Below are positions 1 through 55,634 of a stretch of DNA of 55,634 nt, in pieces. Location of the stretch: the NCBI GenBank assembly GCA_934215405.1, contig CAKPZU010000002.1, forward strand, positions 1 to 55,634, read 5' to 3'. The notes beneath the pieces are model-generated. The model ran no database searches. It had not been told where the DNA came from and worked only from the letters and a program-made list of their open reading frames with translations. The DNA is from an uncultured Bacilli bacterium (lineage in GTDB: Bacteria; Bacillota_I; Bacilli_A; RFN20; CAG-631). The translations under genes were made by a program, and so were the position numbers. Positions within the stretch are counted from its first letter, which is position 1. Every line of letters begins with the position of its first letter.

Positions 1-111
1 TATTTATTGCATATGATTATGATTTAAATAGATTGCTTATATTAGATGATTATAAAGTTAATATAAACTAAATACAAACTACTAATCATATTATGCAAGG
101 TAATTTTTAGT

Positions 112-591
112 ATGAAAATTTATTATATAATAATGTTATCAGTACTTTTTATAATTACTATAGTGGTTAATAAACTATTAAAGAAAGATGATATTAAATC
201 ATATTTTGATTTAGGTGTTTTTTCAAGTTTAAAACTAGCAAAGGAAAAAGTTAATATGTCTACTGGATTAGCAGGATTTAATCAATATAGTCTTGATAAT
301 TTTAAAATAACTAAATTTGGTGTAAATTTTGATTTCAATATAAAAGACAAATCCAATGTTATTTTATATTGTATTACTCATGAGTATGATGATACTTCCG
401 ATAAATTTACTTATTGGTGGAATATATTTGGCTATTTTTCTAATATTGAAAAAGCAAAAAAACATGTTGAATATTTAAAAAAGCATAGTAGAGTTGGAAA
501 AAAATATCCAAACAATTTTGAAATTGTAGAAGTTAAAATTGATAGTTTTAATGAGTGGTCAGAAGGCTTTGAAAAAATAAATAAATTATAA
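112..591 (+). CDS. hypothetical membrane-anchored protein
   Basis: 159-aa ORF with an N-terminal hydrophobic helix (IIMLSVLFIITIVV). It contains two similar internal units (GVFSSLKLAKEKV and GYFSNIEKAKKHV). No family was recognised with certainty. Confidence 0.45.
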   Translation: MKIYYIIMLSVLFIITIVVNKLLKKDDIKSYFDLGVFSSLKLAKEKVNMSTGLAGFNQYSLDNFKITKFGVNFDFNIKDKSNVILYCITHEYDDTSDKFTYWWNIFGYFSNIEKAKKHVEYLKKHSRVGKKYPNNFEIVEVKIDSFNEWSEGFEKINKL

Positions 592-703
592 ATTAACCAA
601 GCTTGTAAAAGATTTAATAATAAAACCATTTAGTTTTATAGTTAAAGCCTATTCCATAGTACATTAATTTTTAATTATATTTGCTTAAAAAGAAGTGATT
701 TGA

Positions 704-1921
704 ATGAATTTAGATGAATTTTTATGGCATGCTAAAAGAGGACATGGTGAATGTATATTAGCATTAAAAAAAGAAAATCCTATATATTATAAAAATATTG
801 TTAAGAAAGTCTTTTTAAATAACTATGCTTTTTTAATAAATGATGAATATCGTTCAGCATTTGCATGTGAATTAATAAGTTTTTATAATGCTGATAATTT
901 CTTTTTAAGCTTGCTATGGAATAAAATTAAAAGGACAAAAATAGAAGATTATTATAATTTTGATTATTTAATTAATAATTTATATTTCATACTTAAAAGA
1001 AATAAAAAAATTAACTATGAGAAAAGAATTAAACATTTACTAATAAGCAATTTAAAAAAAGAACTTTTTTCATTTAATGAATGTTGTTCAATTAATTCTT
1101 TAATATCTTTAATATCTTTAATATCTTTAATAAATGATTTAAATATGAATATACATATTGAGGAAATAGTTCAACAACATTATATTAAATTCAATAATTC
1201 AAATTTGCATTTAGATGGTTATACTACAAATAATAATTTCCATTTTATTGAAAAAGAAGAAATAGAAGATTTTAATAAGCTATTAAATTGTATTTTAAAT
1301 GATGCTAACTTTAATAAACAATTACCAATTATTGCTACTTATATTACTAATGGCTCTATAGAGCTTTTATTAAAATATATAGAAGCTAATAAAGATATCG
1401 ATAATGCTATTAAAACCAACATTTTAAAAATTATTTTATTTAGTGATAAGAAAAATATTATAATTATGAAAAAACTAATTAATATTCTTGATAAAGTAAA
1501 TCTTGAACAAAGAAATATAATTTATGATATTTTAAGTGAAAAGAAATCAGTTAAATTGTTAAACACTTTAAGTAAAAGAAATCTTGAAAACAATTTTTAT
1601 ATTAGGTTACATTTAACTAATTACAATGAAAGCAAATATGAAAAATTACATAATAAAATAATAAAACTAAAAATAAACTATAGTAATTCAAATAACTGGT
1701 TTGCTGTTGAAAATGCCTTAATAAATTATTTTAATAAAAGATTAATAGATAAACGTTTACTTGTTGATTTAAAATATTTCTTTAAAAATGGATTATCATC
1801 AACTAGTAGATATAAAATAGCTATTATTTTAAAAAAATATAACATGCTTGATAATAATGAATTAAAAGCATTAAAATATGATGCGAATTATAAAATTAGA
1901 AAAATATTTAAGAATTATTAA
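704..1921 (+). CDS. hypothetical protein, helical and Asn/Lys/Leu-rich
   Basis: 405-aa uninterrupted ORF in an AT-rich background where random frames close quickly. It contains the in-frame SLI x4 microsatellite. No recognisable catalytic motif. Confidence 0.5.
   Translation: MNLDEFLWHAKRGHGECILALKKENPIYYKNIVKKVFLNNYAFLINDEYRSAFACELISFYNADNFFLSLLWNKIKRTKIEDYYNFDYLINNLYFILKRNKKINYEKRIKHLLISNLKKELFSFNECCSINSLISLISLISLINDLNMNIHIEEIVQQHYIKFNNSNLHLDGYTTNNNFHFIEKEEIEDFNKLLNCILNDANFNKQLPIIATYITNGSIELLLKYIEANKDIDNAIKTNILKIILFSDKKNIIIMKKLINILDKVNLEQRNIIYDILSEKKSVKLLNTLSKRNLENNFYIRLHLTNYNESKYEKLHNKIIKLKINYSNSNNWFAVENALINYFNKRLIDKRLLVDLKYFFKNGLSSTSRYKIAIILKKYNMLDNNELKALKYDANYKIRKIFKNY
1097..1132 (+). 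repeat. perfect 9-bp tandem repeat (tctttaata x4) encoding SLISLISLISLI
   Basis: Counted directly in the sequence. The unit length is a multiple of 3, so copy-number change would keep the frame. Confidence 0.95.
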
Positions 1922-2105
1922 CAAAATATATTAATAGCAAAGCATAAATATAAGCAATTAACTACATAATTATAGAACAATAGTAGTAAACTCTTTATAA
2001 ATCATTAATTAACTTTTGTTGAAACAAAATCTTACATTTTATTAAATGTAAGTGAAGTTAAAAAGCCTTGATAGTTTTTTAAGGATTTAAAAAAATAACA
2101 ACACT

Positions 2106-2140
2106 ACTCTCTTTAGGTAATACTATAGGGAGTTTTTGTT
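2106..2140 (+). terminator. possible rho-independent terminator downstream of the 704-1921 gene
   Basis: The 7-bp stem actctct/agggagt includes one G-U pair. It is followed by ttttgttt. A second 9-bp hairpin (cttacattt/aaatgtaag) lies at 2031-2052. Confidence 0.3.
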
Positions 2141-2188
2141 TATAAAATAATAAGGATAGATTAGTTCATATGCTTAAAAATTAAACAA

Positions 2189-4033
2189 TTAAAAGTATTT
2201 AGTAAGTTCATCTTTTGATGCTATCTTTACGTGTTTTCCACTAAAAGCTATTCCAATTTTTATAATTTTTGAAACGTGATCTAATTTCATTTTAGTATCA
2301 TACTTTTTATCACCAATTTGCATTAAAGCTTTTTTAGCTAATTCATCTAGTTTTTTTTCATCATTTGTTTGTTTAAATTCAAATATAAACCCAGGATCTT
2401 TTTTATCTATTGGGTATAATTCTATATCAAATCTACCAAATCCTGATTCTTTATTAGATTGAATTTTATAGTTACTATTAACAATAGCACAAAGGCCTAG
2501 CATCATTCCATGATAAAAGCTTTCACTAGCACTATCAAAAGATGAAATTGATTCTATCATAAAATCCTCAAGTGATTTTTGTAAAGCATCTATATTACCT
2601 TGAAATAAAGCTTGGCGAATTTTAATTGATATACTTTCATTTCCTGTTTTATCTAGTATTTCTTTTCCATACACAAATGCAATTTCCTTATTTGGAATTG
2701 CAACATCACACATATATCCACCATCATTTTGTGGATAGGTTTTAGTGATTTTTAAATATCCTGCAACAAGTAAAAAACTATATATACTATAAGGATTTTT
2801 ATTTATTTCTGGATATATTACACTTGTATCGATATAAGTTGTAACTTGCTCTCCTATTAGTAATTTATGTAAATTTTCTATAGTTTCATTTGTTGCATTT
2901 GCAACAATTTCACCAATGATATCATTACTACCTGTTGACAACCAAAAAGCTTGAGGAAAACATTTTTCAGCAACATAATTTATCACAGACCATGGGTTAA
3001 ATATTTCAGTATTACCAAATAAATAACCATCATACCACTTACATACCTCATCATATTTATCATCATAACTATAATAAGCTAATAGTTCCTTTACTTCATC
3101 TTTAGTAAATCCAAAATATTGACTATATTCATTATCTAAAATAGAATTAATTTTTATATTATTTAGGCCACTAAATATACTTTCTTTCGCAACTCTTAAT
3201 ATACCTGTTAAAAATCCATATGCAAGGCATGAATTATCTTTTAATCCACCAGAAAAGAAAGAACGCATGAAGTCAATTGTTTCATTGTAAAAGCCACATG
3301 TATGACCTTGTTGAATAGGAGTATCATATTCATCGATGATAATTACACACTCTTTTTCATAATGCTTAAATAAGAATAATGAAAGTAATTGTAATGACAT
3401 TTGATAATCTATTTCACTTGCTTCACCATTTGCAATTTTTCTATATTGTAATTTTTCATAAACATTCAATTTTTTGCTATTTTCTAGTTCATTATGGCGT
3501 AAATACTCCATTGAAATTAATTTTATTATTTTATCAAGTGTATCTTTCCATGTTTTACTTTTAACATCCTTAAATGTAAAAAATATAACTGGATATTGGC
3601 CTTGATATGCCATATAATTTCCTTTACAATTCCAAATTTTTGTATTCTTAAAAAAGTGTGATGTATCTTCATTTGTTTTTTCAAAAAACACACGTAGCAT
3701 ATCCATAGATAAAGTTTTACCAAAACGACGTGGACGTGTAAATAAAGATACTTGAGGCTTTGTATCCAAAAAATCTTTTATTAAAAGTGTTTTATCAACA
3801 TAATAATATTCAGTTATTGCTTTTTTAAAATCAGAAATTCCAATTGGTAATGGCTTTTGTTTTTTACCATCAAATAAACTTTCTTTATTATTTTCGATGT
3901 ATTCACTTGGTAAAAACCAACTTCTCCCTATTTTTTTTGCACCAATTATTTCTCCACTTTTACACATTTGTTGAATTCTACGTACAGATAGATTTAACTT
4001 TTCTGCCACTTTTTTACTTTCAATATATGCCAT
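2189..4033 (-). CDS. HTH-fused AAA-ATPase-like protein with C-terminal PD-(D/E)XK nuclease fold (AAA-ATPase_like + PDDEXK_9 type)
   Basis: There is an N-terminal excisionase/MerR-like HTH (LSVRRIQQMCKSGEIIGAKKIGRSWFLP). A P-loop-like segment (RPRRFGKTL) and Walker B (IIIDEYD) follow. The C-terminal GRFDIEL...FIFEFK matches a D...ExK nuclease motif. The start is placed at Met25 of the long ORF (4033). A TTGACA-N17-TATAAT promoter lies inside the 5' extension, and AGGTG sits 6 nt upstream of this ATG. Confidence 0.75.
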   Translation of the reverse strand: MAYIESKKVAEKLNLSVRRIQQMCKSGEIIGAKKIGRSWFLPSEYIENNKESLFDGKKQKPLPIGISDFKKAITEYYYVDKTLLIKDFLDTKPQVSLFTRPRRFGKTLSMDMLRVFFEKTNEDTSHFFKNTKIWNCKGNYMAYQGQYPVIFFTFKDVKSKTWKDTLDKIIKLISMEYLRHNELENSKKLNVYEKLQYRKIANGEASEIDYQMSLQLLSLFLFKHYEKECVIIIDEYDTPIQQGHTCGFYNETIDFMRSFFSGGLKDNSCLAYGFLTGILRVAKESIFSGLNNIKINSILDNEYSQYFGFTKDEVKELLAYYSYDDKYDEVCKWYDGYLFGNTEIFNPWSVINYVAEKCFPQAFWLSTGSNDIIGEIVANATNETIENLHKLLIGEQVTTYIDTSVIYPEINKNPYSIYSFLLVAGYLKITKTYPQNDGGYMCDVAIPNKEIAFVYGKEILDKTGNESISIKIRQALFQGNIDALQKSLEDFMIESISSFDSASESFYHGMMLGLCAIVNSNYKIQSNKESGFGRFDIELYPIDKKDPGFIFEFKQTNDEKKLDELAKKALMQIGDKKYDTKMKLDHVSKIIKIGIAFSGKHVKIASKDELTKYF

Positions 4034-4058
4034 ATTTACACCTATACTTTCTAAACCA

Positions 4059-4087
4059 ATTATACAAAGTATAACGAAATATGTCAA
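4059..4087 (-). promoter_or_regulatory. consensus sigma-70-type promoter TTGACA-N17-TATAAT for the HTH/ATPase gene
   Basis: The minus strand reads ttgaca tatttcgttatactttg tataat, with -35 at 4082-4087 and -10 at 4059-4064. The ATG at 4033 lies about 25 nt downstream. Confidence 0.6.
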
Positions 4088-4094
4088 ATTATTT

Positions 4095-4120
4095 TTCGTT
4101 TTCATTTCGTTTTCATTTCG
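4095..4120. repeat. 11-bp tandem repeat ttcgttttcat x2.4, part of a TTTCG/CGAAA motif cluster (4072-4150)
   Basis: Units at 4095-4105 and 4106-4116, with a partial unit at 4117-4120. There is also an inverted pair atttcgct/agcgaaat at 4115-4149. These are CG-containing motifs in an otherwise AT-rich spacer immediately upstream of the -35. Confidence 0.8.
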
Positions 4121-4235
4121 CTAAATGAAAAGTATTTCGTTTAAGCGAAATTTTACATAAACAATTCACTTTATTAGTCATATATAAATTTAAAATAATT
4201 TTATAGTTGATTGCATATAATGTAATGGTGATTTT

Positions 4236-5474
4236 ATGAAATATTATTTTGTAGGTATTAAAGGATCTGGAATGGCTGGACTAGCTTTAATTATCAAAAA
4301 TTTAGGAAATGATGTAAGAGGTGCTGATGTTGAGCATGAATTATTTACCCAATATCAATTAATTGAAAATGGAATAATTATCGATTCTCTTTCAAATATG
4401 CATTATGAGGATTATGATATAATTGTTTTAGGAAATGCTTTTATTGATAAATTTGATTTTCATGATAAAAAGACTATAACATATCAGGAATTATTAAGTA
4501 GTATTGTTAATAAATATTTCTCAATTGCTATTTGTGGAAGTCATGGAAAAACTACAACTACAAATATGATTAAGCATGTTTTATCACATAAATATGATAT
4601 TGGTTATTTAGTTGGTGATGGTCAAGGCTTTATGAGTAAAAATGCTAAATATTTTGTTTTTGAAGCTTGTGAGCACAGAGACCATTTTTTATCATACCAT
4701 CCAAATGTTATTATATGTACTAACATAGATTATGATCATGTTGAATACTTTAAAAATAAAAAGCAATATGTTGAATCATTTATGAACTTCTTTAATAATA
4801 GTAAGGAGGAATTGATTTTAAATCAAAATATTAGCTATTATAAAAAATGTCAAACATATGGTACCTTTAAAGCTAATGTATATGCTAGTAATATAAAATA
4901 TAAATTAGATGGAACATACTTTAATTTAACTATCAATAAAACTAAATATAAAAACTTATATCTACCATTTTTTGGAAAGCATCAGCTGGAGGATGCTTTA
5001 GCATGTATTAGCTGTTGCTTATATTTAAATATGAATTTAAAGGAAATTATTACATACCTTTCATCATACACTCAAGCAACAAGACGCCATAATGTAATGA
5101 TATATAATAGTAATGTTATTATTGATGATTATGGCCATCATCCAAGTGAAATAAAAGCCACTATTGCTGCTATAAAGCAAGAATTTAAAAAGAAAAAGCT
5201 AATCATTGTTTATCATCCAGATAGAGAAAAAAGACTAACAACATTCTTAAATGATTATAAAAATGCTTTTAAGAAAGCCAAAACTACTTATGTACTACCA
5301 TTTTTAAATAATACAGAAGAATCTATTAAAGCTATTAATAAATTAGTTGATAATAGAAAAATACTTAATTTCAATGAGAAATTTTATAAACGCTATAGTA
5401 ATCATATCTTCTTATTTACTGGCTCTAAGGATATGAATGAACAAATCAATAAGCTAAAAAAGTATTTAATGTAA
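4236..5474 (+). CDS. murC: UDP-N-acetylmuramate--L-alanine ligase (Mur ligase family)
   Basis: It has the N-terminal YFVGIKGSGMAGLA motif, the Mur-ligase P-loop CGSHGKTTTT and DDYGHHPSE in the C-terminal domain. Mpl cannot be excluded without an alignment. Confidence 0.72.
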   Translation: MKYYFVGIKGSGMAGLALIIKNLGNDVRGADVEHELFTQYQLIENGIIIDSLSNMHYEDYDIIVLGNAFIDKFDFHDKKTITYQELLSSIVNKYFSIAICGSHGKTTTTNMIKHVLSHKYDIGYLVGDGQGFMSKNAKYFVFEACEHRDHFLSYHPNVIICTNIDYDHVEYFKNKKQYVESFMNFFNNSKEELILNQNISYYKKCQTYGTFKANVYASNIKYKLDGTYFNLTINKTKYKNLYLPFFGKHQLEDALACISCCLYLNMNLKEIITYLSSYTQATRRHNVMIYNSNVIIDDYGHHPSEIKATIAAIKQEFKKKKLIIVYHPDREKRLTTFLNDYKNAFKKAKTTYVLPFLNNTEESIKAINKLVDNRKILNFNEKFYKRYSNHIFLFTGSKDMNEQINKLKKYLM

Positions 5475-5582
5475 AATAAATTATATTTATATGCAATAAA
5501 TTGCTTAATATAAATCAACCATTTAAAAACCATTTATTTATTGATATTATTATAATATGAAGCAACTTAGGAGAACAATTAT

Positions 5583-7136
5583 ATGAAAAAGAAAAGTCTT
5601 ATTTGCCTTATCGTTTCAGCATTATTAATATCTTGTCAAAATGTTAATACCTCAAGTAGTGAATTTGAATCATCAAGCGATTCTTCAATTATAGATTCAT
5701 CTAGCATATATGATTCATCATTAGAAAGTAGTGAAAGCAATAATGAATCAAGTAATGAAGAATCATCTAGTAGTGAAGAAATATCTAGCATTGAAGAATC
5801 ATCTAGCATTGAAGAAAGTAGTACTCTTGAAGAATTAACTCCAAAGCGTGAAAGAACTGATAAAAATATCAATAATTTTTTAGGTAGTGATAATGATTTA
5901 TATAGAATTAATATTACTACTGAAAATGAAGAGTTTTTAAAAAATAATATAGATGAATATACTAAAGGTTCTTTAAGTATTACTGAACAGGATGAAACTA
6001 AAGTAATACTAGATAGTAAAGCTATGGGTATAAAACTTCGTGGTAACTCAACAAGGTCTGCTTTAAAAAAGCCTTTTAAAATAAAATTTGATAAAAAGCA
6101 ATCATTATTTGGCTTAAAGGCCGCTAAAAAATGGGTATTATTAGCTAATTATTATGATAAATCTAACATAAGAAATTATTTAGCTTATTTAACAGCTAAT
6201 AAATTAACATATTTAGGATTCCAACCATCTTCTATTTTTGTTGATGTTTATTTAAATAATAATTATTATGGTTTATTCCTTCTTTGTGAGCAAATGGAAG
6301 AAAATAAAGGTCGCGTTGACGTTGAAGATAAAGTATCAGCTAATGGCTTAAGCTCATTCTTTTTAGAGGTTGATGAAAGAATAAAGGATGAATATAAAGA
6401 TGGTGAAGGGAAAGCATATTTTTACTTTCCAATTGAAGGCAAATCACCATATTATTTTTCATTTAAATATCCAAGCTATGATGATTATTTAGAATATATA
6501 GAAAAAAATGATGAAGAAAGCATTTCAAAATACGATAATAATATTTCATGGCTATATGAATTTTTATCAAATGCTTTATATTCACCTAACTATACAGATT
6601 ACTTAGATATCTCATCATTTATTGATTATTATTTAGTTGAAGAATTCTTTAAAAATGTTGATGTTGGTTCAACAAGTCAATTCTATTATATTGATTCATC
6701 ACAAGAAAATATTAAATTAACAGCTGGACCTGTTTGGGATTTTGATATAGCAAGTGGAGCAATTGATGATCATACTGGTGTTTATAATATGTATTATAAT
6801 AGTGAACTATTTGTTAGAGCTAGAGATCCATTATATGCAAAGCTATTTTTAAATGATGATTTTAGCAAATTAGTAAAAAAACGTTATCAAGAGGTAAGAG
6901 ATGAAGTGTTTTTATCTGTTTTTGACGAAATAGATATTGCTAAAGAAAAGCTAGCAAAAGCTCAAGAAAGAAATGTTAGTAAATGGCCATTAAGTACTGA
7001 AAGAAATACTTGGATTGAAATATATGCACTAGGAAATGATTATTTAGAATTAACTTCTATTAATGAGCACTATGATTACTTAACAAGCTTTTTAAAACGT
7101 CGTTTAAAGGCAATGGATTTTCACTATGGAAGATAA
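5583..7136 (+). CDS. CotH-family protein, predicted lipoprotein with Ser/Glu-rich linker
   Basis: The signal peptide carries the lipobox LLISC. A ~70-aa S/E low-complexity region follows. The CotH-like core includes KLRGNSTRSALKKPFKIKFDKKQ and KWVLLANYYDKSNIRNYL. Confidence 0.72.
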   Translation: MKKKSLICLIVSALLISCQNVNTSSSEFESSSDSSIIDSSSIYDSSLESSESNNESSNEESSSSEEISSIEESSSIEESSTLEELTPKRERTDKNINNFLGSDNDLYRINITTENEEFLKNNIDEYTKGSLSITEQDETKVILDSKAMGIKLRGNSTRSALKKPFKIKFDKKQSLFGLKAAKKWVLLANYYDKSNIRNYLAYLTANKLTYLGFQPSSIFVDVYLNNNYYGLFLLCEQMEENKGRVDVEDKVSANGLSSFFLEVDERIKDEYKDGEGKAYFYFPIEGKSPYYFSFKYPSYDDYLEYIEKNDEESISKYDNNISWLYEFLSNALYSPNYTDYLDISSFIDYYLVEEFFKNVDVGSTSQFYYIDSSQENIKLTAGPVWDFDIASGAIDDHTGVYNMYYNSELFVRARDPLYAKLFLNDDFSKLVKKRYQEVRDEVFLSVFDEIDIAKEKLAKAQERNVSKWPLSTERNTWIEIYALGNDYLELTSINEHYDYLTSFLKRRLKAMDFHYGR

Positions 7137-7572
7137 AATTGCAGTCAGTGCTTGCTTAGTTGGTAAAAATACCAAATATGATGGTAAAAACAACTATAAT
7201 GAAGCAGTAATTGAATATATAAAGGATAAAAAGGTTATTTTAATTTGTCCAGAGGTTAGTGGAAATATGAGCATTCCACGAATCCCTGGTGAAATAAAAG
7301 ATAACAAGGTTATTAACAAAATAAATGAAGATAAAACCGCAAACTTTTATAATGGTGCTAAAAAAGAATTAGATAAGCTTATTAAAGAAAATGTCAAAAT
7401 TATAATCGTTAAGGAAAAAAGCCCAAGCTGTGGGCTAAAATACATCTATGATGGAACTTTTTCAGGAAAGATAATTAATGGAAGTGGCATTTTCACTTCC
7501 TTAGCCTTAAAACATAATTTCACTATCTATAGTGAAAAGGATATCGAAAGAATAATTAGAAAAAAGAACTGA
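7126..7572 (+). CDS. DUF523 (2-thiouracil desulfurase-like) family protein
   Basis: 148 aa with the SACLVG...KYDG, CPEV and SPSCG cysteine motifs typical of DUF523. It overlaps the upstream stop by 11 nt. Confidence 0.68.
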   Translation: MEDKIAVSACLVGKNTKYDGKNNYNEAVIEYIKDKKVILICPEVSGNMSIPRIPGEIKDNKVINKINEDKTANFYNGAKKELDKLIKENVKIIIVKEKSPSCGLKYIYDGTFSGKIINGSGIFTSLALKHNFTIYSEKDIERIIRKKN

Positions 7573-7590
7573 AAGGTTCTTTTTATTTTA
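7561..7590. terminator. bidirectional hairpin terminator between convergent DUF523 and addA genes
   Basis: The stem aaaaagaac (7561-7569) pairs with gttcttttt (7576-7584), with loop tgaaag. The hairpin overlaps both stop codons and has T/A runs on both sides. Confidence 0.55.
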
Positions 7591-10500
7591 ATCTTATTAT
7601 TTCGTTTTTTAATATTGAGTATAAATAAATATTAACCTTTTTATTGCTTTTACCTTCAATATATTTTTTATAGCTATTTAATTGCTTTATATAAGCTTCA
7701 TCTTCAGTATGTGATAGCTTATAATCAATAATATTAATATAAGTATCATATTCAAGCATTAGGTCAATAATCCCATGTATTTGCTTATTATCATCAAGAT
7801 AAATAAATTCATATTCCTTATAAATATTAGCATTTTTAATATTTTTATTTATATCTTGATTTAAAAAGCTAGTAATTAATTTATTTTCATTCTTATTATA
7901 TAAAGAAGCATCATAGTTTTTAAAATCAACACCTTCAAATAATTCATGATAAGCTATACCCTTTTCCATGATTTCTTTAATGCTTTCTTCAATTAAAGCT
8001 ACCTCATCCTTAGAAGCATGAGCTAAAGTAATTTCATGTGAATTATTTATATTAGTTTTGTTTACTATTTTACTATCGATTTTTTTAAAATAATCATTAT
8101 AATTAGCACTACTAGCTTTTAAATAATCATCATTAATATTAAGTGTTAATGGATCAATCTCTTTTATGTTATCTTTTAAAACATTATTTAAGGAAGCATA
8201 AATAGCTTTAAAGCTATTATATTTTTTTCTATAAGCAATTGAAAATATTTCATCATCTAAAGCATATTCCTTACCAGTTAATTGATTTAATACTATCATT
8301 TGCTCTCTAGCTCTTGTTAAAGCTACATATAGTAAACGTATTTTTTCTGAAATCATACTAACCTTATTATTTTCCTTCATCAATAAAAAGTTAATATTTT
8401 TCCCTTCACCATTTAAATAAAATGGAGCAATAAAGCCATATTTATTATCATAAATCAATTTATCCTTATATTCGCTTTTATTAAATTCCTTATCATTATT
8501 AATAAAATAAACTATCGGAAATTCTAAGCCCTTTGATTTATGAATTGTCATTATTTTAACCTTATTAGATGTTAATCCAGATGATTGAAATTCCATTTTA
8601 TCATTATTTTTATAAATACTATCAATATAGCTATTAAAATCAAAAATTGTTAAATCTAGCTTTTCAAATGAAGAAATTAAATTTAACAAATATTCAATTC
8701 TTGTTATATTTTGTTTAACATTACCAATAGTAATTAATTTTTCATAAATATTAAATTCATCTAATATTTCTTCAAAAACATTAACAAAAGGCTTTATACA
8801 TATTTCCTTTGAAAGCTTATGAATAATATTATATAGTTGGCTTTCCTTAAAGGTATTTAATGATAAATAATCAAAAATTTCTCCATCACTATAAGACATT
8901 ATAAAAGAACGGGCAACGCTTAAAAATGAATGCTTAAATGATTCATCATATATTTTGCTATAATCTAAAACAATTAAATTAACAATGTTTTTTAATAAAA
9001 TAATGATTTCGCCACTACCAACCTCAACATTTTTAAAAACTAAACAAGGTATATGATTATATGATAATAGTTTTTCTAAGCTATCAAATAATGAGCTATC
9101 ACTCATTAAAATAGCAAAATCCTTATATGTACAATCTCTAAATTCCTTACTATCCTTATCATATACTTGCTCTTTATTATTTATTTTATAAAGTATATCC
9201 TTAGCCACATAAAACATATCAACATCTTTACTTTTATATAAATCTTTATTTTTTAAATATTGTATGAATGTTATTTTGTTTTCATTGCTTTTCTTTTCAT
9301 AATCAAGCAAGCCAAAATGCATACGATGTGATTCCTTAAAGTTAGCATTCCCTATAGCATCATCCATTATATGATCAAAGATATCATTAATAGTTTTTAA
9401 AACAACCCTATTACTTCTAAAGTTATTATTTAAATCTATTTTTTTACCATTTATATGCTTACTATATAAATCATATTTTTCCTTAAATATTAAAGGATTA
9501 GCATTTCTAAAGCCATAGATTGATTGCTTTACATCACCAACCATATAAACATTATTATTACTAATATAGGAAATGAATTCCTCTTGAATATCGTTAGTAT
9601 CTTGATATTCATCAACTAATATTTCCTTAAAGGTATTTTTTAATTCATTTTGAATGCTTTTATTATCACGAACTACTTTAATTGCCATTTTTGCAATATC
9701 AATAAATTCAAACATTTCATATTTTAATTTATATTCATCAATTTGCTTAAAGTATTTCTTTAAAATATCTATTAAAATTAAAACATAATCATAGCTATTA
9801 AAGTAGCATTCTTTTATTTGCTTACTATCCTTATAAATGCATAATTCCTTTAATTCATCTAATGTATCCTTAATAGTATCCTTTAATATTTTGATATTTT
9901 CTTCTAAATTTTTAAGAATTGGAAATTGAATATTACAATTAGCACTTATCATTTCATAGGATTTAGAATCTAATAGTTCTTGTAACTTAGTGTATATTTT
10001 TAAAAACTTATCTTCATCAAGATTTTTGATTAATATTAAATTTTCTTTAATGAAATCTAGCTTTTCATATAATAAATCCATATATTCATTATATATTTTA
10101 TTATAATAATCATCATTAAAATAATTAGCTAAATAGCTATTTAAAAATTCATCTCTATTTGTTTTTAAATCAATTTTACTAGCTATTTTTAATATTTCTT
10201 CCTTTAAGGTCGTATCATTTTTATTAGTTAATTCTTTTATTAATCTATTAAAATTAATATCATTTATTGAATAATATTCATTAAATATATTATCAAGTAT
10301 TTCATTCTTTTTAACATTTAATAAGCAATCATCAACTATTGAAACATTAGCGCTTAAATTCATCTTAATATGATATTTTTTTACAATTGCTAAAGAAAAG
10401 CTATCAAAAGTTGTAATATAAGCATTATCAACCTCACTTATTCTATTTTTTAGATTTTCATCCTGAAGCATTTTTTTAACAATTCTTTCTTTCATTTCAC

Positions 10501-10684
10501 TAGCAGCAGCATTAGTAAATGTTAAAACTAAAAGCTGATTAGCTTTAGTGCCTTCATTCAATATTCTTTTAATTCTTTCAGTTAAAACAGCTGTTTTTCC
10601 ACTTCCAGCTCCGGCAGAAACAATAATATTTTCACCACTTGAAAAAATAGCTTCCTTTTGCTCACGAGAATATTCAAAGCCCAT
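7583..10684 (-). CDS. addA: ATP-dependent helicase/nuclease subunit A (AddA/RexA)
   Basis: UvrD-type Walker A AGAGSGKTA, motif II VDEYQDTN and the C-terminal RecB-type nuclease GIIDLM...IIDYK. The start overlaps the addB stop. Confidence 0.9.
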   Translation of the reverse strand: MGFEYSREQKEAIFSSGENIIVSAGAGSGKTAVLTERIKRILNEGTKANQLLVLTFTNAAASEMKERIVKKMLQDENLKNRISEVDNAYITTFDSFSLAIVKKYHIKMNLSANVSIVDDCLLNVKKNEILDNIFNEYYSINDINFNRLIKELTNKNDTTLKEEILKIASKIDLKTNRDEFLNSYLANYFNDDYYNKIYNEYMDLLYEKLDFIKENLILIKNLDEDKFLKIYTKLQELLDSKSYEMISANCNIQFPILKNLEENIKILKDTIKDTLDELKELCIYKDSKQIKECYFNSYDYVLILIDILKKYFKQIDEYKLKYEMFEFIDIAKMAIKVVRDNKSIQNELKNTFKEILVDEYQDTNDIQEEFISYISNNNVYMVGDVKQSIYGFRNANPLIFKEKYDLYSKHINGKKIDLNNNFRSNRVVLKTINDIFDHIMDDAIGNANFKESHRMHFGLLDYEKKSNENKITFIQYLKNKDLYKSKDVDMFYVAKDILYKINNKEQVYDKDSKEFRDCTYKDFAILMSDSSLFDSLEKLLSYNHIPCLVFKNVEVGSGEIIILLKNIVNLIVLDYSKIYDESFKHSFLSVARSFIMSYSDGEIFDYLSLNTFKESQLYNIIHKLSKEICIKPFVNVFEEILDEFNIYEKLITIGNVKQNITRIEYLLNLISSFEKLDLTIFDFNSYIDSIYKNNDKMEFQSSGLTSNKVKIMTIHKSKGLEFPIVYFINNDKEFNKSEYKDKLIYDNKYGFIAPFYLNGEGKNINFLLMKENNKVSMISEKIRLLYVALTRAREQMIVLNQLTGKEYALDDEIFSIAYRKKYNSFKAIYASLNNVLKDNIKEIDPLTLNINDDYLKASSANYNDYFKKIDSKIVNKTNINNSHEITLAHASKDEVALIEESIKEIMEKGIAYHELFEGVDFKNYDASLYNKNENKLITSFLNQDINKNIKNANIYKEYEFIYLDDNKQIHGIIDLMLEYDTYINIIDYKLSHTEDEAYIKQLNSYKKYIEGKSNKKVNIYLYSILKNEIIRLK

Positions 10685-13026
10685 TATTTATCACCTTGCT
10701 TTTCTTCATGTAAATATACATAATCCTTAAACGATACAAAGCAGCAATCCTTAAAATCACAAAACTTACAGCTTTCATTATTATTATTTAATATTTTTGG
10801 ATTTATAGTAAAATTACAATTAGTAATATTAATTAAAGCATTTTTAATTAATTCTTCAACCTGAATGGTTATTTCATCCATTTGCTTTGTTGATAAAACC
10901 TTACTAAATCTATTAAATTCTTGCTTTGCTGTTAGCTTCATGCCTTTAATCATTGTTGAATTACTAAATGCCGGATCAAAATGTGATAATATTTCAAATG
11001 ATGAATTACTATAGCCTTGTAAGGCTATACTATCACTTAAATATTTTAAATAATCATCACCATAGCTTAATTGCTTTGGCATTATTTTTTGAATGTAAAA
11101 TCCACAAACTACAACATTTTTAAAGGATGCCGCATGCTTTAATAAATAAAGATAGATTGGTAGCTGCATTGATAAACCAAATTTTATCTTATTAACATCT
11201 ACTTCAACATCGCCAGTTTTATAATCAATAATAGCAACATATGTTTTATCATCTTTTATTTCATATAAAATTTTATCTAAATAGCCCTTAAAAATAATAG
11301 GAATTGGCTCTTCATATTTTACTATTATTTCTTTTTCTGTTAATGCTTTTTTTAATTCACTATTTTCACCATTTTTATGAATTAAATCAACAACATCACT
11401 CATTAAATCCTTATATTTATTTAAATAAAACAAGGTTTTATTATCACTAATATCCTTTATTTGATTATTAAATTCATTTTCATAATTAAAATCATTTTTA
11501 TATGATTTTTCAAGCAATGAATGATAAATACTACCAATATCGGTAGCAATAGTTTTATCATTTACTTTTATTTTCAATAAATTTTCTAAATAATACTTAA
11601 AATTACATAAAAAGTAATTACTAATTGATGAATAAGAAAGCTTTATTTGATTTTTAATAATAAAGTCTTTTATTTTACTTGAAGAAAAAGGCTTAAACTT
11701 ATTTGAATAGCTTTTATAATCTATTTGATAATTACTATATAATGCTAATATATTTTCTTCATTTTCTTCTTTATAGGTTTTATCATATACATCTGCTAAA
11801 AATAGCTTATCAACAAGAGATGAATAAGTAATATGGTAATCCTTATTATAAATATTATCCTTAATATTTAATTCATCAATAACAAAGGACTTAACATATT
11901 CCTTAAATGGTGATTTTATTTTATAGGAAAGAATAATATTACTACTTTTCTTTAATAATATTTCAAATTTCTTTTTTGATAAAATGTTTTTATCATCACT
12001 AGTTGAAATATTTAGTTCTTCCTTTTCATTATCAGTTAAGAAGTCTTCATTCTTAAATGTTTTAGGATAAACTCCTTGATTTATAGATAAGACAAAAAGA
12101 TATTCATCAGCATTTAAATGAATATTATCAAGATTTACTATTTCAATAACATTTTCATATTTTTTATTAGCTAAATAAGTATTCTTTAAAATATAAATAA
12201 GTAAATCAATGTTATTTATAATATCAACATCAACTAAGGAATTTAAAGCACCTATAAGTGCTTTATAAATATCCTTTTCATTACTTAATGCTTTTAATGA
12301 TTCTTCAATATTTTTATTAATAGCTAAGCTATTAACAAAATCCTTTATGCATTTTAAAGAATAAAGAGCAGTTTTTTCTTTAAAATCAATTGCTAAATTA
12401 TACATTTTCGCAAACCTTTTAAAGGTAAATAAATAATCATTATCTACATTAGCTATTTTGATTTTATTTATATCTATATTATTAAGCATTGAAGATATTT
12501 TATAGCATGTATTATCAACTTCATCCTCTAATGTTTCATATTTATATATACACACATTATTTGAAGCATTATAATCCTCTTTGATTATTTGATAATCATT
12601 ATTTAATAAGCTTAGTAATCTTTTTAATTCTTTATTTATAACATCAAAGCCATAAACAATTATCTTTTTATTTCTTAAAATATTTTTAAAATGATTATCA
12701 ATGATTAATAAATCATTTTCTAATAATTCCTTTTTTAAGCATACTAACTCGTTTAATTTATCACTTTTATATGCTTTATCATCAACATAATACATAGCAT
12801 TTATATATTCAATAGCATTAGCTACACTAATATTTAGCTTGTTTTTCAAATATACTATAGCTTTATAATCATAATCAAAAAGAAGTGATACCTTAAGCTC
12901 ATTTTCTGTGATTATTTTATATGAATACATTTTATCAACTAAAGATATTTCTTTTACTATTTCATCCTTTATATTATTTGGAGAAACAATTATTAAATCA
13001 TTACATAAATAGTCAATTATTTTCAT
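10684..13026 (-). CDS. addB: helicase-nuclease subunit B (AddB/RexB), short form
   Basis: It has the nuclease motif GYLDKI...AIIDYKTG and Fe-S cysteines CNFKYY ... CKFCDFKDCC. No GK[ST] Walker A was seen. It lies immediately upstream of addA. Confidence 0.82.
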   Translation of the reverse strand: MKIIDYLCNDLIIVSPNNIKDEIVKEISLVDKMYSYKIITENELKVSLLFDYDYKAIVYLKNKLNISVANAIEYINAMYYVDDKAYKSDKLNELVCLKKELLENDLLIIDNHFKNILRNKKIIVYGFDVINKELKRLLSLLNNDYQIIKEDYNASNNVCIYKYETLEDEVDNTCYKISSMLNNIDINKIKIANVDNDYLFTFKRFAKMYNLAIDFKEKTALYSLKCIKDFVNSLAINKNIEESLKALSNEKDIYKALIGALNSLVDVDIINNIDLLIYILKNTYLANKKYENVIEIVNLDNIHLNADEYLFVLSINQGVYPKTFKNEDFLTDNEKEELNISTSDDKNILSKKKFEILLKKSSNIILSYKIKSPFKEYVKSFVIDELNIKDNIYNKDYHITYSSLVDKLFLADVYDKTYKEENEENILALYSNYQIDYKSYSNKFKPFSSSKIKDFIIKNQIKLSYSSISNYFLCNFKYYLENLLKIKVNDKTIATDIGSIYHSLLEKSYKNDFNYENEFNNQIKDISDNKTLFYLNKYKDLMSDVVDLIHKNGENSELKKALTEKEIIVKYEEPIPIIFKGYLDKILYEIKDDKTYVAIIDYKTGDVEVDVNKIKFGLSMQLPIYLYLLKHAASFKNVVVCGFYIQKIMPKQLSYGDDYLKYLSDSIALQGYSNSSFEILSHFDPAFSNSTMIKGMKLTAKQEFNRFSKVLSTKQMDEITIQVEELIKNALINITNCNFTINPKILNNNNESCKFCDFKDCCFVSFKDYVYLHEEKQGDK

Positions 13027-13438
13027 AAACTACCTCTTTAATCAAAGAAATTATTTCTTCATTATTTTTTAATCTTATTGGTTGATTTAGCTGCATTTGG
13101 TTACATCTTGTTTTAACATTTTGAAATTTCTTATTATCATTAATTTTACAATATATTGGTGTCATTGGCTTTATTAAGGATAAATAATCATTGGTTAAAA
13201 CAATTATAATTGGTAATAAAAAAGAAATATTTTCATTTATTAAAAGATATTTATCTTTTCTTAAATATGCTTTTAATAATTTATCATATGATTTATCAAT
13301 TGATGTAATAATTTCAACATTATCAAATAGCTTTGCTACTTCGTTTAATAGCAAATCATCAGTTATTTGAATAACCTTAAAGGTTAATTGAAAGTTTTCC
13401 TTTTCATTTAGTTTGTTTAATATTTCTTGCTCATTCAT
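13013..13438 (-). CDS. hypothetical protein, first gene of the addBA operon
   Basis: 141-aa ORF overlapping the addB start by 14 nt. No motif recognised. Confidence 0.4.
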   Translation of the reverse strand: MNEQEILNKLNEKENFQLTFKVIQITDDLLLNEVAKLFDNVEIITSIDKSYDKLLKAYLRKDKYLLINENISFLLPIIIVLTNDYLSLIKPMTPIYCKINDNKKFQNVKTRCNQMQLNQPIRLKNNEEIISLIKEVVYENN

Positions 13439-13502
13439 ACACTAGCTATACCTTTCATATATATTTTACAACATTCTAAACTTTTAAGGAATAAAATGTA
13501 TG

Positions 13503-13539
13503 AAAAATAAAAGGAAGTAGGTTTAATATTTCTACTTCC
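13503..13539 (-). terminator. rho-independent terminator of the pilin-like gene
   Basis: The minus strand reads GGAAGTAG-aaatattaaac-CTACTTCC followed by TTTTATTTTT. It lies 20 nt after the stop at 13559. Confidence 0.7.
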
Positions 13540-13558
13540 AATTTAATGATATATAAAA

Positions 13559-15328
13559 TTAATTTTCAGAAACTGTTACTGCACTTTCTATATGACCAAT
13601 ATTCTTTGCTGCAGTTGTAGTCAAATTATCGTACTTATTTCTTAAGCATTCACCTTGTGAAGAAGTATCATCACCATTAAAGTTTCCTACAATCCTACCA
13701 ATAACTTCACTCTTCCCTTGCATTATGTTTTCAATCTTAATTATTACATTATTTAATTTATTATCATTAACTTTGCGTACTCCAGTTTTAACTTCTGAAC
13801 AAATATAGCCAACTATACCACCAGTTTTATATTGTCCTGAAACAGTAGTATTAGTAATCTTACAATTTTCAATTGAACCATAAGCATAACCAATAACTGC
13901 ACCAGTATATTTTCCACCAACAACCTGGCAATTATTAATTGTAATATTTGATGTATTGCTACTGCTACTGCCTGCTAAAATACCAGCTGCTACATTTTCC
14001 CTTGACTCACTTTCAATGCAATTAGTTGTTACTATAATATTGTCTAATGTTATATTTCTTACATTAGTAAAGTATCCAATATGAGAAAACAATCCAATTT
14101 CTTTACTTGTAAAGTCTGTTATTTTTACATTTTTAATAGTATGATTTTGGCCATCAAATAATCCTCCAAACGAGCTCATTCCTTTTTCAAGAATTGCATT
14201 ATTTAAATCAATATCAGCATCTAACAATACTTTTACACTATGACCACCATACACTCCATTGCTATACCAAAAACTTGTAAAATCTTGTCCAGTCGTTTTA
14301 TCAGTATCTGCACTTAAGGCATTTTGTGCATTTAAGACATAACCATAATATAATAAAGCAACTTCATCCTTTAAAGTAATTTGATAATTTGTCTTATCAA
14401 TAACAAATCCTTCTGGAACACGAGTAGCATCTGAAGGGTATTTTTTAGCTTCATTTAAGGCATCTATAATAGTTGCTGATTTACTTACTGGACTTGTACC
14501 AATTACAGTTGTTGCTTGTGAATATTTTTCTTCAACTACTACTTCACATACTTTCTTTGAAACATCAATTGTTACATTCTTATTTTCGTCTGGTTGTGCT
14601 GCAATTGATACAACAACTGCAGAAGATTCATTTACTACCTTTCCTGATTTTACAACAATTTGTCTAGCACTACCATATTCATGATATTCTTTACCAATTG
14701 AATTTACATTAACAGTATTTGCATTACCGAAATGTAAAATAGTATCATTACTATCATTAATTGTTAATACACCACCATTAGTACGAATAATAGTGTCATT
14801 TAAGATATCATCATTAATGTAGCTTATTGTATCAATTTTTGTATTATTTCCTACATCAATACCAACCTTTAAGTCTTCAATATTTGAAGAATAAAAAGAG
14901 CCTTTTAAATACATAGAATTTACTGAATCTTTATCATAAGAATCAACGAATCTCCAGTTTTTATATTCATCAGTATTCTTTTCTCCAAATACCACATCCT
15001 TATTTTCATCAAGTAAAACAAATTGATTTGTTTCTTGATTCCAAATAATTTCATAGTCATTAGTTGTTGGAGTTAACTTTTCAACATCATATCCAGCTGC
15101 TTCAGTTACCTTTAAAGCATCAGTTGGGCACTTAACACTTTCATTTAGTATTTCATCTGCTTTTAATAAGGTATTTAATTGTGATACTAATGCTGTATCA
15201 TTTGATACTCTTGCTTTCTTAGTAAAACTATTATAACCAACAATTGATACTGTTGCTAAAATTGCTAGAATTGCAATTACAACTAATAGTTCAACTAATG
15301 TAAAAGCCTTTTTAATTTTCTTTTTCAT
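13559..15328 (-). CDS. prepilin-type N-terminal cleavage/methylation domain protein with large GLUG-motif C-terminal domain
   Basis: The N-terminus MKKKIKKAFTLVELLVVIAILAILA is a class III signal peptide with Glu+5. The C-terminal third has repeated G-rich beta-helix-like units (IGLFSHIG, AAGILAG, GAVIGYAYG, TGGIVGY), typical of GLUG motifs. Confidence 0.75.
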   Translation of the reverse strand: MKKKIKKAFTLVELLVVIAILAILATVSIVGYNSFTKKARVSNDTALVSQLNTLLKADEILNESVKCPTDALKVTEAAGYDVEKLTPTTNDYEIIWNQETNQFVLLDENKDVVFGEKNTDEYKNWRFVDSYDKDSVNSMYLKGSFYSSNIEDLKVGIDVGNNTKIDTISYINDDILNDTIIRTNGGVLTINDSNDTILHFGNANTVNVNSIGKEYHEYGSARQIVVKSGKVVNESSAVVVSIAAQPDENKNVTIDVSKKVCEVVVEEKYSQATTVIGTSPVSKSATIIDALNEAKKYPSDATRVPEGFVIDKTNYQITLKDEVALLYYGYVLNAQNALSADTDKTTGQDFTSFWYSNGVYGGHSVKVLLDADIDLNNAILEKGMSSFGGLFDGQNHTIKNVKITDFTSKEIGLFSHIGYFTNVRNITLDNIIVTTNCIESESRENVAAGILAGSSSSNTSNITINNCQVVGGKYTGAVIGYAYGSIENCKITNTTVSGQYKTGGIVGYICSEVKTGVRKVNDNKLNNVIIKIENIMQGKSEVIGRIVGNFNGDDTSSQGECLRNKYDNLTTTAAKNIGHIESAVTVSEN

Positions 15329-15415
15329 AATTTTATTATTTCCTTTCTTTTATACTTACTTAAAAGGAATAAATTATTATTAATTTATAACTCGTTATTA
15401 CTTTTAAGCGTATTC

Positions 15416-15453
15416 ATTATACCCCCCCCCGTATAAAATCAAGTGCTTGTCAA
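15416..15453 (-). promoter_or_regulatory. candidate promoter of the pilin-like gene with poly-G in the spacer
   Basis: The minus strand reads TTGACAagcacTTGATTttatacGGGGGGGGGTATAATg. The perfect -10 is at 15416-15421. TTGATT (15437-15442) gives a 15-nt spacer and TTGACA (15448-15453) gives a 26-nt spacer. Confidence 0.5.
15422..15430. repeat. C9/G9 homopolymer, the only long G/C run in the window
   Basis: Read directly as a ccccccccc g at 15421-15431. Confidence 0.98.
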
Positions 15454-15489
15454 AAGTCGTCGTCTAAATGTAAATTCGATTTTTGTAAA

Positions 15490-15529
15490 TTGCAAAAAAT
15501 GCAAATACTGTTTTTTAATATTTGCATTT
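15490..15529 (-). terminator. rho-independent terminator of the AAA_14/DUF4143 ATPase gene
   Basis: The 11-bp stem aaatgcaaata (15497-15507) pairs with tatttgcattt (15519-15529). On the minus strand it is followed by TTTGCA. It lies 7 nt after the stop. Confidence 0.6.
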
Positions 15530-15535
15530 TCCCTT

Positions 15536-16846
15536 TTATAAGCTTACTAAATCATCAGCATTTAAGAAATTATACACATCTACTATTCTAATTCCTGTTG
15601 ATGTCGTTCTATTAAGTAAACCATCTTTAACAATTAGTATCTTTTTAAATGAATCATTAATCTTATTAAGCGATTTTATTTCTCTATTAAAAGTATCTTC
15701 ATCAAAGGAATTTAAACATACTTGAATATAATATTTATCGAATTCTTTTTCGGCAATGAAATCAATTTCAGAATCAATTTTAATTAATTCATTATTTTTA
15801 TTCTTTTCAGAATATGACAAGCGACCAACGCTTACATTATATCCTTTATATCTTAAGTCATTAAAAATTATATTTTCAAGTATGTGCCCAGCATCATTTC
15901 CATATGATTGTAAAATAGCATTTCTAATTCCTATATCTTCAAAATAAACCTTGTAAGGTGAATTGATATATTTTTTTCCTTTAATACTATAAACTTGGGC
16001 AATTTTCGTAACAAATGAATTTTCAAAGCATTTTATATAAGATGTTAATGTTTCATCACATATTGATTTATTTTTTACGCTTTTAAAAGTATTAACAAGC
16101 TTTGTTGGACTTATTGTTGAACCAATTGAAGAAGCTAAAAATTTAAATAAATCCTCTAAATCAGATACATTTCTTATTCCATATCTATCAACAATATCCT
16201 TAAGATATATTTCATTAGTAATTGATTTTAACTGTTCAAGCTTTTCTTCATTATTGTTAAACAAGGCAACAAGTGGGATTCCCCCATATGCAAAGTATAA
16301 CGAATAAGCTTCATCATTTGTTAAGCTACTATTTTCATTAAATTCCTTAAATGATAAAGGCATTACATGTATCACACTTCCTCTTCCTCTAAATTTTGTA
16401 TCAATATCAGTTGAAAGAAGCTCAGAGTTAGAGCCAGTAACATAAACATCTAAATTTTCTTTTCCAACATAAGAATTTAATGTACTAATAAAATCCTCTA
16501 AAATCTGTATTTCATCTAATAAAAGAATATATTCTTTATCATCAATAATACAATCATTTATGTATGCTCTAAATTTTTTTGAATTAATATAATATTTATC
16601 CTTTTTATAATATATTCTTGTTTGTAATTCGGGATAGTATTTATCTAATTTATCTTGATCATCGGCATTATCAAAAGCAAATTTTATTATATGATTTTTA
16701 TCAAAGCCATTATTTAATAATGAATTATAAAAAATATTATTCATTAAAAAAGATTTTCCAACTCTTCTTGCGCCAGTTATAATCTTTATTAAATGATTGT
16801 TTCTTCTTTGAAGCATTCTATTTAAATATTTTTCTCTTGAAAACAT
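15536..16846 (-). CDS. AAA+ ATPase of the AAA_14/DUF4143 (COG1373-like) family
   Basis: Walker A GARRVGKS and Walker B ILLLDEIQ. The C-terminal EIDFIAE...YYIQVC is a nuclease-fold-like segment. The start is chosen at the ATG preceded by GGTGG. The ORF is also open to 16858, but that start has no RBS. Confidence 0.8.
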   Translation of the reverse strand: MFSREKYLNRMLQRRNNHLIKIITGARRVGKSFLMNNIFYNSLLNNGFDKNHIIKFAFDNADDQDKLDKYYPELQTRIYYKKDKYYINSKKFRAYINDCIIDDKEYILLLDEIQILEDFISTLNSYVGKENLDVYVTGSNSELLSTDIDTKFRGRGSVIHVMPLSFKEFNENSSLTNDEAYSLYFAYGGIPLVALFNNNEEKLEQLKSITNEIYLKDIVDRYGIRNVSDLEDLFKFLASSIGSTISPTKLVNTFKSVKNKSICDETLTSYIKCFENSFVTKIAQVYSIKGKKYINSPYKVYFEDIGIRNAILQSYGNDAGHILENIIFNDLRYKGYNVSVGRLSYSEKNKNNELIKIDSEIDFIAEKEFDKYYIQVCLNSFDEDTFNREIKSLNKINDSFKKILIVKDGLLNRTTSTGIRIVDVYNFLNADDLVSL

Positions 16847-16876
16847 TTTACCACCCATCCGGAAAAATTTGTTTAG

Positions 16877-16894
16877 TTTTATTATTTCCGATTA
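16877..16894. repeat. promoter-proximal copy of an 18-bp direct repeat (ttttattatttccgatta)
   Basis: Identical to 16943-16960. It begins 2 nt downstream of the -10 hexamer of the ATPase promoter on the minus strand. Confidence 0.9.
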
Positions 16895-16895
16895 C

Positions 16896-16924
16896 ATTAT
16901 ATAATATTTTTATATGATTGTAAA
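16896..16924 (-). promoter_or_regulatory. sigma-70-type promoter TTTACA-N17-TATAAT for the ATPase gene
   Basis: The minus strand reads tttaca atcatataaaaatatta tataat, with -10 at 16896-16901 and -35 at 16919-16924. Confidence 0.55.
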
Positions 16925-16942
16925 TCTAAAATATTGTATTAC

Positions 16943-16960
16943 TTTTATTATTTCCGATTA
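16943..16960. repeat. promoter-distal copy of the 18-bp direct repeat
   Basis: An exact 18/18 match to 16877-16894, with 66 bp centre-to-centre spacing. It lies 18 nt upstream of the -35. Confidence 0.9.
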
Positions 16961-16974
16961 GAAGTCTTTTTTAC

Positions 16975-17008
16975 AAGCAAAAGACCTCTTGCTTATTCTT
17001 ACAAGAGG
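16975..17008 (-). terminator. possible terminator of the DUF378 gene
   Basis: The minus strand reads CCTCTTG-taagaataag-CAAGAGG followed by TCTTTTGCTT. Confidence 0.45.
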
Positions 17009-17040
17009 CACTAGTTAATTATTATCAATTTATAAAAATC

Positions 17041-17265
17041 CTAATCTACTTTTTCTTTTATTACTTTTGGTGTATCTAAGTCAATAAAATAAATTACTAT
17101 ATTTATTAATCCAGCAATAGCAACAACTGTATATATAATTCTCGACATAATTGAATTAACTCCAAATATATAATCTACTAAATTAAAATTAAATATTCCA
17201 ACTAGCCCCCAGTTAATTGCACCAATTATTGTAAATGTTAAAGCAATTTTTTGTATTACATTCAT
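17041..17265 (-). CDS. DUF378 family small membrane protein
   Basis: 74 aa with two TM helices and the characteristic IGAINWGLVG motif. Confidence 0.72.
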   Translation of the reverse strand: MNVIQKIALTFTIIGAINWGLVGIFNFNLVDYIFGVNSIMSRIIYTVVAIAGLINIVIYFIDLDTPKVIKEKVD

Positions 17266-17375
17266 TTTTTTGCCTCCTTGATAATTATTTTAACCAATAT
17301 AAATATTTTTATTCTATTTTGTCATATCTAATTATTTTTATTCATAAATTATCTTGAAAGAGAAAAGGTGAATAT

Positions 17376-18437
17376 ATGAAAAGTAAATTTATGGAAGGAA
17401 AAACTGGAAAATGGATTAAACGAATTGTTGTTATTTTAATTGTTGTTGGACTATTAGCATTTGGAGCTTATAAGCTATTTTTAAATAAATCTTATAATGT
17501 TGAGAAAACTGCTAAGGAAACCTTAGATAACTTAACTAGTTACTACATGGAAGCTAACATGGAATTCTTTAAAGGCGAAGATAGTCGAAAGTATGACATT
17601 AAAATTTCTTATCAAAAAGGAACAGATACTGACTTATATAAGGTTTCTATGTATGACAAAGCAGCTTTACAAGAGCAAATGATTATTAAAAATAGTGATG
17701 GTGTATTTGTATTAACTCCGGCATTAAATCAAGTATATAGATTTAAAGGCGATTGGCCACTTAATGGTCATAAGCCATATTTATATCAATCAATGATTGA
17801 AACAATGCAACAAAATTGTGACATTTCAAAAATTGATGAAGGATACTTAATTGTTTCAACTCCTGATTTTAAAAACATGCCTTCATGGTCAAGGCAAGAA
17901 ATGAAGCTAACTAAGGAATATAAACCAGAATGGGTTCATATTTATGATACAAATAATGATCCTGCTGTTAAAATAAGCTTTAATAAGGTTGAATTCAATC
18001 CAAGCTTTGCAACTAACTACTTTAATGTTGATAGTAACATGGAAGAAGCTAAAAAGAACTTAACAGCGCCTTCATCTTCAACAGTTTATGAGCTACCATG
18101 CTACCCGACAAATGCTGATGTTGATTCTATAATTAAAGAAGTAAGTAACATTGTTGTTGATAATGTAAACCAAACAATGCTAACATACTCAGGAAAGCAA
18201 AGCTTTACAATTCTTGAATCATTAAGTAAGGCTAATAAAGAAGTAGTAGTTAGTGAAATTAATGGTGAAATCGTAGACATTTATGGAATATGTGGTTATG
18301 TTACTAAAAATGGTAATATTAATAAATTACACTTCACTATGAATGGAATTAACTACGAAATCTGGTCTAATACTGAAAGTGTAGCAACATTAATTGAAGT
18401 TGCTTCTGGAATGGAAAACGGAGCAGAAGTAAAGTAA
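17376..18437 (+). CDS. membrane-anchored LolA-like / DUF4367-type envelope protein
   Basis: N-terminal TM anchor and a LolA-like middle region. The C-terminal segment (FTILES...GEIVDIYG...LHFTMNGINYEIWSN...LIEVASGM) resembles DUF4367. Confidence 0.5.
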   Translation: MKSKFMEGKTGKWIKRIVVILIVVGLLAFGAYKLFLNKSYNVEKTAKETLDNLTSYYMEANMEFFKGEDSRKYDIKISYQKGTDTDLYKVSMYDKAALQEQMIIKNSDGVFVLTPALNQVYRFKGDWPLNGHKPYLYQSMIETMQQNCDISKIDEGYLIVSTPDFKNMPSWSRQEMKLTKEYKPEWVHIYDTNNDPAVKISFNKVEFNPSFATNYFNVDSNMEEAKKNLTAPSSSTVYELPCYPTNADVDSIIKEVSNIVVDNVNQTMLTYSGKQSFTILESLSKANKEVVVSEINGEIVDIYGICGYVTKNGNINKLHFTMNGINYEIWSNTESVATLIEVASGMENGAEVK

Positions 18438-18775
18438 TATTTAAAATTAATAGATGACGGGCTTAATTCATATAAATAGCCTGTCATTTTTATTTTTCTT
18501 GAATCATCGTTAATAATTATTTGATGATCAGTGTAGCTAGCATTGTAATCAATCTTATTAATATTATTTTTTATTTTATTATCTATTTCAACTAATAAAG
18601 GAGAATAACAGTATTGCTTATAGAATGCTATTAATTCTCCTTTTATTCTATTTGCTTTAACTATACTTGAGGTATATATCGTATAAGTAATATCCTTTTT
18701 ACTATTAATATTTAATGGTATAAATCCCATTAAAATACTTCCAAGTCCAACTATTATTGATATTTTTTTATGCAT
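18353..18775 (-). CDS. hypothetical exported or membrane protein
   Basis: 140-aa ORF with an N-terminal hydrophobic segment, 31 nt downstream of the ClpC-like gene. Its last 85 nt overlap the convergent 17376-18437 gene, so the true 3' end or the coding status is uncertain. Confidence 0.35.
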   Translation of the reverse strand: MHKKISIIVGLGSILMGFIPLNINSKKDITYTIYTSSIVKANRIKGELIAFYKQYCYSPLLVEIDNKIKNNINKIDYNASYTDHQIIINDDSRKIKMTGYLYELSPSSINFKYYFTSAPFSIPEATSINVATLSVLDQIS

Positions 18776-18806
18776 ATATAATCACCCAATTTTAGTATTG
18801 GCATAA

Positions 18807-20894
18807 TTATGTTTTATAAACTATTTGTTTACTTATTTGATTAACTATTTGCTTTTTAACCTCACGTTTAATTCCTCTAGCGCCATATCTTTTTATTTCA
18901 TTGTTATTGATAACATTATTAGTTATAGCTTCATAATCTAAAGGAATGCTTATCTTTTTTTGATATTGTAGTATATAGCTATCTATTAGCTTTTTACATG
19001 TATCTACTGATAATGAATTAAAATAAACAATATCATCAATTCTATTTAAAAACTCTGGTCTAAAGTGCATTTTAATAACGCTATTAATATCATCAAGATG
19101 GTTATTTTCATTGACGTATCCTATTTTATCCTTATGGAATAATTCCTCTGAAAATCCAAGATTACTAGTCATTATAATAATTGAATTAGTAAAATCAATT
19201 TTTCTTTTACTAGCATCCATAAAATAGCCTTCATCAAAAACATTTAAGAAAACATCCATTATATCTCTATTAGCTTTTTCAACCTCATCTAATACAACTA
19301 CGCTATGAGGATTATTTTTCATATGCTCGACTAATAATGATGGCCTTTCAAAGCCTACATATCCTGGAGGCGCTCCAATTAGCTTACTAACACAAGCCGA
19401 ATCATTATACTCTGACATATCAAGCTTAATATATTTATATTTACTACCAAAAAAGCAGTTTGATATTTGCTTGGCCATTTCTGTTTTTCCAACTCCTGTT
19501 GGACCTACAAATAAAAATACCCCAAGTGGTCTATTATCATCATTAATTCCAAGTTCAATATAGCTTAGCTGATCACATATTTCATCTATTGCTTTTTCTT
19601 GACCAAATAAGATACTATTTAGCTTATCCTTTAAGGCTACTACCTTATTATTTAGCTGTATTTTAACATTATAGTTACTTTCTATAACTTCAATAATTGT
19701 TTCTTTATCAAGCTCACTTTTTAAAGAGTTTTTAGCTTTAACACAAGCAATATCTAATATATCAATAGCTTTATCAGGAAAATTTCTATCAAAAACATAA
19801 TGCTTACATAAATAAGTTAATGTCTCTAGTATTTCATCACTAATTTTTATTTTATGGAATTTAATAAAGCTACCTTTAATAGCCTTTAAAATATCATATG
19901 TTTGTAAAAGGCTTGGTTCATTTATTTTTATTACCTGAAATCTTCTTTCTAAGGCTTTTTCTTTTTCAAATAATTTAGTATATTCATCAAATGTTGTAGC
20001 TCCAATGCAGCATATTTCACCTCTTGATAAATAAGGCTTTATAATGTTTGAAGCATCAATTGCTCCTTCTGCTCCACCAGCTCCAATAATATTATGAATC
20101 TCATCAATAAAAAGAATGGCATTTTTATCTTCCTTTACCTTCTTTAAAATCTTTTTTAGTTTTTCTTCAAATTCTCCACGGTATTTAGTTCCAGCAATTA
20201 TTGAAGCAATATCTAATTCATAAATATTTTTATCCTTTAATTGATCACATACTTCGCCTTTATTTATCATACTTGCTAAATATTCAACTAAAGCTGTTTT
20301 TCCAACTCCAGGTTCTCCTAAAATAATAGCATTTTGCTTTTGTTTTCTTAATAAGACTTCTATTAATTGCTTTATTTCATTTTCTCTATGCATTAAAATA
20401 GGTGGATTTTTTAAAGCCTTTTGATTCAAATTAGTTAAATCAAAAATATTATCTAAATCACTAGTTCTTTTTAATTGTTTTTTAATTTCTTGACAAATTT
20501 GATTGATTTTATTTGTCTTTTTACTAAGAATTTCATAGGCTACACAATCATTTAGCTCAAGTAAGGCGATGGATAAAACATCAATAGATACCTTTTCCTC
20601 ATTTCTTTTTTTTGCTATTAAAATAGCATTTTCTAAAATCTTTTTAAATGATAAGGTATATTCCATATAAAATGGTTTACTTGTTTTTTCTCCAAATAGT
20701 TTAATTACTTCTTCTTTTATACTATCAAAATTTATATTTTCTTTTTCAAGTAAAGCCTTTAATTTACAATCCTTTGTCTTTAAAAAAGACAACAATAAAT
20801 GCTCACTTCCAACACTACTTTGCCCTAAATCAAAAGCAATACTTTCAGTTAATGCTATCACCTTTTGAGCTTTGTCATGGAATTTATTTAACAT
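18807..20894 (-). CDS. Clp/Hsp100-family AAA+ ATPase (ClpC-like, two AAA modules, no M-domain)
   Basis: It has a Clp_N repeat region, Walker A motifs GEPGVGKTA and GPTGVGKTE, Walker B motifs LFIDEIH and VVLDEVEKA, and an LGF tripeptide (candidate ClpP-docking loop). At 695 aa it is shorter than canonical ClpC. Confidence 0.85.
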   Translation of the reverse strand: MLNKFHDKAQKVIALTESIAFDLGQSSVGSEHLLLSFLKTKDCKLKALLEKENINFDSIKEEVIKLFGEKTSKPFYMEYTLSFKKILENAILIAKKRNEEKVSIDVLSIALLELNDCVAYEILSKKTNKINQICQEIKKQLKRTSDLDNIFDLTNLNQKALKNPPILMHRENEIKQLIEVLLRKQKQNAIILGEPGVGKTALVEYLASMINKGEVCDQLKDKNIYELDIASIIAGTKYRGEFEEKLKKILKKVKEDKNAILFIDEIHNIIGAGGAEGAIDASNIIKPYLSRGEICCIGATTFDEYTKLFEKEKALERRFQVIKINEPSLLQTYDILKAIKGSFIKFHKIKISDEILETLTYLCKHYVFDRNFPDKAIDILDIACVKAKNSLKSELDKETIIEVIESNYNVKIQLNNKVVALKDKLNSILFGQEKAIDEICDQLSYIELGINDDNRPLGVFLFVGPTGVGKTEMAKQISNCFFGSKYKYIKLDMSEYNDSACVSKLIGAPPGYVGFERPSLLVEHMKNNPHSVVVLDEVEKANRDIMDVFLNVFDEGYFMDASKRKIDFTNSIIIMTSNLGFSEELFHKDKIGYVNENNHLDDINSVIKMHFRPEFLNRIDDIVYFNSLSVDTCKKLIDSYILQYQKKISIPLDYEAITNNVINNNEIKRYGARGIKREVKKQIVNQISKQIVYKT

Positions 20895-21042
20895 TAGATC
20901 ACCAATCCTCTTTATATTTTATTCTTTTTTTCTATTATTTATTATTGGATTGGAAAAAAAATATAAACTTATTTATTTTTTATTCTTACATGTTTTATAT
21001 AATAAATGGATATGTATGATTTTAAGCACTAATTAAAGAAAA

Positions 21043-21072
21043 TTGTGGATTACCACATAAATTTTTAATGAG
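21043..21072. repeat. distal copy of a 30-bp repeat with palindromic core TGTGG-N4-CCACA
   Basis: ttgtggattaccacataaatttttaatgag matches 21261-21290 at 29/30 positions. It lies about 150 bp upstream of the ClpC-like start on the opposite strand. Confidence 0.9.
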
Positions 21073-21217
21073 TTTTTTTAAAAATTTCCTTATAAATATA
21101 TTTAGCTTAAAAAGCATAGAATAATCTTAATTTGCACAAATTAGTAAAAATAATATATCTTCATGATAAATTTCATACTATTTTTTATAATTAAAATTTA
21201 TTTTAATATTATAAATA

Positions 21218-21246
21218 TTGACTTAAATATAAATAACCTATATAAT
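21218..21246 (+). promoter_or_regulatory. sigma-70-type promoter TTGACT-N17-TATAAT for the second DUF4143 ATPase gene
   Basis: ttgact (21218-21223), a 17-nt spacer, then tataat (21241-21246). Confidence 0.6.
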
Positions 21247-21260
21247 ATCATTAAATATAT

Positions 21261-21290
21261 TTGTGGATTGCCACATAAATTTTTAATGAG
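21261..21290. repeat. proximal copy of the 30-bp repeat, located in the 5' UTR
   Basis: ttgtggattgccacataaatttttaatgag starts 15 nt after the -10 and ends at the RBS GAGGTGG. Confidence 0.9.
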
Positions 21291-21298
21291 GTGGATAC

Positions 21299-22630
21299 AT
21301 GAAAATTGAAAGAACAGAACTATTAGAAAAACTTAAAAATGGTATGAAGTCACCATTAATCAAGGTAATAATTGGTGTTAGAAGATGTGGCAAATCTTAT
21401 TTGTTATCTACTATATTTGTTGATTACTTAAAAAGTATTGGTATTAAAGATAAAAATATTATATATATTAAGCTAGATGAATTGCAATTTGCTAAGCTTA
21501 GAAATCCTATTGAATTATCAACATACATAAAAGAAAAATTAATTGTAAATGAAAAGTGTTATGTCATTTTAGATGAAATCCAAGAATGTGTTGATGTAAT
21601 TAACCCTGCACTTTTAGATAAAAATGGAAAGCTGTTAGAAGGCGTTAAAGATGGAAAGCAATGGATAACTTATCATGATGTATTAAATGAATTATTAAAC
21701 AGCCCTATGGTTGATTGCTACGTTACTGGTAGTAATTCTCGTTTGTTATCAAGTGATCTTCCTACAGAGTTTAGAAACAGGAACTACAATATTGAGGTCT
21801 ATCCATTATCATTTAAAGAAATAAAAGAGGCATTTAAAGAAAAAGAATATGATGAAGTATGGGATGATTATGTAACTTATGGAGGTATGCCTCTTGCAGT
21901 TTTAGATGAAGATGAAAAATCACGTCAAAAGTATTTAAAGGATTTGTTTGATGGTACATATTTTAAGGATATAAAAGATAGATACGGCCTAAAAGATGAT
22001 ACAAACATCGATAAAGTAACTGATATTGTCGCATCTTGTATTGGTTCACCACTAAATCCTAGCAAAATAGAAAAAACATTTAAGTCTAATGGAGTTTGTA
22101 GTATCACTGATAATACAATTACTAATTACTTAAAGCATCTTGAAAATTCTTTTTTGATAAAGGAAGCTAAAAGATATGATGTTAAAGGAAGAAAATATAT
22201 TAATACATTAAGTAAGTTTTATTTTTTAGACACAGGTCTTAGAAACGCAAGACTTAACTTTAGGCAAATTGAAGAATCTCATTTAATGGAAAATATCATT
22301 TATGTAGAATTACTTAGAAACGGCTATTTAGTTGATGTTGGCATTGTAACAACATGGAGAAAAGATGAAAATAAAAATAAAAGAGTTGACTATGAAATAG
22401 ATTTTGTAGTCAATAATGGAAATTGTAAATATTACATTCAATCAGCCTTAGAAATGACACTACATGATAAAATTGAGCAAGAAAAAAAATCATTAATTAA
22501 TGCTAATGATAATTTTAAAAAAATTATAATTGTTAAAGGATATAAAAAGCCTCTTTATGACGATAAAGGAATTATAATAATTGGCCTTTATAATTTCCTA
22601 ATGGATTCAAAAATTATTGAAAGAATTTAG
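21299..22630 (+). CDS. AAA+ ATPase of the AAA_14/DUF4143 (COG1373-like) family, paralogue of 15536-16846
   Basis: Walker A GVRRCGKS and Walker B VILDEIQ. The C-terminal segment reads EIDFVVN...YYIQSA. The RBS GAGGTGG lies 5 nt upstream. Confidence 0.8.
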   Translation: MKIERTELLEKLKNGMKSPLIKVIIGVRRCGKSYLLSTIFVDYLKSIGIKDKNIIYIKLDELQFAKLRNPIELSTYIKEKLIVNEKCYVILDEIQECVDVINPALLDKNGKLLEGVKDGKQWITYHDVLNELLNSPMVDCYVTGSNSRLLSSDLPTEFRNRNYNIEVYPLSFKEIKEAFKEKEYDEVWDDYVTYGGMPLAVLDEDEKSRQKYLKDLFDGTYFKDIKDRYGLKDDTNIDKVTDIVASCIGSPLNPSKIEKTFKSNGVCSITDNTITNYLKHLENSFLIKEAKRYDVKGRKYINTLSKFYFLDTGLRNARLNFRQIEESHLMENIIYVELLRNGYLVDVGIVTTWRKDENKNKRVDYEIDFVVNNGNCKYYIQSALEMTLHDKIEQEKKSLINANDNFKKIIIVKGYKKPLYDDKGIIIIGLYNFLMDSKIIERI

Positions 22631-22633
22631 TTA

Positions 22634-22682
22634 AAAAGTGTAACTATAACTAGTTTTAATTTCTAGATATTGTTACACTTTT
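22634..22682. terminator. bidirectional terminator between convergent genes
   Basis: The 11-bp stem aaaagtgtaac (22634-22644) pairs with gttacactttt (22672-22682). A nested ctag...ctag mini-hairpin sits in the loop, and there are T/A runs on both sides. Confidence 0.6.
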
Positions 22683-22684
22683 TA

Positions 22685-23551
22685 TTATTTTATAATTTCA
22701 ATTGTATAAGAAAACTCTTGAGTTTCATTAGGATTTAATGATAATACACCCATTTTATCATGTTTTAAAACAAATTCTTTTTGTATACCATTCCAAGGCT
22801 CTAAGCATACAAAATCAGCTTCTTTTATATTTTTAGACCAAATGGCAAGAATACTAAAATCCTTAAAATGAAAACGAGTTACTCTATCATTTACGCTGCT
22901 ACATAAATCAACATAGCTTGATTTTAGATCTTTTAAAACGATAGCATCTATTTTAAATAAATCATGCTTTAAATTAATAATATCTTCATTATTTAAGCAT
23001 GGCTTATAAACATTTGCTAAATAGCCATCTACTACCTGCATGGCTTCAGCAGTTTCTTTTTTTTCAAACTTTAAATAATATTGTTCATATTCTTCATTAT
23101 TAAATAAAGGAACCCTTAAAGCTGGATGCCCTCCAACCATATAATACATTATTTTATTTGATAGATTTTTTGTTTTAAAGCTAACCTTTAAAGAATTATT
23201 AATTAATTCATATTTAAGTTCAAATTCAAAATTATAAGGATAAATCTTATATGTTTGCTCATTATCAGTTATTTTAAAGGTAATTGAATCATTAAGAACC
23301 TCTATTGGATTAATTTTCATATCCTTAAAGAATCCATGCTTAGGCATATTATAAATCTTATTGTCTACTTCATAAATACCATCTTTTGTTTTTGAAATTT
23401 GTGGAAATAAAACAGGTGATACTTTATTCCATGTTTTTTCGCTAGCATCATGAAGTCTATTAATATTATCCTTATCAATAAGCTTTATAAGCTCAGCTCC
23501 ATTATCACTAATTGTAGCTATTAAGTAATCATTTTTAATTGTATATTCCAT
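22685..23551 (-). CDS. aldose 1-epimerase (galactose mutarotase-like, LacX/YihR type) family protein
   Basis: It has the GGHPAL motif and mutarotase-like beta-sandwich sequence character. The start is placed at MEYTIKN (23551) behind the RBS AAGGAAG. The longer ORF would overlap the upstream gene. Confidence 0.7.
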   Translation of the reverse strand: MEYTIKNDYLIATISDNGAELIKLIDKDNINRLHDASEKTWNKVSPVLFPQISKTKDGIYEVDNKIYNMPKHGFFKDMKINPIEVLNDSITFKITDNEQTYKIYPYNFEFELKYELINNSLKVSFKTKNLSNKIMYYMVGGHPALRVPLFNNEEYEQYYLKFEKKETAEAMQVVDGYLANVYKPCLNNEDIINLKHDLFKIDAIVLKDLKSSYVDLCSSVNDRVTRFHFKDFSILAIWSKNIKEADFVCLEPWNGIQKEFVLKHDKMGVLSLNPNETQEFSYTIEIIK

Positions 23552-23555
23552 AGTT

Positions 23556-23873
23556 TTATCTTCCTTTAGCAATTAAATAAAATACCAAATATAAAATTTC
23601 ACTAACAAATGCTAAAGCAATTAATATAGTTATAAATACTTTGGTTTTCTTTTCTCTTTCCTTATTAGCAAATAAATCATAAACCGATAAAAAAGTATAT
23701 AAAACTGCTACAGAAAAATATAAATAAATAACAATAGGGCTTAAGCCATCAGTAAACTCTTCAACAGCTAATAAGCAAATAGCTGTTATTAATGATAAAA
23801 TTATTATTAATGGTAATACTATATGTGATTTAAACTTAATCACTGCTTTTTTTTCATTATCCATACTTAACAC
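23556..23873 (-). CDS. small integral membrane protein (3 predicted TM helices)
   Basis: 105-aa ORF tightly packed between pmbA-like and epimerase genes, with hydrophobic stretches. Confidence 0.5.
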   Translation of the reverse strand: MLSMDNEKKAVIKFKSHIVLPLIIILSLITAICLLAVEEFTDGLSPIVIYLYFSVAVLYTFLSVYDLFANKEREKKTKVFITILIALAFVSEILYLVFYLIAKGR

Positions 23874-23878
23874 CTCTT

Positions 23879-25186
23879 TTATTTAGCTTTGTTAAATGTT
23901 ATATTATCAAGCAATATACTCTTTGGACCAATAAAATTATTAATTTGTTCACTTTCGTTAAATAATCTTATACTATTAATTGATTTATAGACATTACCAG
24001 AAATTGATCCACCTGTAATCATAGTTTTTTCTTTACTCTTACTATACATATAAGCTAAACGAATTTCACCAGCAAAGTCACCAGTTAATGAATCAATTAT
24101 AAAATCTGAAAGAGATACTATTTCAATATAATTTTCTAAAACTAGCTCTTCATTAGTTAAAGTACCAATATTAACAAAATAATTAGAATATGTACCATAA
24201 ACTGGCTTTTGTAAATATTGGCTTTTAGCATTACTGCCCCATAAATTCTTAACAACACCATTTTCAATACAAACAATCTTCTTTAAAACTATACCTTCTT
24301 TATCAAAAGGCATACTTTTTGTCGAGTTTTTCATTGTTGGTTCTAACTTTAAAGTTATTAAATCAACATTTTCATTATCCTCTTGTAGCTTATAAGAAAC
24401 ATAAAAATCAGACATTCTATTATAAATTGAATCTGTCTTAGCTTTATTAGCTAAATGAATGAAAAAGTCTTTTACATATTCTTTTGTTAATAATACCTTA
24501 TAACCATTTAAAGATGGTGTTGGTATAGCTTTTATTCTATTACTAGCTTCAAGAAGTAATTCATTTGCTTGGCGTTGAATAAAATTAGTATCTAAATGAT
24601 CAAATTCAAAGCATTTATATAATTCTATTTCTTCATTTTTTTCATTCCAAGAGGTAACTAACTCAATAATACCATTTTGATTAGTAAAATGAAAATCATT
24701 ACCATTGCTATCAACAAATCTTACCTCATCAGTATTAATAAATATTTCTGAAGAATTTATATAGCCTTTATCAAATTTATCAGCTTCAAATAAAGCATCT
24801 GCTGCTATAAAAGCTGCATCCTTAATATTTTGACTACCAAAGGCATATTCTTTATTAATTTGCTTAATCGTAGTCTTTTTAGGGAATGTATAAAAATCAT
24901 TTAATGAATATTCACAAATTTTAATTTGTTCTTCAATTTTTTCTTTTATTTCATCTTCACTCATTGAAGAATAAACCTTAAATTTACTATGGCCTATTTT
25001 ATTCTTTTTCTTGTCTTCTTTAAAAGTGAAAATATTTATAGCATATTCCTTTGTCGAGACCTTTCGATTCATATCTAATTCTTGCTTTATAAAAAACAAT
25101 TGATATGATTCCTTTTTGCTTGACATTATATTCCAAGCATATATTTTAGGATTTTCTTTTAAAAGCTCAATAATTTTATCCATCAT
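23879..25186 (-). CDS. PmbA/TldE-type member of the TldD/PmbA metallopeptidase family
   Basis: 435 aa with no HExxxH motif. Its start forms an ATGA overlap with the stop of the TldD-like gene, matching the partner-subunit pattern of TldD/TldE pairs. Confidence 0.7.
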   Translation of the reverse strand: MMDKIIELLKENPKIYAWNIMSSKKESYQLFFIKQELDMNRKVSTKEYAINIFTFKEDKKKNKIGHSKFKVYSSMSEDEIKEKIEEQIKICEYSLNDFYTFPKKTTIKQINKEYAFGSQNIKDAAFIAADALFEADKFDKGYINSSEIFINTDEVRFVDSNGNDFHFTNQNGIIELVTSWNEKNEEIELYKCFEFDHLDTNFIQRQANELLLEASNRIKAIPTPSLNGYKVLLTKEYVKDFFIHLANKAKTDSIYNRMSDFYVSYKLQEDNENVDLITLKLEPTMKNSTKSMPFDKEGIVLKKIVCIENGVVKNLWGSNAKSQYLQKPVYGTYSNYFVNIGTLTNEELVLENYIEIVSLSDFIIDSLTGDFAGEIRLAYMYSKSKEKTMITGGSISGNVYKSINSIRLFNESEQINNFIGPKSILLDNITFNKAK

Positions 25187-26601
25187 CCTATTTTCACCTT
25201 AACTTTCAAATAAGGGCCACCAATTGATGTTTTAACAAATTCCTTATAGCCCTTGCCACAAGCCCCTGAGCCATATAAAGCAAAGTCATTACTAACCATG
25301 CTTACACTATTTAATAAATCAATAACATAGCCTGTAATTATAATTGGTGAAACAATTTTTCCGGTTAGCTTACCATCCTTTATTTCTCTTCCAACTAAAG
25401 CCTGGCATTGGATTCCCCAGTTTTTTGGATCTTCCATTCCACCAAGTGCTACATCAAGTAAAAAGCCATATTGAATAGAAGCTATCATATCCTTAAGATT
25501 ACTATCTTTACTTTCAAAATAAGTAGCTGTCATTCTAGTATATGCCTTTCTTTTAAAGCTTTCTCTTTTTCCATTTCCTGTTGGAAGAATATTTAATCTA
25601 CTAGCTGAAATAGCATCAGCAATTCCAGTTTTTAAAATACCATCTTGTATTTCAACTGTATCATGGGCCAATGTTCCTTCATCGTCAAAGAAATATGATG
25701 AAACATCATCATAAGGAATAGCTCCTTCATGCATTGTTACAAGTGGAGATCCAACCTGTTTATCAATAAATTGCTTGCCTAAAGCTCTATTTTTTACAAA
25801 CATGTCCATTTCAACACCATGTCCAAAGGCTTCATGGGCTATTAAGCCTGTAACATCAGGAGATGTGATACAATCATATTCTCCAGAAATTACATTAGTG
25901 GCATCAAGCAATAAAACGGCCATTTCATTAATACTTTTAATTTTTTTCTTTAGCTTATTTATTGCTTCACATAAAGACATTGCACTTTCAGCACCATAAT
26001 TGAATTTTGTAATATCATCCTTATTTACTATGCAAGTATACTTTGCATCTGCCCAAGCATAAACCTGGCTTAGATCCTTTTTACTTGAAATGAACATTTT
26101 TGATACCTTTAAATATTCAATATTAAATCTAGCTGAAATTATATATTCATTGTCTTCCATTTCATCATTTATTGTCATTTTGCAATCTTTAATAATTTCA
26201 TCTAAGCCAATACCCTCATATTTATCCATTTTAGAAAAATCTTTTTTTATTTCTTCCTCTTCGTATAGCTTAGTTTTAGATTTTTTAACATAAATAGCTT
26301 TATATACTAAATCATTTACATCAAGTGAGGAAATAATTCTACTACAAATATCTTCAACATCATCAATTCTATCAAATGAATATTCAGAAAAAAGTCCATC
26401 ATTAAAAACTCTAACAACAAATCCTCTTTCTTGAAAGTAATTATCATTAATAGCAACACTTTTTTCGCTTACCATTAATTCTTTTCCTTCACAATCAGTT
26501 GCAAGAATTGAAACATATTCAAATTTGTTTTCTAATATTTTTATGATTTTTTTAAATGAGCTATGATTGTGTTTAAGAAATTTTGATATTTCTTTATTCA
26601 T
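25183..26601 (-). CDS. tldD: TldD-type metallopeptidase
   Basis: It has the HEAFGHGVE (HExxxH) zinc motif and a Gly-rich C-terminal segment (GACGKG) typical of TldD. Confidence 0.82.
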   Translation of the reverse strand: MNKEISKFLKHNHSSFKKIIKILENKFEYVSILATDCEGKELMVSEKSVAINDNYFQERGFVVRVFNDGLFSEYSFDRIDDVEDICSRIISSLDVNDLVYKAIYVKKSKTKLYEEEEIKKDFSKMDKYEGIGLDEIIKDCKMTINDEMEDNEYIISARFNIEYLKVSKMFISSKKDLSQVYAWADAKYTCIVNKDDITKFNYGAESAMSLCEAINKLKKKIKSINEMAVLLLDATNVISGEYDCITSPDVTGLIAHEAFGHGVEMDMFVKNRALGKQFIDKQVGSPLVTMHEGAIPYDDVSSYFFDDEGTLAHDTVEIQDGILKTGIADAISASRLNILPTGNGKRESFKRKAYTRMTATYFESKDSNLKDMIASIQYGFLLDVALGGMEDPKNWGIQCQALVGREIKDGKLTGKIVSPIIITGYVIDLLNSVSMVSNDFALYGSGACGKGYKEFVKTSIGGPYLKVKVKIG

Positions 26602-26610
26602 TTACATCAC

Positions 26611-28770
26611 CTATTCTTTTACTTGTTTAAAATGATACATTAATCCGTTGAAATCATAAGGATGACGAGGAAGTAAAATACCAACATTCATTAATTCACT
26701 TCCCATAAATCTTTCTTTAGTTTCAACATTTTCATATATTTTATTAGCATCTAATCCTTTTAATAATAAATAATCAAATTCATTAGTTGCAGCATTTAAA
26801 ATTCTAACATACATTACATATACTTCTTTTTTATTTTTTCTTACAAATGACCAAGCACAATCATTGCCATTAAATGGGCTTCTAAGGCGATAAAAGTCTG
26901 AATCATATATAACCTTTCTTAATGAAGCATATTCTTTAGTTTGCTTCTTTACCATTTCTCTTTCGCTTTCAGAAAGAATTTGTGGATTTAATTCATAGCC
27001 AAAGTTTGCAGACATAGCAACAATTCCACGAGTTTTAAATGGAGTTATTCTTCCTGTTTGATGATTTGGGGTAACAGATACATGTCCTACCATTGATGTT
27101 GGTGGATAAACGATTGATGTTCCATATTGAATGAATAATCTTTCAATAGCATCAGTATCATCGCTTGTCCAAATTTGTGGAGTATAATAAAGCATTGCTG
27201 GATCAAATCTTCCGCCACCACCTGAACAGCCTTCTATCATAATATTTGGATATTTAGTAGTAATTGTTTCTAAGACATAATATAAACCTAAAACATATTT
27301 ATGAGCTAATTGCTTATTATATGCTTCAGTAATATTTCTATTAAAGTCCCATTTAATATAAGAAATATTTGAATTATCAATTATATTACTTAATGAGTTA
27401 ATAATATAATCACAAACATCCCTTCTTGATAAATCTAAAACTAACTGACATCTTGAATAAATATGATCTCTTCCTTCAATTTTAATGGCATAATCTGGAT
27501 GAGCACGATATAAATCAGAATCAACTGATATCATTTCTGGTTCAAACCATAGGCCTAATTTCATATTATTATTTTTACAAATTTCACTTATTCTTTCAAG
27601 GCCATTTGGAAGCTTATTTGTATCAACAACCCAGTCTCCTAATGATGATTCATCATTATTTCTCTTCTTAAACCAGCCATCATCTAAAACAAACATTTCA
27701 ATTCCAAGTCCTTTAGCTGAGCTAATTAATTTTTCAAGCTTTTCTTCATTAAAATCAAAATATGTTGCTTCCCAGTTGTTAACAACAATTGGATGATGAT
27801 AATGCTTCTTTAATAAGCATTCATTATATAAACTATGATATTGAAGTGACATTCCATTTAATCCTGTATTTGAATAAACCATAACAACCTCTGGTGTAGC
27901 AAATGTATCATTGCTATATAAAGGCCATGAAAAGTCAAATGAGCTTATACCCATTTGGATTCTCGTAGTATTTCTTTGGTCAACCTCAATTGTTCCTTCA
28001 TAATTTCCAGAATAAACAAGATTAAAGCCATAAACCTCTCCAAAGTCTTCTGTAGCATCCTTTCTACATAATGCCATAAAAGGATTTAGCATATGCGATG
28101 AACTACATCTTCTTGATTCAATCTTACTAATTCCATGCCTTAATGGTGTAATTTCTATATGCCTTTCCTCACAATGTGTTCCCTTTAACTCTAAAAAATT
28201 AAATTTGTTATCTCTTAAATCTAATGAGCATGACATAGCTTTAGTAATATTAATTTTTTGATTACCCAAGTTTTTAATAACACAATGTCTTGTTAAAACA
28301 TTACGATCTCCATAAACATTATAATATAAATCAACCTCAACATTTGTTAATTCATCCTTTAATGTTATTTTTAATGAATCACAGCTTTCATCATCAAGAA
28401 GAGATGGCATTCCTTCAATTTTTGGCTTTTCTGCTAATATTTCATATGATTTAAATCTTAAATCTACTATTCTAGAGCCATTTTCTTGTTCAACCATAAT
28501 AGCTGGTATTCTAAAATCACCATAGCCAAATGATGGATATTCCTGTGGTAATGTATCTAAGCTAACACTTCTATTATAAAAATATTCATTTGGTGATGGT
28601 GAAAATCCTAACTCACGAGTAACCTGTAATCTTTCAGGGTGTAAAATTTCTGTTTTCTTACCATAATAAAGAGTTGTTAAAAATCTATTATCATAAATTC
28701 CAATTAAATAAGTAAAATCTTTACCATCTAATTGAAAAACATTACTTTTAACATGAAATATAACTGACAT
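26611..28770 (-). CDS. alpha-galactosidase, glycoside hydrolase family 36
   Basis: It has the GH36 signatures YIKWDFNRN, EGCSGGGGRFD and WTSDDTDAIER at the usual spacing. Confidence 0.9.
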   Translation of the reverse strand: MSVIFHVKSNVFQLDGKDFTYLIGIYDNRFLTTLYYGKKTEILHPERLQVTRELGFSPSPNEYFYNRSVSLDTLPQEYPSFGYGDFRIPAIMVEQENGSRIVDLRFKSYEILAEKPKIEGMPSLLDDESCDSLKITLKDELTNVEVDLYYNVYGDRNVLTRHCVIKNLGNQKINITKAMSCSLDLRDNKFNFLELKGTHCEERHIEITPLRHGISKIESRRCSSSHMLNPFMALCRKDATEDFGEVYGFNLVYSGNYEGTIEVDQRNTTRIQMGISSFDFSWPLYSNDTFATPEVVMVYSNTGLNGMSLQYHSLYNECLLKKHYHHPIVVNNWEATYFDFNEEKLEKLISSAKGLGIEMFVLDDGWFKKRNNDESSLGDWVVDTNKLPNGLERISEICKNNNMKLGLWFEPEMISVDSDLYRAHPDYAIKIEGRDHIYSRCQLVLDLSRRDVCDYIINSLSNIIDNSNISYIKWDFNRNITEAYNKQLAHKYVLGLYYVLETITTKYPNIMIEGCSGGGGRFDPAMLYYTPQIWTSDDTDAIERLFIQYGTSIVYPPTSMVGHVSVTPNHQTGRITPFKTRGIVAMSANFGYELNPQILSESEREMVKKQTKEYASLRKVIYDSDFYRLRSPFNGNDCAWSFVRKNKKEVYVMYVRILNAATNEFDYLLLKGLDANKIYENVETKERFMGSELMNVGILLPRHPYDFNGLMYHFKQVKE

Positions 28771-28781
28771 TTTGTTTTCTC

Positions 28782-29627
28782 CTAACCATCTATTTTAGCT
28801 AAAATATTTTGAAGATATATTATTGTATCTTTAATATCTTTTTTTTGTTGTTCACCTGAAATTTCTCTTTCAATAGTTAAAGGACCACGATAATTAAATG
28901 AATGTAGCTTTCTAATAATATATTCAAAGTTTACTCTTCCAGTTCCAACCTTGTATTCCATTCCTAAATTATCACCATTTGTTGGATAATCACCATCTTT
29001 AACATGCATACCTACAACATATTGTCCAAATACATCAACAGCATCCATTGGATTTCCTTTTCCATATAATAATAGGTTGGCTGGATCTAAATTAATCTTT
29101 AAATTATCTAAGCCTCTTTTAGAAATGTCTTGAATTGCTCTTAAAATAGTAGTTGGTGTTTCTTGTCCTGTTTCAAAGCAAAAGTCAATATTATATTGCT
29201 TAGCATAGCTACATAAATCATATAAGCAATCTAAAATTTCATGATATTCGATAGTACTTGGATTTTCAGGCATAAAGCCCATATGAGTTGTTACTGTTTT
29301 TACATTTAGCATATTAGCAAAATCAATAACCTTCTTTAAGCCTTCCTTTCTTTCCTCTCTCCACTCCTTTGGTACTAAGCCAATTGTTTGTGGGCCAGAA
29401 ACAAAGTCCCAAACGGTTGGTCCTACAACCCAGCCTCCCCATAAGCCAGAAATTGTATATTTATCCTTAAACATTTCTTTGATTTTTAAAGCATTTTCCT
29501 TTGTACATAGTGGTACATTCCAGCAGCTCATTTGAATTTCACTTAAACCAATTTCATCAAGTTTTGCTGTTCCATTTGCTAAAATATCATCAATAGCTTC
29601 AATAATTCCTATTTTTAAATTATACAT
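28782..29627 (-). CDS. sugar phosphate isomerase/epimerase (xylose isomerase-like TIM barrel)
   Basis: 281 aa with conserved E/H/D metal-ligand pattern segments (CFETGQE, MHVKDG, TIERE). First gene of the sugar operon. Confidence 0.65.
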   Translation of the reverse strand: MYNLKIGIIEAIDDILANGTAKLDEIGLSEIQMSCWNVPLCTKENALKIKEMFKDKYTISGLWGGWVVGPTVWDFVSGPQTIGLVPKEWREERKEGLKKVIDFANMLNVKTVTTHMGFMPENPSTIEYHEILDCLYDLCSYAKQYNIDFCFETGQETPTTILRAIQDISKRGLDNLKINLDPANLLLYGKGNPMDAVDVFGQYVVGMHVKDGDYPTNGDNLGMEYKVGTGRVNFEYIIRKLHSFNYRGPLTIEREISGEQQKKDIKDTIIYLQNILAKIDG

Positions 29628-29727
29628 AACTAATCTCCTTATTTTATTTAACTAAAATATACCACAATAGGATTTTATTAACAATATCATTGTTAATTAT
29701 AATTATGCTAAAATTAATGAATAAATT

Positions 29728-29757
29728 AAAAAGCAGATTATTATGTACCTGCTTTTT
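29728..29757 (-). terminator. terminator after the DUF1540 gene
   Basis: AAAAAGCAG-12 nt loop-CTGCTTTTT, with T runs on both strands. Confidence 0.6.
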
Positions 29758-29761
29758 TCGG

Positions 29762-30049
29762 TTATTTTTTTCTATAAGTTGAACACCATGCATCAGAATC
29801 TATTTTAACTTCACTGGCTTTACAGCAGTTATCATTATTATAATAGCAAGATTCCTCATTACAATTTATTGCTGTCTCCATATCACTATAGTCAGGATAT
29901 TTTTCACTTGCAAATTCTTCATTTACATCGCTATTTCTTCTTTGATATGAAGCACATATAGCATCATCATCTAAAACTATTGATTGCTTTGTGCAAGACA
30001 TACAACAATTATGTTTACAGCTTCTTTCATTACATTTTAATTTACTCAT
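29762..30049 (-). CDS. DUF1540 domain protein (two Cys-rich repeats)
   Basis: There are two copies of the C-x-x-x-x-C-x-H/Y-N ... C-x-A ... C-x-T/S-Y pattern: KCNERSCKHNCC...ICASYQ and NCNEESCYYNNDNCC...WCSTYR. Confidence 0.68.
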   Translation of the reverse strand: MSKLKCNERSCKHNCCMSCTKQSIVLDDDAICASYQRRNSDVNEEFASEKYPDYSDMETAINCNEESCYYNNDNCCKASEVKIDSDAWCSTYRKK

Positions 30050-30094
30050 ACTTTGCCTCCTAAAAATAGTATGGAGTAAATTATCTATTTTATA

Positions 30095-31762
30095 CTAAAA
30101 TATTCCTACAGAATTTCCATTTTCATCTAAATCAATTTTTAAAGCTGCTGGAGATTTTGGAAGCCCTGGCATTGTCATTATTTTTCCAGTAACTGCCACT
30201 AAAAAGCCAGCTCCAATTGAAGGTGTTATTTCTCTTACATGAATAGTAAAATCTCTTGGTCTTCCAAATAAAGTAGGATCATCTGATAATGATGCAGGAG
30301 TTTTAGCAATACATATTGCAAGCTTATCCCAGCCATATTCCTTATAGGCTTTTATTTGTTCTATCGCAAGAGGAGATAGCTCAACATTTTTGGCACCATA
30401 AACGATACTAGCCACCTTATTAAGCTTTTCTTCAATTGAATCATTTAAATCATAAATTTGCTTAAAATCATTTGGCTCATTAACGAGCTTTAATACATGA
30501 CGTGCTAAATCTATTCCACCATTTCCACCATTTTCCCAAACTGATGATAATTCGATAGGATAATTATTTTTTAAGCACCAGTCGTATAAGGCTTTAACTT
30601 CCGCATCACTATCTGTTGGAAATTTATTAATAGCAATAACAAATGGTAATTTAAAGGCTTGTATAGTCTCTATATGCTTTTGTAAATTACATGTACCTTT
30701 AAGCATAGCTTCAACATTTTCTTCATTTAAATTATCCTTTGTAACTCCACCATGATATTTTAAAGCTCTAATAGTAGCAACTAATACCACAGCACTTGGC
30801 TTAATATTAGCAACCCTACATTTTATATCAAAAAACTTTTCAGCTCCTAAATCTGCTCCAAAGCCAGCTTCAGTAACAACATATTTACTTAAATGCATTC
30901 CCATTTTTGTGGCAACAATTGAATTACATCCATGAGCAATATTAGCAAAAGGTCCACCATGAATTAATACAGGTCCTCCTTCAAGCGTTTGTACTAAATT
31001 AGGCTTAAAGGCATCCTTTAATAATAAAGTAATACAGCCTCCAACCTTTAAATCCTTAACAGTAACTGGCTTTTTATCATATGTATAGCCAATTACAATT
31101 CTATCGATTCTATTTCTTAAATCCTTATAATCTGTAGCTAAGCATAAAATAGCCATTATTTCACTAGCAACAGTAATATTAAAGCCATCCTTACGAGGAA
31201 TTCCATCAAATTTTGAGCCCTTTCCAATTTCAATAAACCTTAAAGCACGATCGTTTAAATCTAAACAACGCTTAAATGTAATATTATTAGGGTCTATATT
31301 TAATTCATTTCCTTGATAAATGTGATTATCTATAATTGCACAAATAGCATTGTTAGCTGTAGTTATAGCATGGATATCACCAGTAAAATGGAGATTTATT
31401 TCATCCATAGGCATAACTTGCGCATATCCGCCACCTGCTGCTCCACCTTTAATTCCCATAACTGGGCCTAAAGATGGCTCCCTTAATACACAAATAGCAT
31501 CTTCATTCATTTTATGTAAAGCTTCCGCTAAACCAATGCAAGTTGTAGTTTTACCCTCTCCTGCTGGAGTTGGAGTAATCGCTGTAACTAAAATAACCTT
31601 ACCATTTTTTGACGGCCTTTTAAAAACATCAAAATTAATTTTTGCTTTGTATTTACCATAGCAATCATACTCGCCTTCAGTTAAATCTAGTTTTTTAGCA
31701 ATTTCATTAATGTTTTTCATTTTTGCTTCTTGAGCAATTTGTAAATCACTTTTATATTCCAT
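30095..31762 (-). CDS. fhs: formate--tetrahydrofolate ligase
   Basis: The full-length 555-aa protein carries the PTPAGEGKTTTCIGL P-loop and family-typical sequence throughout. The ATG abuts the yfhO stop codon. Confidence 0.95.
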   Translation of the reverse strand: MEYKSDLQIAQEAKMKNINEIAKKLDLTEGEYDCYGKYKAKINFDVFKRPSKNGKVILVTAITPTPAGEGKTTTCIGLAEALHKMNEDAICVLREPSLGPVMGIKGGAAGGGYAQVMPMDEINLHFTGDIHAITTANNAICAIIDNHIYQGNELNIDPNNITFKRCLDLNDRALRFIEIGKGSKFDGIPRKDGFNITVASEIMAILCLATDYKDLRNRIDRIVIGYTYDKKPVTVKDLKVGGCITLLLKDAFKPNLVQTLEGGPVLIHGGPFANIAHGCNSIVATKMGMHLSKYVVTEAGFGADLGAEKFFDIKCRVANIKPSAVVLVATIRALKYHGGVTKDNLNEENVEAMLKGTCNLQKHIETIQAFKLPFVIAINKFPTDSDAEVKALYDWCLKNNYPIELSSVWENGGNGGIDLARHVLKLVNEPNDFKQIYDLNDSIEEKLNKVASIVYGAKNVELSPLAIEQIKAYKEYGWDKLAICIAKTPASLSDDPTLFGRPRDFTIHVREITPSIGAGFLVAVTGKIMTMPGLPKSPAALKIDLDENGNSVGIF

Positions 31763-34700
31763 CTATTTTCCTCCTTTTTTAAAGATATTCTTTATTTTTT
31801 TAATTAATGTATTTATTTTATTATTAAAATCACTTATTTCTTCCTTTTCTATTTCTTCTTGCTTTAAATTGTATTTTTCATTTATTAATCTTTCGTTTGC
31901 TAATATGTCTAATGTCCTTTTTTTATAAATATAGCATAAAGCGATTAGTAATAAAATGCCACTGCCTGTAAAAATTAATCCTTCCTTTAGCTTTGGAGTA
32001 AAATATTTTAATGAATAGTTAGCAGTGCCACTTTTCACAACAAATCCTATAAATCCACCATTAACATTAAATATTTCTTGTTTTTCTCCATTAGCATATA
32101 ATGTCCAACCATCATCATAAGGAATATTTGTAACACCAATTCTATTTTCAGTTTCTTCGCTTGTAAAGGTAAATGTATTCTTTTTATATTTAACATCTTT
32201 AAATAAATGTTTATTAACCTCATCTTGCCTTGCTTGAATTGCTTTTTGTGAGCAATATGTTATGTTAATATCACTACTTAAAGATCCATTCAAAAATACC
32301 TTGTCAAACGTTGTGTCTGAAAGAAATTCTATTACTATTTTATCAAATGGCTGGTCAATATAAAAGCCTCTTTGTAATTTCCATTCGTAATTTACCTTAC
32401 TTAAAGAGTTGTTACTATGCATATGCGCATCTTGCGTTATTAGTTTATCTCCATTATAAATACTAATTAAAGTCTTTGGCCCTAATTTGAAAGGAATATT
32501 TATAAAATATTGATTTGCTGATGAAGCATCACTGCATGGTTTCTCCTTACCATCCTTTAATTTTAAAATTAATTGATCACCAAATCTTTTCTTATCCTCC
32601 CAACGTTTATGGAAAAATTGTGAATAAGAAGGCAAAATACTTGATATTTCCTTTTGGGTAAAACCATTACTAGTTAATTTATATTCATGGCGCTTATAAT
32701 CTTTTTCCTTAGAATAATCTTCACGTGGAGAAAAATACAAATCAAAATTAGATTGATAAAATGTTTTATAGGTTGTTTGATAACTACTAATACTTTTAAT
32801 ATTATCATAATCCTTGATTGCTTCTACTCCATCATCTAATAAAATAGCATACTTACTATATAACTCTTCATATAGTGTTGCAACACTTCCGGTTCCAGCG
32901 CTTGATGATTTTATATAACTATCTAAAGTATATCCAATTCCTATAAATTGTTCATTAATATAAACATCATAATTATCATTGCTCTTATATAGTTTGTAAT
33001 TCCATCCTAAATTTAAATTATATTCTTGCTTTTCTTCATCACTTCTTGTTCGACCATCAAAATATACTGTTCTATCGCGATAAGACTCATTATTATCATT
33101 GTTTATATCATCCTTATCAATTACATAGTATTTTGTTCCAATATATTGATCTAGCCAATACCTTTTTTCGTGATTACCCATAGTCCAACCACCGCCATAA
33201 GCCATTCTTGAGCGATTCTTAAATGTATCAAGATTAAAATTATATGTTGATGAAAAAGTTGAAGCACCATTATAGTTTAATTGTGTTGGTAAAGTCATTG
33301 TAACTCTTGTTGCTTCAGTATTCATTATTCTATAAAAGCTATCATCTTCATCTTTAACTTCCTTAATAATATTTTTTAAATCTGTATAATCTGGCTGTGA
33401 CAAATAATAAGTATTCCATTTAGCATAGCCTTTGTTTTCAATAGTAATTAAAATTGAAGCTCCAACTTCAATAATTACAAAGAATGTCATTACCTTTTTA
33501 ACAACTCCTGCTTTAAATATTTTAAAGCGATAGAAAAACCACACAATTGCCATAAAGACTAATTCAGCAATCATAATTAAAAACATTTCATTGATTTTAG
33601 TCCCAGGAATATAGTTATTATATGGTAAATGCCCACTTTTTTTAGAAAGAATAAAAGCAATTAAAGCAAATGTATAATTAAGAATTAAATTGATTGTAAC
33701 AAACCTTCTATCAACATTTTCATATTTATCAAGGGTAGGAATAATAAAGATAATTCCTAAAATGACAATCCAAAACTGCCATCTTCCATACAAGCCTGTA
33801 AAAGCAAAGGCCATATGATAAGTAAATGGAATAAATGGTAGTAATAGACATACAATCACTCCAAAAATAGCCCATGGCCTTTTACTTTTTATTACATTAT
33901 AAATACTTGGTACTAAAAGCATTGTTAAAGGTGTTGTTATAAAAAAGCCACCTAAGGTATTATCTAAAGCTACATTATCAAACATGACATTATCCCAACA
34001 ACTAGTATTCATAAAAATCCAGTTTGATAAAATATACCCAATATTGTTTTTTCCAGGGACTGTCATATTTGAATATGATCTATCATTCCATATAAAAATT
34101 TTAGCAAATAAATCATCTAAGTTTTCAACACTTAAAATATCTTTTATAGATTTTGCTTCTCCAAGCACTAGTTTTCCATCTATCTTACTAGGATTTTTAA
34201 AAATTGTTGATAAAATTCCAATTAAATAATTAACCCCTGTTTGTGTTCTATTAGTTGTTTTAATTACCTCAAGGGATGGAAGCAAGCAAATTGCTGCCAT
34301 CATTACGCCAACTAATGAAAAAGCAATACCCTGTAATAATACACCCCATCTGACTTTAGCACTATAGCCTCTTTTTTTATTAATTCCATAAATATATATC
34401 CAACGATAAATAGCATAAAATGCTCCAAATATACAAATGTTAACTAAAAAGAAATAGTTAGACATTCCACATAAAAATATAGATATTGTTAAGAGCCATC
34501 CTTTTCTTTCCTTTAAGCACTTTTCTATTCCTATAAAGAATAAAGGGAAAAAGGCAATAATATCGCCAAAATGGAACCATAAATAAAATAATGAAAAGCC
34601 TGAGAAAGCATAAATCAAACCACCAACTCTAGATATTTTATAGCTTACGCCAAAATACTTTTTTAGTAATATATACATAAAGAAGCCACCCAAAGCAAAT

Positions 34701-35107
34701 TTAAATACCATATGGAAGAAAATGCCTTGATATAATAATTTTTCTGGCCATAAACAAAGTAAATAAAATAAAGGTGAAAAAACATAATAAAAGCTTTGAG
34801 TTCCTAAATAGTTTGCTCCTAAGTAATTCGTAAAATCATACAAAGGATATTCACCAGTTTTTATAAAATTCCAAAACACATAATATCCTTGAGAATAAAA
34901 CGCATATGTTTGTAGCGTGTAATCACCAGTCATTGGTATAGTAAAATGATTAGTAATAGCAATTATTGAAAAGAAAAATAAACCAATTAAATAAATATAG
35001 AAAAAGGCCCTTACATTTTCATTATTATAAGCCTTAATTGCTAGTTCCTTTATTTTTTCAAAAAGATTTACCATCACATTTTTAATTTTATCTATTATCT
35101 TTTGCAT
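31763..35107 (-). CDS. YfhO-family polytopic membrane protein (GT-C-like glycosyltransferase) with long extracytoplasmic C-terminal region
   Basis: 1114 aa with more than 12 N-terminal TM helices with YfhO-like character. A large soluble region follows, then a final TM helix and a Lys-rich tail. Confidence 0.75.
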   Translation of the reverse strand: MQKIIDKIKNVMVNLFEKIKELAIKAYNNENVRAFFYIYLIGLFFFSIIAITNHFTIPMTGDYTLQTYAFYSQGYYVFWNFIKTGEYPLYDFTNYLGANYLGTQSFYYVFSPLFYLLCLWPEKLLYQGIFFHMVFKFALGGFFMYILLKKYFGVSYKISRVGGLIYAFSGFSLFYLWFHFGDIIAFFPLFFIGIEKCLKERKGWLLTISIFLCGMSNYFFLVNICIFGAFYAIYRWIYIYGINKKRGYSAKVRWGVLLQGIAFSLVGVMMAAICLLPSLEVIKTTNRTQTGVNYLIGILSTIFKNPSKIDGKLVLGEAKSIKDILSVENLDDLFAKIFIWNDRSYSNMTVPGKNNIGYILSNWIFMNTSCWDNVMFDNVALDNTLGGFFITTPLTMLLVPSIYNVIKSKRPWAIFGVIVCLLLPFIPFTYHMAFAFTGLYGRWQFWIVILGIIFIIPTLDKYENVDRRFVTINLILNYTFALIAFILSKKSGHLPYNNYIPGTKINEMFLIMIAELVFMAIVWFFYRFKIFKAGVVKKVMTFFVIIEVGASILITIENKGYAKWNTYYLSQPDYTDLKNIIKEVKDEDDSFYRIMNTEATRVTMTLPTQLNYNGASTFSSTYNFNLDTFKNRSRMAYGGGWTMGNHEKRYWLDQYIGTKYYVIDKDDINNDNNESYRDRTVYFDGRTRSDEEKQEYNLNLGWNYKLYKSNDNYDVYINEQFIGIGYTLDSYIKSSSAGTGSVATLYEELYSKYAILLDDGVEAIKDYDNIKSISSYQTTYKTFYQSNFDLYFSPREDYSKEKDYKRHEYKLTSNGFTQKEISSILPSYSQFFHKRWEDKKRFGDQLILKLKDGKEKPCSDASSANQYFINIPFKLGPKTLISIYNGDKLITQDAHMHSNNSLSKVNYEWKLQRGFYIDQPFDKIVIEFLSDTTFDKVFLNGSLSSDINITYCSQKAIQARQDEVNKHLFKDVKYKKNTFTFTSEETENRIGVTNIPYDDGWTLYANGEKQEIFNVNGGFIGFVVKSGTANYSLKYFTPKLKEGLIFTGSGILLLIALCYIYKKRTLDILANERLINEKYNLKQEEIEKEEISDFNNKINTLIKKIKNIFKKGGK

Positions 35108-35256
35108 TGTTACTACCCCTTTAATATGCCTTTCCTATATTATACACATTTTAAATTTTTTTTTACACCATATAAATATTATAATATTTATTTATAATCA
35201 TTTGCTCATATTAGTAAAATATCATATAATTATATTAACACAAGGAGGATTTAACT

Positions 35257-36195
35257 ATGAGTAAGTTAATTTCTATAATTGTTCCATGCTTTAATGAACA
35301 AGAAGCCCTACCAATTTTTTATGAAACCATTATTCCTTATTTAAATAGACTAAATACTGATTATGAAATATTATTTATTGATGATGGTTCAAAAGATAAT
35401 ACGCCAAATATTATAAAAGATATTGCAACTAATGATAAAAATATTAAATATATTATTTTTTCAAGAAACTTTGGCAAGGAGGCAGCAATGTATGCAGGAT
35501 TAAAAAATAGCAAAGGTGATTATGTTGCTGTTATGGATGTTGATTTACAAGACCCTCCAGAAAAACTTCTTGAAATGTATGACATTCTTGAAAATGAAGA
35601 CTATGATTGTGTAGCAACAAGAAGAGTAACTAGAAAAGGTGAACCAAAAATAAGATCATTCTTTGCTAGACAATTTTATAGATTAATTAATAAAATTTCC
35701 CAAACTGAAATAGTTGATGGTGCTCGCGATTATCGATTAATGAAAAGATGTATGGTTGATGCTATTTTAAAAATGAGTGAATATAATCGCTTCTCTAAAG
35801 GTATTTTTAGTTTTGTTGGCTTTAAAACAAAATGGCTTGAATATGAAAATATTCAAAGATGCGCTGGAGTTACTAAATGGAGCTTTAAAAAGCTATTTAT
35901 TTATGCAATTGAAGGAATTATAGCCTTTACCCTAGCACCACTTTATTTTATTATAAAGCTAGGATTATTCTTATTAGCTGCTGACTTTATCGCTTTATTA
36001 ACATTTATAGTTTTAGCAATTTGTAATATAAATTGCTTTAAAAGCTATGTCATATTAATTTTATGCTTAGCCTTCTTTACTGCAATTTTATTAATTTGTT
36101 TAGGAGTTGTTGCTTTATATCAAGCTAAAATTTATAGTGAAGTAAAAAATAGACCAATTTATATAGGAAAAGAGACAAATATAGAAAATGATTAA
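35257..36195 (+). CDS. family 2 glycosyltransferase, CsbB/GtrB-like polyprenol-phosphate sugar transferase
   Basis: IIVPCFNE, IDDGSKDNT and DVDLQDPPE motifs plus two C-terminal TM helices. The RBS AAGGAGG is upstream. Confidence 0.85.
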   Translation: MSKLISIIVPCFNEQEALPIFYETIIPYLNRLNTDYEILFIDDGSKDNTPNIIKDIATNDKNIKYIIFSRNFGKEAAMYAGLKNSKGDYVAVMDVDLQDPPEKLLEMYDILENEDYDCVATRRVTRKGEPKIRSFFARQFYRLINKISQTEIVDGARDYRLMKRCMVDAILKMSEYNRFSKGIFSFVGFKTKWLEYENIQRCAGVTKWSFKKLFIYAIEGIIAFTLAPLYFIIKLGLFLLAADFIALLTFIVLAICNINCFKSYVILILCLAFFTAILLICLGVVALYQAKIYSEVKNRPIYIGKETNIEND

Positions 36196-37402
36196 GTTCT
36201 TAGTAAAAAAATTTATAAAAAATTATGATGATGTTGAAAATGAATTAGTCCGTGAAAAATATGGCGTTTTAGGTGGAGTACTTGGCATTATTTGTAATCT
36301 ACTGTTATTTATTATTAAATTAGTAATAGGATTATTAGTCAATGCTATTGCTATCGTTTCTGATGCCTTTAATAATTTATCTGATTCTTTTTCTTCAATA
36401 GTTAGTGTAATATCAGCTAAGCTTTCAAATAAAAAGCCTGATAAGGAGCATCCATTTGGTCATGGTAGAATTGAGTATGTATCTACCCTTATAGTAGCTA
36501 TGATTATAGTTATCGTTGGCTTTGAGCTATTTATTACATCAGCGAAAAAAATACTTATTGGTATTCATTTAATTGATGGAATAATCGATACGTTAGCAAC
36601 TGGACCTTCTTTAATAATTTCAATAATTATTTTGGTTTTATCTTTATTTGTTAAGCTTTGGATGTATTATTATAATAAATATTTAGGAAATAAAATTAAT
36701 TCATCTATTTTAAAGGCTACTGCCGCTGATAGTATTTCTGATGTTTTAACATCCTTATCTATTATATTTGCAACCCTTATTGGCGGATTATTGTTAAAGG
36801 ATAATTATTTTTATTTAGATGGAGGAATAGGTATAGTAATTGCTATAATTATTTGTATAAATGGCTTTAAAATAGCTATTAATACAATTAGCGATTTACT
36901 TGGAAAGCCAGCTAGTAAGGAAGATATTGAAAAAATTAAAAATATTGTTTTAGCTAAAAAAGAAATAATTGGAATTCACGATTTAATGGTCCATAATTAT
37001 GGTGCTGGCAGAAAATTTGCTTCAGTACATGCTGAGGTTAATTCGAATTCCAATTTTATGGAAATACATGAAATAATTGATGAACTTGAACAAAAATGCT
37101 ATGAAAAAACACATATTGAGCTTGTTATTCATTTAGACCCAATTGATCTTGACTCAAAAGAGGTACAAGAAGCAAATAAGGTTATTGCTAATGTAATTGA
37201 AAAATATAGTGGTGTTTCCTATCATGATTTAAGAATAACAAATGGTAAGGAAAATATTAATGTTATATTTGATATTATTTTTCCATTCAATTATAAAATG
37301 GATGAAATTAAATATATACTTGATGAAATAAAAAAAGACGTAAAAAAAATCAATTCTAAGTACACCCTTGTAATTAGAATTGATCGTCCATTTGATAGTT
37401 AA
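36188..37402 (+). CDS. cation diffusion facilitator (CDF) family transporter
   Basis: TM helices with DAFNNLSD and HPFGHGRIEY motifs, and a C-terminal cytoplasmic domain (IHDLMVHNYG). It overlaps the GT2 gene by 8 nt. Confidence 0.85.
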   Translation: MIKFLVKKFIKNYDDVENELVREKYGVLGGVLGIICNLLLFIIKLVIGLLVNAIAIVSDAFNNLSDSFSSIVSVISAKLSNKKPDKEHPFGHGRIEYVSTLIVAMIIVIVGFELFITSAKKILIGIHLIDGIIDTLATGPSLIISIIILVLSLFVKLWMYYYNKYLGNKINSSILKATAADSISDVLTSLSIIFATLIGGLLLKDNYFYLDGGIGIVIAIIICINGFKIAINTISDLLGKPASKEDIEKIKNIVLAKKEIIGIHDLMVHNYGAGRKFASVHAEVNSNSNFMEIHEIIDELEQKCYEKTHIELVIHLDPIDLDSKEVQEANKVIANVIEKYSGVSYHDLRITNGKENINVIFDIIFPFNYKMDEIKYILDEIKKDVKKINSKYTLVIRIDRPFDS

Positions 37403-38109
37403 TTATTTTCTATTTTCTTACTTTTTATTATAAATGGTAAATGTAATAATGTCATTAAAACCATACCTGTTAAGACAAGTGATAAAAAGTAAATATACCA
37501 GCCATGATTTAAATTTAATATTGGTAAGCCATCTGCTGGTGGCCTTACTACAAAGAAAAAATTTGTATCATATATTTTTAAAGCGCCATTTCCCCATATC
37601 ATAATAAAGGCTAATGAAAGCAATGCTATAACATTTCTAAAATATGTTCTTAAATCTAAGCATACTTGCTTTGAAATAATTAAATATAAAGCATACCAAA
37701 CTAATATAGCATGGTAAATAAAGCATTGATATACCTCAGGATCTTTAAATGATACTCCACTTGTAGCAATTAATATAGCAAGTGTTCCTCCAATTATACC
37801 AATTGGTACAACAAAGCTTATTAGCTTATCCTTATATTTATCATTTTTAGAAAAAGCAATATAAAATATAACAAATATCAAAATAGAGCATAAATGAAGT
37901 GGTAATGCCGCAGGATCAATTACCATTCCTTTAGTAGTGCTGTCTATCATATGAGTTAATATTTTACTAATTTCACTAATTAATGCTACTATTGCCATAA
38001 TATATGAAGCAACCTTAATAGAAAATTTCTTCTTTAAAGCAACAAGTAATAATACAATAATTAATACTGCACAAATACCAAGCCAAATAAAATGATTAGT
38101 TGTAAACAT
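37399..38109 (-). CDS. integral membrane protein (possibly YwaF/TIGR02206-like)
   Basis: 236 aa with about 7 hydrophobic helices. The family assignment is from memory only. Its stop codon overlaps the convergent CDF stop. Confidence 0.5.
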   Translation of the reverse strand: MFTTNHFIWLGICAVLIIVLLLVALKKKFSIKVASYIMAIVALISEISKILTHMIDSTTKGMVIDPAALPLHLCSILIFVIFYIAFSKNDKYKDKLISFVVPIGIIGGTLAILIATSGVSFKDPEVYQCFIYHAILVWYALYLIISKQVCLDLRTYFRNVIALLSLAFIMIWGNGALKIYDTNFFFVVRPPADGLPILNLNHGWYIYFLSLVLTGMVLMTLLHLPFIIKSKKIENN

Positions 38110-38134
38110 AAATAGTCTCCTAAAATTTAAAATA

Positions 38135-38161
38135 AAAGAAAGATTTTTAACGCCTTTCTTT
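38135..38161 (-). terminator. possible terminator closing the rex-to-hydrogenase operon
   Basis: The stem aaagaaag (38135-38142) pairs with ctttcttt (38154-38161). On the minus strand it is followed by TTTTATTTTAAATTTT. The stem is AT-rich and weak. Confidence 0.4.
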
Positions 38162-38179
38162 TATTTTAATATTATTATT

Positions 38180-39604
38180 TTATTTTTTCAATATAGATAT
38201 AGTTTCTAGAATTGTTTTTTCAAAGGCTTCCTTACCATATTTATCTACTTCTGCTTTATTTTTCTCACCATGAGTTAAACATCCAGCACCGCCAATACAG
38301 CCACCAATACATGCCATACCTTCAATAAAGTTAGCATCAAGGGTATTTCTAGATTTTTGAAGCAACGCTTGACGGCAAGCCTCAATTCCATCACATGGAA
38401 CAGCCTTTAAATCAAATTGAATATTTTGTTCAAGTAAGCCTTCTTTTACAGCATCAGATAAGCCTCCACTTCTAGCAAAAATTCTTCCATAATAAGAAGC
38501 ATTATCTAATACATCTAAATCAAGAGTCGTAATATCAATATCCTTACTATCAAATAAAGCCTGTAATTCTTCAAAGGTAATTACTGAATCAACATACGGC
38601 TTAACCTCATCCTTTAATATTTCAGCCTTTTTAGCAGTACATGGTCCAATAAATACTACCTTACAAGCTCCTTCATGCTCTTTAATATATTTAGCAATTG
38701 TACCCATAGGCGATAAATTATGAGATACATATTGCTTTAAATCAGGGAATGTTTTTTCAATATATGCAACAAATGCTGGGCAGCAAGAACTAGTTAAAAA
38801 TCCTTTTTCTGCTAATTCTACTGATTCTTTTTGAGCAACCATATCAGCACCAAGTGCAGCTTCAATTACTGTATAGAAGCCAAGCTTTTTAAGTCCTGTA
38901 ATTACTTGTCCTAACTTAGCATATGTAAATTGACTTGAAATAGATGGAGCAACAACAGCAAATACCTTATAGGCTGTATTGTTATTACTCTTCTTTAGCA
39001 TATCAATTACATTTAAAATGTATGACTTATCCATTATAGCACCAAATGGACATTGATATACACAAGCGCCACATGAAATACATTTATTATTGTCAATGCA
39101 TGCTTGCTTTTCATCACCCATGCTAATTGCTTTTATTTTACAAGCAGTTTCACATGGCCTTTTATAATTGTGAATAGCGCTATAAGGACAAACACGAGCA
39201 CACATTCCACATTCCTTACATTTACTCTTATCAATATGAGCAACGTGATTTTCATCAAATGTAATTGCTCCAAATCTACAAGCATCCTCACATCTATGGG
39301 CTAAACAACCTCGACATGCATTAGTTACCTCATATCCACCCATTGGACATTCATCACAAGCTATATCAATAACTTCAATAACGTTGGGATTTTCAGTATT
39401 TCCGCCCATTGCAAGTTTTACACGTTCAGCTAAAATAGCTCTTTCCTTATAAACACAGCAACGCATTGTTGGAATTTTTCCAGGTACGATTCTTTTAGGA
39501 ATATCAATAGCTGTTGTGGCTAATTTATCTTCCCAGGCATCTTTTGCAACCTCGCGAAGTACTCTATATTTCAATAATTGTACTTTTGTATCAAATTTCC
39601 TCAT
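38180..39604 (-). CDS. [FeFe]-hydrogenase-family protein with multiple N-terminal Fe-S cluster motifs (group B-like by my recollection)
   Basis: The H-cluster motifs are TSSCCP (nt 38777-38794), FIGPCTAKKAE and EGMACIGGCIGGAGC. About 19 additional Cys lie in CxxCxxCxxxCP-type ferredoxin motifs upstream. Confidence 0.8.
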   Translation of the reverse strand: MRKFDTKVQLLKYRVLREVAKDAWEDKLATTAIDIPKRIVPGKIPTMRCCVYKERAILAERVKLAMGGNTENPNVIEVIDIACDECPMGGYEVTNACRGCLAHRCEDACRFGAITFDENHVAHIDKSKCKECGMCARVCPYSAIHNYKRPCETACKIKAISMGDEKQACIDNNKCISCGACVYQCPFGAIMDKSYILNVIDMLKKSNNNTAYKVFAVVAPSISSQFTYAKLGQVITGLKKLGFYTVIEAALGADMVAQKESVELAEKGFLTSSCCPAFVAYIEKTFPDLKQYVSHNLSPMGTIAKYIKEHEGACKVVFIGPCTAKKAEILKDEVKPYVDSVITFEELQALFDSKDIDITTLDLDVLDNASYYGRIFARSGGLSDAVKEGLLEQNIQFDLKAVPCDGIEACRQALLQKSRNTLDANFIEGMACIGGCIGGAGCLTHGEKNKAEVDKYGKEAFEKTILETISILKK

Positions 39605-39615
39605 TTTTCTTCCTC

Positions 39616-40788
39616 CTAAAAGTAACTAATTTTAACTTTCTTTCCCATTTGTCTTAAGCATTTTGATAAATCCTCAACTAAATTCATTTTAATACTAAAA
39701 TTAATTGGAAGATTAGGATTTTGATGAGCCGGATTAATAGCTCTACCTACATAAAAGTTAATATCAGTTGCTTCCTCAAACAACAATCTTGCGATAAGTG
39801 AAGCCCCATCATGTCCATAGCTCCACTTTTCATAATATTTATTTTCTCTTAATGAATCCTTAGCATATTCAAGAACCTTATTAATAGTAATAACACCTTC
39901 AGTTACTAAATCAACGCCTTCTATTTCAGCAATTGGAGGAACATCGCTTTCAACATATTGTAAGCTAGCCTTAATAGGCTTGTTTAAATACTTGGCAACT
40001 AATGATGATGTAGTTCCACCACAAACAATATGCTTTCCTTCCTTTGAGAAGAATAAAGCCATCATTTTGTTTGTATCATCCTTGTTAGCTGAAGGGCCAA
40101 ACAAAATATTCATTGGAACCCTTTGCTTTAATTTAATAACACAAGCAGTAGCATCATCACCAGGCTTATAACCATATAGCTTATTACATTCATCAACTAA
40201 AATAGTTGCATATGTTTTAGCACTATAGCCAGTTGGAGCTATTGCCTCCATAAAGGAAATAATATCTTCTCTTTTCCAGCCTAAATTATATTTAATTCCA
40301 AGTCCAGCATGAGGACAACCATCACTCATAGCAATAATTAAGTCACCCTCATATAGCTTAATATTTGATTTATAAATCTTTTTCCCACCAATAGTCATTT
40401 CAGTTTTTGAATAATCATAATTAACATTATCTCTTAATAAAATAACCTGTGGATTATCATATTGAATAATTTCAGCTTCTTTATTATCAATTATATGAAT
40501 AATTGTAAATGTTGAATAAGCAACACCTCTTACTGAACAAATTGGTAATGTGGCTGCAACTGTTTCAACACAATCCTCAAGTGATAAGCCTTCAGCCATT
40601 AAGGTTGAAATAATTTTTGAGGTTAATGTTGATAAAATACTAGCTTTAACACCACTGCCAAGTCCATCTGCTAAAACCACAACTGTTGAATCTTCATTTT
40701 TTTCGATAACATCTACGTGATCACCACATAGCTGTTCTCCACTATGGTTAATACTTTTATAACCTATATCAACGCATAAATCATTCAT
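39616..40788 (-). CDS. SpoIIE-family PP2C-type protein phosphatase with uncharacterised C-terminal domain
   Basis: It has the CGDHVD, ADGLGSGVKAS, MSDGC and GDDATAC motifs. About 170 further residues (VCGGTTS...DLVTEGV...) have no family I recognise. It overlaps the hydS stop by 8 nt (ATGAATGA). Confidence 0.8.
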   Translation of the reverse strand: MNDLCVDIGYKSINHSGEQLCGDHVDVIEKNEDSTVVVLADGLGSGVKASILSTLTSKIISTLMAEGLSLEDCVETVAATLPICSVRGVAYSTFTIIHIIDNKEAEIIQYDNPQVILLRDNVNYDYSKTEMTIGGKKIYKSNIKLYEGDLIIAMSDGCPHAGLGIKYNLGWKREDIISFMEAIAPTGYSAKTYATILVDECNKLYGYKPGDDATACVIKLKQRVPMNILFGPSANKDDTNKMMALFFSKEGKHIVCGGTTSSLVAKYLNKPIKASLQYVESDVPPIAEIEGVDLVTEGVITINKVLEYAKDSLRENKYYEKWSYGHDGASLIARLLFEEATDINFYVGRAINPAHQNPNLPINFSIKMNLVEDLSKCLRQMGKKVKISYF

Positions 40789-42457
40789 TTGAAATTGACT
40801 CCTTTAGCTTTGTTAAAGCAATTTTTGTTTCAGCAGCAGTTTCACCAAGAAGTGAAGCTATTTCTTGAACAATTCTCATTTGCTTATCAACAACCTTATC
40901 AGCAATTTCAACTGTTTGACGACTTATATTTTCTTTCTTTTCTTTTTCATTTTCTTCATCTGTCACATCACGAATAATACAAATAAGCAAGTGATATGTC
41001 TTATCATGAATTATTGTTTGTTCAACATATTTTTGATACTCAGTTAAATAAACTCTATTGTTTCTTACTTCTCCTTTATCTTCTAAAACATCTAAAAATA
41101 AAGAAGGGTCTAAAATTCTAACAACTGGTTCTCCTAATACATCAGAAGCTGAATTAATATTCATAATTCTTCTTGCTGCAGCATTAATTTGTTGAACCTC
41201 TAGGCTTTCATTTAATACTAATAAGCCATTTGGAGTATTATTAACTATACAATCAGAAAAGCTTTCAGCCTTCTCCTTTAAATATGGTAGACACATAGAA
41301 ATTTCAGCCTTACCTTGTAAAATAGCGATGGCCTTTTCACGACAAGTATCATAACCACATGAGCCACAATTTAATTCATCCTCTTTTTTAATTTTTCCCA
41401 TTTGACGTAAAACAGAGTTAATTTCCATTTCAGTTGGCTGAACTAGCTTTTTAGGAATTGGAGCAAATTGCTTTTTAACCTCATAGCTATTGGGTTGTAA
41501 TACTTGGAAATCCTTCTTTCCGGCATATTTTGAAATAGCAATATAATCCTTTACTAAAGAATGGTGCTGCTTTTCAATAATAGGGCCAGCAATGCAGCTT
41601 CCTACACAAGCAGACATTTCAATAAAGCAATTATGAATTAAGCCATTAGCTAAATCCTTTAAGGTTGAAATACAATTTTCAACGCCATCAATTGCTAAAT
41701 AAGTGTATTTTTTATTTTCTTTGGCCATTGTCTTTAAAATGCCACCAGTAGTTGGGAAAAATCTTGTTAATGTTTGATCATTATTATCAAGATTTTCTTT
41801 TAATTCAATATTTCTTTCATTTAACCATTTTGTTAATTCTTCAAATGTTAAAACAGCATCAACAATTCCTTCATAATATTCAGCCTCATCCTTTTTAGCA
41901 ACACAAGGGCCAATGAAAACAACCTTAGCATTTGGTATTCTTTTTTTAATATCTAATGCGTGTGCCTGCATTGGTGATAAAACATCAGCTAAATATGGAA
42001 GTTGCTGTGGAAAATATTTTTGAATTAGTAAATTAATAGAGTGACAGCAAGATGATATTACTACATCTCTATCCTCTTCATTTAAAATTCGATCATATTC
42101 TTTTTTTACAATTGTTGCCCCAATGGCTGTTTCTTCAACATCATAAAAGCCAAGTTGCTTTAAAGCATTTCTCATACCATTAATTCCAACATTTTCATAA
42201 TTAACAGCAAAAGAAGGAGCAAGGCTTACAACAATTGGATTATCAAGCTGAAGTAAAACCTTAACCTTTTCTATTTCACTTGTAATTTCTTTTGCATTTT
42301 GTGGGCAAACGACAAAACAATGACCACATAAAATGCATTCATTGTTTATAATATGAGCTTGATTAGCAGAAAATCTAATTGATTTAACTGGACAATGACG
42401 AATACATTTATAACAATTTTTACAATTAGATTTTTTTAATGTCAAACAATTAGACAT
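40781..42457 (-). CDS. hydS: putative sensory [FeFe]-hydrogenase (HydS-type, group C-like) with C-terminal PAS domain
   Basis: It has two N-terminal CxxCxxCxxxCP motifs. The H-domain variant motifs are SSCCH (nt 42041-42055), FIGPCVAKKDE and EMSACVGSC. An extra Cx2Cx4Cx16C motif spans C364-C389, followed by a PAS-like region at about residues 400-500. Confidence 0.82.
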   Translation of the reverse strand: MSNCLTLKKSNCKNCYKCIRHCPVKSIRFSANQAHIINNECILCGHCFVVCPQNAKEITSEIEKVKVLLQLDNPIVVSLAPSFAVNYENVGINGMRNALKQLGFYDVEETAIGATIVKKEYDRILNEEDRDVVISSCCHSINLLIQKYFPQQLPYLADVLSPMQAHALDIKKRIPNAKVVFIGPCVAKKDEAEYYEGIVDAVLTFEELTKWLNERNIELKENLDNNDQTLTRFFPTTGGILKTMAKENKKYTYLAIDGVENCISTLKDLANGLIHNCFIEMSACVGSCIAGPIIEKQHHSLVKDYIAISKYAGKKDFQVLQPNSYEVKKQFAPIPKKLVQPTEMEINSVLRQMGKIKKEDELNCGSCGYDTCREKAIAILQGKAEISMCLPYLKEKAESFSDCIVNNTPNGLLVLNESLEVQQINAAARRIMNINSASDVLGEPVVRILDPSLFLDVLEDKGEVRNNRVYLTEYQKYVEQTIIHDKTYHLLICIIRDVTDEENEKEKKENISRQTVEIADKVVDKQMRIVQEIASLLGETAAETKIALTKLKESISNE

Positions 42458-42470
42458 AATTATCTCCTTT

Positions 42471-42725
42471 TTAATTACCTAAAATAGGTAGAATTTTATC
42501 ATGCCAAAACATTTCAAAATTTTCTTTATTAATACCAGTATAAGTGCAACCATTGACTTCAATGGTTACACCTACACGATTACACTTTCCTAAGCAGAAG
42601 CTACCAGAAAGCTCAATTTTATCTTTCAAATTACCATTTTCAATTTTCTTTAGAATCATATCAATTAATTCCTCGGAGCCTTTTAAATGGCATGAACTAC
42701 CAACACAAATCTTAACTTCAACCAT
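42471..42725 (-). CDS. thioredoxin-like [2Fe-2S] ferredoxin (copy 2)
   Basis: 84 aa with the Cys pattern C-x4-C ... C-x3-C (CVGSSC ... CLGKC). It is a paralogue of the adjacent gene and lies 2 nt downstream of it. Confidence 0.68.
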   Translation of the reverse strand: MVEVKICVGSSCHLKGSEELIDMILKKIENGNLKDKIELSGSFCLGKCNRVGVTIEVNGCTYTGINKENFEMFWHDKILPILGN

Positions 42726-42727
42726 TT

Positions 42728-42970
42728 TTATACTCTTGGTAAAACTTCTTTTTCAAAGAAATCCTTAACTGTTTCAGGGCTTACTGAAAATAATTCATCA
42801 TTTACAGTAACACAAACACCTTGTTGACATTTACCCATACAGAATGTTCCACCAAGTTCAACTTTATCTTTTAAATTGTTTTTAGCAATTAAATATTGTA
42901 ATTGCTCAACTACTTGACGAGAACCTTTAATGTGACATGAACTACCAATACAAATTGTTACCTTTACCAT
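42728..42970 (-). CDS. thioredoxin-like [2Fe-2S] ferredoxin (copy 1)
   Basis: 80 aa with CIGSSC ... CMGKC, the same fold signature as copy 2. Confidence 0.68.
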   Translation of the reverse strand: MVKVTICIGSSCHIKGSRQVVEQLQYLIAKNNLKDKVELGGTFCMGKCQQGVCVTVNDELFSVSPETVKDFFEKEVLPRV

Positions 42971-42987
42971 TTTATTTGCTCCTTTAA

Positions 42988-43737
42988 TTATTCATAATCA
43001 ACAACTTTAGCCCAAGATAATAGGAATTCACGTTCTTCCTTATTACCTTTTACTGATTGAGATGCAGCAACGATTGGCATCCATTTTTGGATGTATTGCT
43101 TTGCTGTATTTGTCTTCTTGCAGAATAAATCTAAATATTCATTAGCGCCATCAATATCGCCAGCTAACCAGAATAATAAGTATGTTCTAGCTACATCAGC
43201 TGAAGCATTACCTTGAGTTGCATGAGACCAGTCTGTAACATATGCCTTACCATCATCACCAATAATGATATTTGATGGATTAAAGTCACCATGGCATAGC
43301 TTAGTGTGCTTTGGCATACCTTCAAGACGAGAATGTAAATCATAACGAGTTGTAGCATCTAAATCAGCTTGAGAGATTTTTCTATTCATTTTATCTTTAA
43401 GCTTAGTTAATAATGGACAGCTCTTAGATTGAACTTCAATTTGTAAATCAACAAATAATTCTAGATATTCATGCTTCTTTTCTGGGTTTTCTTTCATTAA
43501 TCTTTCAAGTGTTTTACCACTAATATAATTAGATACGATAGCCCATTTTCCATCAATAGTAGTTACCTCTTTTACATGAGGAATGTTTAAGCCAGTTTCT
43601 TCAACACGTGCTTGATTTAAAGCCTCATTTAAAATATCAGCTTTAGAAAAATCACTGTCAAAGACCTTAATGTAATTATCGCCGTCACGGTAAATAGTTT
43701 TATTATTTCTTACGGCAATTACTCTATCTAAGTTCAT
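42988..43737 (-). CDS. APH/choline-kinase-fold phosphotransferase (kinase-like)
   Basis: It has the catalytic loop LCHGDFNPSNIII, a metal-binding D in YVTDWS and a candidate ATP-binding Lys in NYIKVF. There is no Gly-rich loop. 249 aa. Confidence 0.72.
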   Translation of the reverse strand: MNLDRVIAVRNNKTIYRDGDNYIKVFDSDFSKADILNEALNQARVEETGLNIPHVKEVTTIDGKWAIVSNYISGKTLERLMKENPEKKHEYLELFVDLQIEVQSKSCPLLTKLKDKMNRKISQADLDATTRYDLHSRLEGMPKHTKLCHGDFNPSNIIIGDDGKAYVTDWSHATQGNASADVARTYLLFWLAGDIDGANEYLDLFCKKTNTAKQYIQKWMPIVAASQSVKGNKEEREFLLSWAKVVDYE

Positions 43738-43755
43738 ATTTATGCCTCCTTAAAA

Positions 43756-46431
43756 TTACTTACGAACTGATCTTTTTGATTTATTATCTTTATTATATTC
43801 TGGAATTGCTTTTTCTTCAAATGTTTTATTTCCATAATATGCATTTAAATACATTTGCTTAATTTCACTCATTAATGGGTAACGAGGGTTAGCACCTGTA
43901 CATTGATCATCAAATGCTTGTTCAACCATTTCATCAAGTTTTTCTAGGAAGTATGCTTCATCTGGAACATAATCTTTAATTGTTGGTTTAATTCCAACTC
44001 TTGCTTTTAATTCATCTATTGCTTTAATTAGATTATCTAATTTTTCTTGATCATTCTTTCCTTTAATTCCTAAATAATCAGCTACTTCTGCATAACGATG
44101 TAAAGTATGTGGATGATCATATTGAGGGAATGTTCCCATCTTTGCTGGTACCTCGGCTGCATTAAATCTTAATACTTCATCAAGCATTAAAGCGTTAGCA
44201 ACACCATGAGCAATGTGGTGGAAAGCACCAAGCTTATGAGCCATTGAGTGACATACACCTAAGAAAGCATTAGCAAATGCCATACCGGCCATAGTAGCTG
44301 CATTAGCCATTTTTTCTCTTGCTTCAACATCTGTTTGACCATTGTCATAAGCACGAGGTAAATATTCAAAGATTGTCTTTAATGATTTTAAAGCTAAGCC
44401 GTCTGTATAATCAGTTGCCATCATTGAAGCAATTGCTTCTAAGTTATGGCTTACAGCATCAATACCACTAGCAGCAGTTAAGCCTCTTGGAGCTGACATA
44501 TGGAAATCAGTATCAATAATAGCCATATTAGGTAATAATTCATAATCAGCAAGTGGATATTTAACATGGCTTACTTCATCTGTAATAACGGCAAATGGAG
44601 TAACCTCAGAACCAGTACCTGCAGATGTTGGAATAGCGATAAAGTATGCTTTTTCACCCATCTTAGGGAAAGTATATACACGTTTTCTAATATCCATGAA
44701 ACGCATAGCCATATCCATAAAGTCAACCTCTGGATGTTCATACATAACCCACATAATCTTACCAGCGTCCATTGCAGAACCACCACCTAATGCGATAATG
44801 CAATCAGGCTTAAATGTTCTCATTTGTTCAGCACCAGCTTTTGCACAAGCAAGTGTTGGATCTGGTTCTACATCGAAGAATGTAGTATGTTCGATTCCCA
44901 TTTGATCAAGCTTATCTGTAATTGGCTTTGTATAACCATGACTATATAAGAAATTATCTGTAACGATAAAGCATTTTTTCTTACCCATTACTGTCTTTAA
45001 TTCATCTAAAGCAACTGGTAAGCAACCTTTTTTAATATAAATCTTTTGTGGAGCTCTAAACCAAAGCATATTTTCTCTCCTTTCAGCTACTGTTTTAATA
45101 TTGATTAAATGCTTAACTCCAACGTTTTCACTAACTGAGTTTCCACCCCAGCTACCACAACCTAGTGTTAAAGATGGAGTTAATTTAAAGTTATATAAAT
45201 CACCAATACCACCTTGAGATGAAGGAGTATTAACTAAAATACGACATGTTTTCATTCTTTCTTCAAATTCAGCAAGCTTAGCTTGTTGAGTCTTAACATC
45301 TAAGTAAATTGAAGAAGTATGGCCATAGCCACCATCAGCGATTAAATGCTCAGCCTTGCTAAATGCATCTTCAATATCCTTTGCTTTATACATAGCTAGT
45401 ACTGGAGAAAGCTTTTCATGAGCAAATTCTTCTGAAATATCAACGCTTTCAACTTCACCAATTAAAATCTTAGTACCTTCTGGTACACTAACACCTGCTA
45501 AAGCAGCAATTTTTACTGGAGCTTGTCCAACGATTTTAGCATTTAAAGCGCCATTAATAATAATTGTTTTTCTAACTTTTTCAGTTTCTTCAGGATTTAA
45601 GAAGTAACAGCCTCTTTTAGCAAATTCTTCTTTTACCTTATCATAAACACCTTCAAGAACGATAACTGATTGTTCTGATGCACAAATCATACCATTATCA
45701 AAAGTTTTACTATGAATAATTGAGTTAACAGCTAAAATGATATTAGCAGAATCATCAATAATTGCAGGAGTATTACCAGCTCCAACACCAAGTGCTGGTT
45801 TTCCACTACTATAAGCAGCCTTAACCATACCAGGTCCACCTGTTGCTAAAATAATATCTGCTTCCTTCATTAATAAATTAGTCATTTCAAGAGATGGAAT
45901 ATCAATCCAACCAATAATGCCTTCTGGTGCTCCAGCTTTTACTGCAGCCTCAAGTACAACCTTTGCAGCAGCAATTGTTGAATTCTTAGCTCTTGGATGT
46001 GGACTAATAATAATACCATTTCTTGTCTTTAAAGAAATTAAAGTCTTAAAAATAGCTGTTGAGGTTGGGTTTGTTGTTGGAATAACAGCAGCAACTAAGC
46101 CAATTGGCTCAGCAATCTTTTTAATACCATAAGCAGTATCTTCTTCTAATACTCCACAAGTCTTAACATGACGATAAGCATTGTAGATATATTCAGCTGC
46201 ATAATGGTTCTTAATAATTTTATCTTCTACGACACCCATTCCAGTTTCTTCAACTGCTAGCTTTGCAAGAGGAATTCTCATCTTATCTGCAGCACAAGCG
46301 GCAGCAAAGAAAATCTTATCAACTTGTTCTTGTGTGTAAGTAGCAAAAACTTCTTGAGCCTTTCTAACTCTTGCTATTGCCTTTTCAAGAGCTTCAACAC
46401 CATCTACTATTTCATATTTTTTTTCTTCCAT
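43756..46431 (-). CDS. adhE: bifunctional acetaldehyde-CoA/alcohol dehydrogenase
   Basis: An N-terminal aldehyde dehydrogenase domain is followed by a C-terminal iron-type alcohol dehydrogenase (ALGGGSAMDAGK, CHSMAHKLGAFHHIAHG). The start is set at MEEKKYEIV behind the RBS GGAGAG. The ORF extension to 46473 would overlap rex. Confidence 0.95.
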   Translation of the reverse strand: MEEKKYEIVDGVEALEKAIARVRKAQEVFATYTQEQVDKIFFAAACAADKMRIPLAKLAVEETGMGVVEDKIIKNHYAAEYIYNAYRHVKTCGVLEEDTAYGIKKIAEPIGLVAAVIPTTNPTSTAIFKTLISLKTRNGIIISPHPRAKNSTIAAAKVVLEAAVKAGAPEGIIGWIDIPSLEMTNLLMKEADIILATGGPGMVKAAYSSGKPALGVGAGNTPAIIDDSANIILAVNSIIHSKTFDNGMICASEQSVIVLEGVYDKVKEEFAKRGCYFLNPEETEKVRKTIIINGALNAKIVGQAPVKIAALAGVSVPEGTKILIGEVESVDISEEFAHEKLSPVLAMYKAKDIEDAFSKAEHLIADGGYGHTSSIYLDVKTQQAKLAEFEERMKTCRILVNTPSSQGGIGDLYNFKLTPSLTLGCGSWGGNSVSENVGVKHLINIKTVAERRENMLWFRAPQKIYIKKGCLPVALDELKTVMGKKKCFIVTDNFLYSHGYTKPITDKLDQMGIEHTTFFDVEPDPTLACAKAGAEQMRTFKPDCIIALGGGSAMDAGKIMWVMYEHPEVDFMDMAMRFMDIRKRVYTFPKMGEKAYFIAIPTSAGTGSEVTPFAVITDEVSHVKYPLADYELLPNMAIIDTDFHMSAPRGLTAASGIDAVSHNLEAIASMMATDYTDGLALKSLKTIFEYLPRAYDNGQTDVEAREKMANAATMAGMAFANAFLGVCHSMAHKLGAFHHIAHGVANALMLDEVLRFNAAEVPAKMGTFPQYDHPHTLHRYAEVADYLGIKGKNDQEKLDNLIKAIDELKARVGIKPTIKDYVPDEAYFLEKLDEMVEQAFDDQCTGANPRYPLMSEIKQMYLNAYYGNKTFEEKAIPEYNKDNKSKRSVRK

Positions 46432-46447
46432 ATTAACTCTCCTTTTT

Positions 46448-47059
46448 TTATATATTTGCTGCAAGTGCGGCAAGCGATGCAGCCATATTTTCTTCTTTTA
46501 CCTTGACATTTTCAGGAACCTTTAATTTTACTGGTGAAAAGTTCCATATTGCCTTTATGTTTAAAGATACTAACAAATCACATATTGCTTGAGCATCTTT
46601 TTCACCAACAGTAATGATACCAATTGAGATATCTTCTTTTTTACAATACTCTTTTAAATCACTAAGTGGAAAGACATTTGTTCTATTAAATGAACCATTA
46701 TAATTAATTTCAAATTTAGCTTTTATAAAAATATTATATTCACTAAAGCTTTCATCTAATAATAATGCACTATCGAAATGACTACCACCAACTATTATTG
46801 CGTTTTTCATTTTAACACAATCTAATGCTTCCATAATCTTCATTACTAGCTCATTCTTGTTATAACCAATTTTAGGTTTCCCTGTGCCACTTACCATTGC
46901 TAAATCTTTTCTAACTAAAACTTCGCCATATCCTACAATTTTTGCAAGTTTAACTGAAGACACCATTTCATTATCTTTAAACATATCTGATTTCAAATAG
47001 TGTAAATAAGTTGGTAATCTTTCTATAACAGATTTAGGAATTTTCTTTTCGCACATCAT
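46448..47059 (-). CDS. rex: Rex-like redox-sensing transcriptional repressor with atypical dinucleotide loop
   Basis: It has the N-terminal winged-helix signature IPKSVIERLPTYLHYL and Rossmann-like C-terminal domain length and order. The glycine loop reads VGGSHFD (nt 46772-46789) instead of GxGxxG. The RBS AAGGAGGG is upstream. The start may be the second ATG (47056). Confidence 0.78.
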   Translation of the reverse strand: MMCEKKIPKSVIERLPTYLHYLKSDMFKDNEMVSSVKLAKIVGYGEVLVRKDLAMVSGTGKPKIGYNKNELVMKIMEALDCVKMKNAIIVGGSHFDSALLLDESFSEYNIFIKAKFEINYNGSFNRTNVFPLSDLKEYCKKEDISIGIITVGEKDAQAICDLLVSLNIKAIWNFSPVKLKVPENVKVKEENMAASLAALAANI

Positions 47060-47083
47060 ATCCCTCCTTACCTTATCGATATA

Positions 47084-47112
47084 ATTATATCTATTTATTT
47101 AAGTAATTTGAA
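47084..47112 (-). promoter_or_regulatory. candidate promoter TTCAAA-N17-TATAAT upstream of rex
   Basis: The minus strand reads ttcaaa ttacttaaataaataga tataat, with -10 at 47084-47089 and -35 at 47107-47112. Confidence 0.4.
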
Positions 47113-47161
47113 ATATTTATTTTTTATATGGGTATATCAAAAAATATATACCTTGAAATAA

Positions 47162-47710
47162 CTAGCCACTTAATTCTTTAATATTTATAATATTCATATC
47201 TAAATCTTTGAAGATGATTTTTCCATTTTCTAAGATTATATAACCATTATATGAATTATTTTTAGGGATGGAAACAGATCCTGGATTTATAAAGTATATC
47301 CCATTTTGTTTAATAAATTCAGGAACATGTGTATGGCCAAATAAAACAACATCGTTTTCTTTAATAGGAGGTAGGTTATCCTTATTATAGACATGTCCAT
47401 GTGTTAAATAAATCAAATGATTATTATTTTCAATTACTCCATATGTTGCAAGGAGTGGAAAGTTTAAAACCATTTGATCAACCTCACTATCGCAATTTCC
47501 TCGAACACAAATTATTTTTGTTGTTAAAGAATTTAATACCTCAATTACTTTTTTGGGATTATAATCCTTTGGCAAATCATTTCTTGGGCCATGATATAAA
47601 ATATCGCCAAGCAAAACTAAATAATCGGCTTTTTCATTTTTAAGTGCTTCAACCATTTTAGTACAATAAAAAGCAGAGCCATGAATATCTGATGCTATAA
47701 AATATTTCAT
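47162..47710 (-). CDS. YfcE-like metallophosphoesterase (MJ0936 family phosphodiesterase)
   Basis: It has the SDIHGS, LGDILYHGPRN, RGNCD and GHTH motifs. The start is set at MKYFIASD behind the RBS AAGGAG. Confidence 0.8.
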   Translation of the reverse strand: MKYFIASDIHGSAFYCTKMVEALKNEKADYLVLLGDILYHGPRNDLPKDYNPKKVIEVLNSLTTKIICVRGNCDSEVDQMVLNFPLLATYGVIENNNHLIYLTHGHVYNKDNLPPIKENDVVLFGHTHVPEFIKQNGIYFINPGSVSIPKNNSYNGYIILENGKIIFKDLDMNIINIKELSG

Positions 47711-47723
47711 TGTTTTTCTCCTT

Positions 47724-48647
47724 TTACATATACATTCTTTTAGATTCACATAAAGATGAGATAAAATCTAAATCGAGCTTTGTTAATCTATAGCTTTTTC
47801 GATAAATCATAACATCTTTATAAACCTTATTGTTATCTTCACATTCTTTAATAACTAAGCCATAACGATCTAATGTTGATTTTGGAACTGGAGATACAAA
47901 CATAAAAGCATTTAGGTTTTTAGAAAGTATTTCAAATTGACTAGCCCTTTCAAAAACAAAAATTCTTTTTTTAATAGAATCTTGAAATTCTTCTTTTCTA
48001 ACAGTTGAAAAAACAAGAGATGGAACATATGGATCACCATGGGCAACTTCAATATAATCATCTAAGTCTTTAAATGATAATTTTTTCTTTTTAGCAAGCG
48101 GTGAATCCTTATTAACAATTAATACATATTTAAATTCTGTTACTAATTCACTATTAAAGCCTTTTTCATCAAGCATTTGCTTATAATATTTATCATAATT
48201 TTCAGCATATCTAATAATTCCTAAATTATAGCCATCCTCAAGCAGGTTTTTTAATGTTCTTGAGGAATTTGTTTCCTTATATAAAACCTCAACATTATTT
48301 TCTTTTGCTATTTGTAATGAAAAGTTAGAGAAAGCCTCTCCTATATAAGAAGCCCTTGGAACCGAAATTGAAAATTTTCTTTTTGAGTTTTCGCCATCTT
48401 TAAAAAGTTCTTCAACATCATCAATTTCCTTTAATATTCTTTTACCATATTGAATTAATTTTTCACCATCTGGAGTTAAAGTCATCCCTTTAGCATTCCT
48501 ATCAAAAATAGTAATGCTTAATTCTTTTTCAAGTTCTTTTATGGCTCTCGTTAAGTTTGGCTGAGCAATATATAACTGTTCAGCAGCCTTATTTATCGAT
48601 CCACTTTTAGCTATTTCAACAGCATATTTTAGATACTTAATATTCAT
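47724..48647 (-). CDS. LysR-family transcriptional regulator
   Basis: It has the N-terminal HTH SINKAAEQLYIAQPNLTRAIKELE and a substrate-binding-domain-sized C-terminus. 307 aa. Confidence 0.85.
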   Translation of the reverse strand: MNIKYLKYAVEIAKSGSINKAAEQLYIAQPNLTRAIKELEKELSITIFDRNAKGMTLTPDGEKLIQYGKRILKEIDDVEELFKDGENSKRKFSISVPRASYIGEAFSNFSLQIAKENNVEVLYKETNSSRTLKNLLEDGYNLGIIRYAENYDKYYKQMLDEKGFNSELVTEFKYVLIVNKDSPLAKKKKLSFKDLDDYIEVAHGDPYVPSLVFSTVRKEEFQDSIKKRIFVFERASQFEILSKNLNAFMFVSPVPKSTLDRYGLVIKECEDNNKVYKDVMIYRKSYRLTKLDLDFISSLCESKRMYM

Positions 48648-48684
48648 AATAGCTCCTTTCGATAAAAATATATATTTTCATTTT

Positions 48685-48699
48685 ATCATTTTTAATGAT
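48685..48699. promoter_or_regulatory. possible LysR box (T-N11-A palindrome ATCATT-TTT-AATGAT)
   Basis: A perfect 6-3-6 palindrome about 40 bp upstream of the LysR start codon. This position is typical of autoregulatory sites. Confidence 0.3.
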
Positions 48700-48754
48700 A
48701 AATAAAAAGGGAAAATATGTTTTTATGCAAAAATAGAGATTTTTATTTCTCCTG

Positions 48755-50179
48755 TTAAGCTAATGGTAGTGTTGCTGAAAAAATTGTTAAATTATTTTTC
48801 CTTTCATATGTTAATGTACCATGCATTGATTCAATAGCTGTTTTTGCTAAAAACAATCCTAATCCTGAATTGTTTTCTGTTGTATTTTCAGAAACAAATG
48901 GATCAAAAATATTTTTATCTATTGTAATACCTTTTCCATCATCTATAATATCAATTTTACATATTCCTTTTTTCTTTGAAACAATAACATCTAAATTAGA
49001 GCAATATGAATGTTCAATTGCATTTAAGATTAAATTGATTATTACACTTTCTAAAGCTCTTTCTTTAGCATATACATATAGCTTATCAGGAAATGTAACA
49101 TTTAGAATAATGCCATTAGCTTCACAATCAGGTCTTAAATCATCAGTTACCCTATAAATCATTTGGCTTAAATCTAATATTTTCGACTGCTCAGCAATAT
49201 AGTTTTGTTTTCCATATTTTCCAACATCAGCAAAATCCTTTTTTAGTTCTTCACTTTTTTGTAATATATAATTTATCTTCTCTGTATATTCCTTTCCTAT
49301 TAATGATTGTTTTAAATCAATCAAGGAGCTATACATCACAACAGCTGTTTTTTTCATATCATGACTTATATATAATAATAGCTTATCACGTTCATTAAGA
49401 ACATTTTGTAAACTTAATGTTTGCTTTTCAACCTCATTTTCAAGGTTAGTTGTAAGATAGCGATTTCGAATTTCAATGGATGTAAATTCACTAAAGCCTA
49501 AAACAATTGTAATGCAAAGCATTATGATACAAAGCCAATATTTTTCAGACAAAACGATTAAAGGAAGTATTTTATTATTAGTAAATAAGGAAGATGCTAA
49601 AAAGCAAGCAATTATTCCGTTTAATCTTAAGCCTAATGATTTTCCTTTAAGTATATCATAAGCTGATAATGCAGCTACAATTACTATGTTAATTATCGTT
49701 AAAGCCATATAGAAGACATATAAAAATGAGTGCACACTAACATTCATACATAATGGTAAGGCGAATGCTAATAGACTAGTGATAGATGAAATGGCAATTG
49801 ATATATAAAACACAGGAATTTTCCTGATTTTTTTAGGAAAATAAAGCATAGAAATTAAAAGCATAATGTTTATAGAAAAATAACGAATTCCAAGAAGAAC
49901 ATATGGAATGCTTGATAAATTAAATAATAAATAAGTAGTAAACATCAATGCAAAAATACTAGTAGCATATAGTAATTGAGGAATAAATGTAAGTGAATGC
50001 TTTAAGATACAAATAAAAACGAACATCAAAAATGTTCCAACGCCAATTGCAGCTCCAGCAAATAAAAAAGAGCGATTTGTTGAAGTCATTTTCCTTATTA
50101 AAGAATCTTCTCCAATTAATATTTCATCTTCAATTCCAATATAATTATCATTATCAGTTTCGTAATGAATAGTTACCAT
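48755..50179 (-). CDS. sensor histidine kinase, 7-TM plus HisKA/HATPase_c portion (downstream fragment of an interrupted gene)
   Basis: It has seven hydrophobic helices, the H-box ISHDMKKT, the N-box LILNAIEHS, and the DDGKGI and GLGLFLAKT motifs. No convincing RBS precedes this ATG. Confidence 0.8.
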   Translation of the reverse strand: MVTIHYETDNDNYIGIEDEILIGEDSLIRKMTSTNRSFLFAGAAIGVGTFLMFVFICILKHSLTFIPQLLYATSIFALMFTTYLLFNLSSIPYVLLGIRYFSINIMLLISMLYFPKKIRKIPVFYISIAISSITSLLAFALPLCMNVSVHSFLYVFYMALTIINIVIVAALSAYDILKGKSLGLRLNGIIACFLASSLFTNNKILPLIVLSEKYWLCIIMLCITIVLGFSEFTSIEIRNRYLTTNLENEVEKQTLSLQNVLNERDKLLLYISHDMKKTAVVMYSSLIDLKQSLIGKEYTEKINYILQKSEELKKDFADVGKYGKQNYIAEQSKILDLSQMIYRVTDDLRPDCEANGIILNVTFPDKLYVYAKERALESVIINLILNAIEHSYCSNLDVIVSKKKGICKIDIIDDGKGITIDKNIFDPFVSENTTENNSGLGLFLAKTAIESMHGTLTYERKNNLTIFSATLPLA

Positions 50180-50257
50180 ACATTCTCTTGAGTATTTTCT
50201 TTCTGATGAAATAGGAATATCAATGTATAAAGGCTCCGTTTTAGTTTCATGTGAAAC

Positions 50258-50767
50258 TTAATCATCATATTTTGAAGCTGATGAAAATCCCGTATAATAG
50301 GCAATATTATACTTATCTATTGAACCAACATAGGCTTTATTTTGATATTGGACATATACACTGCAGCTTGAAAAAATAATCGGTATATACATTGTTAAAT
50401 GCAAGTTTCCATCAGGCTTTAATAAATAATCTAAGCTTTTAACATTGTTCCATTCATTATCTAATAAAGTATCAATATAAAAGCGGTATATCCCTTTTTT
50501 TGAAGCTTTTTGTTTTGCATTACTATTAGATACCATTTCATCCATTCCAGCAAATTCATCCGCCAAATAATTAACTGATGTCATTTTCATGACCTTATTT
50601 ATATCTAAAATTGAAACAGTATTTACTGTTGTATTGGATATTTCTTTTACTTTAATTGGTGTTTCACTAATATAATTTTCCCTTAAAAGGCCCAAGCTAC
50701 CGGAAAATGTCACACAAAAAAGGGCTAAAATCAGTAAAATAAGTAAGTGTAAATAATTTTTCTTCAT
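50258..50767 (-). CDS. signal peptide plus N-terminal half of a 7TMR-DISMED2-like extracellular sensor domain (upstream fragment)
   Basis: The start forms an ATGA overlap with the response-regulator stop. LHLTMYIPIIFSSCSVYV resembles the DISMED2 core. The fragment ends at the TAA at 50258-50260, in the same frame as the kinase ORF. Confidence 0.6.
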   Translation of the reverse strand: MKKNYLHLLILLILALFCVTFSGSLGLLRENYISETPIKVKEISNTTVNTVSILDINKVMKMTSVNYLADEFAGMDEMVSNSNAKQKASKKGIYRFYIDTLLDNEWNNVKSLDYLLKPDGNLHLTMYIPIIFSSCSVYVQYQNKAYVGSIDKYNIAYYTGFSSASKYDD

Positions 50768-51453
50768 GATATATCTCCCACAAAGCAATACCCTTTATTA
50801 AATTCTGTGTGAATAATATCACATGTAGGTAATACTGCCTTTAATTTTCTTCTTAAAGATGATAAATGAGCCCGAATTGTTGTCGTATGTAGGCTTGGAG
50901 CACACCAAATTTGCTCATATATTTCATCAGCTGTAAAATATTTTCCTTTATTTTTTACTAAAAAGAACAAAATATTAAATTCTGATGGAGTTAGCGAAAC
51001 AGGCATATTTTTACATTTTACAACTCTAGTATTAGCATTTATAGAAAAGCAACCAAATTCTTGCTTAGCATCCTCCTTTGGTAAAAGTCGTAAAGCTATA
51101 TGAGCTTGTAAAACCCTCATAGTACATGGTTTAACTATATAGTCAATAGCTCCAGATGTAAGGCCTTTTACTACTATATCTTCACTATCTAATGATGACA
51201 TAATAATTACTGGAGGTAGCATTAGATTTTGTGAAAGCAAATCCATTCCCATGCTATTTTTTAAAACTAGATCCAAAACTATAGCATCAAGATTATCTTC
51301 ATGAGTTAATATATCAACAGCTTCATCAATTGAAGATGCGCTAAAAACTATATTTGATTTAGAAAAATAAGAAACCATTTCTTCCTTTAGCTTTATATCA
51401 TCTTCTACAAATAATAATTTTCTTCCACTAACTGTATAATCCATATATATCAT
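50764..51453 (-). CDS. OmpR/PhoB-type response regulator
   Basis: It has the receiver-domain motifs LLFVEDD and VLDLVL, and a C-terminal winged helix (LTPSEFNILFFL, TIRAHLSSLRRKL). Confidence 0.85.
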   Translation of the reverse strand: MIYMDYTVSGRKLLFVEDDIKLKEEMVSYFSKSNIVFSASSIDEAVDILTHEDNLDAIVLDLVLKNSMGMDLLSQNLMLPPVIIMSSLDSEDIVVKGLTSGAIDYIVKPCTMRVLQAHIALRLLPKEDAKQEFGCFSINANTRVVKCKNMPVSLTPSEFNILFFLVKNKGKYFTADEIYEQIWCAPSLHTTTIRAHLSSLRRKLKAVLPTCDIIHTEFNKGYCFVGDIS

Positions 51454-51577
51454 CTGCCTTTTTAAACATTTGTATTATAACAAACAAAAATATCCTATGC
51501 AACTTCGCTTAAAGGCTAAAATAATTATTATTTTGAAGTATTTATTGTTAAAAAGCCTTTTTATTAATAAAAAGTTA

Positions 51578-51597
51578 ATTTGTAAAGATTTGTTAAG
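51578..51597. promoter_or_regulatory. contiguous 10-bp direct repeats ATTTGTAAAG / ATTTGTTAAG (candidate response-regulator site)
   Basis: Read directly, with 9/10 identity and a 10-bp period. They lie in the divergent regulator/surface-protein intergenic region, about 36 bp upstream of a TGnTAAAAT extended -10-like element (51631-51639). Confidence 0.3.
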
Positions 51598-51674
51598 CTT
51601 TCGTGAAATTAGGGGGTTGAAATTTTATTATGATAAAATAGCATAGATATTTTATAAGGAAAGTGAGGATAATT

Positions 51675-54600
51675 ATGAGAACGAAAAAGATAAAATTTTC
51701 AGTTTTATTACTTTTTATGATGACATTTGGCATTTTAATGCTAATATTCTTTAATGATGTTGCCATTCCTACATATGCAAGTCGCAGTAGCTTAGGAACT
51801 GATACTAGTGATGAATGGAGTGGTAGTCAAACTACAGAAAATCTTATAACCATTAAAAGTGGAAAACTAATTAATCAAGGTTGGAACATTCATAGTGAAA
51901 TAAATGGTGATGCCAAATGGTATAAAGATGTCAATCTAGATACTCCTGAATATGGTTGGGGAATTCAAGCTGCTGGCTCTAGTGATGATATTGGAAATAA
52001 GGACTATGAAAATGGCGTTTGGTATCGAATTACTCTTTCAGAGGATGATCAAGCAAGGGCTAATAAAAGCGAGCTATTAGTGTCAGCTAAAGCATTATAC
52101 TATAGGCAATCTACTTTTACCCATTATATTTCTTTAAAATTATTCTATGATGAAAAAGATGGAAAGCAAATCACCTCTACAACAAAAACAGCAAAAATAA
52201 GCTTTAGTGCATATGAATTAAGCATTCAGAACTTTGTGGTTCCTAAAAATACTGCATCAATTCGTTATTATGTATCTAACTGGGGTGGTGGTGCAGCTAG
52301 ACCATTTATTGGAAATTTGACATGTACTTTAACAGATAAAACTGCTCCTAAAGTTAAAGAGGTTGCGTTTGATAAGGACAATAGCAGTATTGTAGATAGT
52401 ATAAATAATATAGCAATTAAAGGCGATACTTTAAAATATTACGTGCAATTTGATGAAAAAGTAGCTGTTGATTCTTATGGTACTGCATTACTTGTTTTTG
52501 ATCCAGATCAAAGCAGTAATAAAGAAACACTTAAACAAGTAATACCTACAACTTCTTTAGTTGATGAAAATGGAATGAGTAAAGTTATTTATTCCTATAC
52601 TTTACCTGAAATTCGATATGATGGCATCATATCACTTCCTTCTATCCAAGATCTAACTGTCACAGATAAGGCTGGCAATTCTTATACTTATAGTAATTCA
52701 TCAATCTCAACAACTAAAGTACAATTTTATTGTAAACTATTTGTTTCTTATTCATTATCAAAAAACATTACGTTTACTGGAGAAACTAGAACATATTATT
52801 TAAAAGACTATACAGCTACACTTACTCCAGAAACAGGATATGATCTTCCAAATGATATTACAATTATTATTGATAATAAGAATTTAGATAAAAGCGCTTA
52901 TACATATGATAGCACTAATGGTAAATTAACAATTAAGGGTAAATATGTTATAGGTGACATATCAATTAAAGCATATGGTGTTGCTAAAAAAACCACTATA
53001 TCATTAGATCCTCAAGGTGGAACTGGTGGAAATTCATCTATAGAAGCAACATATGGTGCCAAAATGCCAAGTGTAAGTATTCCATCACGTACTGGATATA
53101 CATTTGTACAATATAACTCACAAAGAGATGGATTAGGAGTTATGTATTATGATAATAATGGAAATAGTGCTATAAATTGTGACGTCTATAATCCAACAAC
53201 TCTTTATGCTATTTGGAAAGCAAATTCTTATACAATAAAATATGATACAAATAAACCTACCAGTGCAAGTAGTAATGTAACTGGAACTACATCAAATTCA
53301 ACTCATACCTATGATGCTACTAAATCACTTTCTAAAAATAATTATTATTTAAAAGGATGGACATTTGTTGGTTGGTCTAAAGTAAAAAATGGCACAATTG
53401 CATATGCTGATGGTCAAGAAGTTAAAAATTTGACAGCAATAGATGGTGATACAGTAACCCTTTATGCTATTTGGAAAGCAAATACATATAAAGTTTCATA
53501 TAATGCTAATCAGCCTAAAAATGCAAGTAAAACTGTAAGTGGTAGCGTGCTTGATACAACCCATACTTATGATGTTTCCAATAATTTAAGAAATAATGCT
53601 TATTCTCTTACTGGTTGGACATTTACTGGCTGGTCTACTAACCCTGATGCTAATGTAGCAAAATATAAAGATAAAGCAAGTGTTAAAAATCTTACGGATG
53701 CTGATGGTGACGTAGTTACACTATATGCTATTTGGAAGGCAAATACTTATTCAATTGCTTATGATAGTAATAAACCCATAAAAGCAAGTAATAATGCCAT
53801 GGGAAATATGAGTGATTCTAAAGTAACATATGATACAAATAGTACTTTAACTGATAATACTTATTCTCTTACTGGCTGGACATTTGTTGGTTGGTCTATA
53901 AATAATGATGGAAATATTGATTTTAAGGATAATGCTACAATTAAAAATCATTTAACATCAACAGATGGTGACACAGTAACTCTTTATGCTGTTTGGAAAG
54001 AAAACACATATAATATTTCTTTTGATACAAATGGTGGAAGCTTTATGGATTCCATCCAAGTTAAATATGATAACAATATATCAACAATTAATATTCCAAC
54101 ACGCAAAGGCTACAATTTCTTAGGATTCTTTACTGTAAAAAATGGAAAAGGGACAAAATATTATAATGAAGATGGTACATCAACTATTAAATATAGAACA
54201 ACTAATGATATAAATTTATATGCTTATTGGACTCCAATCCACTATAATATAGAGCTATATAGTAATGGTAGCTATGTAGGTGTTATTAAAAATGTTGAAT
54301 ATGGTAAATTAAATCTTCCTTCAAATACTGAATTAAAAATATATAAAAATAACTTCAATTTCGTTGGTTGGAATATATATGATGATCAAAATTGGAGTAT
54401 GTACAATGCTAATAAAGATTATGCTGTTGGTCTTGCAACAGGAGATGGCGATACTATTATTCTTTATGCGTCATGGATAGAGAAAAATATTTATACAATA
54501 TCTTATGATGCTAATGGGGGTGTTGGCGCTCCACAAATGACACAAGCTCATGAGGATGAGACTATTGCTTTAAGTAATATTACACCTTCAAGAAAGAATT

Positions 54601-55547
54601 ATACTTTCATTGGTTGGTCTACTAGTAGTAATGCAACTACTGCTTCTTATTATCCAAGCGATGAATTTACAATGGGAAATGAAGTTGTTACACTTTATGC
54701 TATTTGGAAAAATAATCCTTCTCTTTCATATTCAGCTAATGGTGGTACATTTACTAATGCTCCTTTCCCTCTATATCCATGTATCGGTGAAACAATAAAA
54801 ATTACTTCTTTCATTCCTAAAAAAGATGGATATTTATTTGCTGGTTGGGGTATTACAAGTGATGCTACATCAGCTATTTATAAAGCAAATGATAGCTATA
54901 CAATGGGTGATAGTAATACCATTCTTTATGCCATATGGAAAAAAGCTCAATATGAAGTTACAACAACTATTTCTGATGGCTACACTATTAATGGATTAAA
55001 AAATAATTATTATTATGATGATGTTATGTCATTTAATGTAACAGGAGTACAAGCAAAGGTTTATATTAATGGTCAGCTTGTTAATAAAGATCAAGATGGT
55101 AATTATACATTTACCGTTAAAGAAAAAACACATGTTTATATTGCTAATGGTGCTAAAAAATCATTAATTTATTCAGCTAATGGTGGTAGTGAAGCTCCAT
55201 TTGATAGTAAATCATATGATAATGGCTCAGCAGCAACTATTTCTTCTTTAAAGCCTATTCGCTTAGGCTATACATTTGCTGGTTGGTCTACTAATAAGGA
55301 AGCAACAAGTGCTGAATATACTAGTGGTTCTGCTCTTACATTTGCAAGCGAAGATATTATTCTTTATGCTGTTTGGAAAGCTAATACCTATACTATTTCT
55401 TATGATGCAAATAGTGGAAATGGTACTATGGAAAATGATTCATTATTATTTAATGAGAAAAAATCACTTTCGATAAATTCATTCTCTAAAACTGGATATA
55501 CTTTCATTGGTTGGTCAATTACTCCAAATGCAATATCATCAACTTAA
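51675..55547 (+). CDS. large secreted surface protein with about 10 Listeria-Bacteroides repeat (Flg_new-type) domains
   Basis: It has a signal peptide (KFSVLLLFMMTFGILMLIFF...TYA/S). The recurrent G(Y/W)TF.GW ... LYA.W modules run from about residue 470 to the C-terminus. The start is set at the ATG behind GTGAGG. The track's GTG at 51663 is less likely. No LPXTG or other anchor was seen. Confidence 0.85.
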   Translation: MRTKKIKFSVLLLFMMTFGILMLIFFNDVAIPTYASRSSLGTDTSDEWSGSQTTENLITIKSGKLINQGWNIHSEINGDAKWYKDVNLDTPEYGWGIQAAGSSDDIGNKDYENGVWYRITLSEDDQARANKSELLVSAKALYYRQSTFTHYISLKLFYDEKDGKQITSTTKTAKISFSAYELSIQNFVVPKNTASIRYYVSNWGGGAARPFIGNLTCTLTDKTAPKVKEVAFDKDNSSIVDSINNIAIKGDTLKYYVQFDEKVAVDSYGTALLVFDPDQSSNKETLKQVIPTTSLVDENGMSKVIYSYTLPEIRYDGIISLPSIQDLTVTDKAGNSYTYSNSSISTTKVQFYCKLFVSYSLSKNITFTGETRTYYLKDYTATLTPETGYDLPNDITIIIDNKNLDKSAYTYDSTNGKLTIKGKYVIGDISIKAYGVAKKTTISLDPQGGTGGNSSIEATYGAKMPSVSIPSRTGYTFVQYNSQRDGLGVMYYDNNGNSAINCDVYNPTTLYAIWKANSYTIKYDTNKPTSASSNVTGTTSNSTHTYDATKSLSKNNYYLKGWTFVGWSKVKNGTIAYADGQEVKNLTAIDGDTVTLYAIWKANTYKVSYNANQPKNASKTVSGSVLDTTHTYDVSNNLRNNAYSLTGWTFTGWSTNPDANVAKYKDKASVKNLTDADGDVVTLYAIWKANTYSIAYDSNKPIKASNNAMGNMSDSKVTYDTNSTLTDNTYSLTGWTFVGWSINNDGNIDFKDNATIKNHLTSTDGDTVTLYAVWKENTYNISFDTNGGSFMDSIQVKYDNNISTINIPTRKGYNFLGFFTVKNGKGTKYYNEDGTSTIKYRTTNDINLYAYWTPIHYNIELYSNGSYVGVIKNVEYGKLNLPSNTELKIYKNNFNFVGWNIYDDQNWSMYNANKDYAVGLATGDGDTIILYASWIEKNIYTISYDANGGVGAPQMTQAHEDETIALSNITPSRKNYTFIGWSTSSNATTASYYPSDEFTMGNEVVTLYAIWKNNPSLSYSANGGTFTNAPFPLYPCIGETIKITSFIPKKDGYLFAGWGITSDATSAIYKANDSYTMGDSNTILYAIWKKAQYEVTTTISDGYTINGLKNNYYYDDVMSFNVTGVQAKVYINGQLVNKDQDGNYTFTVKEKTHVYIANGAKKSLIYSANGGSEAPFDSKSYDNGSAATISSLKPIRLGYTFAGWSTNKEATSAEYTSGSALTFASEDIILYAVWKANTYTISYDANSGNGTMENDSLLFNEKKSLSINSFSKTGYTFIGWSITPNAISST
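53220..53999 (+). repeat. three tandem 258/261/261-bp coding repeats (86-87 aa each) inside the surface protein gene
   Basis: Unit starts are at 53220, 53478 and 53739. Each unit begins with gcaaat (A-N) after LYAIWK and ends with ...TLYA(I/V)WK. Confidence 0.85.
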
Positions 55548-55577
55548 GAGGATTACCATTAATCCTCTTGTTTTTTT
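55546..55577 (+). terminator. rho-independent terminator of the surface protein gene
   Basis: The 9-bp stem aagaggatt (55546-55554) pairs with aatcctctt (55561-55569), with loop accatt. It is followed by g ttttttt. The left arm overlaps the TAA stop. Confidence 0.8.
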
Positions 55578-55622
55578 ATCAAAATGTATTATAATAATTA
55601 TAATACAATAGGAGGCATTTGT

Positions 55623-55634
55623 ATGTATCCAGAT
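55623..55634 (+). CDS. 5' end of an unidentified gene (runs off the window)
   Basis: An ATG preceded by GGAGG at 7-nt spacing. Only 4 codons are visible. Confidence 0.3.

Follow-up and report, generated by a model that had tools for sequence, protein, structure and literature searches.

Does an H2 sensor form a single transcription unit with the fermentation enzymes that it might control? The question is raised by eight minus-strand genes, in the order Rex-AdhE-phosphotransferase-Fd-Fd-HydS-SpoIIE-hydrogenase, in a 55,634-nt stretch of contig CAKPZU010000002.1 (the window) from an uncultured Bacilli organism. The initial annotation had read this block as an unusually compact and testable unit of H2 sensor, kinase/PP2C pair, Rex, AdhE and hydrogenase. 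The features of the block, in gene order, are:

46448..47059, minus strand: Rex-family regulator, Pfam PF06971 and PF02629 (Put_DNA-bind_N and CoA_binding)
43756..46431, minus strand: AdhE, bifunctional acetaldehyde-CoA/alcohol dehydrogenase, 891 aa, ATG start; Aldedh, Fe-ADH and ADH_Fe_C
42988..43737, minus strand: APH/RIO-like kinase-fold protein, 249 aa, PF01636; motifs HGDFNPSN and DWS
42728..42970, minus strand: ferredoxin A, thioredoxin-like [2Fe-2S], 80 aa, PF01257 (33.4 bits); Cx4Cx31Cx3C from the translation
42471..42725, minus strand: ferredoxin B, thioredoxin-like [2Fe-2S], 84 aa, PF01257 (28.4 bits); Cx4Cx31Cx3C
40781..42457, minus strand: HydS, putative sensory group C (phosphatase-linked) [FeFe]-hydrogenase; Fer4, Fe_hyd_lg_C, FeS (PF04060) and a weak PAS
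39616..40788, minus strand: SpoIIE/PP2C phosphatase, PF07228 at residues 1-222, alpha/beta C-terminal domain at 225-390
38180..39604, minus strand: monomeric group B [FeFe]-hydrogenase (HydA2/HfsD-like); two Fer4 and Fe_hyd_lg_C
38127..38169, minus strand: intrinsic-terminator-like hairpin, 17 bp, AT-rich, with a flanking U-run, after the last gene

Recomputed spacings were 16, 18, 17, 2, 13, -8 and 11 nt, exactly those first given for the eight same-strand genes, and Pfam confirmed every domain call that the initial annotation had made for the block. An AGGAG-type ribosome-binding site precedes seven of the eight genes, fdB (the second ferredoxin gene) having a weak one only. The PP2C start overlaps the hydS stop by 8 nt, without exception in 73 of 73 loci. 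The hairpin with a T-run after the last gene was likewise borne out (dG -14.5 kcal/mol, z -4.15), and none of 200 shuffles was equally stable. Internal terminators appear unlikely, only because the gaps are no longer than 18 nt, and we infer that the block is co-transcribed in this organism.

The block is a gene-for-gene copy of the H2-responsive ethanol/hydrogenase operon of Ruminococcus albus; it is real and coherent, and it is not new. On pRUMAL01 of R. albus 7 (138999-147916), the eight genes have identical order and strand, with near-identical spacings that include the hydS/PP2C overlap. Identity is 68-75% for AdhE (75% to WP_013483407), the kinase (73%), FdA, HydS (68%), PP2C and HydA2 (73%), 48% for FdB and 38% for Rex. 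In the annotated R. albus 7 locus the order is rex-adhE(aad)-kinase-Fd-Fd-hydS-phosphatase-hydA2. The window block looks chromosomal and belongs to an uncultured gut organism, whereas the R. albus copy is carried on a mobilizable megaplasmid of a rumen isolate with a GC content of 44%. The functional reading in the initial annotation agrees with the published description of the R. albus 7 cluster (Greening et al. 2019, ISME J, PMC6776011). In R. albus the hydrogenase, adhE and sensor genes are co-transcribed; the eight-gene cluster was 111-fold down in co-culture with an H2-consuming partner (syntroph), and HydA2 transcripts were 90-fold lower when H2 was removed. The proposed unit is thus reasonable by homology with R. 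albus, while the accompanying points on a sole regulator, on unusual compactness and on a Rex-adhE link did not hold.

The proteins at the centre of the block are intact at their cofactor and catalytic motifs. HydS has an H-domain accompanied by two [4Fe-4S] clusters, a cluster of the Cx2Cx4Cx16C type, a PAS-like domain and, at its C-terminus, a conserved helix, and retains all four H-cluster cysteines, the eight cysteines for the two [4Fe-4S] clusters and the Cx2Cx4Cx16C motif. Its domain plan resembles, by description, that of Thermotoga maritima TmHydS (Chongdar 2018; PMC11376134, PMC8163306), and both proteins carry the substitutions M353->G and M497->S around the diiron site. Unlike TmHydS, the window protein continues into a highly conserved, helical C-terminal tail of 60 additional residues. 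It also departs from the sensory subclasses, which are said to have lost the CpI C299 cysteine (HydS reviews PMC11376134, PMC8163306): the window HydS keeps a cysteine at that position (SSCCHS) and might therefore be capable of catalytic turnover. The literature to 2026 holds no established mechanism of HydS signalling. In PP2C the metal-binding motifs GD, DGLGSG, SDG and GDDAT are intact, and an AF2 model (pTM 0.83) matched SpoIIE 5mqh in Foldseek (E 3e-12); the C-terminal domain gave no match in Pfam or PDB sequence searches. The last gene belongs to group B (TIGR04105 FeFe_hydrog_B1, 563 bits against a cut-off of 450), with the motifs TSSCCP, GPCTAKK and EGMACIGGCIGG. Ferredoxin A has a median identity of 75% across loci; ferredoxin B evolves faster (median 51%) and is missing from some.

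The block was placed in context by a census of related gut Clostridia, 46 species of which had enough flanking sequence. The core Fd-HydS-PP2C-HydA2 was present in all loci, with a four-gene version in Monoglobus (L002) and in 8-10 of the 46. The order rex-adhE-kinase-Fd-Fd-hydS was found in 16 loci, the same order without rex in 12, and adhE-less versions in the remaining 18. Since an arrangement already published for R. albus is so common among relatives, the block cannot be called unusually compact; nor does an uncultured organism ease testing of the HydS circuit. The membrane-protein gene downstream of the block is not conserved in related loci.

The region upstream of rex contains the following features:

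47724..48647, minus strand: LysR-family transcriptional regulator; Pfam/NCBIfam LysR-type matches, all below specific equivalog cut-offs
47162..47710, minus strand: YfcE-type phosphodiesterase, NCBIfam NF006988 (227.8 bits, cut-off 117)
47131..47152, minus strand: palindrome GGTATAT-N8-ATATACC, immediately upstream of the -35; the arms of the inverted repeat match at 7/7
47084..47112, minus strand: sigma-70-type promoter-like element TTCAAA-N17-TATAAT, upstream of rex
47075..47094, minus strand: 20-bp palindrome ATAGATATAA/TTATATCGAT, overlapping the -10; 90% complementary arms

The TTCAAA-N17-TATAAT element is present, reading from 47112 to 47084, but it is not the only promoter-like element, as had been claimed. 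A consensus scan of 37300-47800 found 51 such sites against 56.6 +/- 6.9 in shuffles, among them TTGAAG-N17-TATAAT at 43820-43792, immediately upstream of the gene for the kinase. Because such sites occur at chance frequency, hexamer matching carries no information for promoters in the window's 27% GC DNA. What supports the rex-proximal promoter is comparative conservation: related loci and the sister lineage L090 have a weak -35 equivalent (TTCCCA/TTCCGT) and the -10 at matching positions. L090 shares a 25-nt stretch, AAATAGATATAATTATATCGATAAG, without a single difference despite a diverged -35/-10 spacer, and the 20-bp palindrome over the -10 is, speculatively, a candidate repressor site. 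Internal promoters are possible within the block, given the chance density of hexamers and the existence elsewhere of blocks that begin with the kinase or Fd gene and have promoters of their own; both points count against the single-operon reading that we favor.

The LysR gene, a conserved upstream neighbor of the block, was left out of the initial annotation, which had taken Rex for the only DNA-binding protein. In 32 of the 46 related loci, and in R. albus 7, a LysR homologue (43-63% identity) is encoded upstream in the same orientation; the yfcE gene, which starts 13 nt after lysR and separates it from rex in the window but not in R. albus 7, is between or beside lysR and rex in only five related loci (e.g. 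L012, L035) and is a variable passenger. An nhmmer model of the upstream palindrome matched the window at 47116-47153 and most related loci 88-165 nt upstream of the first operon gene, with almost no matches elsewhere in 1.33 Mb. With seeds drawn from the same loci as those scored, and counts that ignore phylogeny, the palindrome was found in 25 of 32 LysR-linked loci versus 2 of 14 LysR-less loci. The window's GGTATAT-N8-ATATACC is conserved in L090 and is a shortened variant of the R. albus TATATCGATA-N6-ATATCGATAT. It is the window's version of a conserved operator-like element and, we infer, probably a LysR site. LysR and this palindrome accompany the block more consistently than Rex does (32 versus 20 of 46 loci), which makes the LysR-type regulator a further candidate, besides Rex, for the DNA-binding output of the H2 circuit.

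Rex itself is a family member (NCBIfam NF003994, 195.8 bits, cut-off 130), and the exact window protein was found on 13 metagenome contigs. However, GGSHFD replaces its GxGxxG NAD(H) motif, aligning to GVGNLG of B. subtilis Rex and standing in place of the R. albus GAGKLG, whereas 23 other operon-linked Rex proteins keep GAGxLG. Judged by this degenerate motif, the window Rex looks NADH-blind. No canonical Rex box lies near the block, and none was found within it at two mismatches or fewer, in contrast to the Rex-repressed adhE promoters of Clostridia and Thermoanaerobacter (box TTGTTAAnnnnTTAACAA) and to related adhE-first loci without operon-borne rex, 12 of 14 of which carry the exact box over the -10. 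Degenerate motif and missing box together suggest that the link from Rex to adhE is weaker in the window than in its relatives.

We considered three other explanations. Transcription might be governed by conventional LysR and Rex regulation only, in cis or trans, with HydS, PP2C and kinase acting post-translationally on AdhE or on the group B hydrogenase. The LysR-linked palindrome at the promoter and the Rex box over the -10 of Rex-less relatives fit this, as do T. saccharolyticum hfs deletions that altered NADH-ADH but not NADH-ALDH, from which the authors inferred post-transcriptional regulation. Moreover, adhE occurs in 28 of 46 loci and never without the kinase (28/28). Yet the kinase is also found in seven loci without adhE, and the approximately 100-fold transcript change of the R. 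albus cluster upon H2 removal requires some input tied to H2. Rex could provide this indirectly by sensing NADH/NAD+, but the window Rex looks NADH-blind. We regard this explanation as rather unlikely. Similarly doubtful is the idea that the "kinase" is a small-molecule phosphotransferase, acting on a metabolite or cofactor or riding along with adhE, with no functional link to PP2C, so that the phospho-switch would be wrong for this pair. The protein is of APH/choline-kinase type rather than a Hanks-type or GHKL protein kinase, so its substrate may be a small molecule. Pfam places it in APH (PF01636, 36.5 bits versus 23.2; RIO1, 29.5 versus 22), the closest solved structure is that of choline kinase 4r77 (E 1e-4), and its weak best NCBIfam/PDB relatives are TIGR02172, Bud32, thiamine and choline kinases and aminoglycoside phosphotransferases. 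RefSeq calls the R. albus orthologue only "phosphotransferase", and 11 of 46 loci keep PP2C without a cis-encoded kinase. Against this, the kinase has a median identity of 76% and, when present, always lies directly upstream of the ferredoxin genes preceding HydS, and the APH/RIO/Bud32/CotS clan holds genuine protein kinases; the HGDxxxxN and D-W-S catalytic motifs are intact, yet do not discriminate between substrate types.

The third explanation comes from the hfsABCD genes of T. saccharolyticum and T. thermosaccharolyticum (Shaw 2009; Eminoglu 2017, PMC5707799; PMC11837493), which by their descriptions share the core order of the block: a small Fe-S protein, the PAS-hydrogenase HfsB (HydS), the serine phosphatase HfsC and the ferredoxin-linked hydrogenase HfsD (HydA2). 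In Thermoanaerobacterium, adhE, rex and any kinase lie elsewhere on the chromosome, whereas in the window they are fused to the core. HydS, PP2C, ferredoxins and group B enzyme could be one working Hfs hydrogenase, with HydS catalytic or electron-channelling and the operon purely metabolic under Rex/LysR. Work on Thermoanaerobacterium regards hfsABCD as the main ferredoxin-linked hydrogenase and raises the possibility that HfsABC works without HfsD; the proton-relay cysteine is kept in the window HydS, whose best hydrogenase-family match is the group B model (206.6 bits), and both the strict translational coupling and the unvarying order of the core genes would suit a stoichiometric complex. 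We nevertheless find this improbable. In TmHydS the two methionine substitutions go with very low activity, a purely catalytic role offers little reason for a PAS domain and a PP2C with an intact active site, and deletion of hfsB raised, rather than lowered, hydrogenase activity. Deletion of hfsA or hfsB also increased adhE expression, a genetic link that favors the reading given next.

We consider it likely that the block is an R. albus-type "high-H2 fermentation" operon with its own control module. The logic is that of HoxBC-HoxJ-HoxA in Cupriavidus necator (Ralstonia eutropha), where a low-activity hydrogenase senses H2 and controls hydrogenase genes through protein phosphorylation with a PAS-containing partner. 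However, HoxBC is an [NiFe] enzyme of an unrelated metalloenzyme family, its histidine kinase/response regulator chemistry differs from PP2C and an APH-like kinase, and its role is to control H2 uptake by aerobes, not the electron sinks of a fermentation. In the proposed operon, the control module would comprise HydS, the translationally coupled PP2C, the APH-like kinase, the two [2Fe-2S] carriers and the Rex-family protein. Transcription would begin at the weak-(-35) promoter upstream of rex, which probably depends on activation by the neighboring LysR-type regulator at the conserved palindrome; the same promoter in relatives without operon-borne rex has the canonical Rex box over its -10. 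H2 would bind the HydS H-cluster, and its redox state would be passed on, via the C-terminal Cx2Cx4Cx16C cluster, to the PAS domain and conserved C-terminal helix, altering the activity of HydS-bound PP2C. PP2C and kinase would then set the phosphorylation of a target such that operon expression or activity rises at high H2; counting against this, Pfam showed no STAS-type or other obvious phosphorylation substrate encoded in the block. The operon would co-express both electron sinks required once H2 can no longer escape, with AdhE re-oxidizing NADH via ethanol formation and the monomeric group B ferredoxin-dependent [FeFe]-hydrogenase re-oxidizing ferredoxin.

The block consists of eight genes that lie head-to-tail on the minus strand, and the intergenic distances proposed in the initial annotation (16, 18, 17, 2, 13, −8 and 11 nt) were recovered exactly. 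The block genes and the lysR-family gene next to them are located as follows.

47724-48647, minus strand: lysR-family gene, directly 5' of the block, with a yfcE phosphodiesterase gene 13 nt after it
46448-47059, minus strand: rex, ORF
43756-46431, minus strand: adhE, ORF with an ATG start
42988-43737, minus strand: APH-like kinase gene, ORF
42728-42970 and 42471-42725, minus strand: two ferredoxin genes (fdA and fdB), ORFs with products of 80-84 aa
40781-42457, minus strand: hydS, ORF
39616-40788, minus strand: SpoIIE-type phosphatase gene (PP2C), ORF
38180-39604, minus strand: second hydrogenase gene (hydA2), ORF

All earlier domain calls were reproduced by Pfam search. An AGGAG-type ribosome-binding site is found at seven of the eight genes, fdB having a weak one only. 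The promoter-like element TTCAAA-N17-TATAAT was confirmed at 47112-47084, as was, 3' of the last gene, an AT-rich hairpin of 17 bp accompanied by a U-run (38127-38169; dG −14.5, z −4.15). The statement that TTCAAA-N17-TATAAT is the only such element did not hold: the region contains 51 promoter-like matches, compared with 56.6 expected from shuffles, and the consensus scan placed one match 54 nt 5' of the kinase gene. Because this DNA is 27% GC, such matches carry no information, and consensus scans for promoters and terminators are both uninformative here. Gaps of at most 18 nt and one terminator-like hairpin are nevertheless compatible with a single transcription unit.

HydS, putatively a sensory [FeFe]-hydrogenase of group C, matched the H-domain PF02906 with 171.9 bits. 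None of its H-cluster ligands (C138, C185, C284 and C288) varies, and the alignment pairs them with the group A motifs TSCCP, MPC and CxxxC; all eight cysteines assigned to two N-terminal [4Fe-4S] clusters are also kept. At the sequence level, HydS thus gives no sign of the inability to bind an H-cluster that the initial annotation had named as a refutation of its proposal. Two second-sphere methionines are replaced (M353->G and M497->S; IGPCVAKK and EMSACVGSC aligned to VMPCIGKK and EVMACPGGC of 8a6t), and the same two replacements have been reported for the low-activity T. maritima TmHydS. Residues 134-140 (window 42040-42060, minus strand) read SSCCHS where TSCCPS is aligned, and the cysteine equivalent to the proton-relay residue C299 of CpI is retained in the clade. 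This cysteine has been described as not conserved in sensory subclasses; a 38%-identical Acetoanaerobium homologue lacks it (TSSCPS), whereas HydS of the window keeps it. A Cx2Cx4Cx16C motif (C364, C367, C372 and C389) coincides with a PF04060 match of 42.4 bits. The PAS region scores just below the Pfam gathering thresholds (PF00989, 21.4 versus 22.6; PAS_9, 18.2-21.6 versus 27), and precomputed PF00989 matches exist in several homologues. Sequence searches detected no solved group C hydrogenase structure, the best matches being group A enzymes (E 3e-20). After the PAS-like region, residues 500-558 (window 40781-40960, minus strand) form a helical tail, a candidate docking or output element whose sequence, DKQMR[IV][VA]QEIASLLGETAAETKI, is almost unchanged even in a 38%-identical homologue.

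The adjacent gene, which overlaps the hydS stop by 8 nt, encodes a Ser/Thr phosphatase of the SpoIIE family; the phosphatase-linked class, group C3, is one defined by HydDB. The phosphatase matched PF07228 with 58.8 bits and carries all of the metal-binding motifs GD, DGLGSG, SDG and GDDAT. Its AF2 model (pTM 0.83) gave SpoIIE, RsbX and RssB as top Foldseek matches, in a list dominated by the PP2C domain. Residues 225-390 (window 39616-40110, minus strand) make up an extra C-terminal alpha/beta domain of about 165 residues, for which neither Pfam nor PDB sequence searches gave a match at E values up to 10. This domain contains the motifs CGGTTS and GVDLVTEG, most of its columns are invariant among 20 homologues of 78-92% identity, and nearly all of the phosphatase homologues listed are exactly 390 aa long.

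The kinase matched APH (PF01636, 36.5 versus 23.2) and RIO1 (29.5 versus 22). Pfam gave no Pkinase match that would indicate a Hanks-type enzyme, and PDB matches to StkP reached only E ~3e-3 over 30 residues. By these profile matches the protein belongs to the APH/RIO/choline-kinase clan and not to the Hanks or GHKL families; its single-sequence AF2 model (pLDDT 41) was unusable. Both ferredoxins keep Cx4Cx31Cx3C. HydA2 is a TIGR04105 monomeric group B [FeFe]-hydrogenase (563.3 bits versus 450, residues 4-445) with the H-cluster motifs TSSCCP, GPCTAKK and EGMACIGGC.

Using HydS as a query, a tblastn search of plasmid records identified a 68%-identical protein on the Ruminococcus albus 7 megaplasmid pRUMAL01, where the annotated order is LysR, Rex, AdhE, phosphotransferase, two (2Fe-2S) ferredoxins, [Fe-Fe] hydrogenase large subunit, SpoIIE phosphatase and 4Fe-4S dicluster protein. 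The same eight genes thus occur in the same order and on one strand in R. albus 7 (NC_014824.1) and in the window (38-75% identity by tblastn), and the 8-nt overlap between hydS and the phosphatase gene is common to both. Identity is highest for AdhE, FdA and PP2C (75% each), followed by the kinase and HydA2 (73% each) and HydS (68%), and is lower for LysR (56%), FdB (48%) and Rex (38%). The R. albus LysR and Rex proteins carry the accessions WP_013483405 and WP_013483406. The initial annotation had presented the arrangement as new because it took account only of the kinase, phosphatase and Rex neighbours in R. albus; adhE already belongs to the R. albus unit, and the gene order there is identical. 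The initial annotation read a real operon correctly, but what it describes is one more example of a kind that is known, published and widespread. Zheng et al., in 2014, are said to have been the first to propose HydS as an H2 sensor in the R. albus cluster. Greening et al. 2019 (PMC6776011) name that cluster 'a putative eight-gene cluster', and expression that depends on an H2 partner is known, from experiment, for the R. albus 7 cluster only.

Metagenomes contain thousands of HydS relatives at identities of at least 74%, and scanning a single genome for each species turned up a relative in more than 580 species. We took the best 80 loci, in which HydS is 70-76% identical, and located the window proteins there by tblastn. 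These loci come from Oscillospiraceae, Acutalibacteraceae, Ruminococcus and unclassified Clostridia MAGs of human and herbivore guts. Gene order was counted only in the 46 loci where 6.8 kb or more lies upstream of hydS. The order rex-adhE-kinase-Fd-Fd-hydS was seen in 16 of them and the same order without rex in 12, while adhE is missing from 18. The kinase is present in 35/46, rex in 20/46 and an upstream LysR gene in 32/46; wherever adhE occurs, the kinase accompanies it (28/28). The constant core is Fd-HydS-PP2C-HydA2, which is also present in Monoglobus, and kinase, adhE and rex are optional. The 8-nt overlap of hydS and the phosphatase gene is invariant (73/73 loci), which speaks for translationally coupled genes and for a stoichiometric pairing of HydS with PP2C. 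The lysR-yfcE-rex arrangement of the window recurs in two loci (L012 and L035). Rex is the least conserved block protein, with a median identity of 40% compared with 72-84% for the enzymes.

Rex has the expected winged-helix N-terminal and Rossmann-like C-terminal domains (PF06971, 52.2 versus 27; PF02629, 38.3 versus 22.3), passes the curated model NF003994 (195.8 versus 130) and matches the PDB Rex 2vt2 (E 3e-25). Rex proteins of known structure align over its length, but in place of the GVGNLG, GAGNLG or GCGNIG of their GxGxxG loop it has GGSHFD, and FE, not FD, follows beta-2. All 23 of the other operon-linked Rex proteins have GAGxLG. The sole other degenerate Rex that we found is a 66%-identical sister, P0122 (GKDTFA; 10001-10603 of locus L090), encoded in a lysR-rex-adhE locus of an organism with ~25% GC. 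Exactly this window Rex is encoded on 13 contigs, each from a separate gut metagenome, and is therefore not an assembly error. Its DNA-binding domain and C-terminal helix remain conserved, and from these features it looks like a functional but NADH-blind member of the Rex family.

The canonical Rex operator TTGTKAA-N4-TTMACAA, with up to two mismatches, occurred seven times in the window compared with 5.7 expected, and nowhere in the 37-49 kb interval. Within the 330 nt 5' of rex, no Rex operator was found at up to three mismatches, and one at four mismatches lies 265 nt upstream. Across the related loci, a Rex box, TGTTAAAATATTAACA, lies over the −10 in 12 of 14 adhE-first loci versus 3 of 24 rex-first loci. 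Fisher tests of motif/gene co-occurrence take no account of shared ancestry and serve only as an indication. The "classical" link between Rex and adhE, on which the initial annotation had relied, is the least secure element here, because the NAD(H) loop is degenerate, the block has no Rex box and Rex is its least conserved protein.

Cross-locus comparison revealed a conserved palindromic element, TATATCGATA-N6/7-ATAyCGATAT, upstream of the first operon gene in many loci. Upstream of R. albus 7 rex it reads TATATCGATA-N6-ATATCGATAT, whereas the window version is GGTATAT-N8-ATATACC (47131-47152). A weak −35 (TTCCCA, TTCCGT or TTCAAA) comes just 3' of the element. With an nhmmer model, seeded from these same loci, 38 matches at E <=1 were obtained in 1.33 Mb, including window 47116-47153; nearly all are 88-165 nt 5' of the first operon gene or directly after lysR. 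The element is present in 25 of 32 LysR-linked and 2 of 14 LysR-less loci, subject to the same caveat on shared ancestry. On this distribution, the element is inferred to be the LysR operator, and the promoter is probably activator-dependent. The best NCBIfam matches of this LysR, which the initial annotation had overlooked, were all sub-threshold, namely the overflow-metabolism regulators CidR, GltC, AlsR and CcpC. A reading of the TATCGATA double box as an operator of the operon-borne Rex, specific to rex-first operons, was rejected because degenerate versions occur in LysR-bearing adhE-first and Fd-first loci. Two species carry the element in duplicate (L052, 2863-2900 and 7782-7821; L062, 855-892 and 4825-4858), with one copy directly after lysR, the other 5' of rex and 4-5 kb of other DNA between them. 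LysR-less blocks that start at the ferredoxins (L038, L058, L069 and L081) have another palindrome, TGTCAA(T/C)ATTTGAC, about 120-170 nt 5' of the first ferredoxin gene, which suggests a different regulator in those loci.

The −10 box of the window promoter lies at the centre of a 20-bp palindrome, ATAGATATAA/TTATATCGAT (47075-47094, minus strand). In the sister locus L090 the upstream palindrome is kept, as is an unbroken run of 25 bases around the −10 that takes in ATAGATATAA/TTATATCGAT, while the spacer between −35 and −10 has diverged. The −10 palindrome could be a repressor site, or a chance occurrence in AT-rich DNA. Both degenerate Rex proteins have Ser or Thr in the former glycine loop. 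One conceivable scenario is that in the window and its sister Rex lost NAD(H) sensing and kept its DNA-binding domain intact, that the Rex box was swapped for the −10 palindrome, and that Rex was rewired as an output controlled by phosphorylation or bound by HydS/PP2C. We consider this scenario distinctly improbable; if it were true, it would reveal what a group C sensory hydrogenase acts through, an output long sought.

The block is flanked by ordinary chromosomal genes (AddAB-like helicase/nuclease, ClpB-like ATPase, melibiase, formate-tetrahydrofolate ligase, YfhO, CDF transporter and a two-component system). No hydEFG maturase genes were found in the flanks, and Rfam gave no match in the window. 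At 32.5%, the GC content of the block (38180-47059) exceeds the 26.2% of the remaining window, AdhE reaches 89% identity to proteins from species of much higher GC, and R. albus has its copy on a mobilizable megaplasmid; it is possible that the module spread by lateral transfer. Two paralogous AAA_14/DUF4143 ATPase genes (15536-16858, minus strand; 21299-22630, plus strand) flank the ClpB-like gene, and near the window start (2189-4105, minus strand) lies a gene for an AAA-ATPase_like/PD-(D/E)XK protein that also has an HTH; such genes are typical of mobile or defence-associated ATPases. Immediately 5' of lysR and on the same strand are genes for a membrane histidine kinase (48755-50179, minus strand) and an OmpR-type response regulator (50764-51453, minus strand). 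The product of the gene after the terminator (37399-38109, minus strand) is a membrane acyltransferase-like protein related to TMEM164 (70.3 bits, below the cut-off of 75), and the gene's position beside the block is conserved in no related locus.

By homology, the block would most likely supply electron sinks at high H2 by forming ethanol through AdhE, and the group B enzyme would provide a second sink by making H2 from ferredoxin. The HydS-PP2C pair would act as the sensor controlling the block, the kinase would oppose the phosphatase on a shared target, and LysR and Rex-type inputs would meet at one promoter. Up to 2026, reviews and genetic studies describe the signal path of group C [FeFe]-hydrogenases as unknown.

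Three other readings bear on this scheme and are not exclusive with it or with one another. HydS may be a working subunit of an Hfs-type hydrogenase, although it bears the two replacements of the low-activity TmHydS; the Fd-HydS-PP2C-HydA2 core corresponds to the hfsABCD layout of Thermoanaerobacterium, an equivalence drawn from literature descriptions. The phospho-module may target enzymes and not transcription. With partner-switching modules (SpoIIE/RsbU) the block shares a SpoIIE-family PP2C with intact metal-binding motifs, but none of the eight block proteins matches a STAS substrate or a GHKL kinase (HATPase_c) in Pfam, the only nearby HATPase_c protein being the membrane histidine kinase 5' of lysR. 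The kinase may be a small-molecule enzyme.

The way in which fermenters sense H2 and shift between acetate/H2 and ethanol lies behind interspecies hydrogen transfer in both guts and rumens, and behind the engineering of ethanol yield. The window locus opens the question of the signal path no further than R. albus 7 or Thermoanaerobacterium do, and it is less testable than these existing models because the organism is uncultured. Only the Rex variant and the LysR element go beyond the literature consulted. For cultured models, the leads are a fixed Fd-HydS-PP2C-HydA2 core with optional kinase, adhE and rex; an operon-borne rex and a Rex box over the −10 as a mutually exclusive pattern; a naturally occurring Rex that lacks the NAD(H) loop; and a LysR accompanied by a conserved operator-like element, not hitherto regarded as the output.
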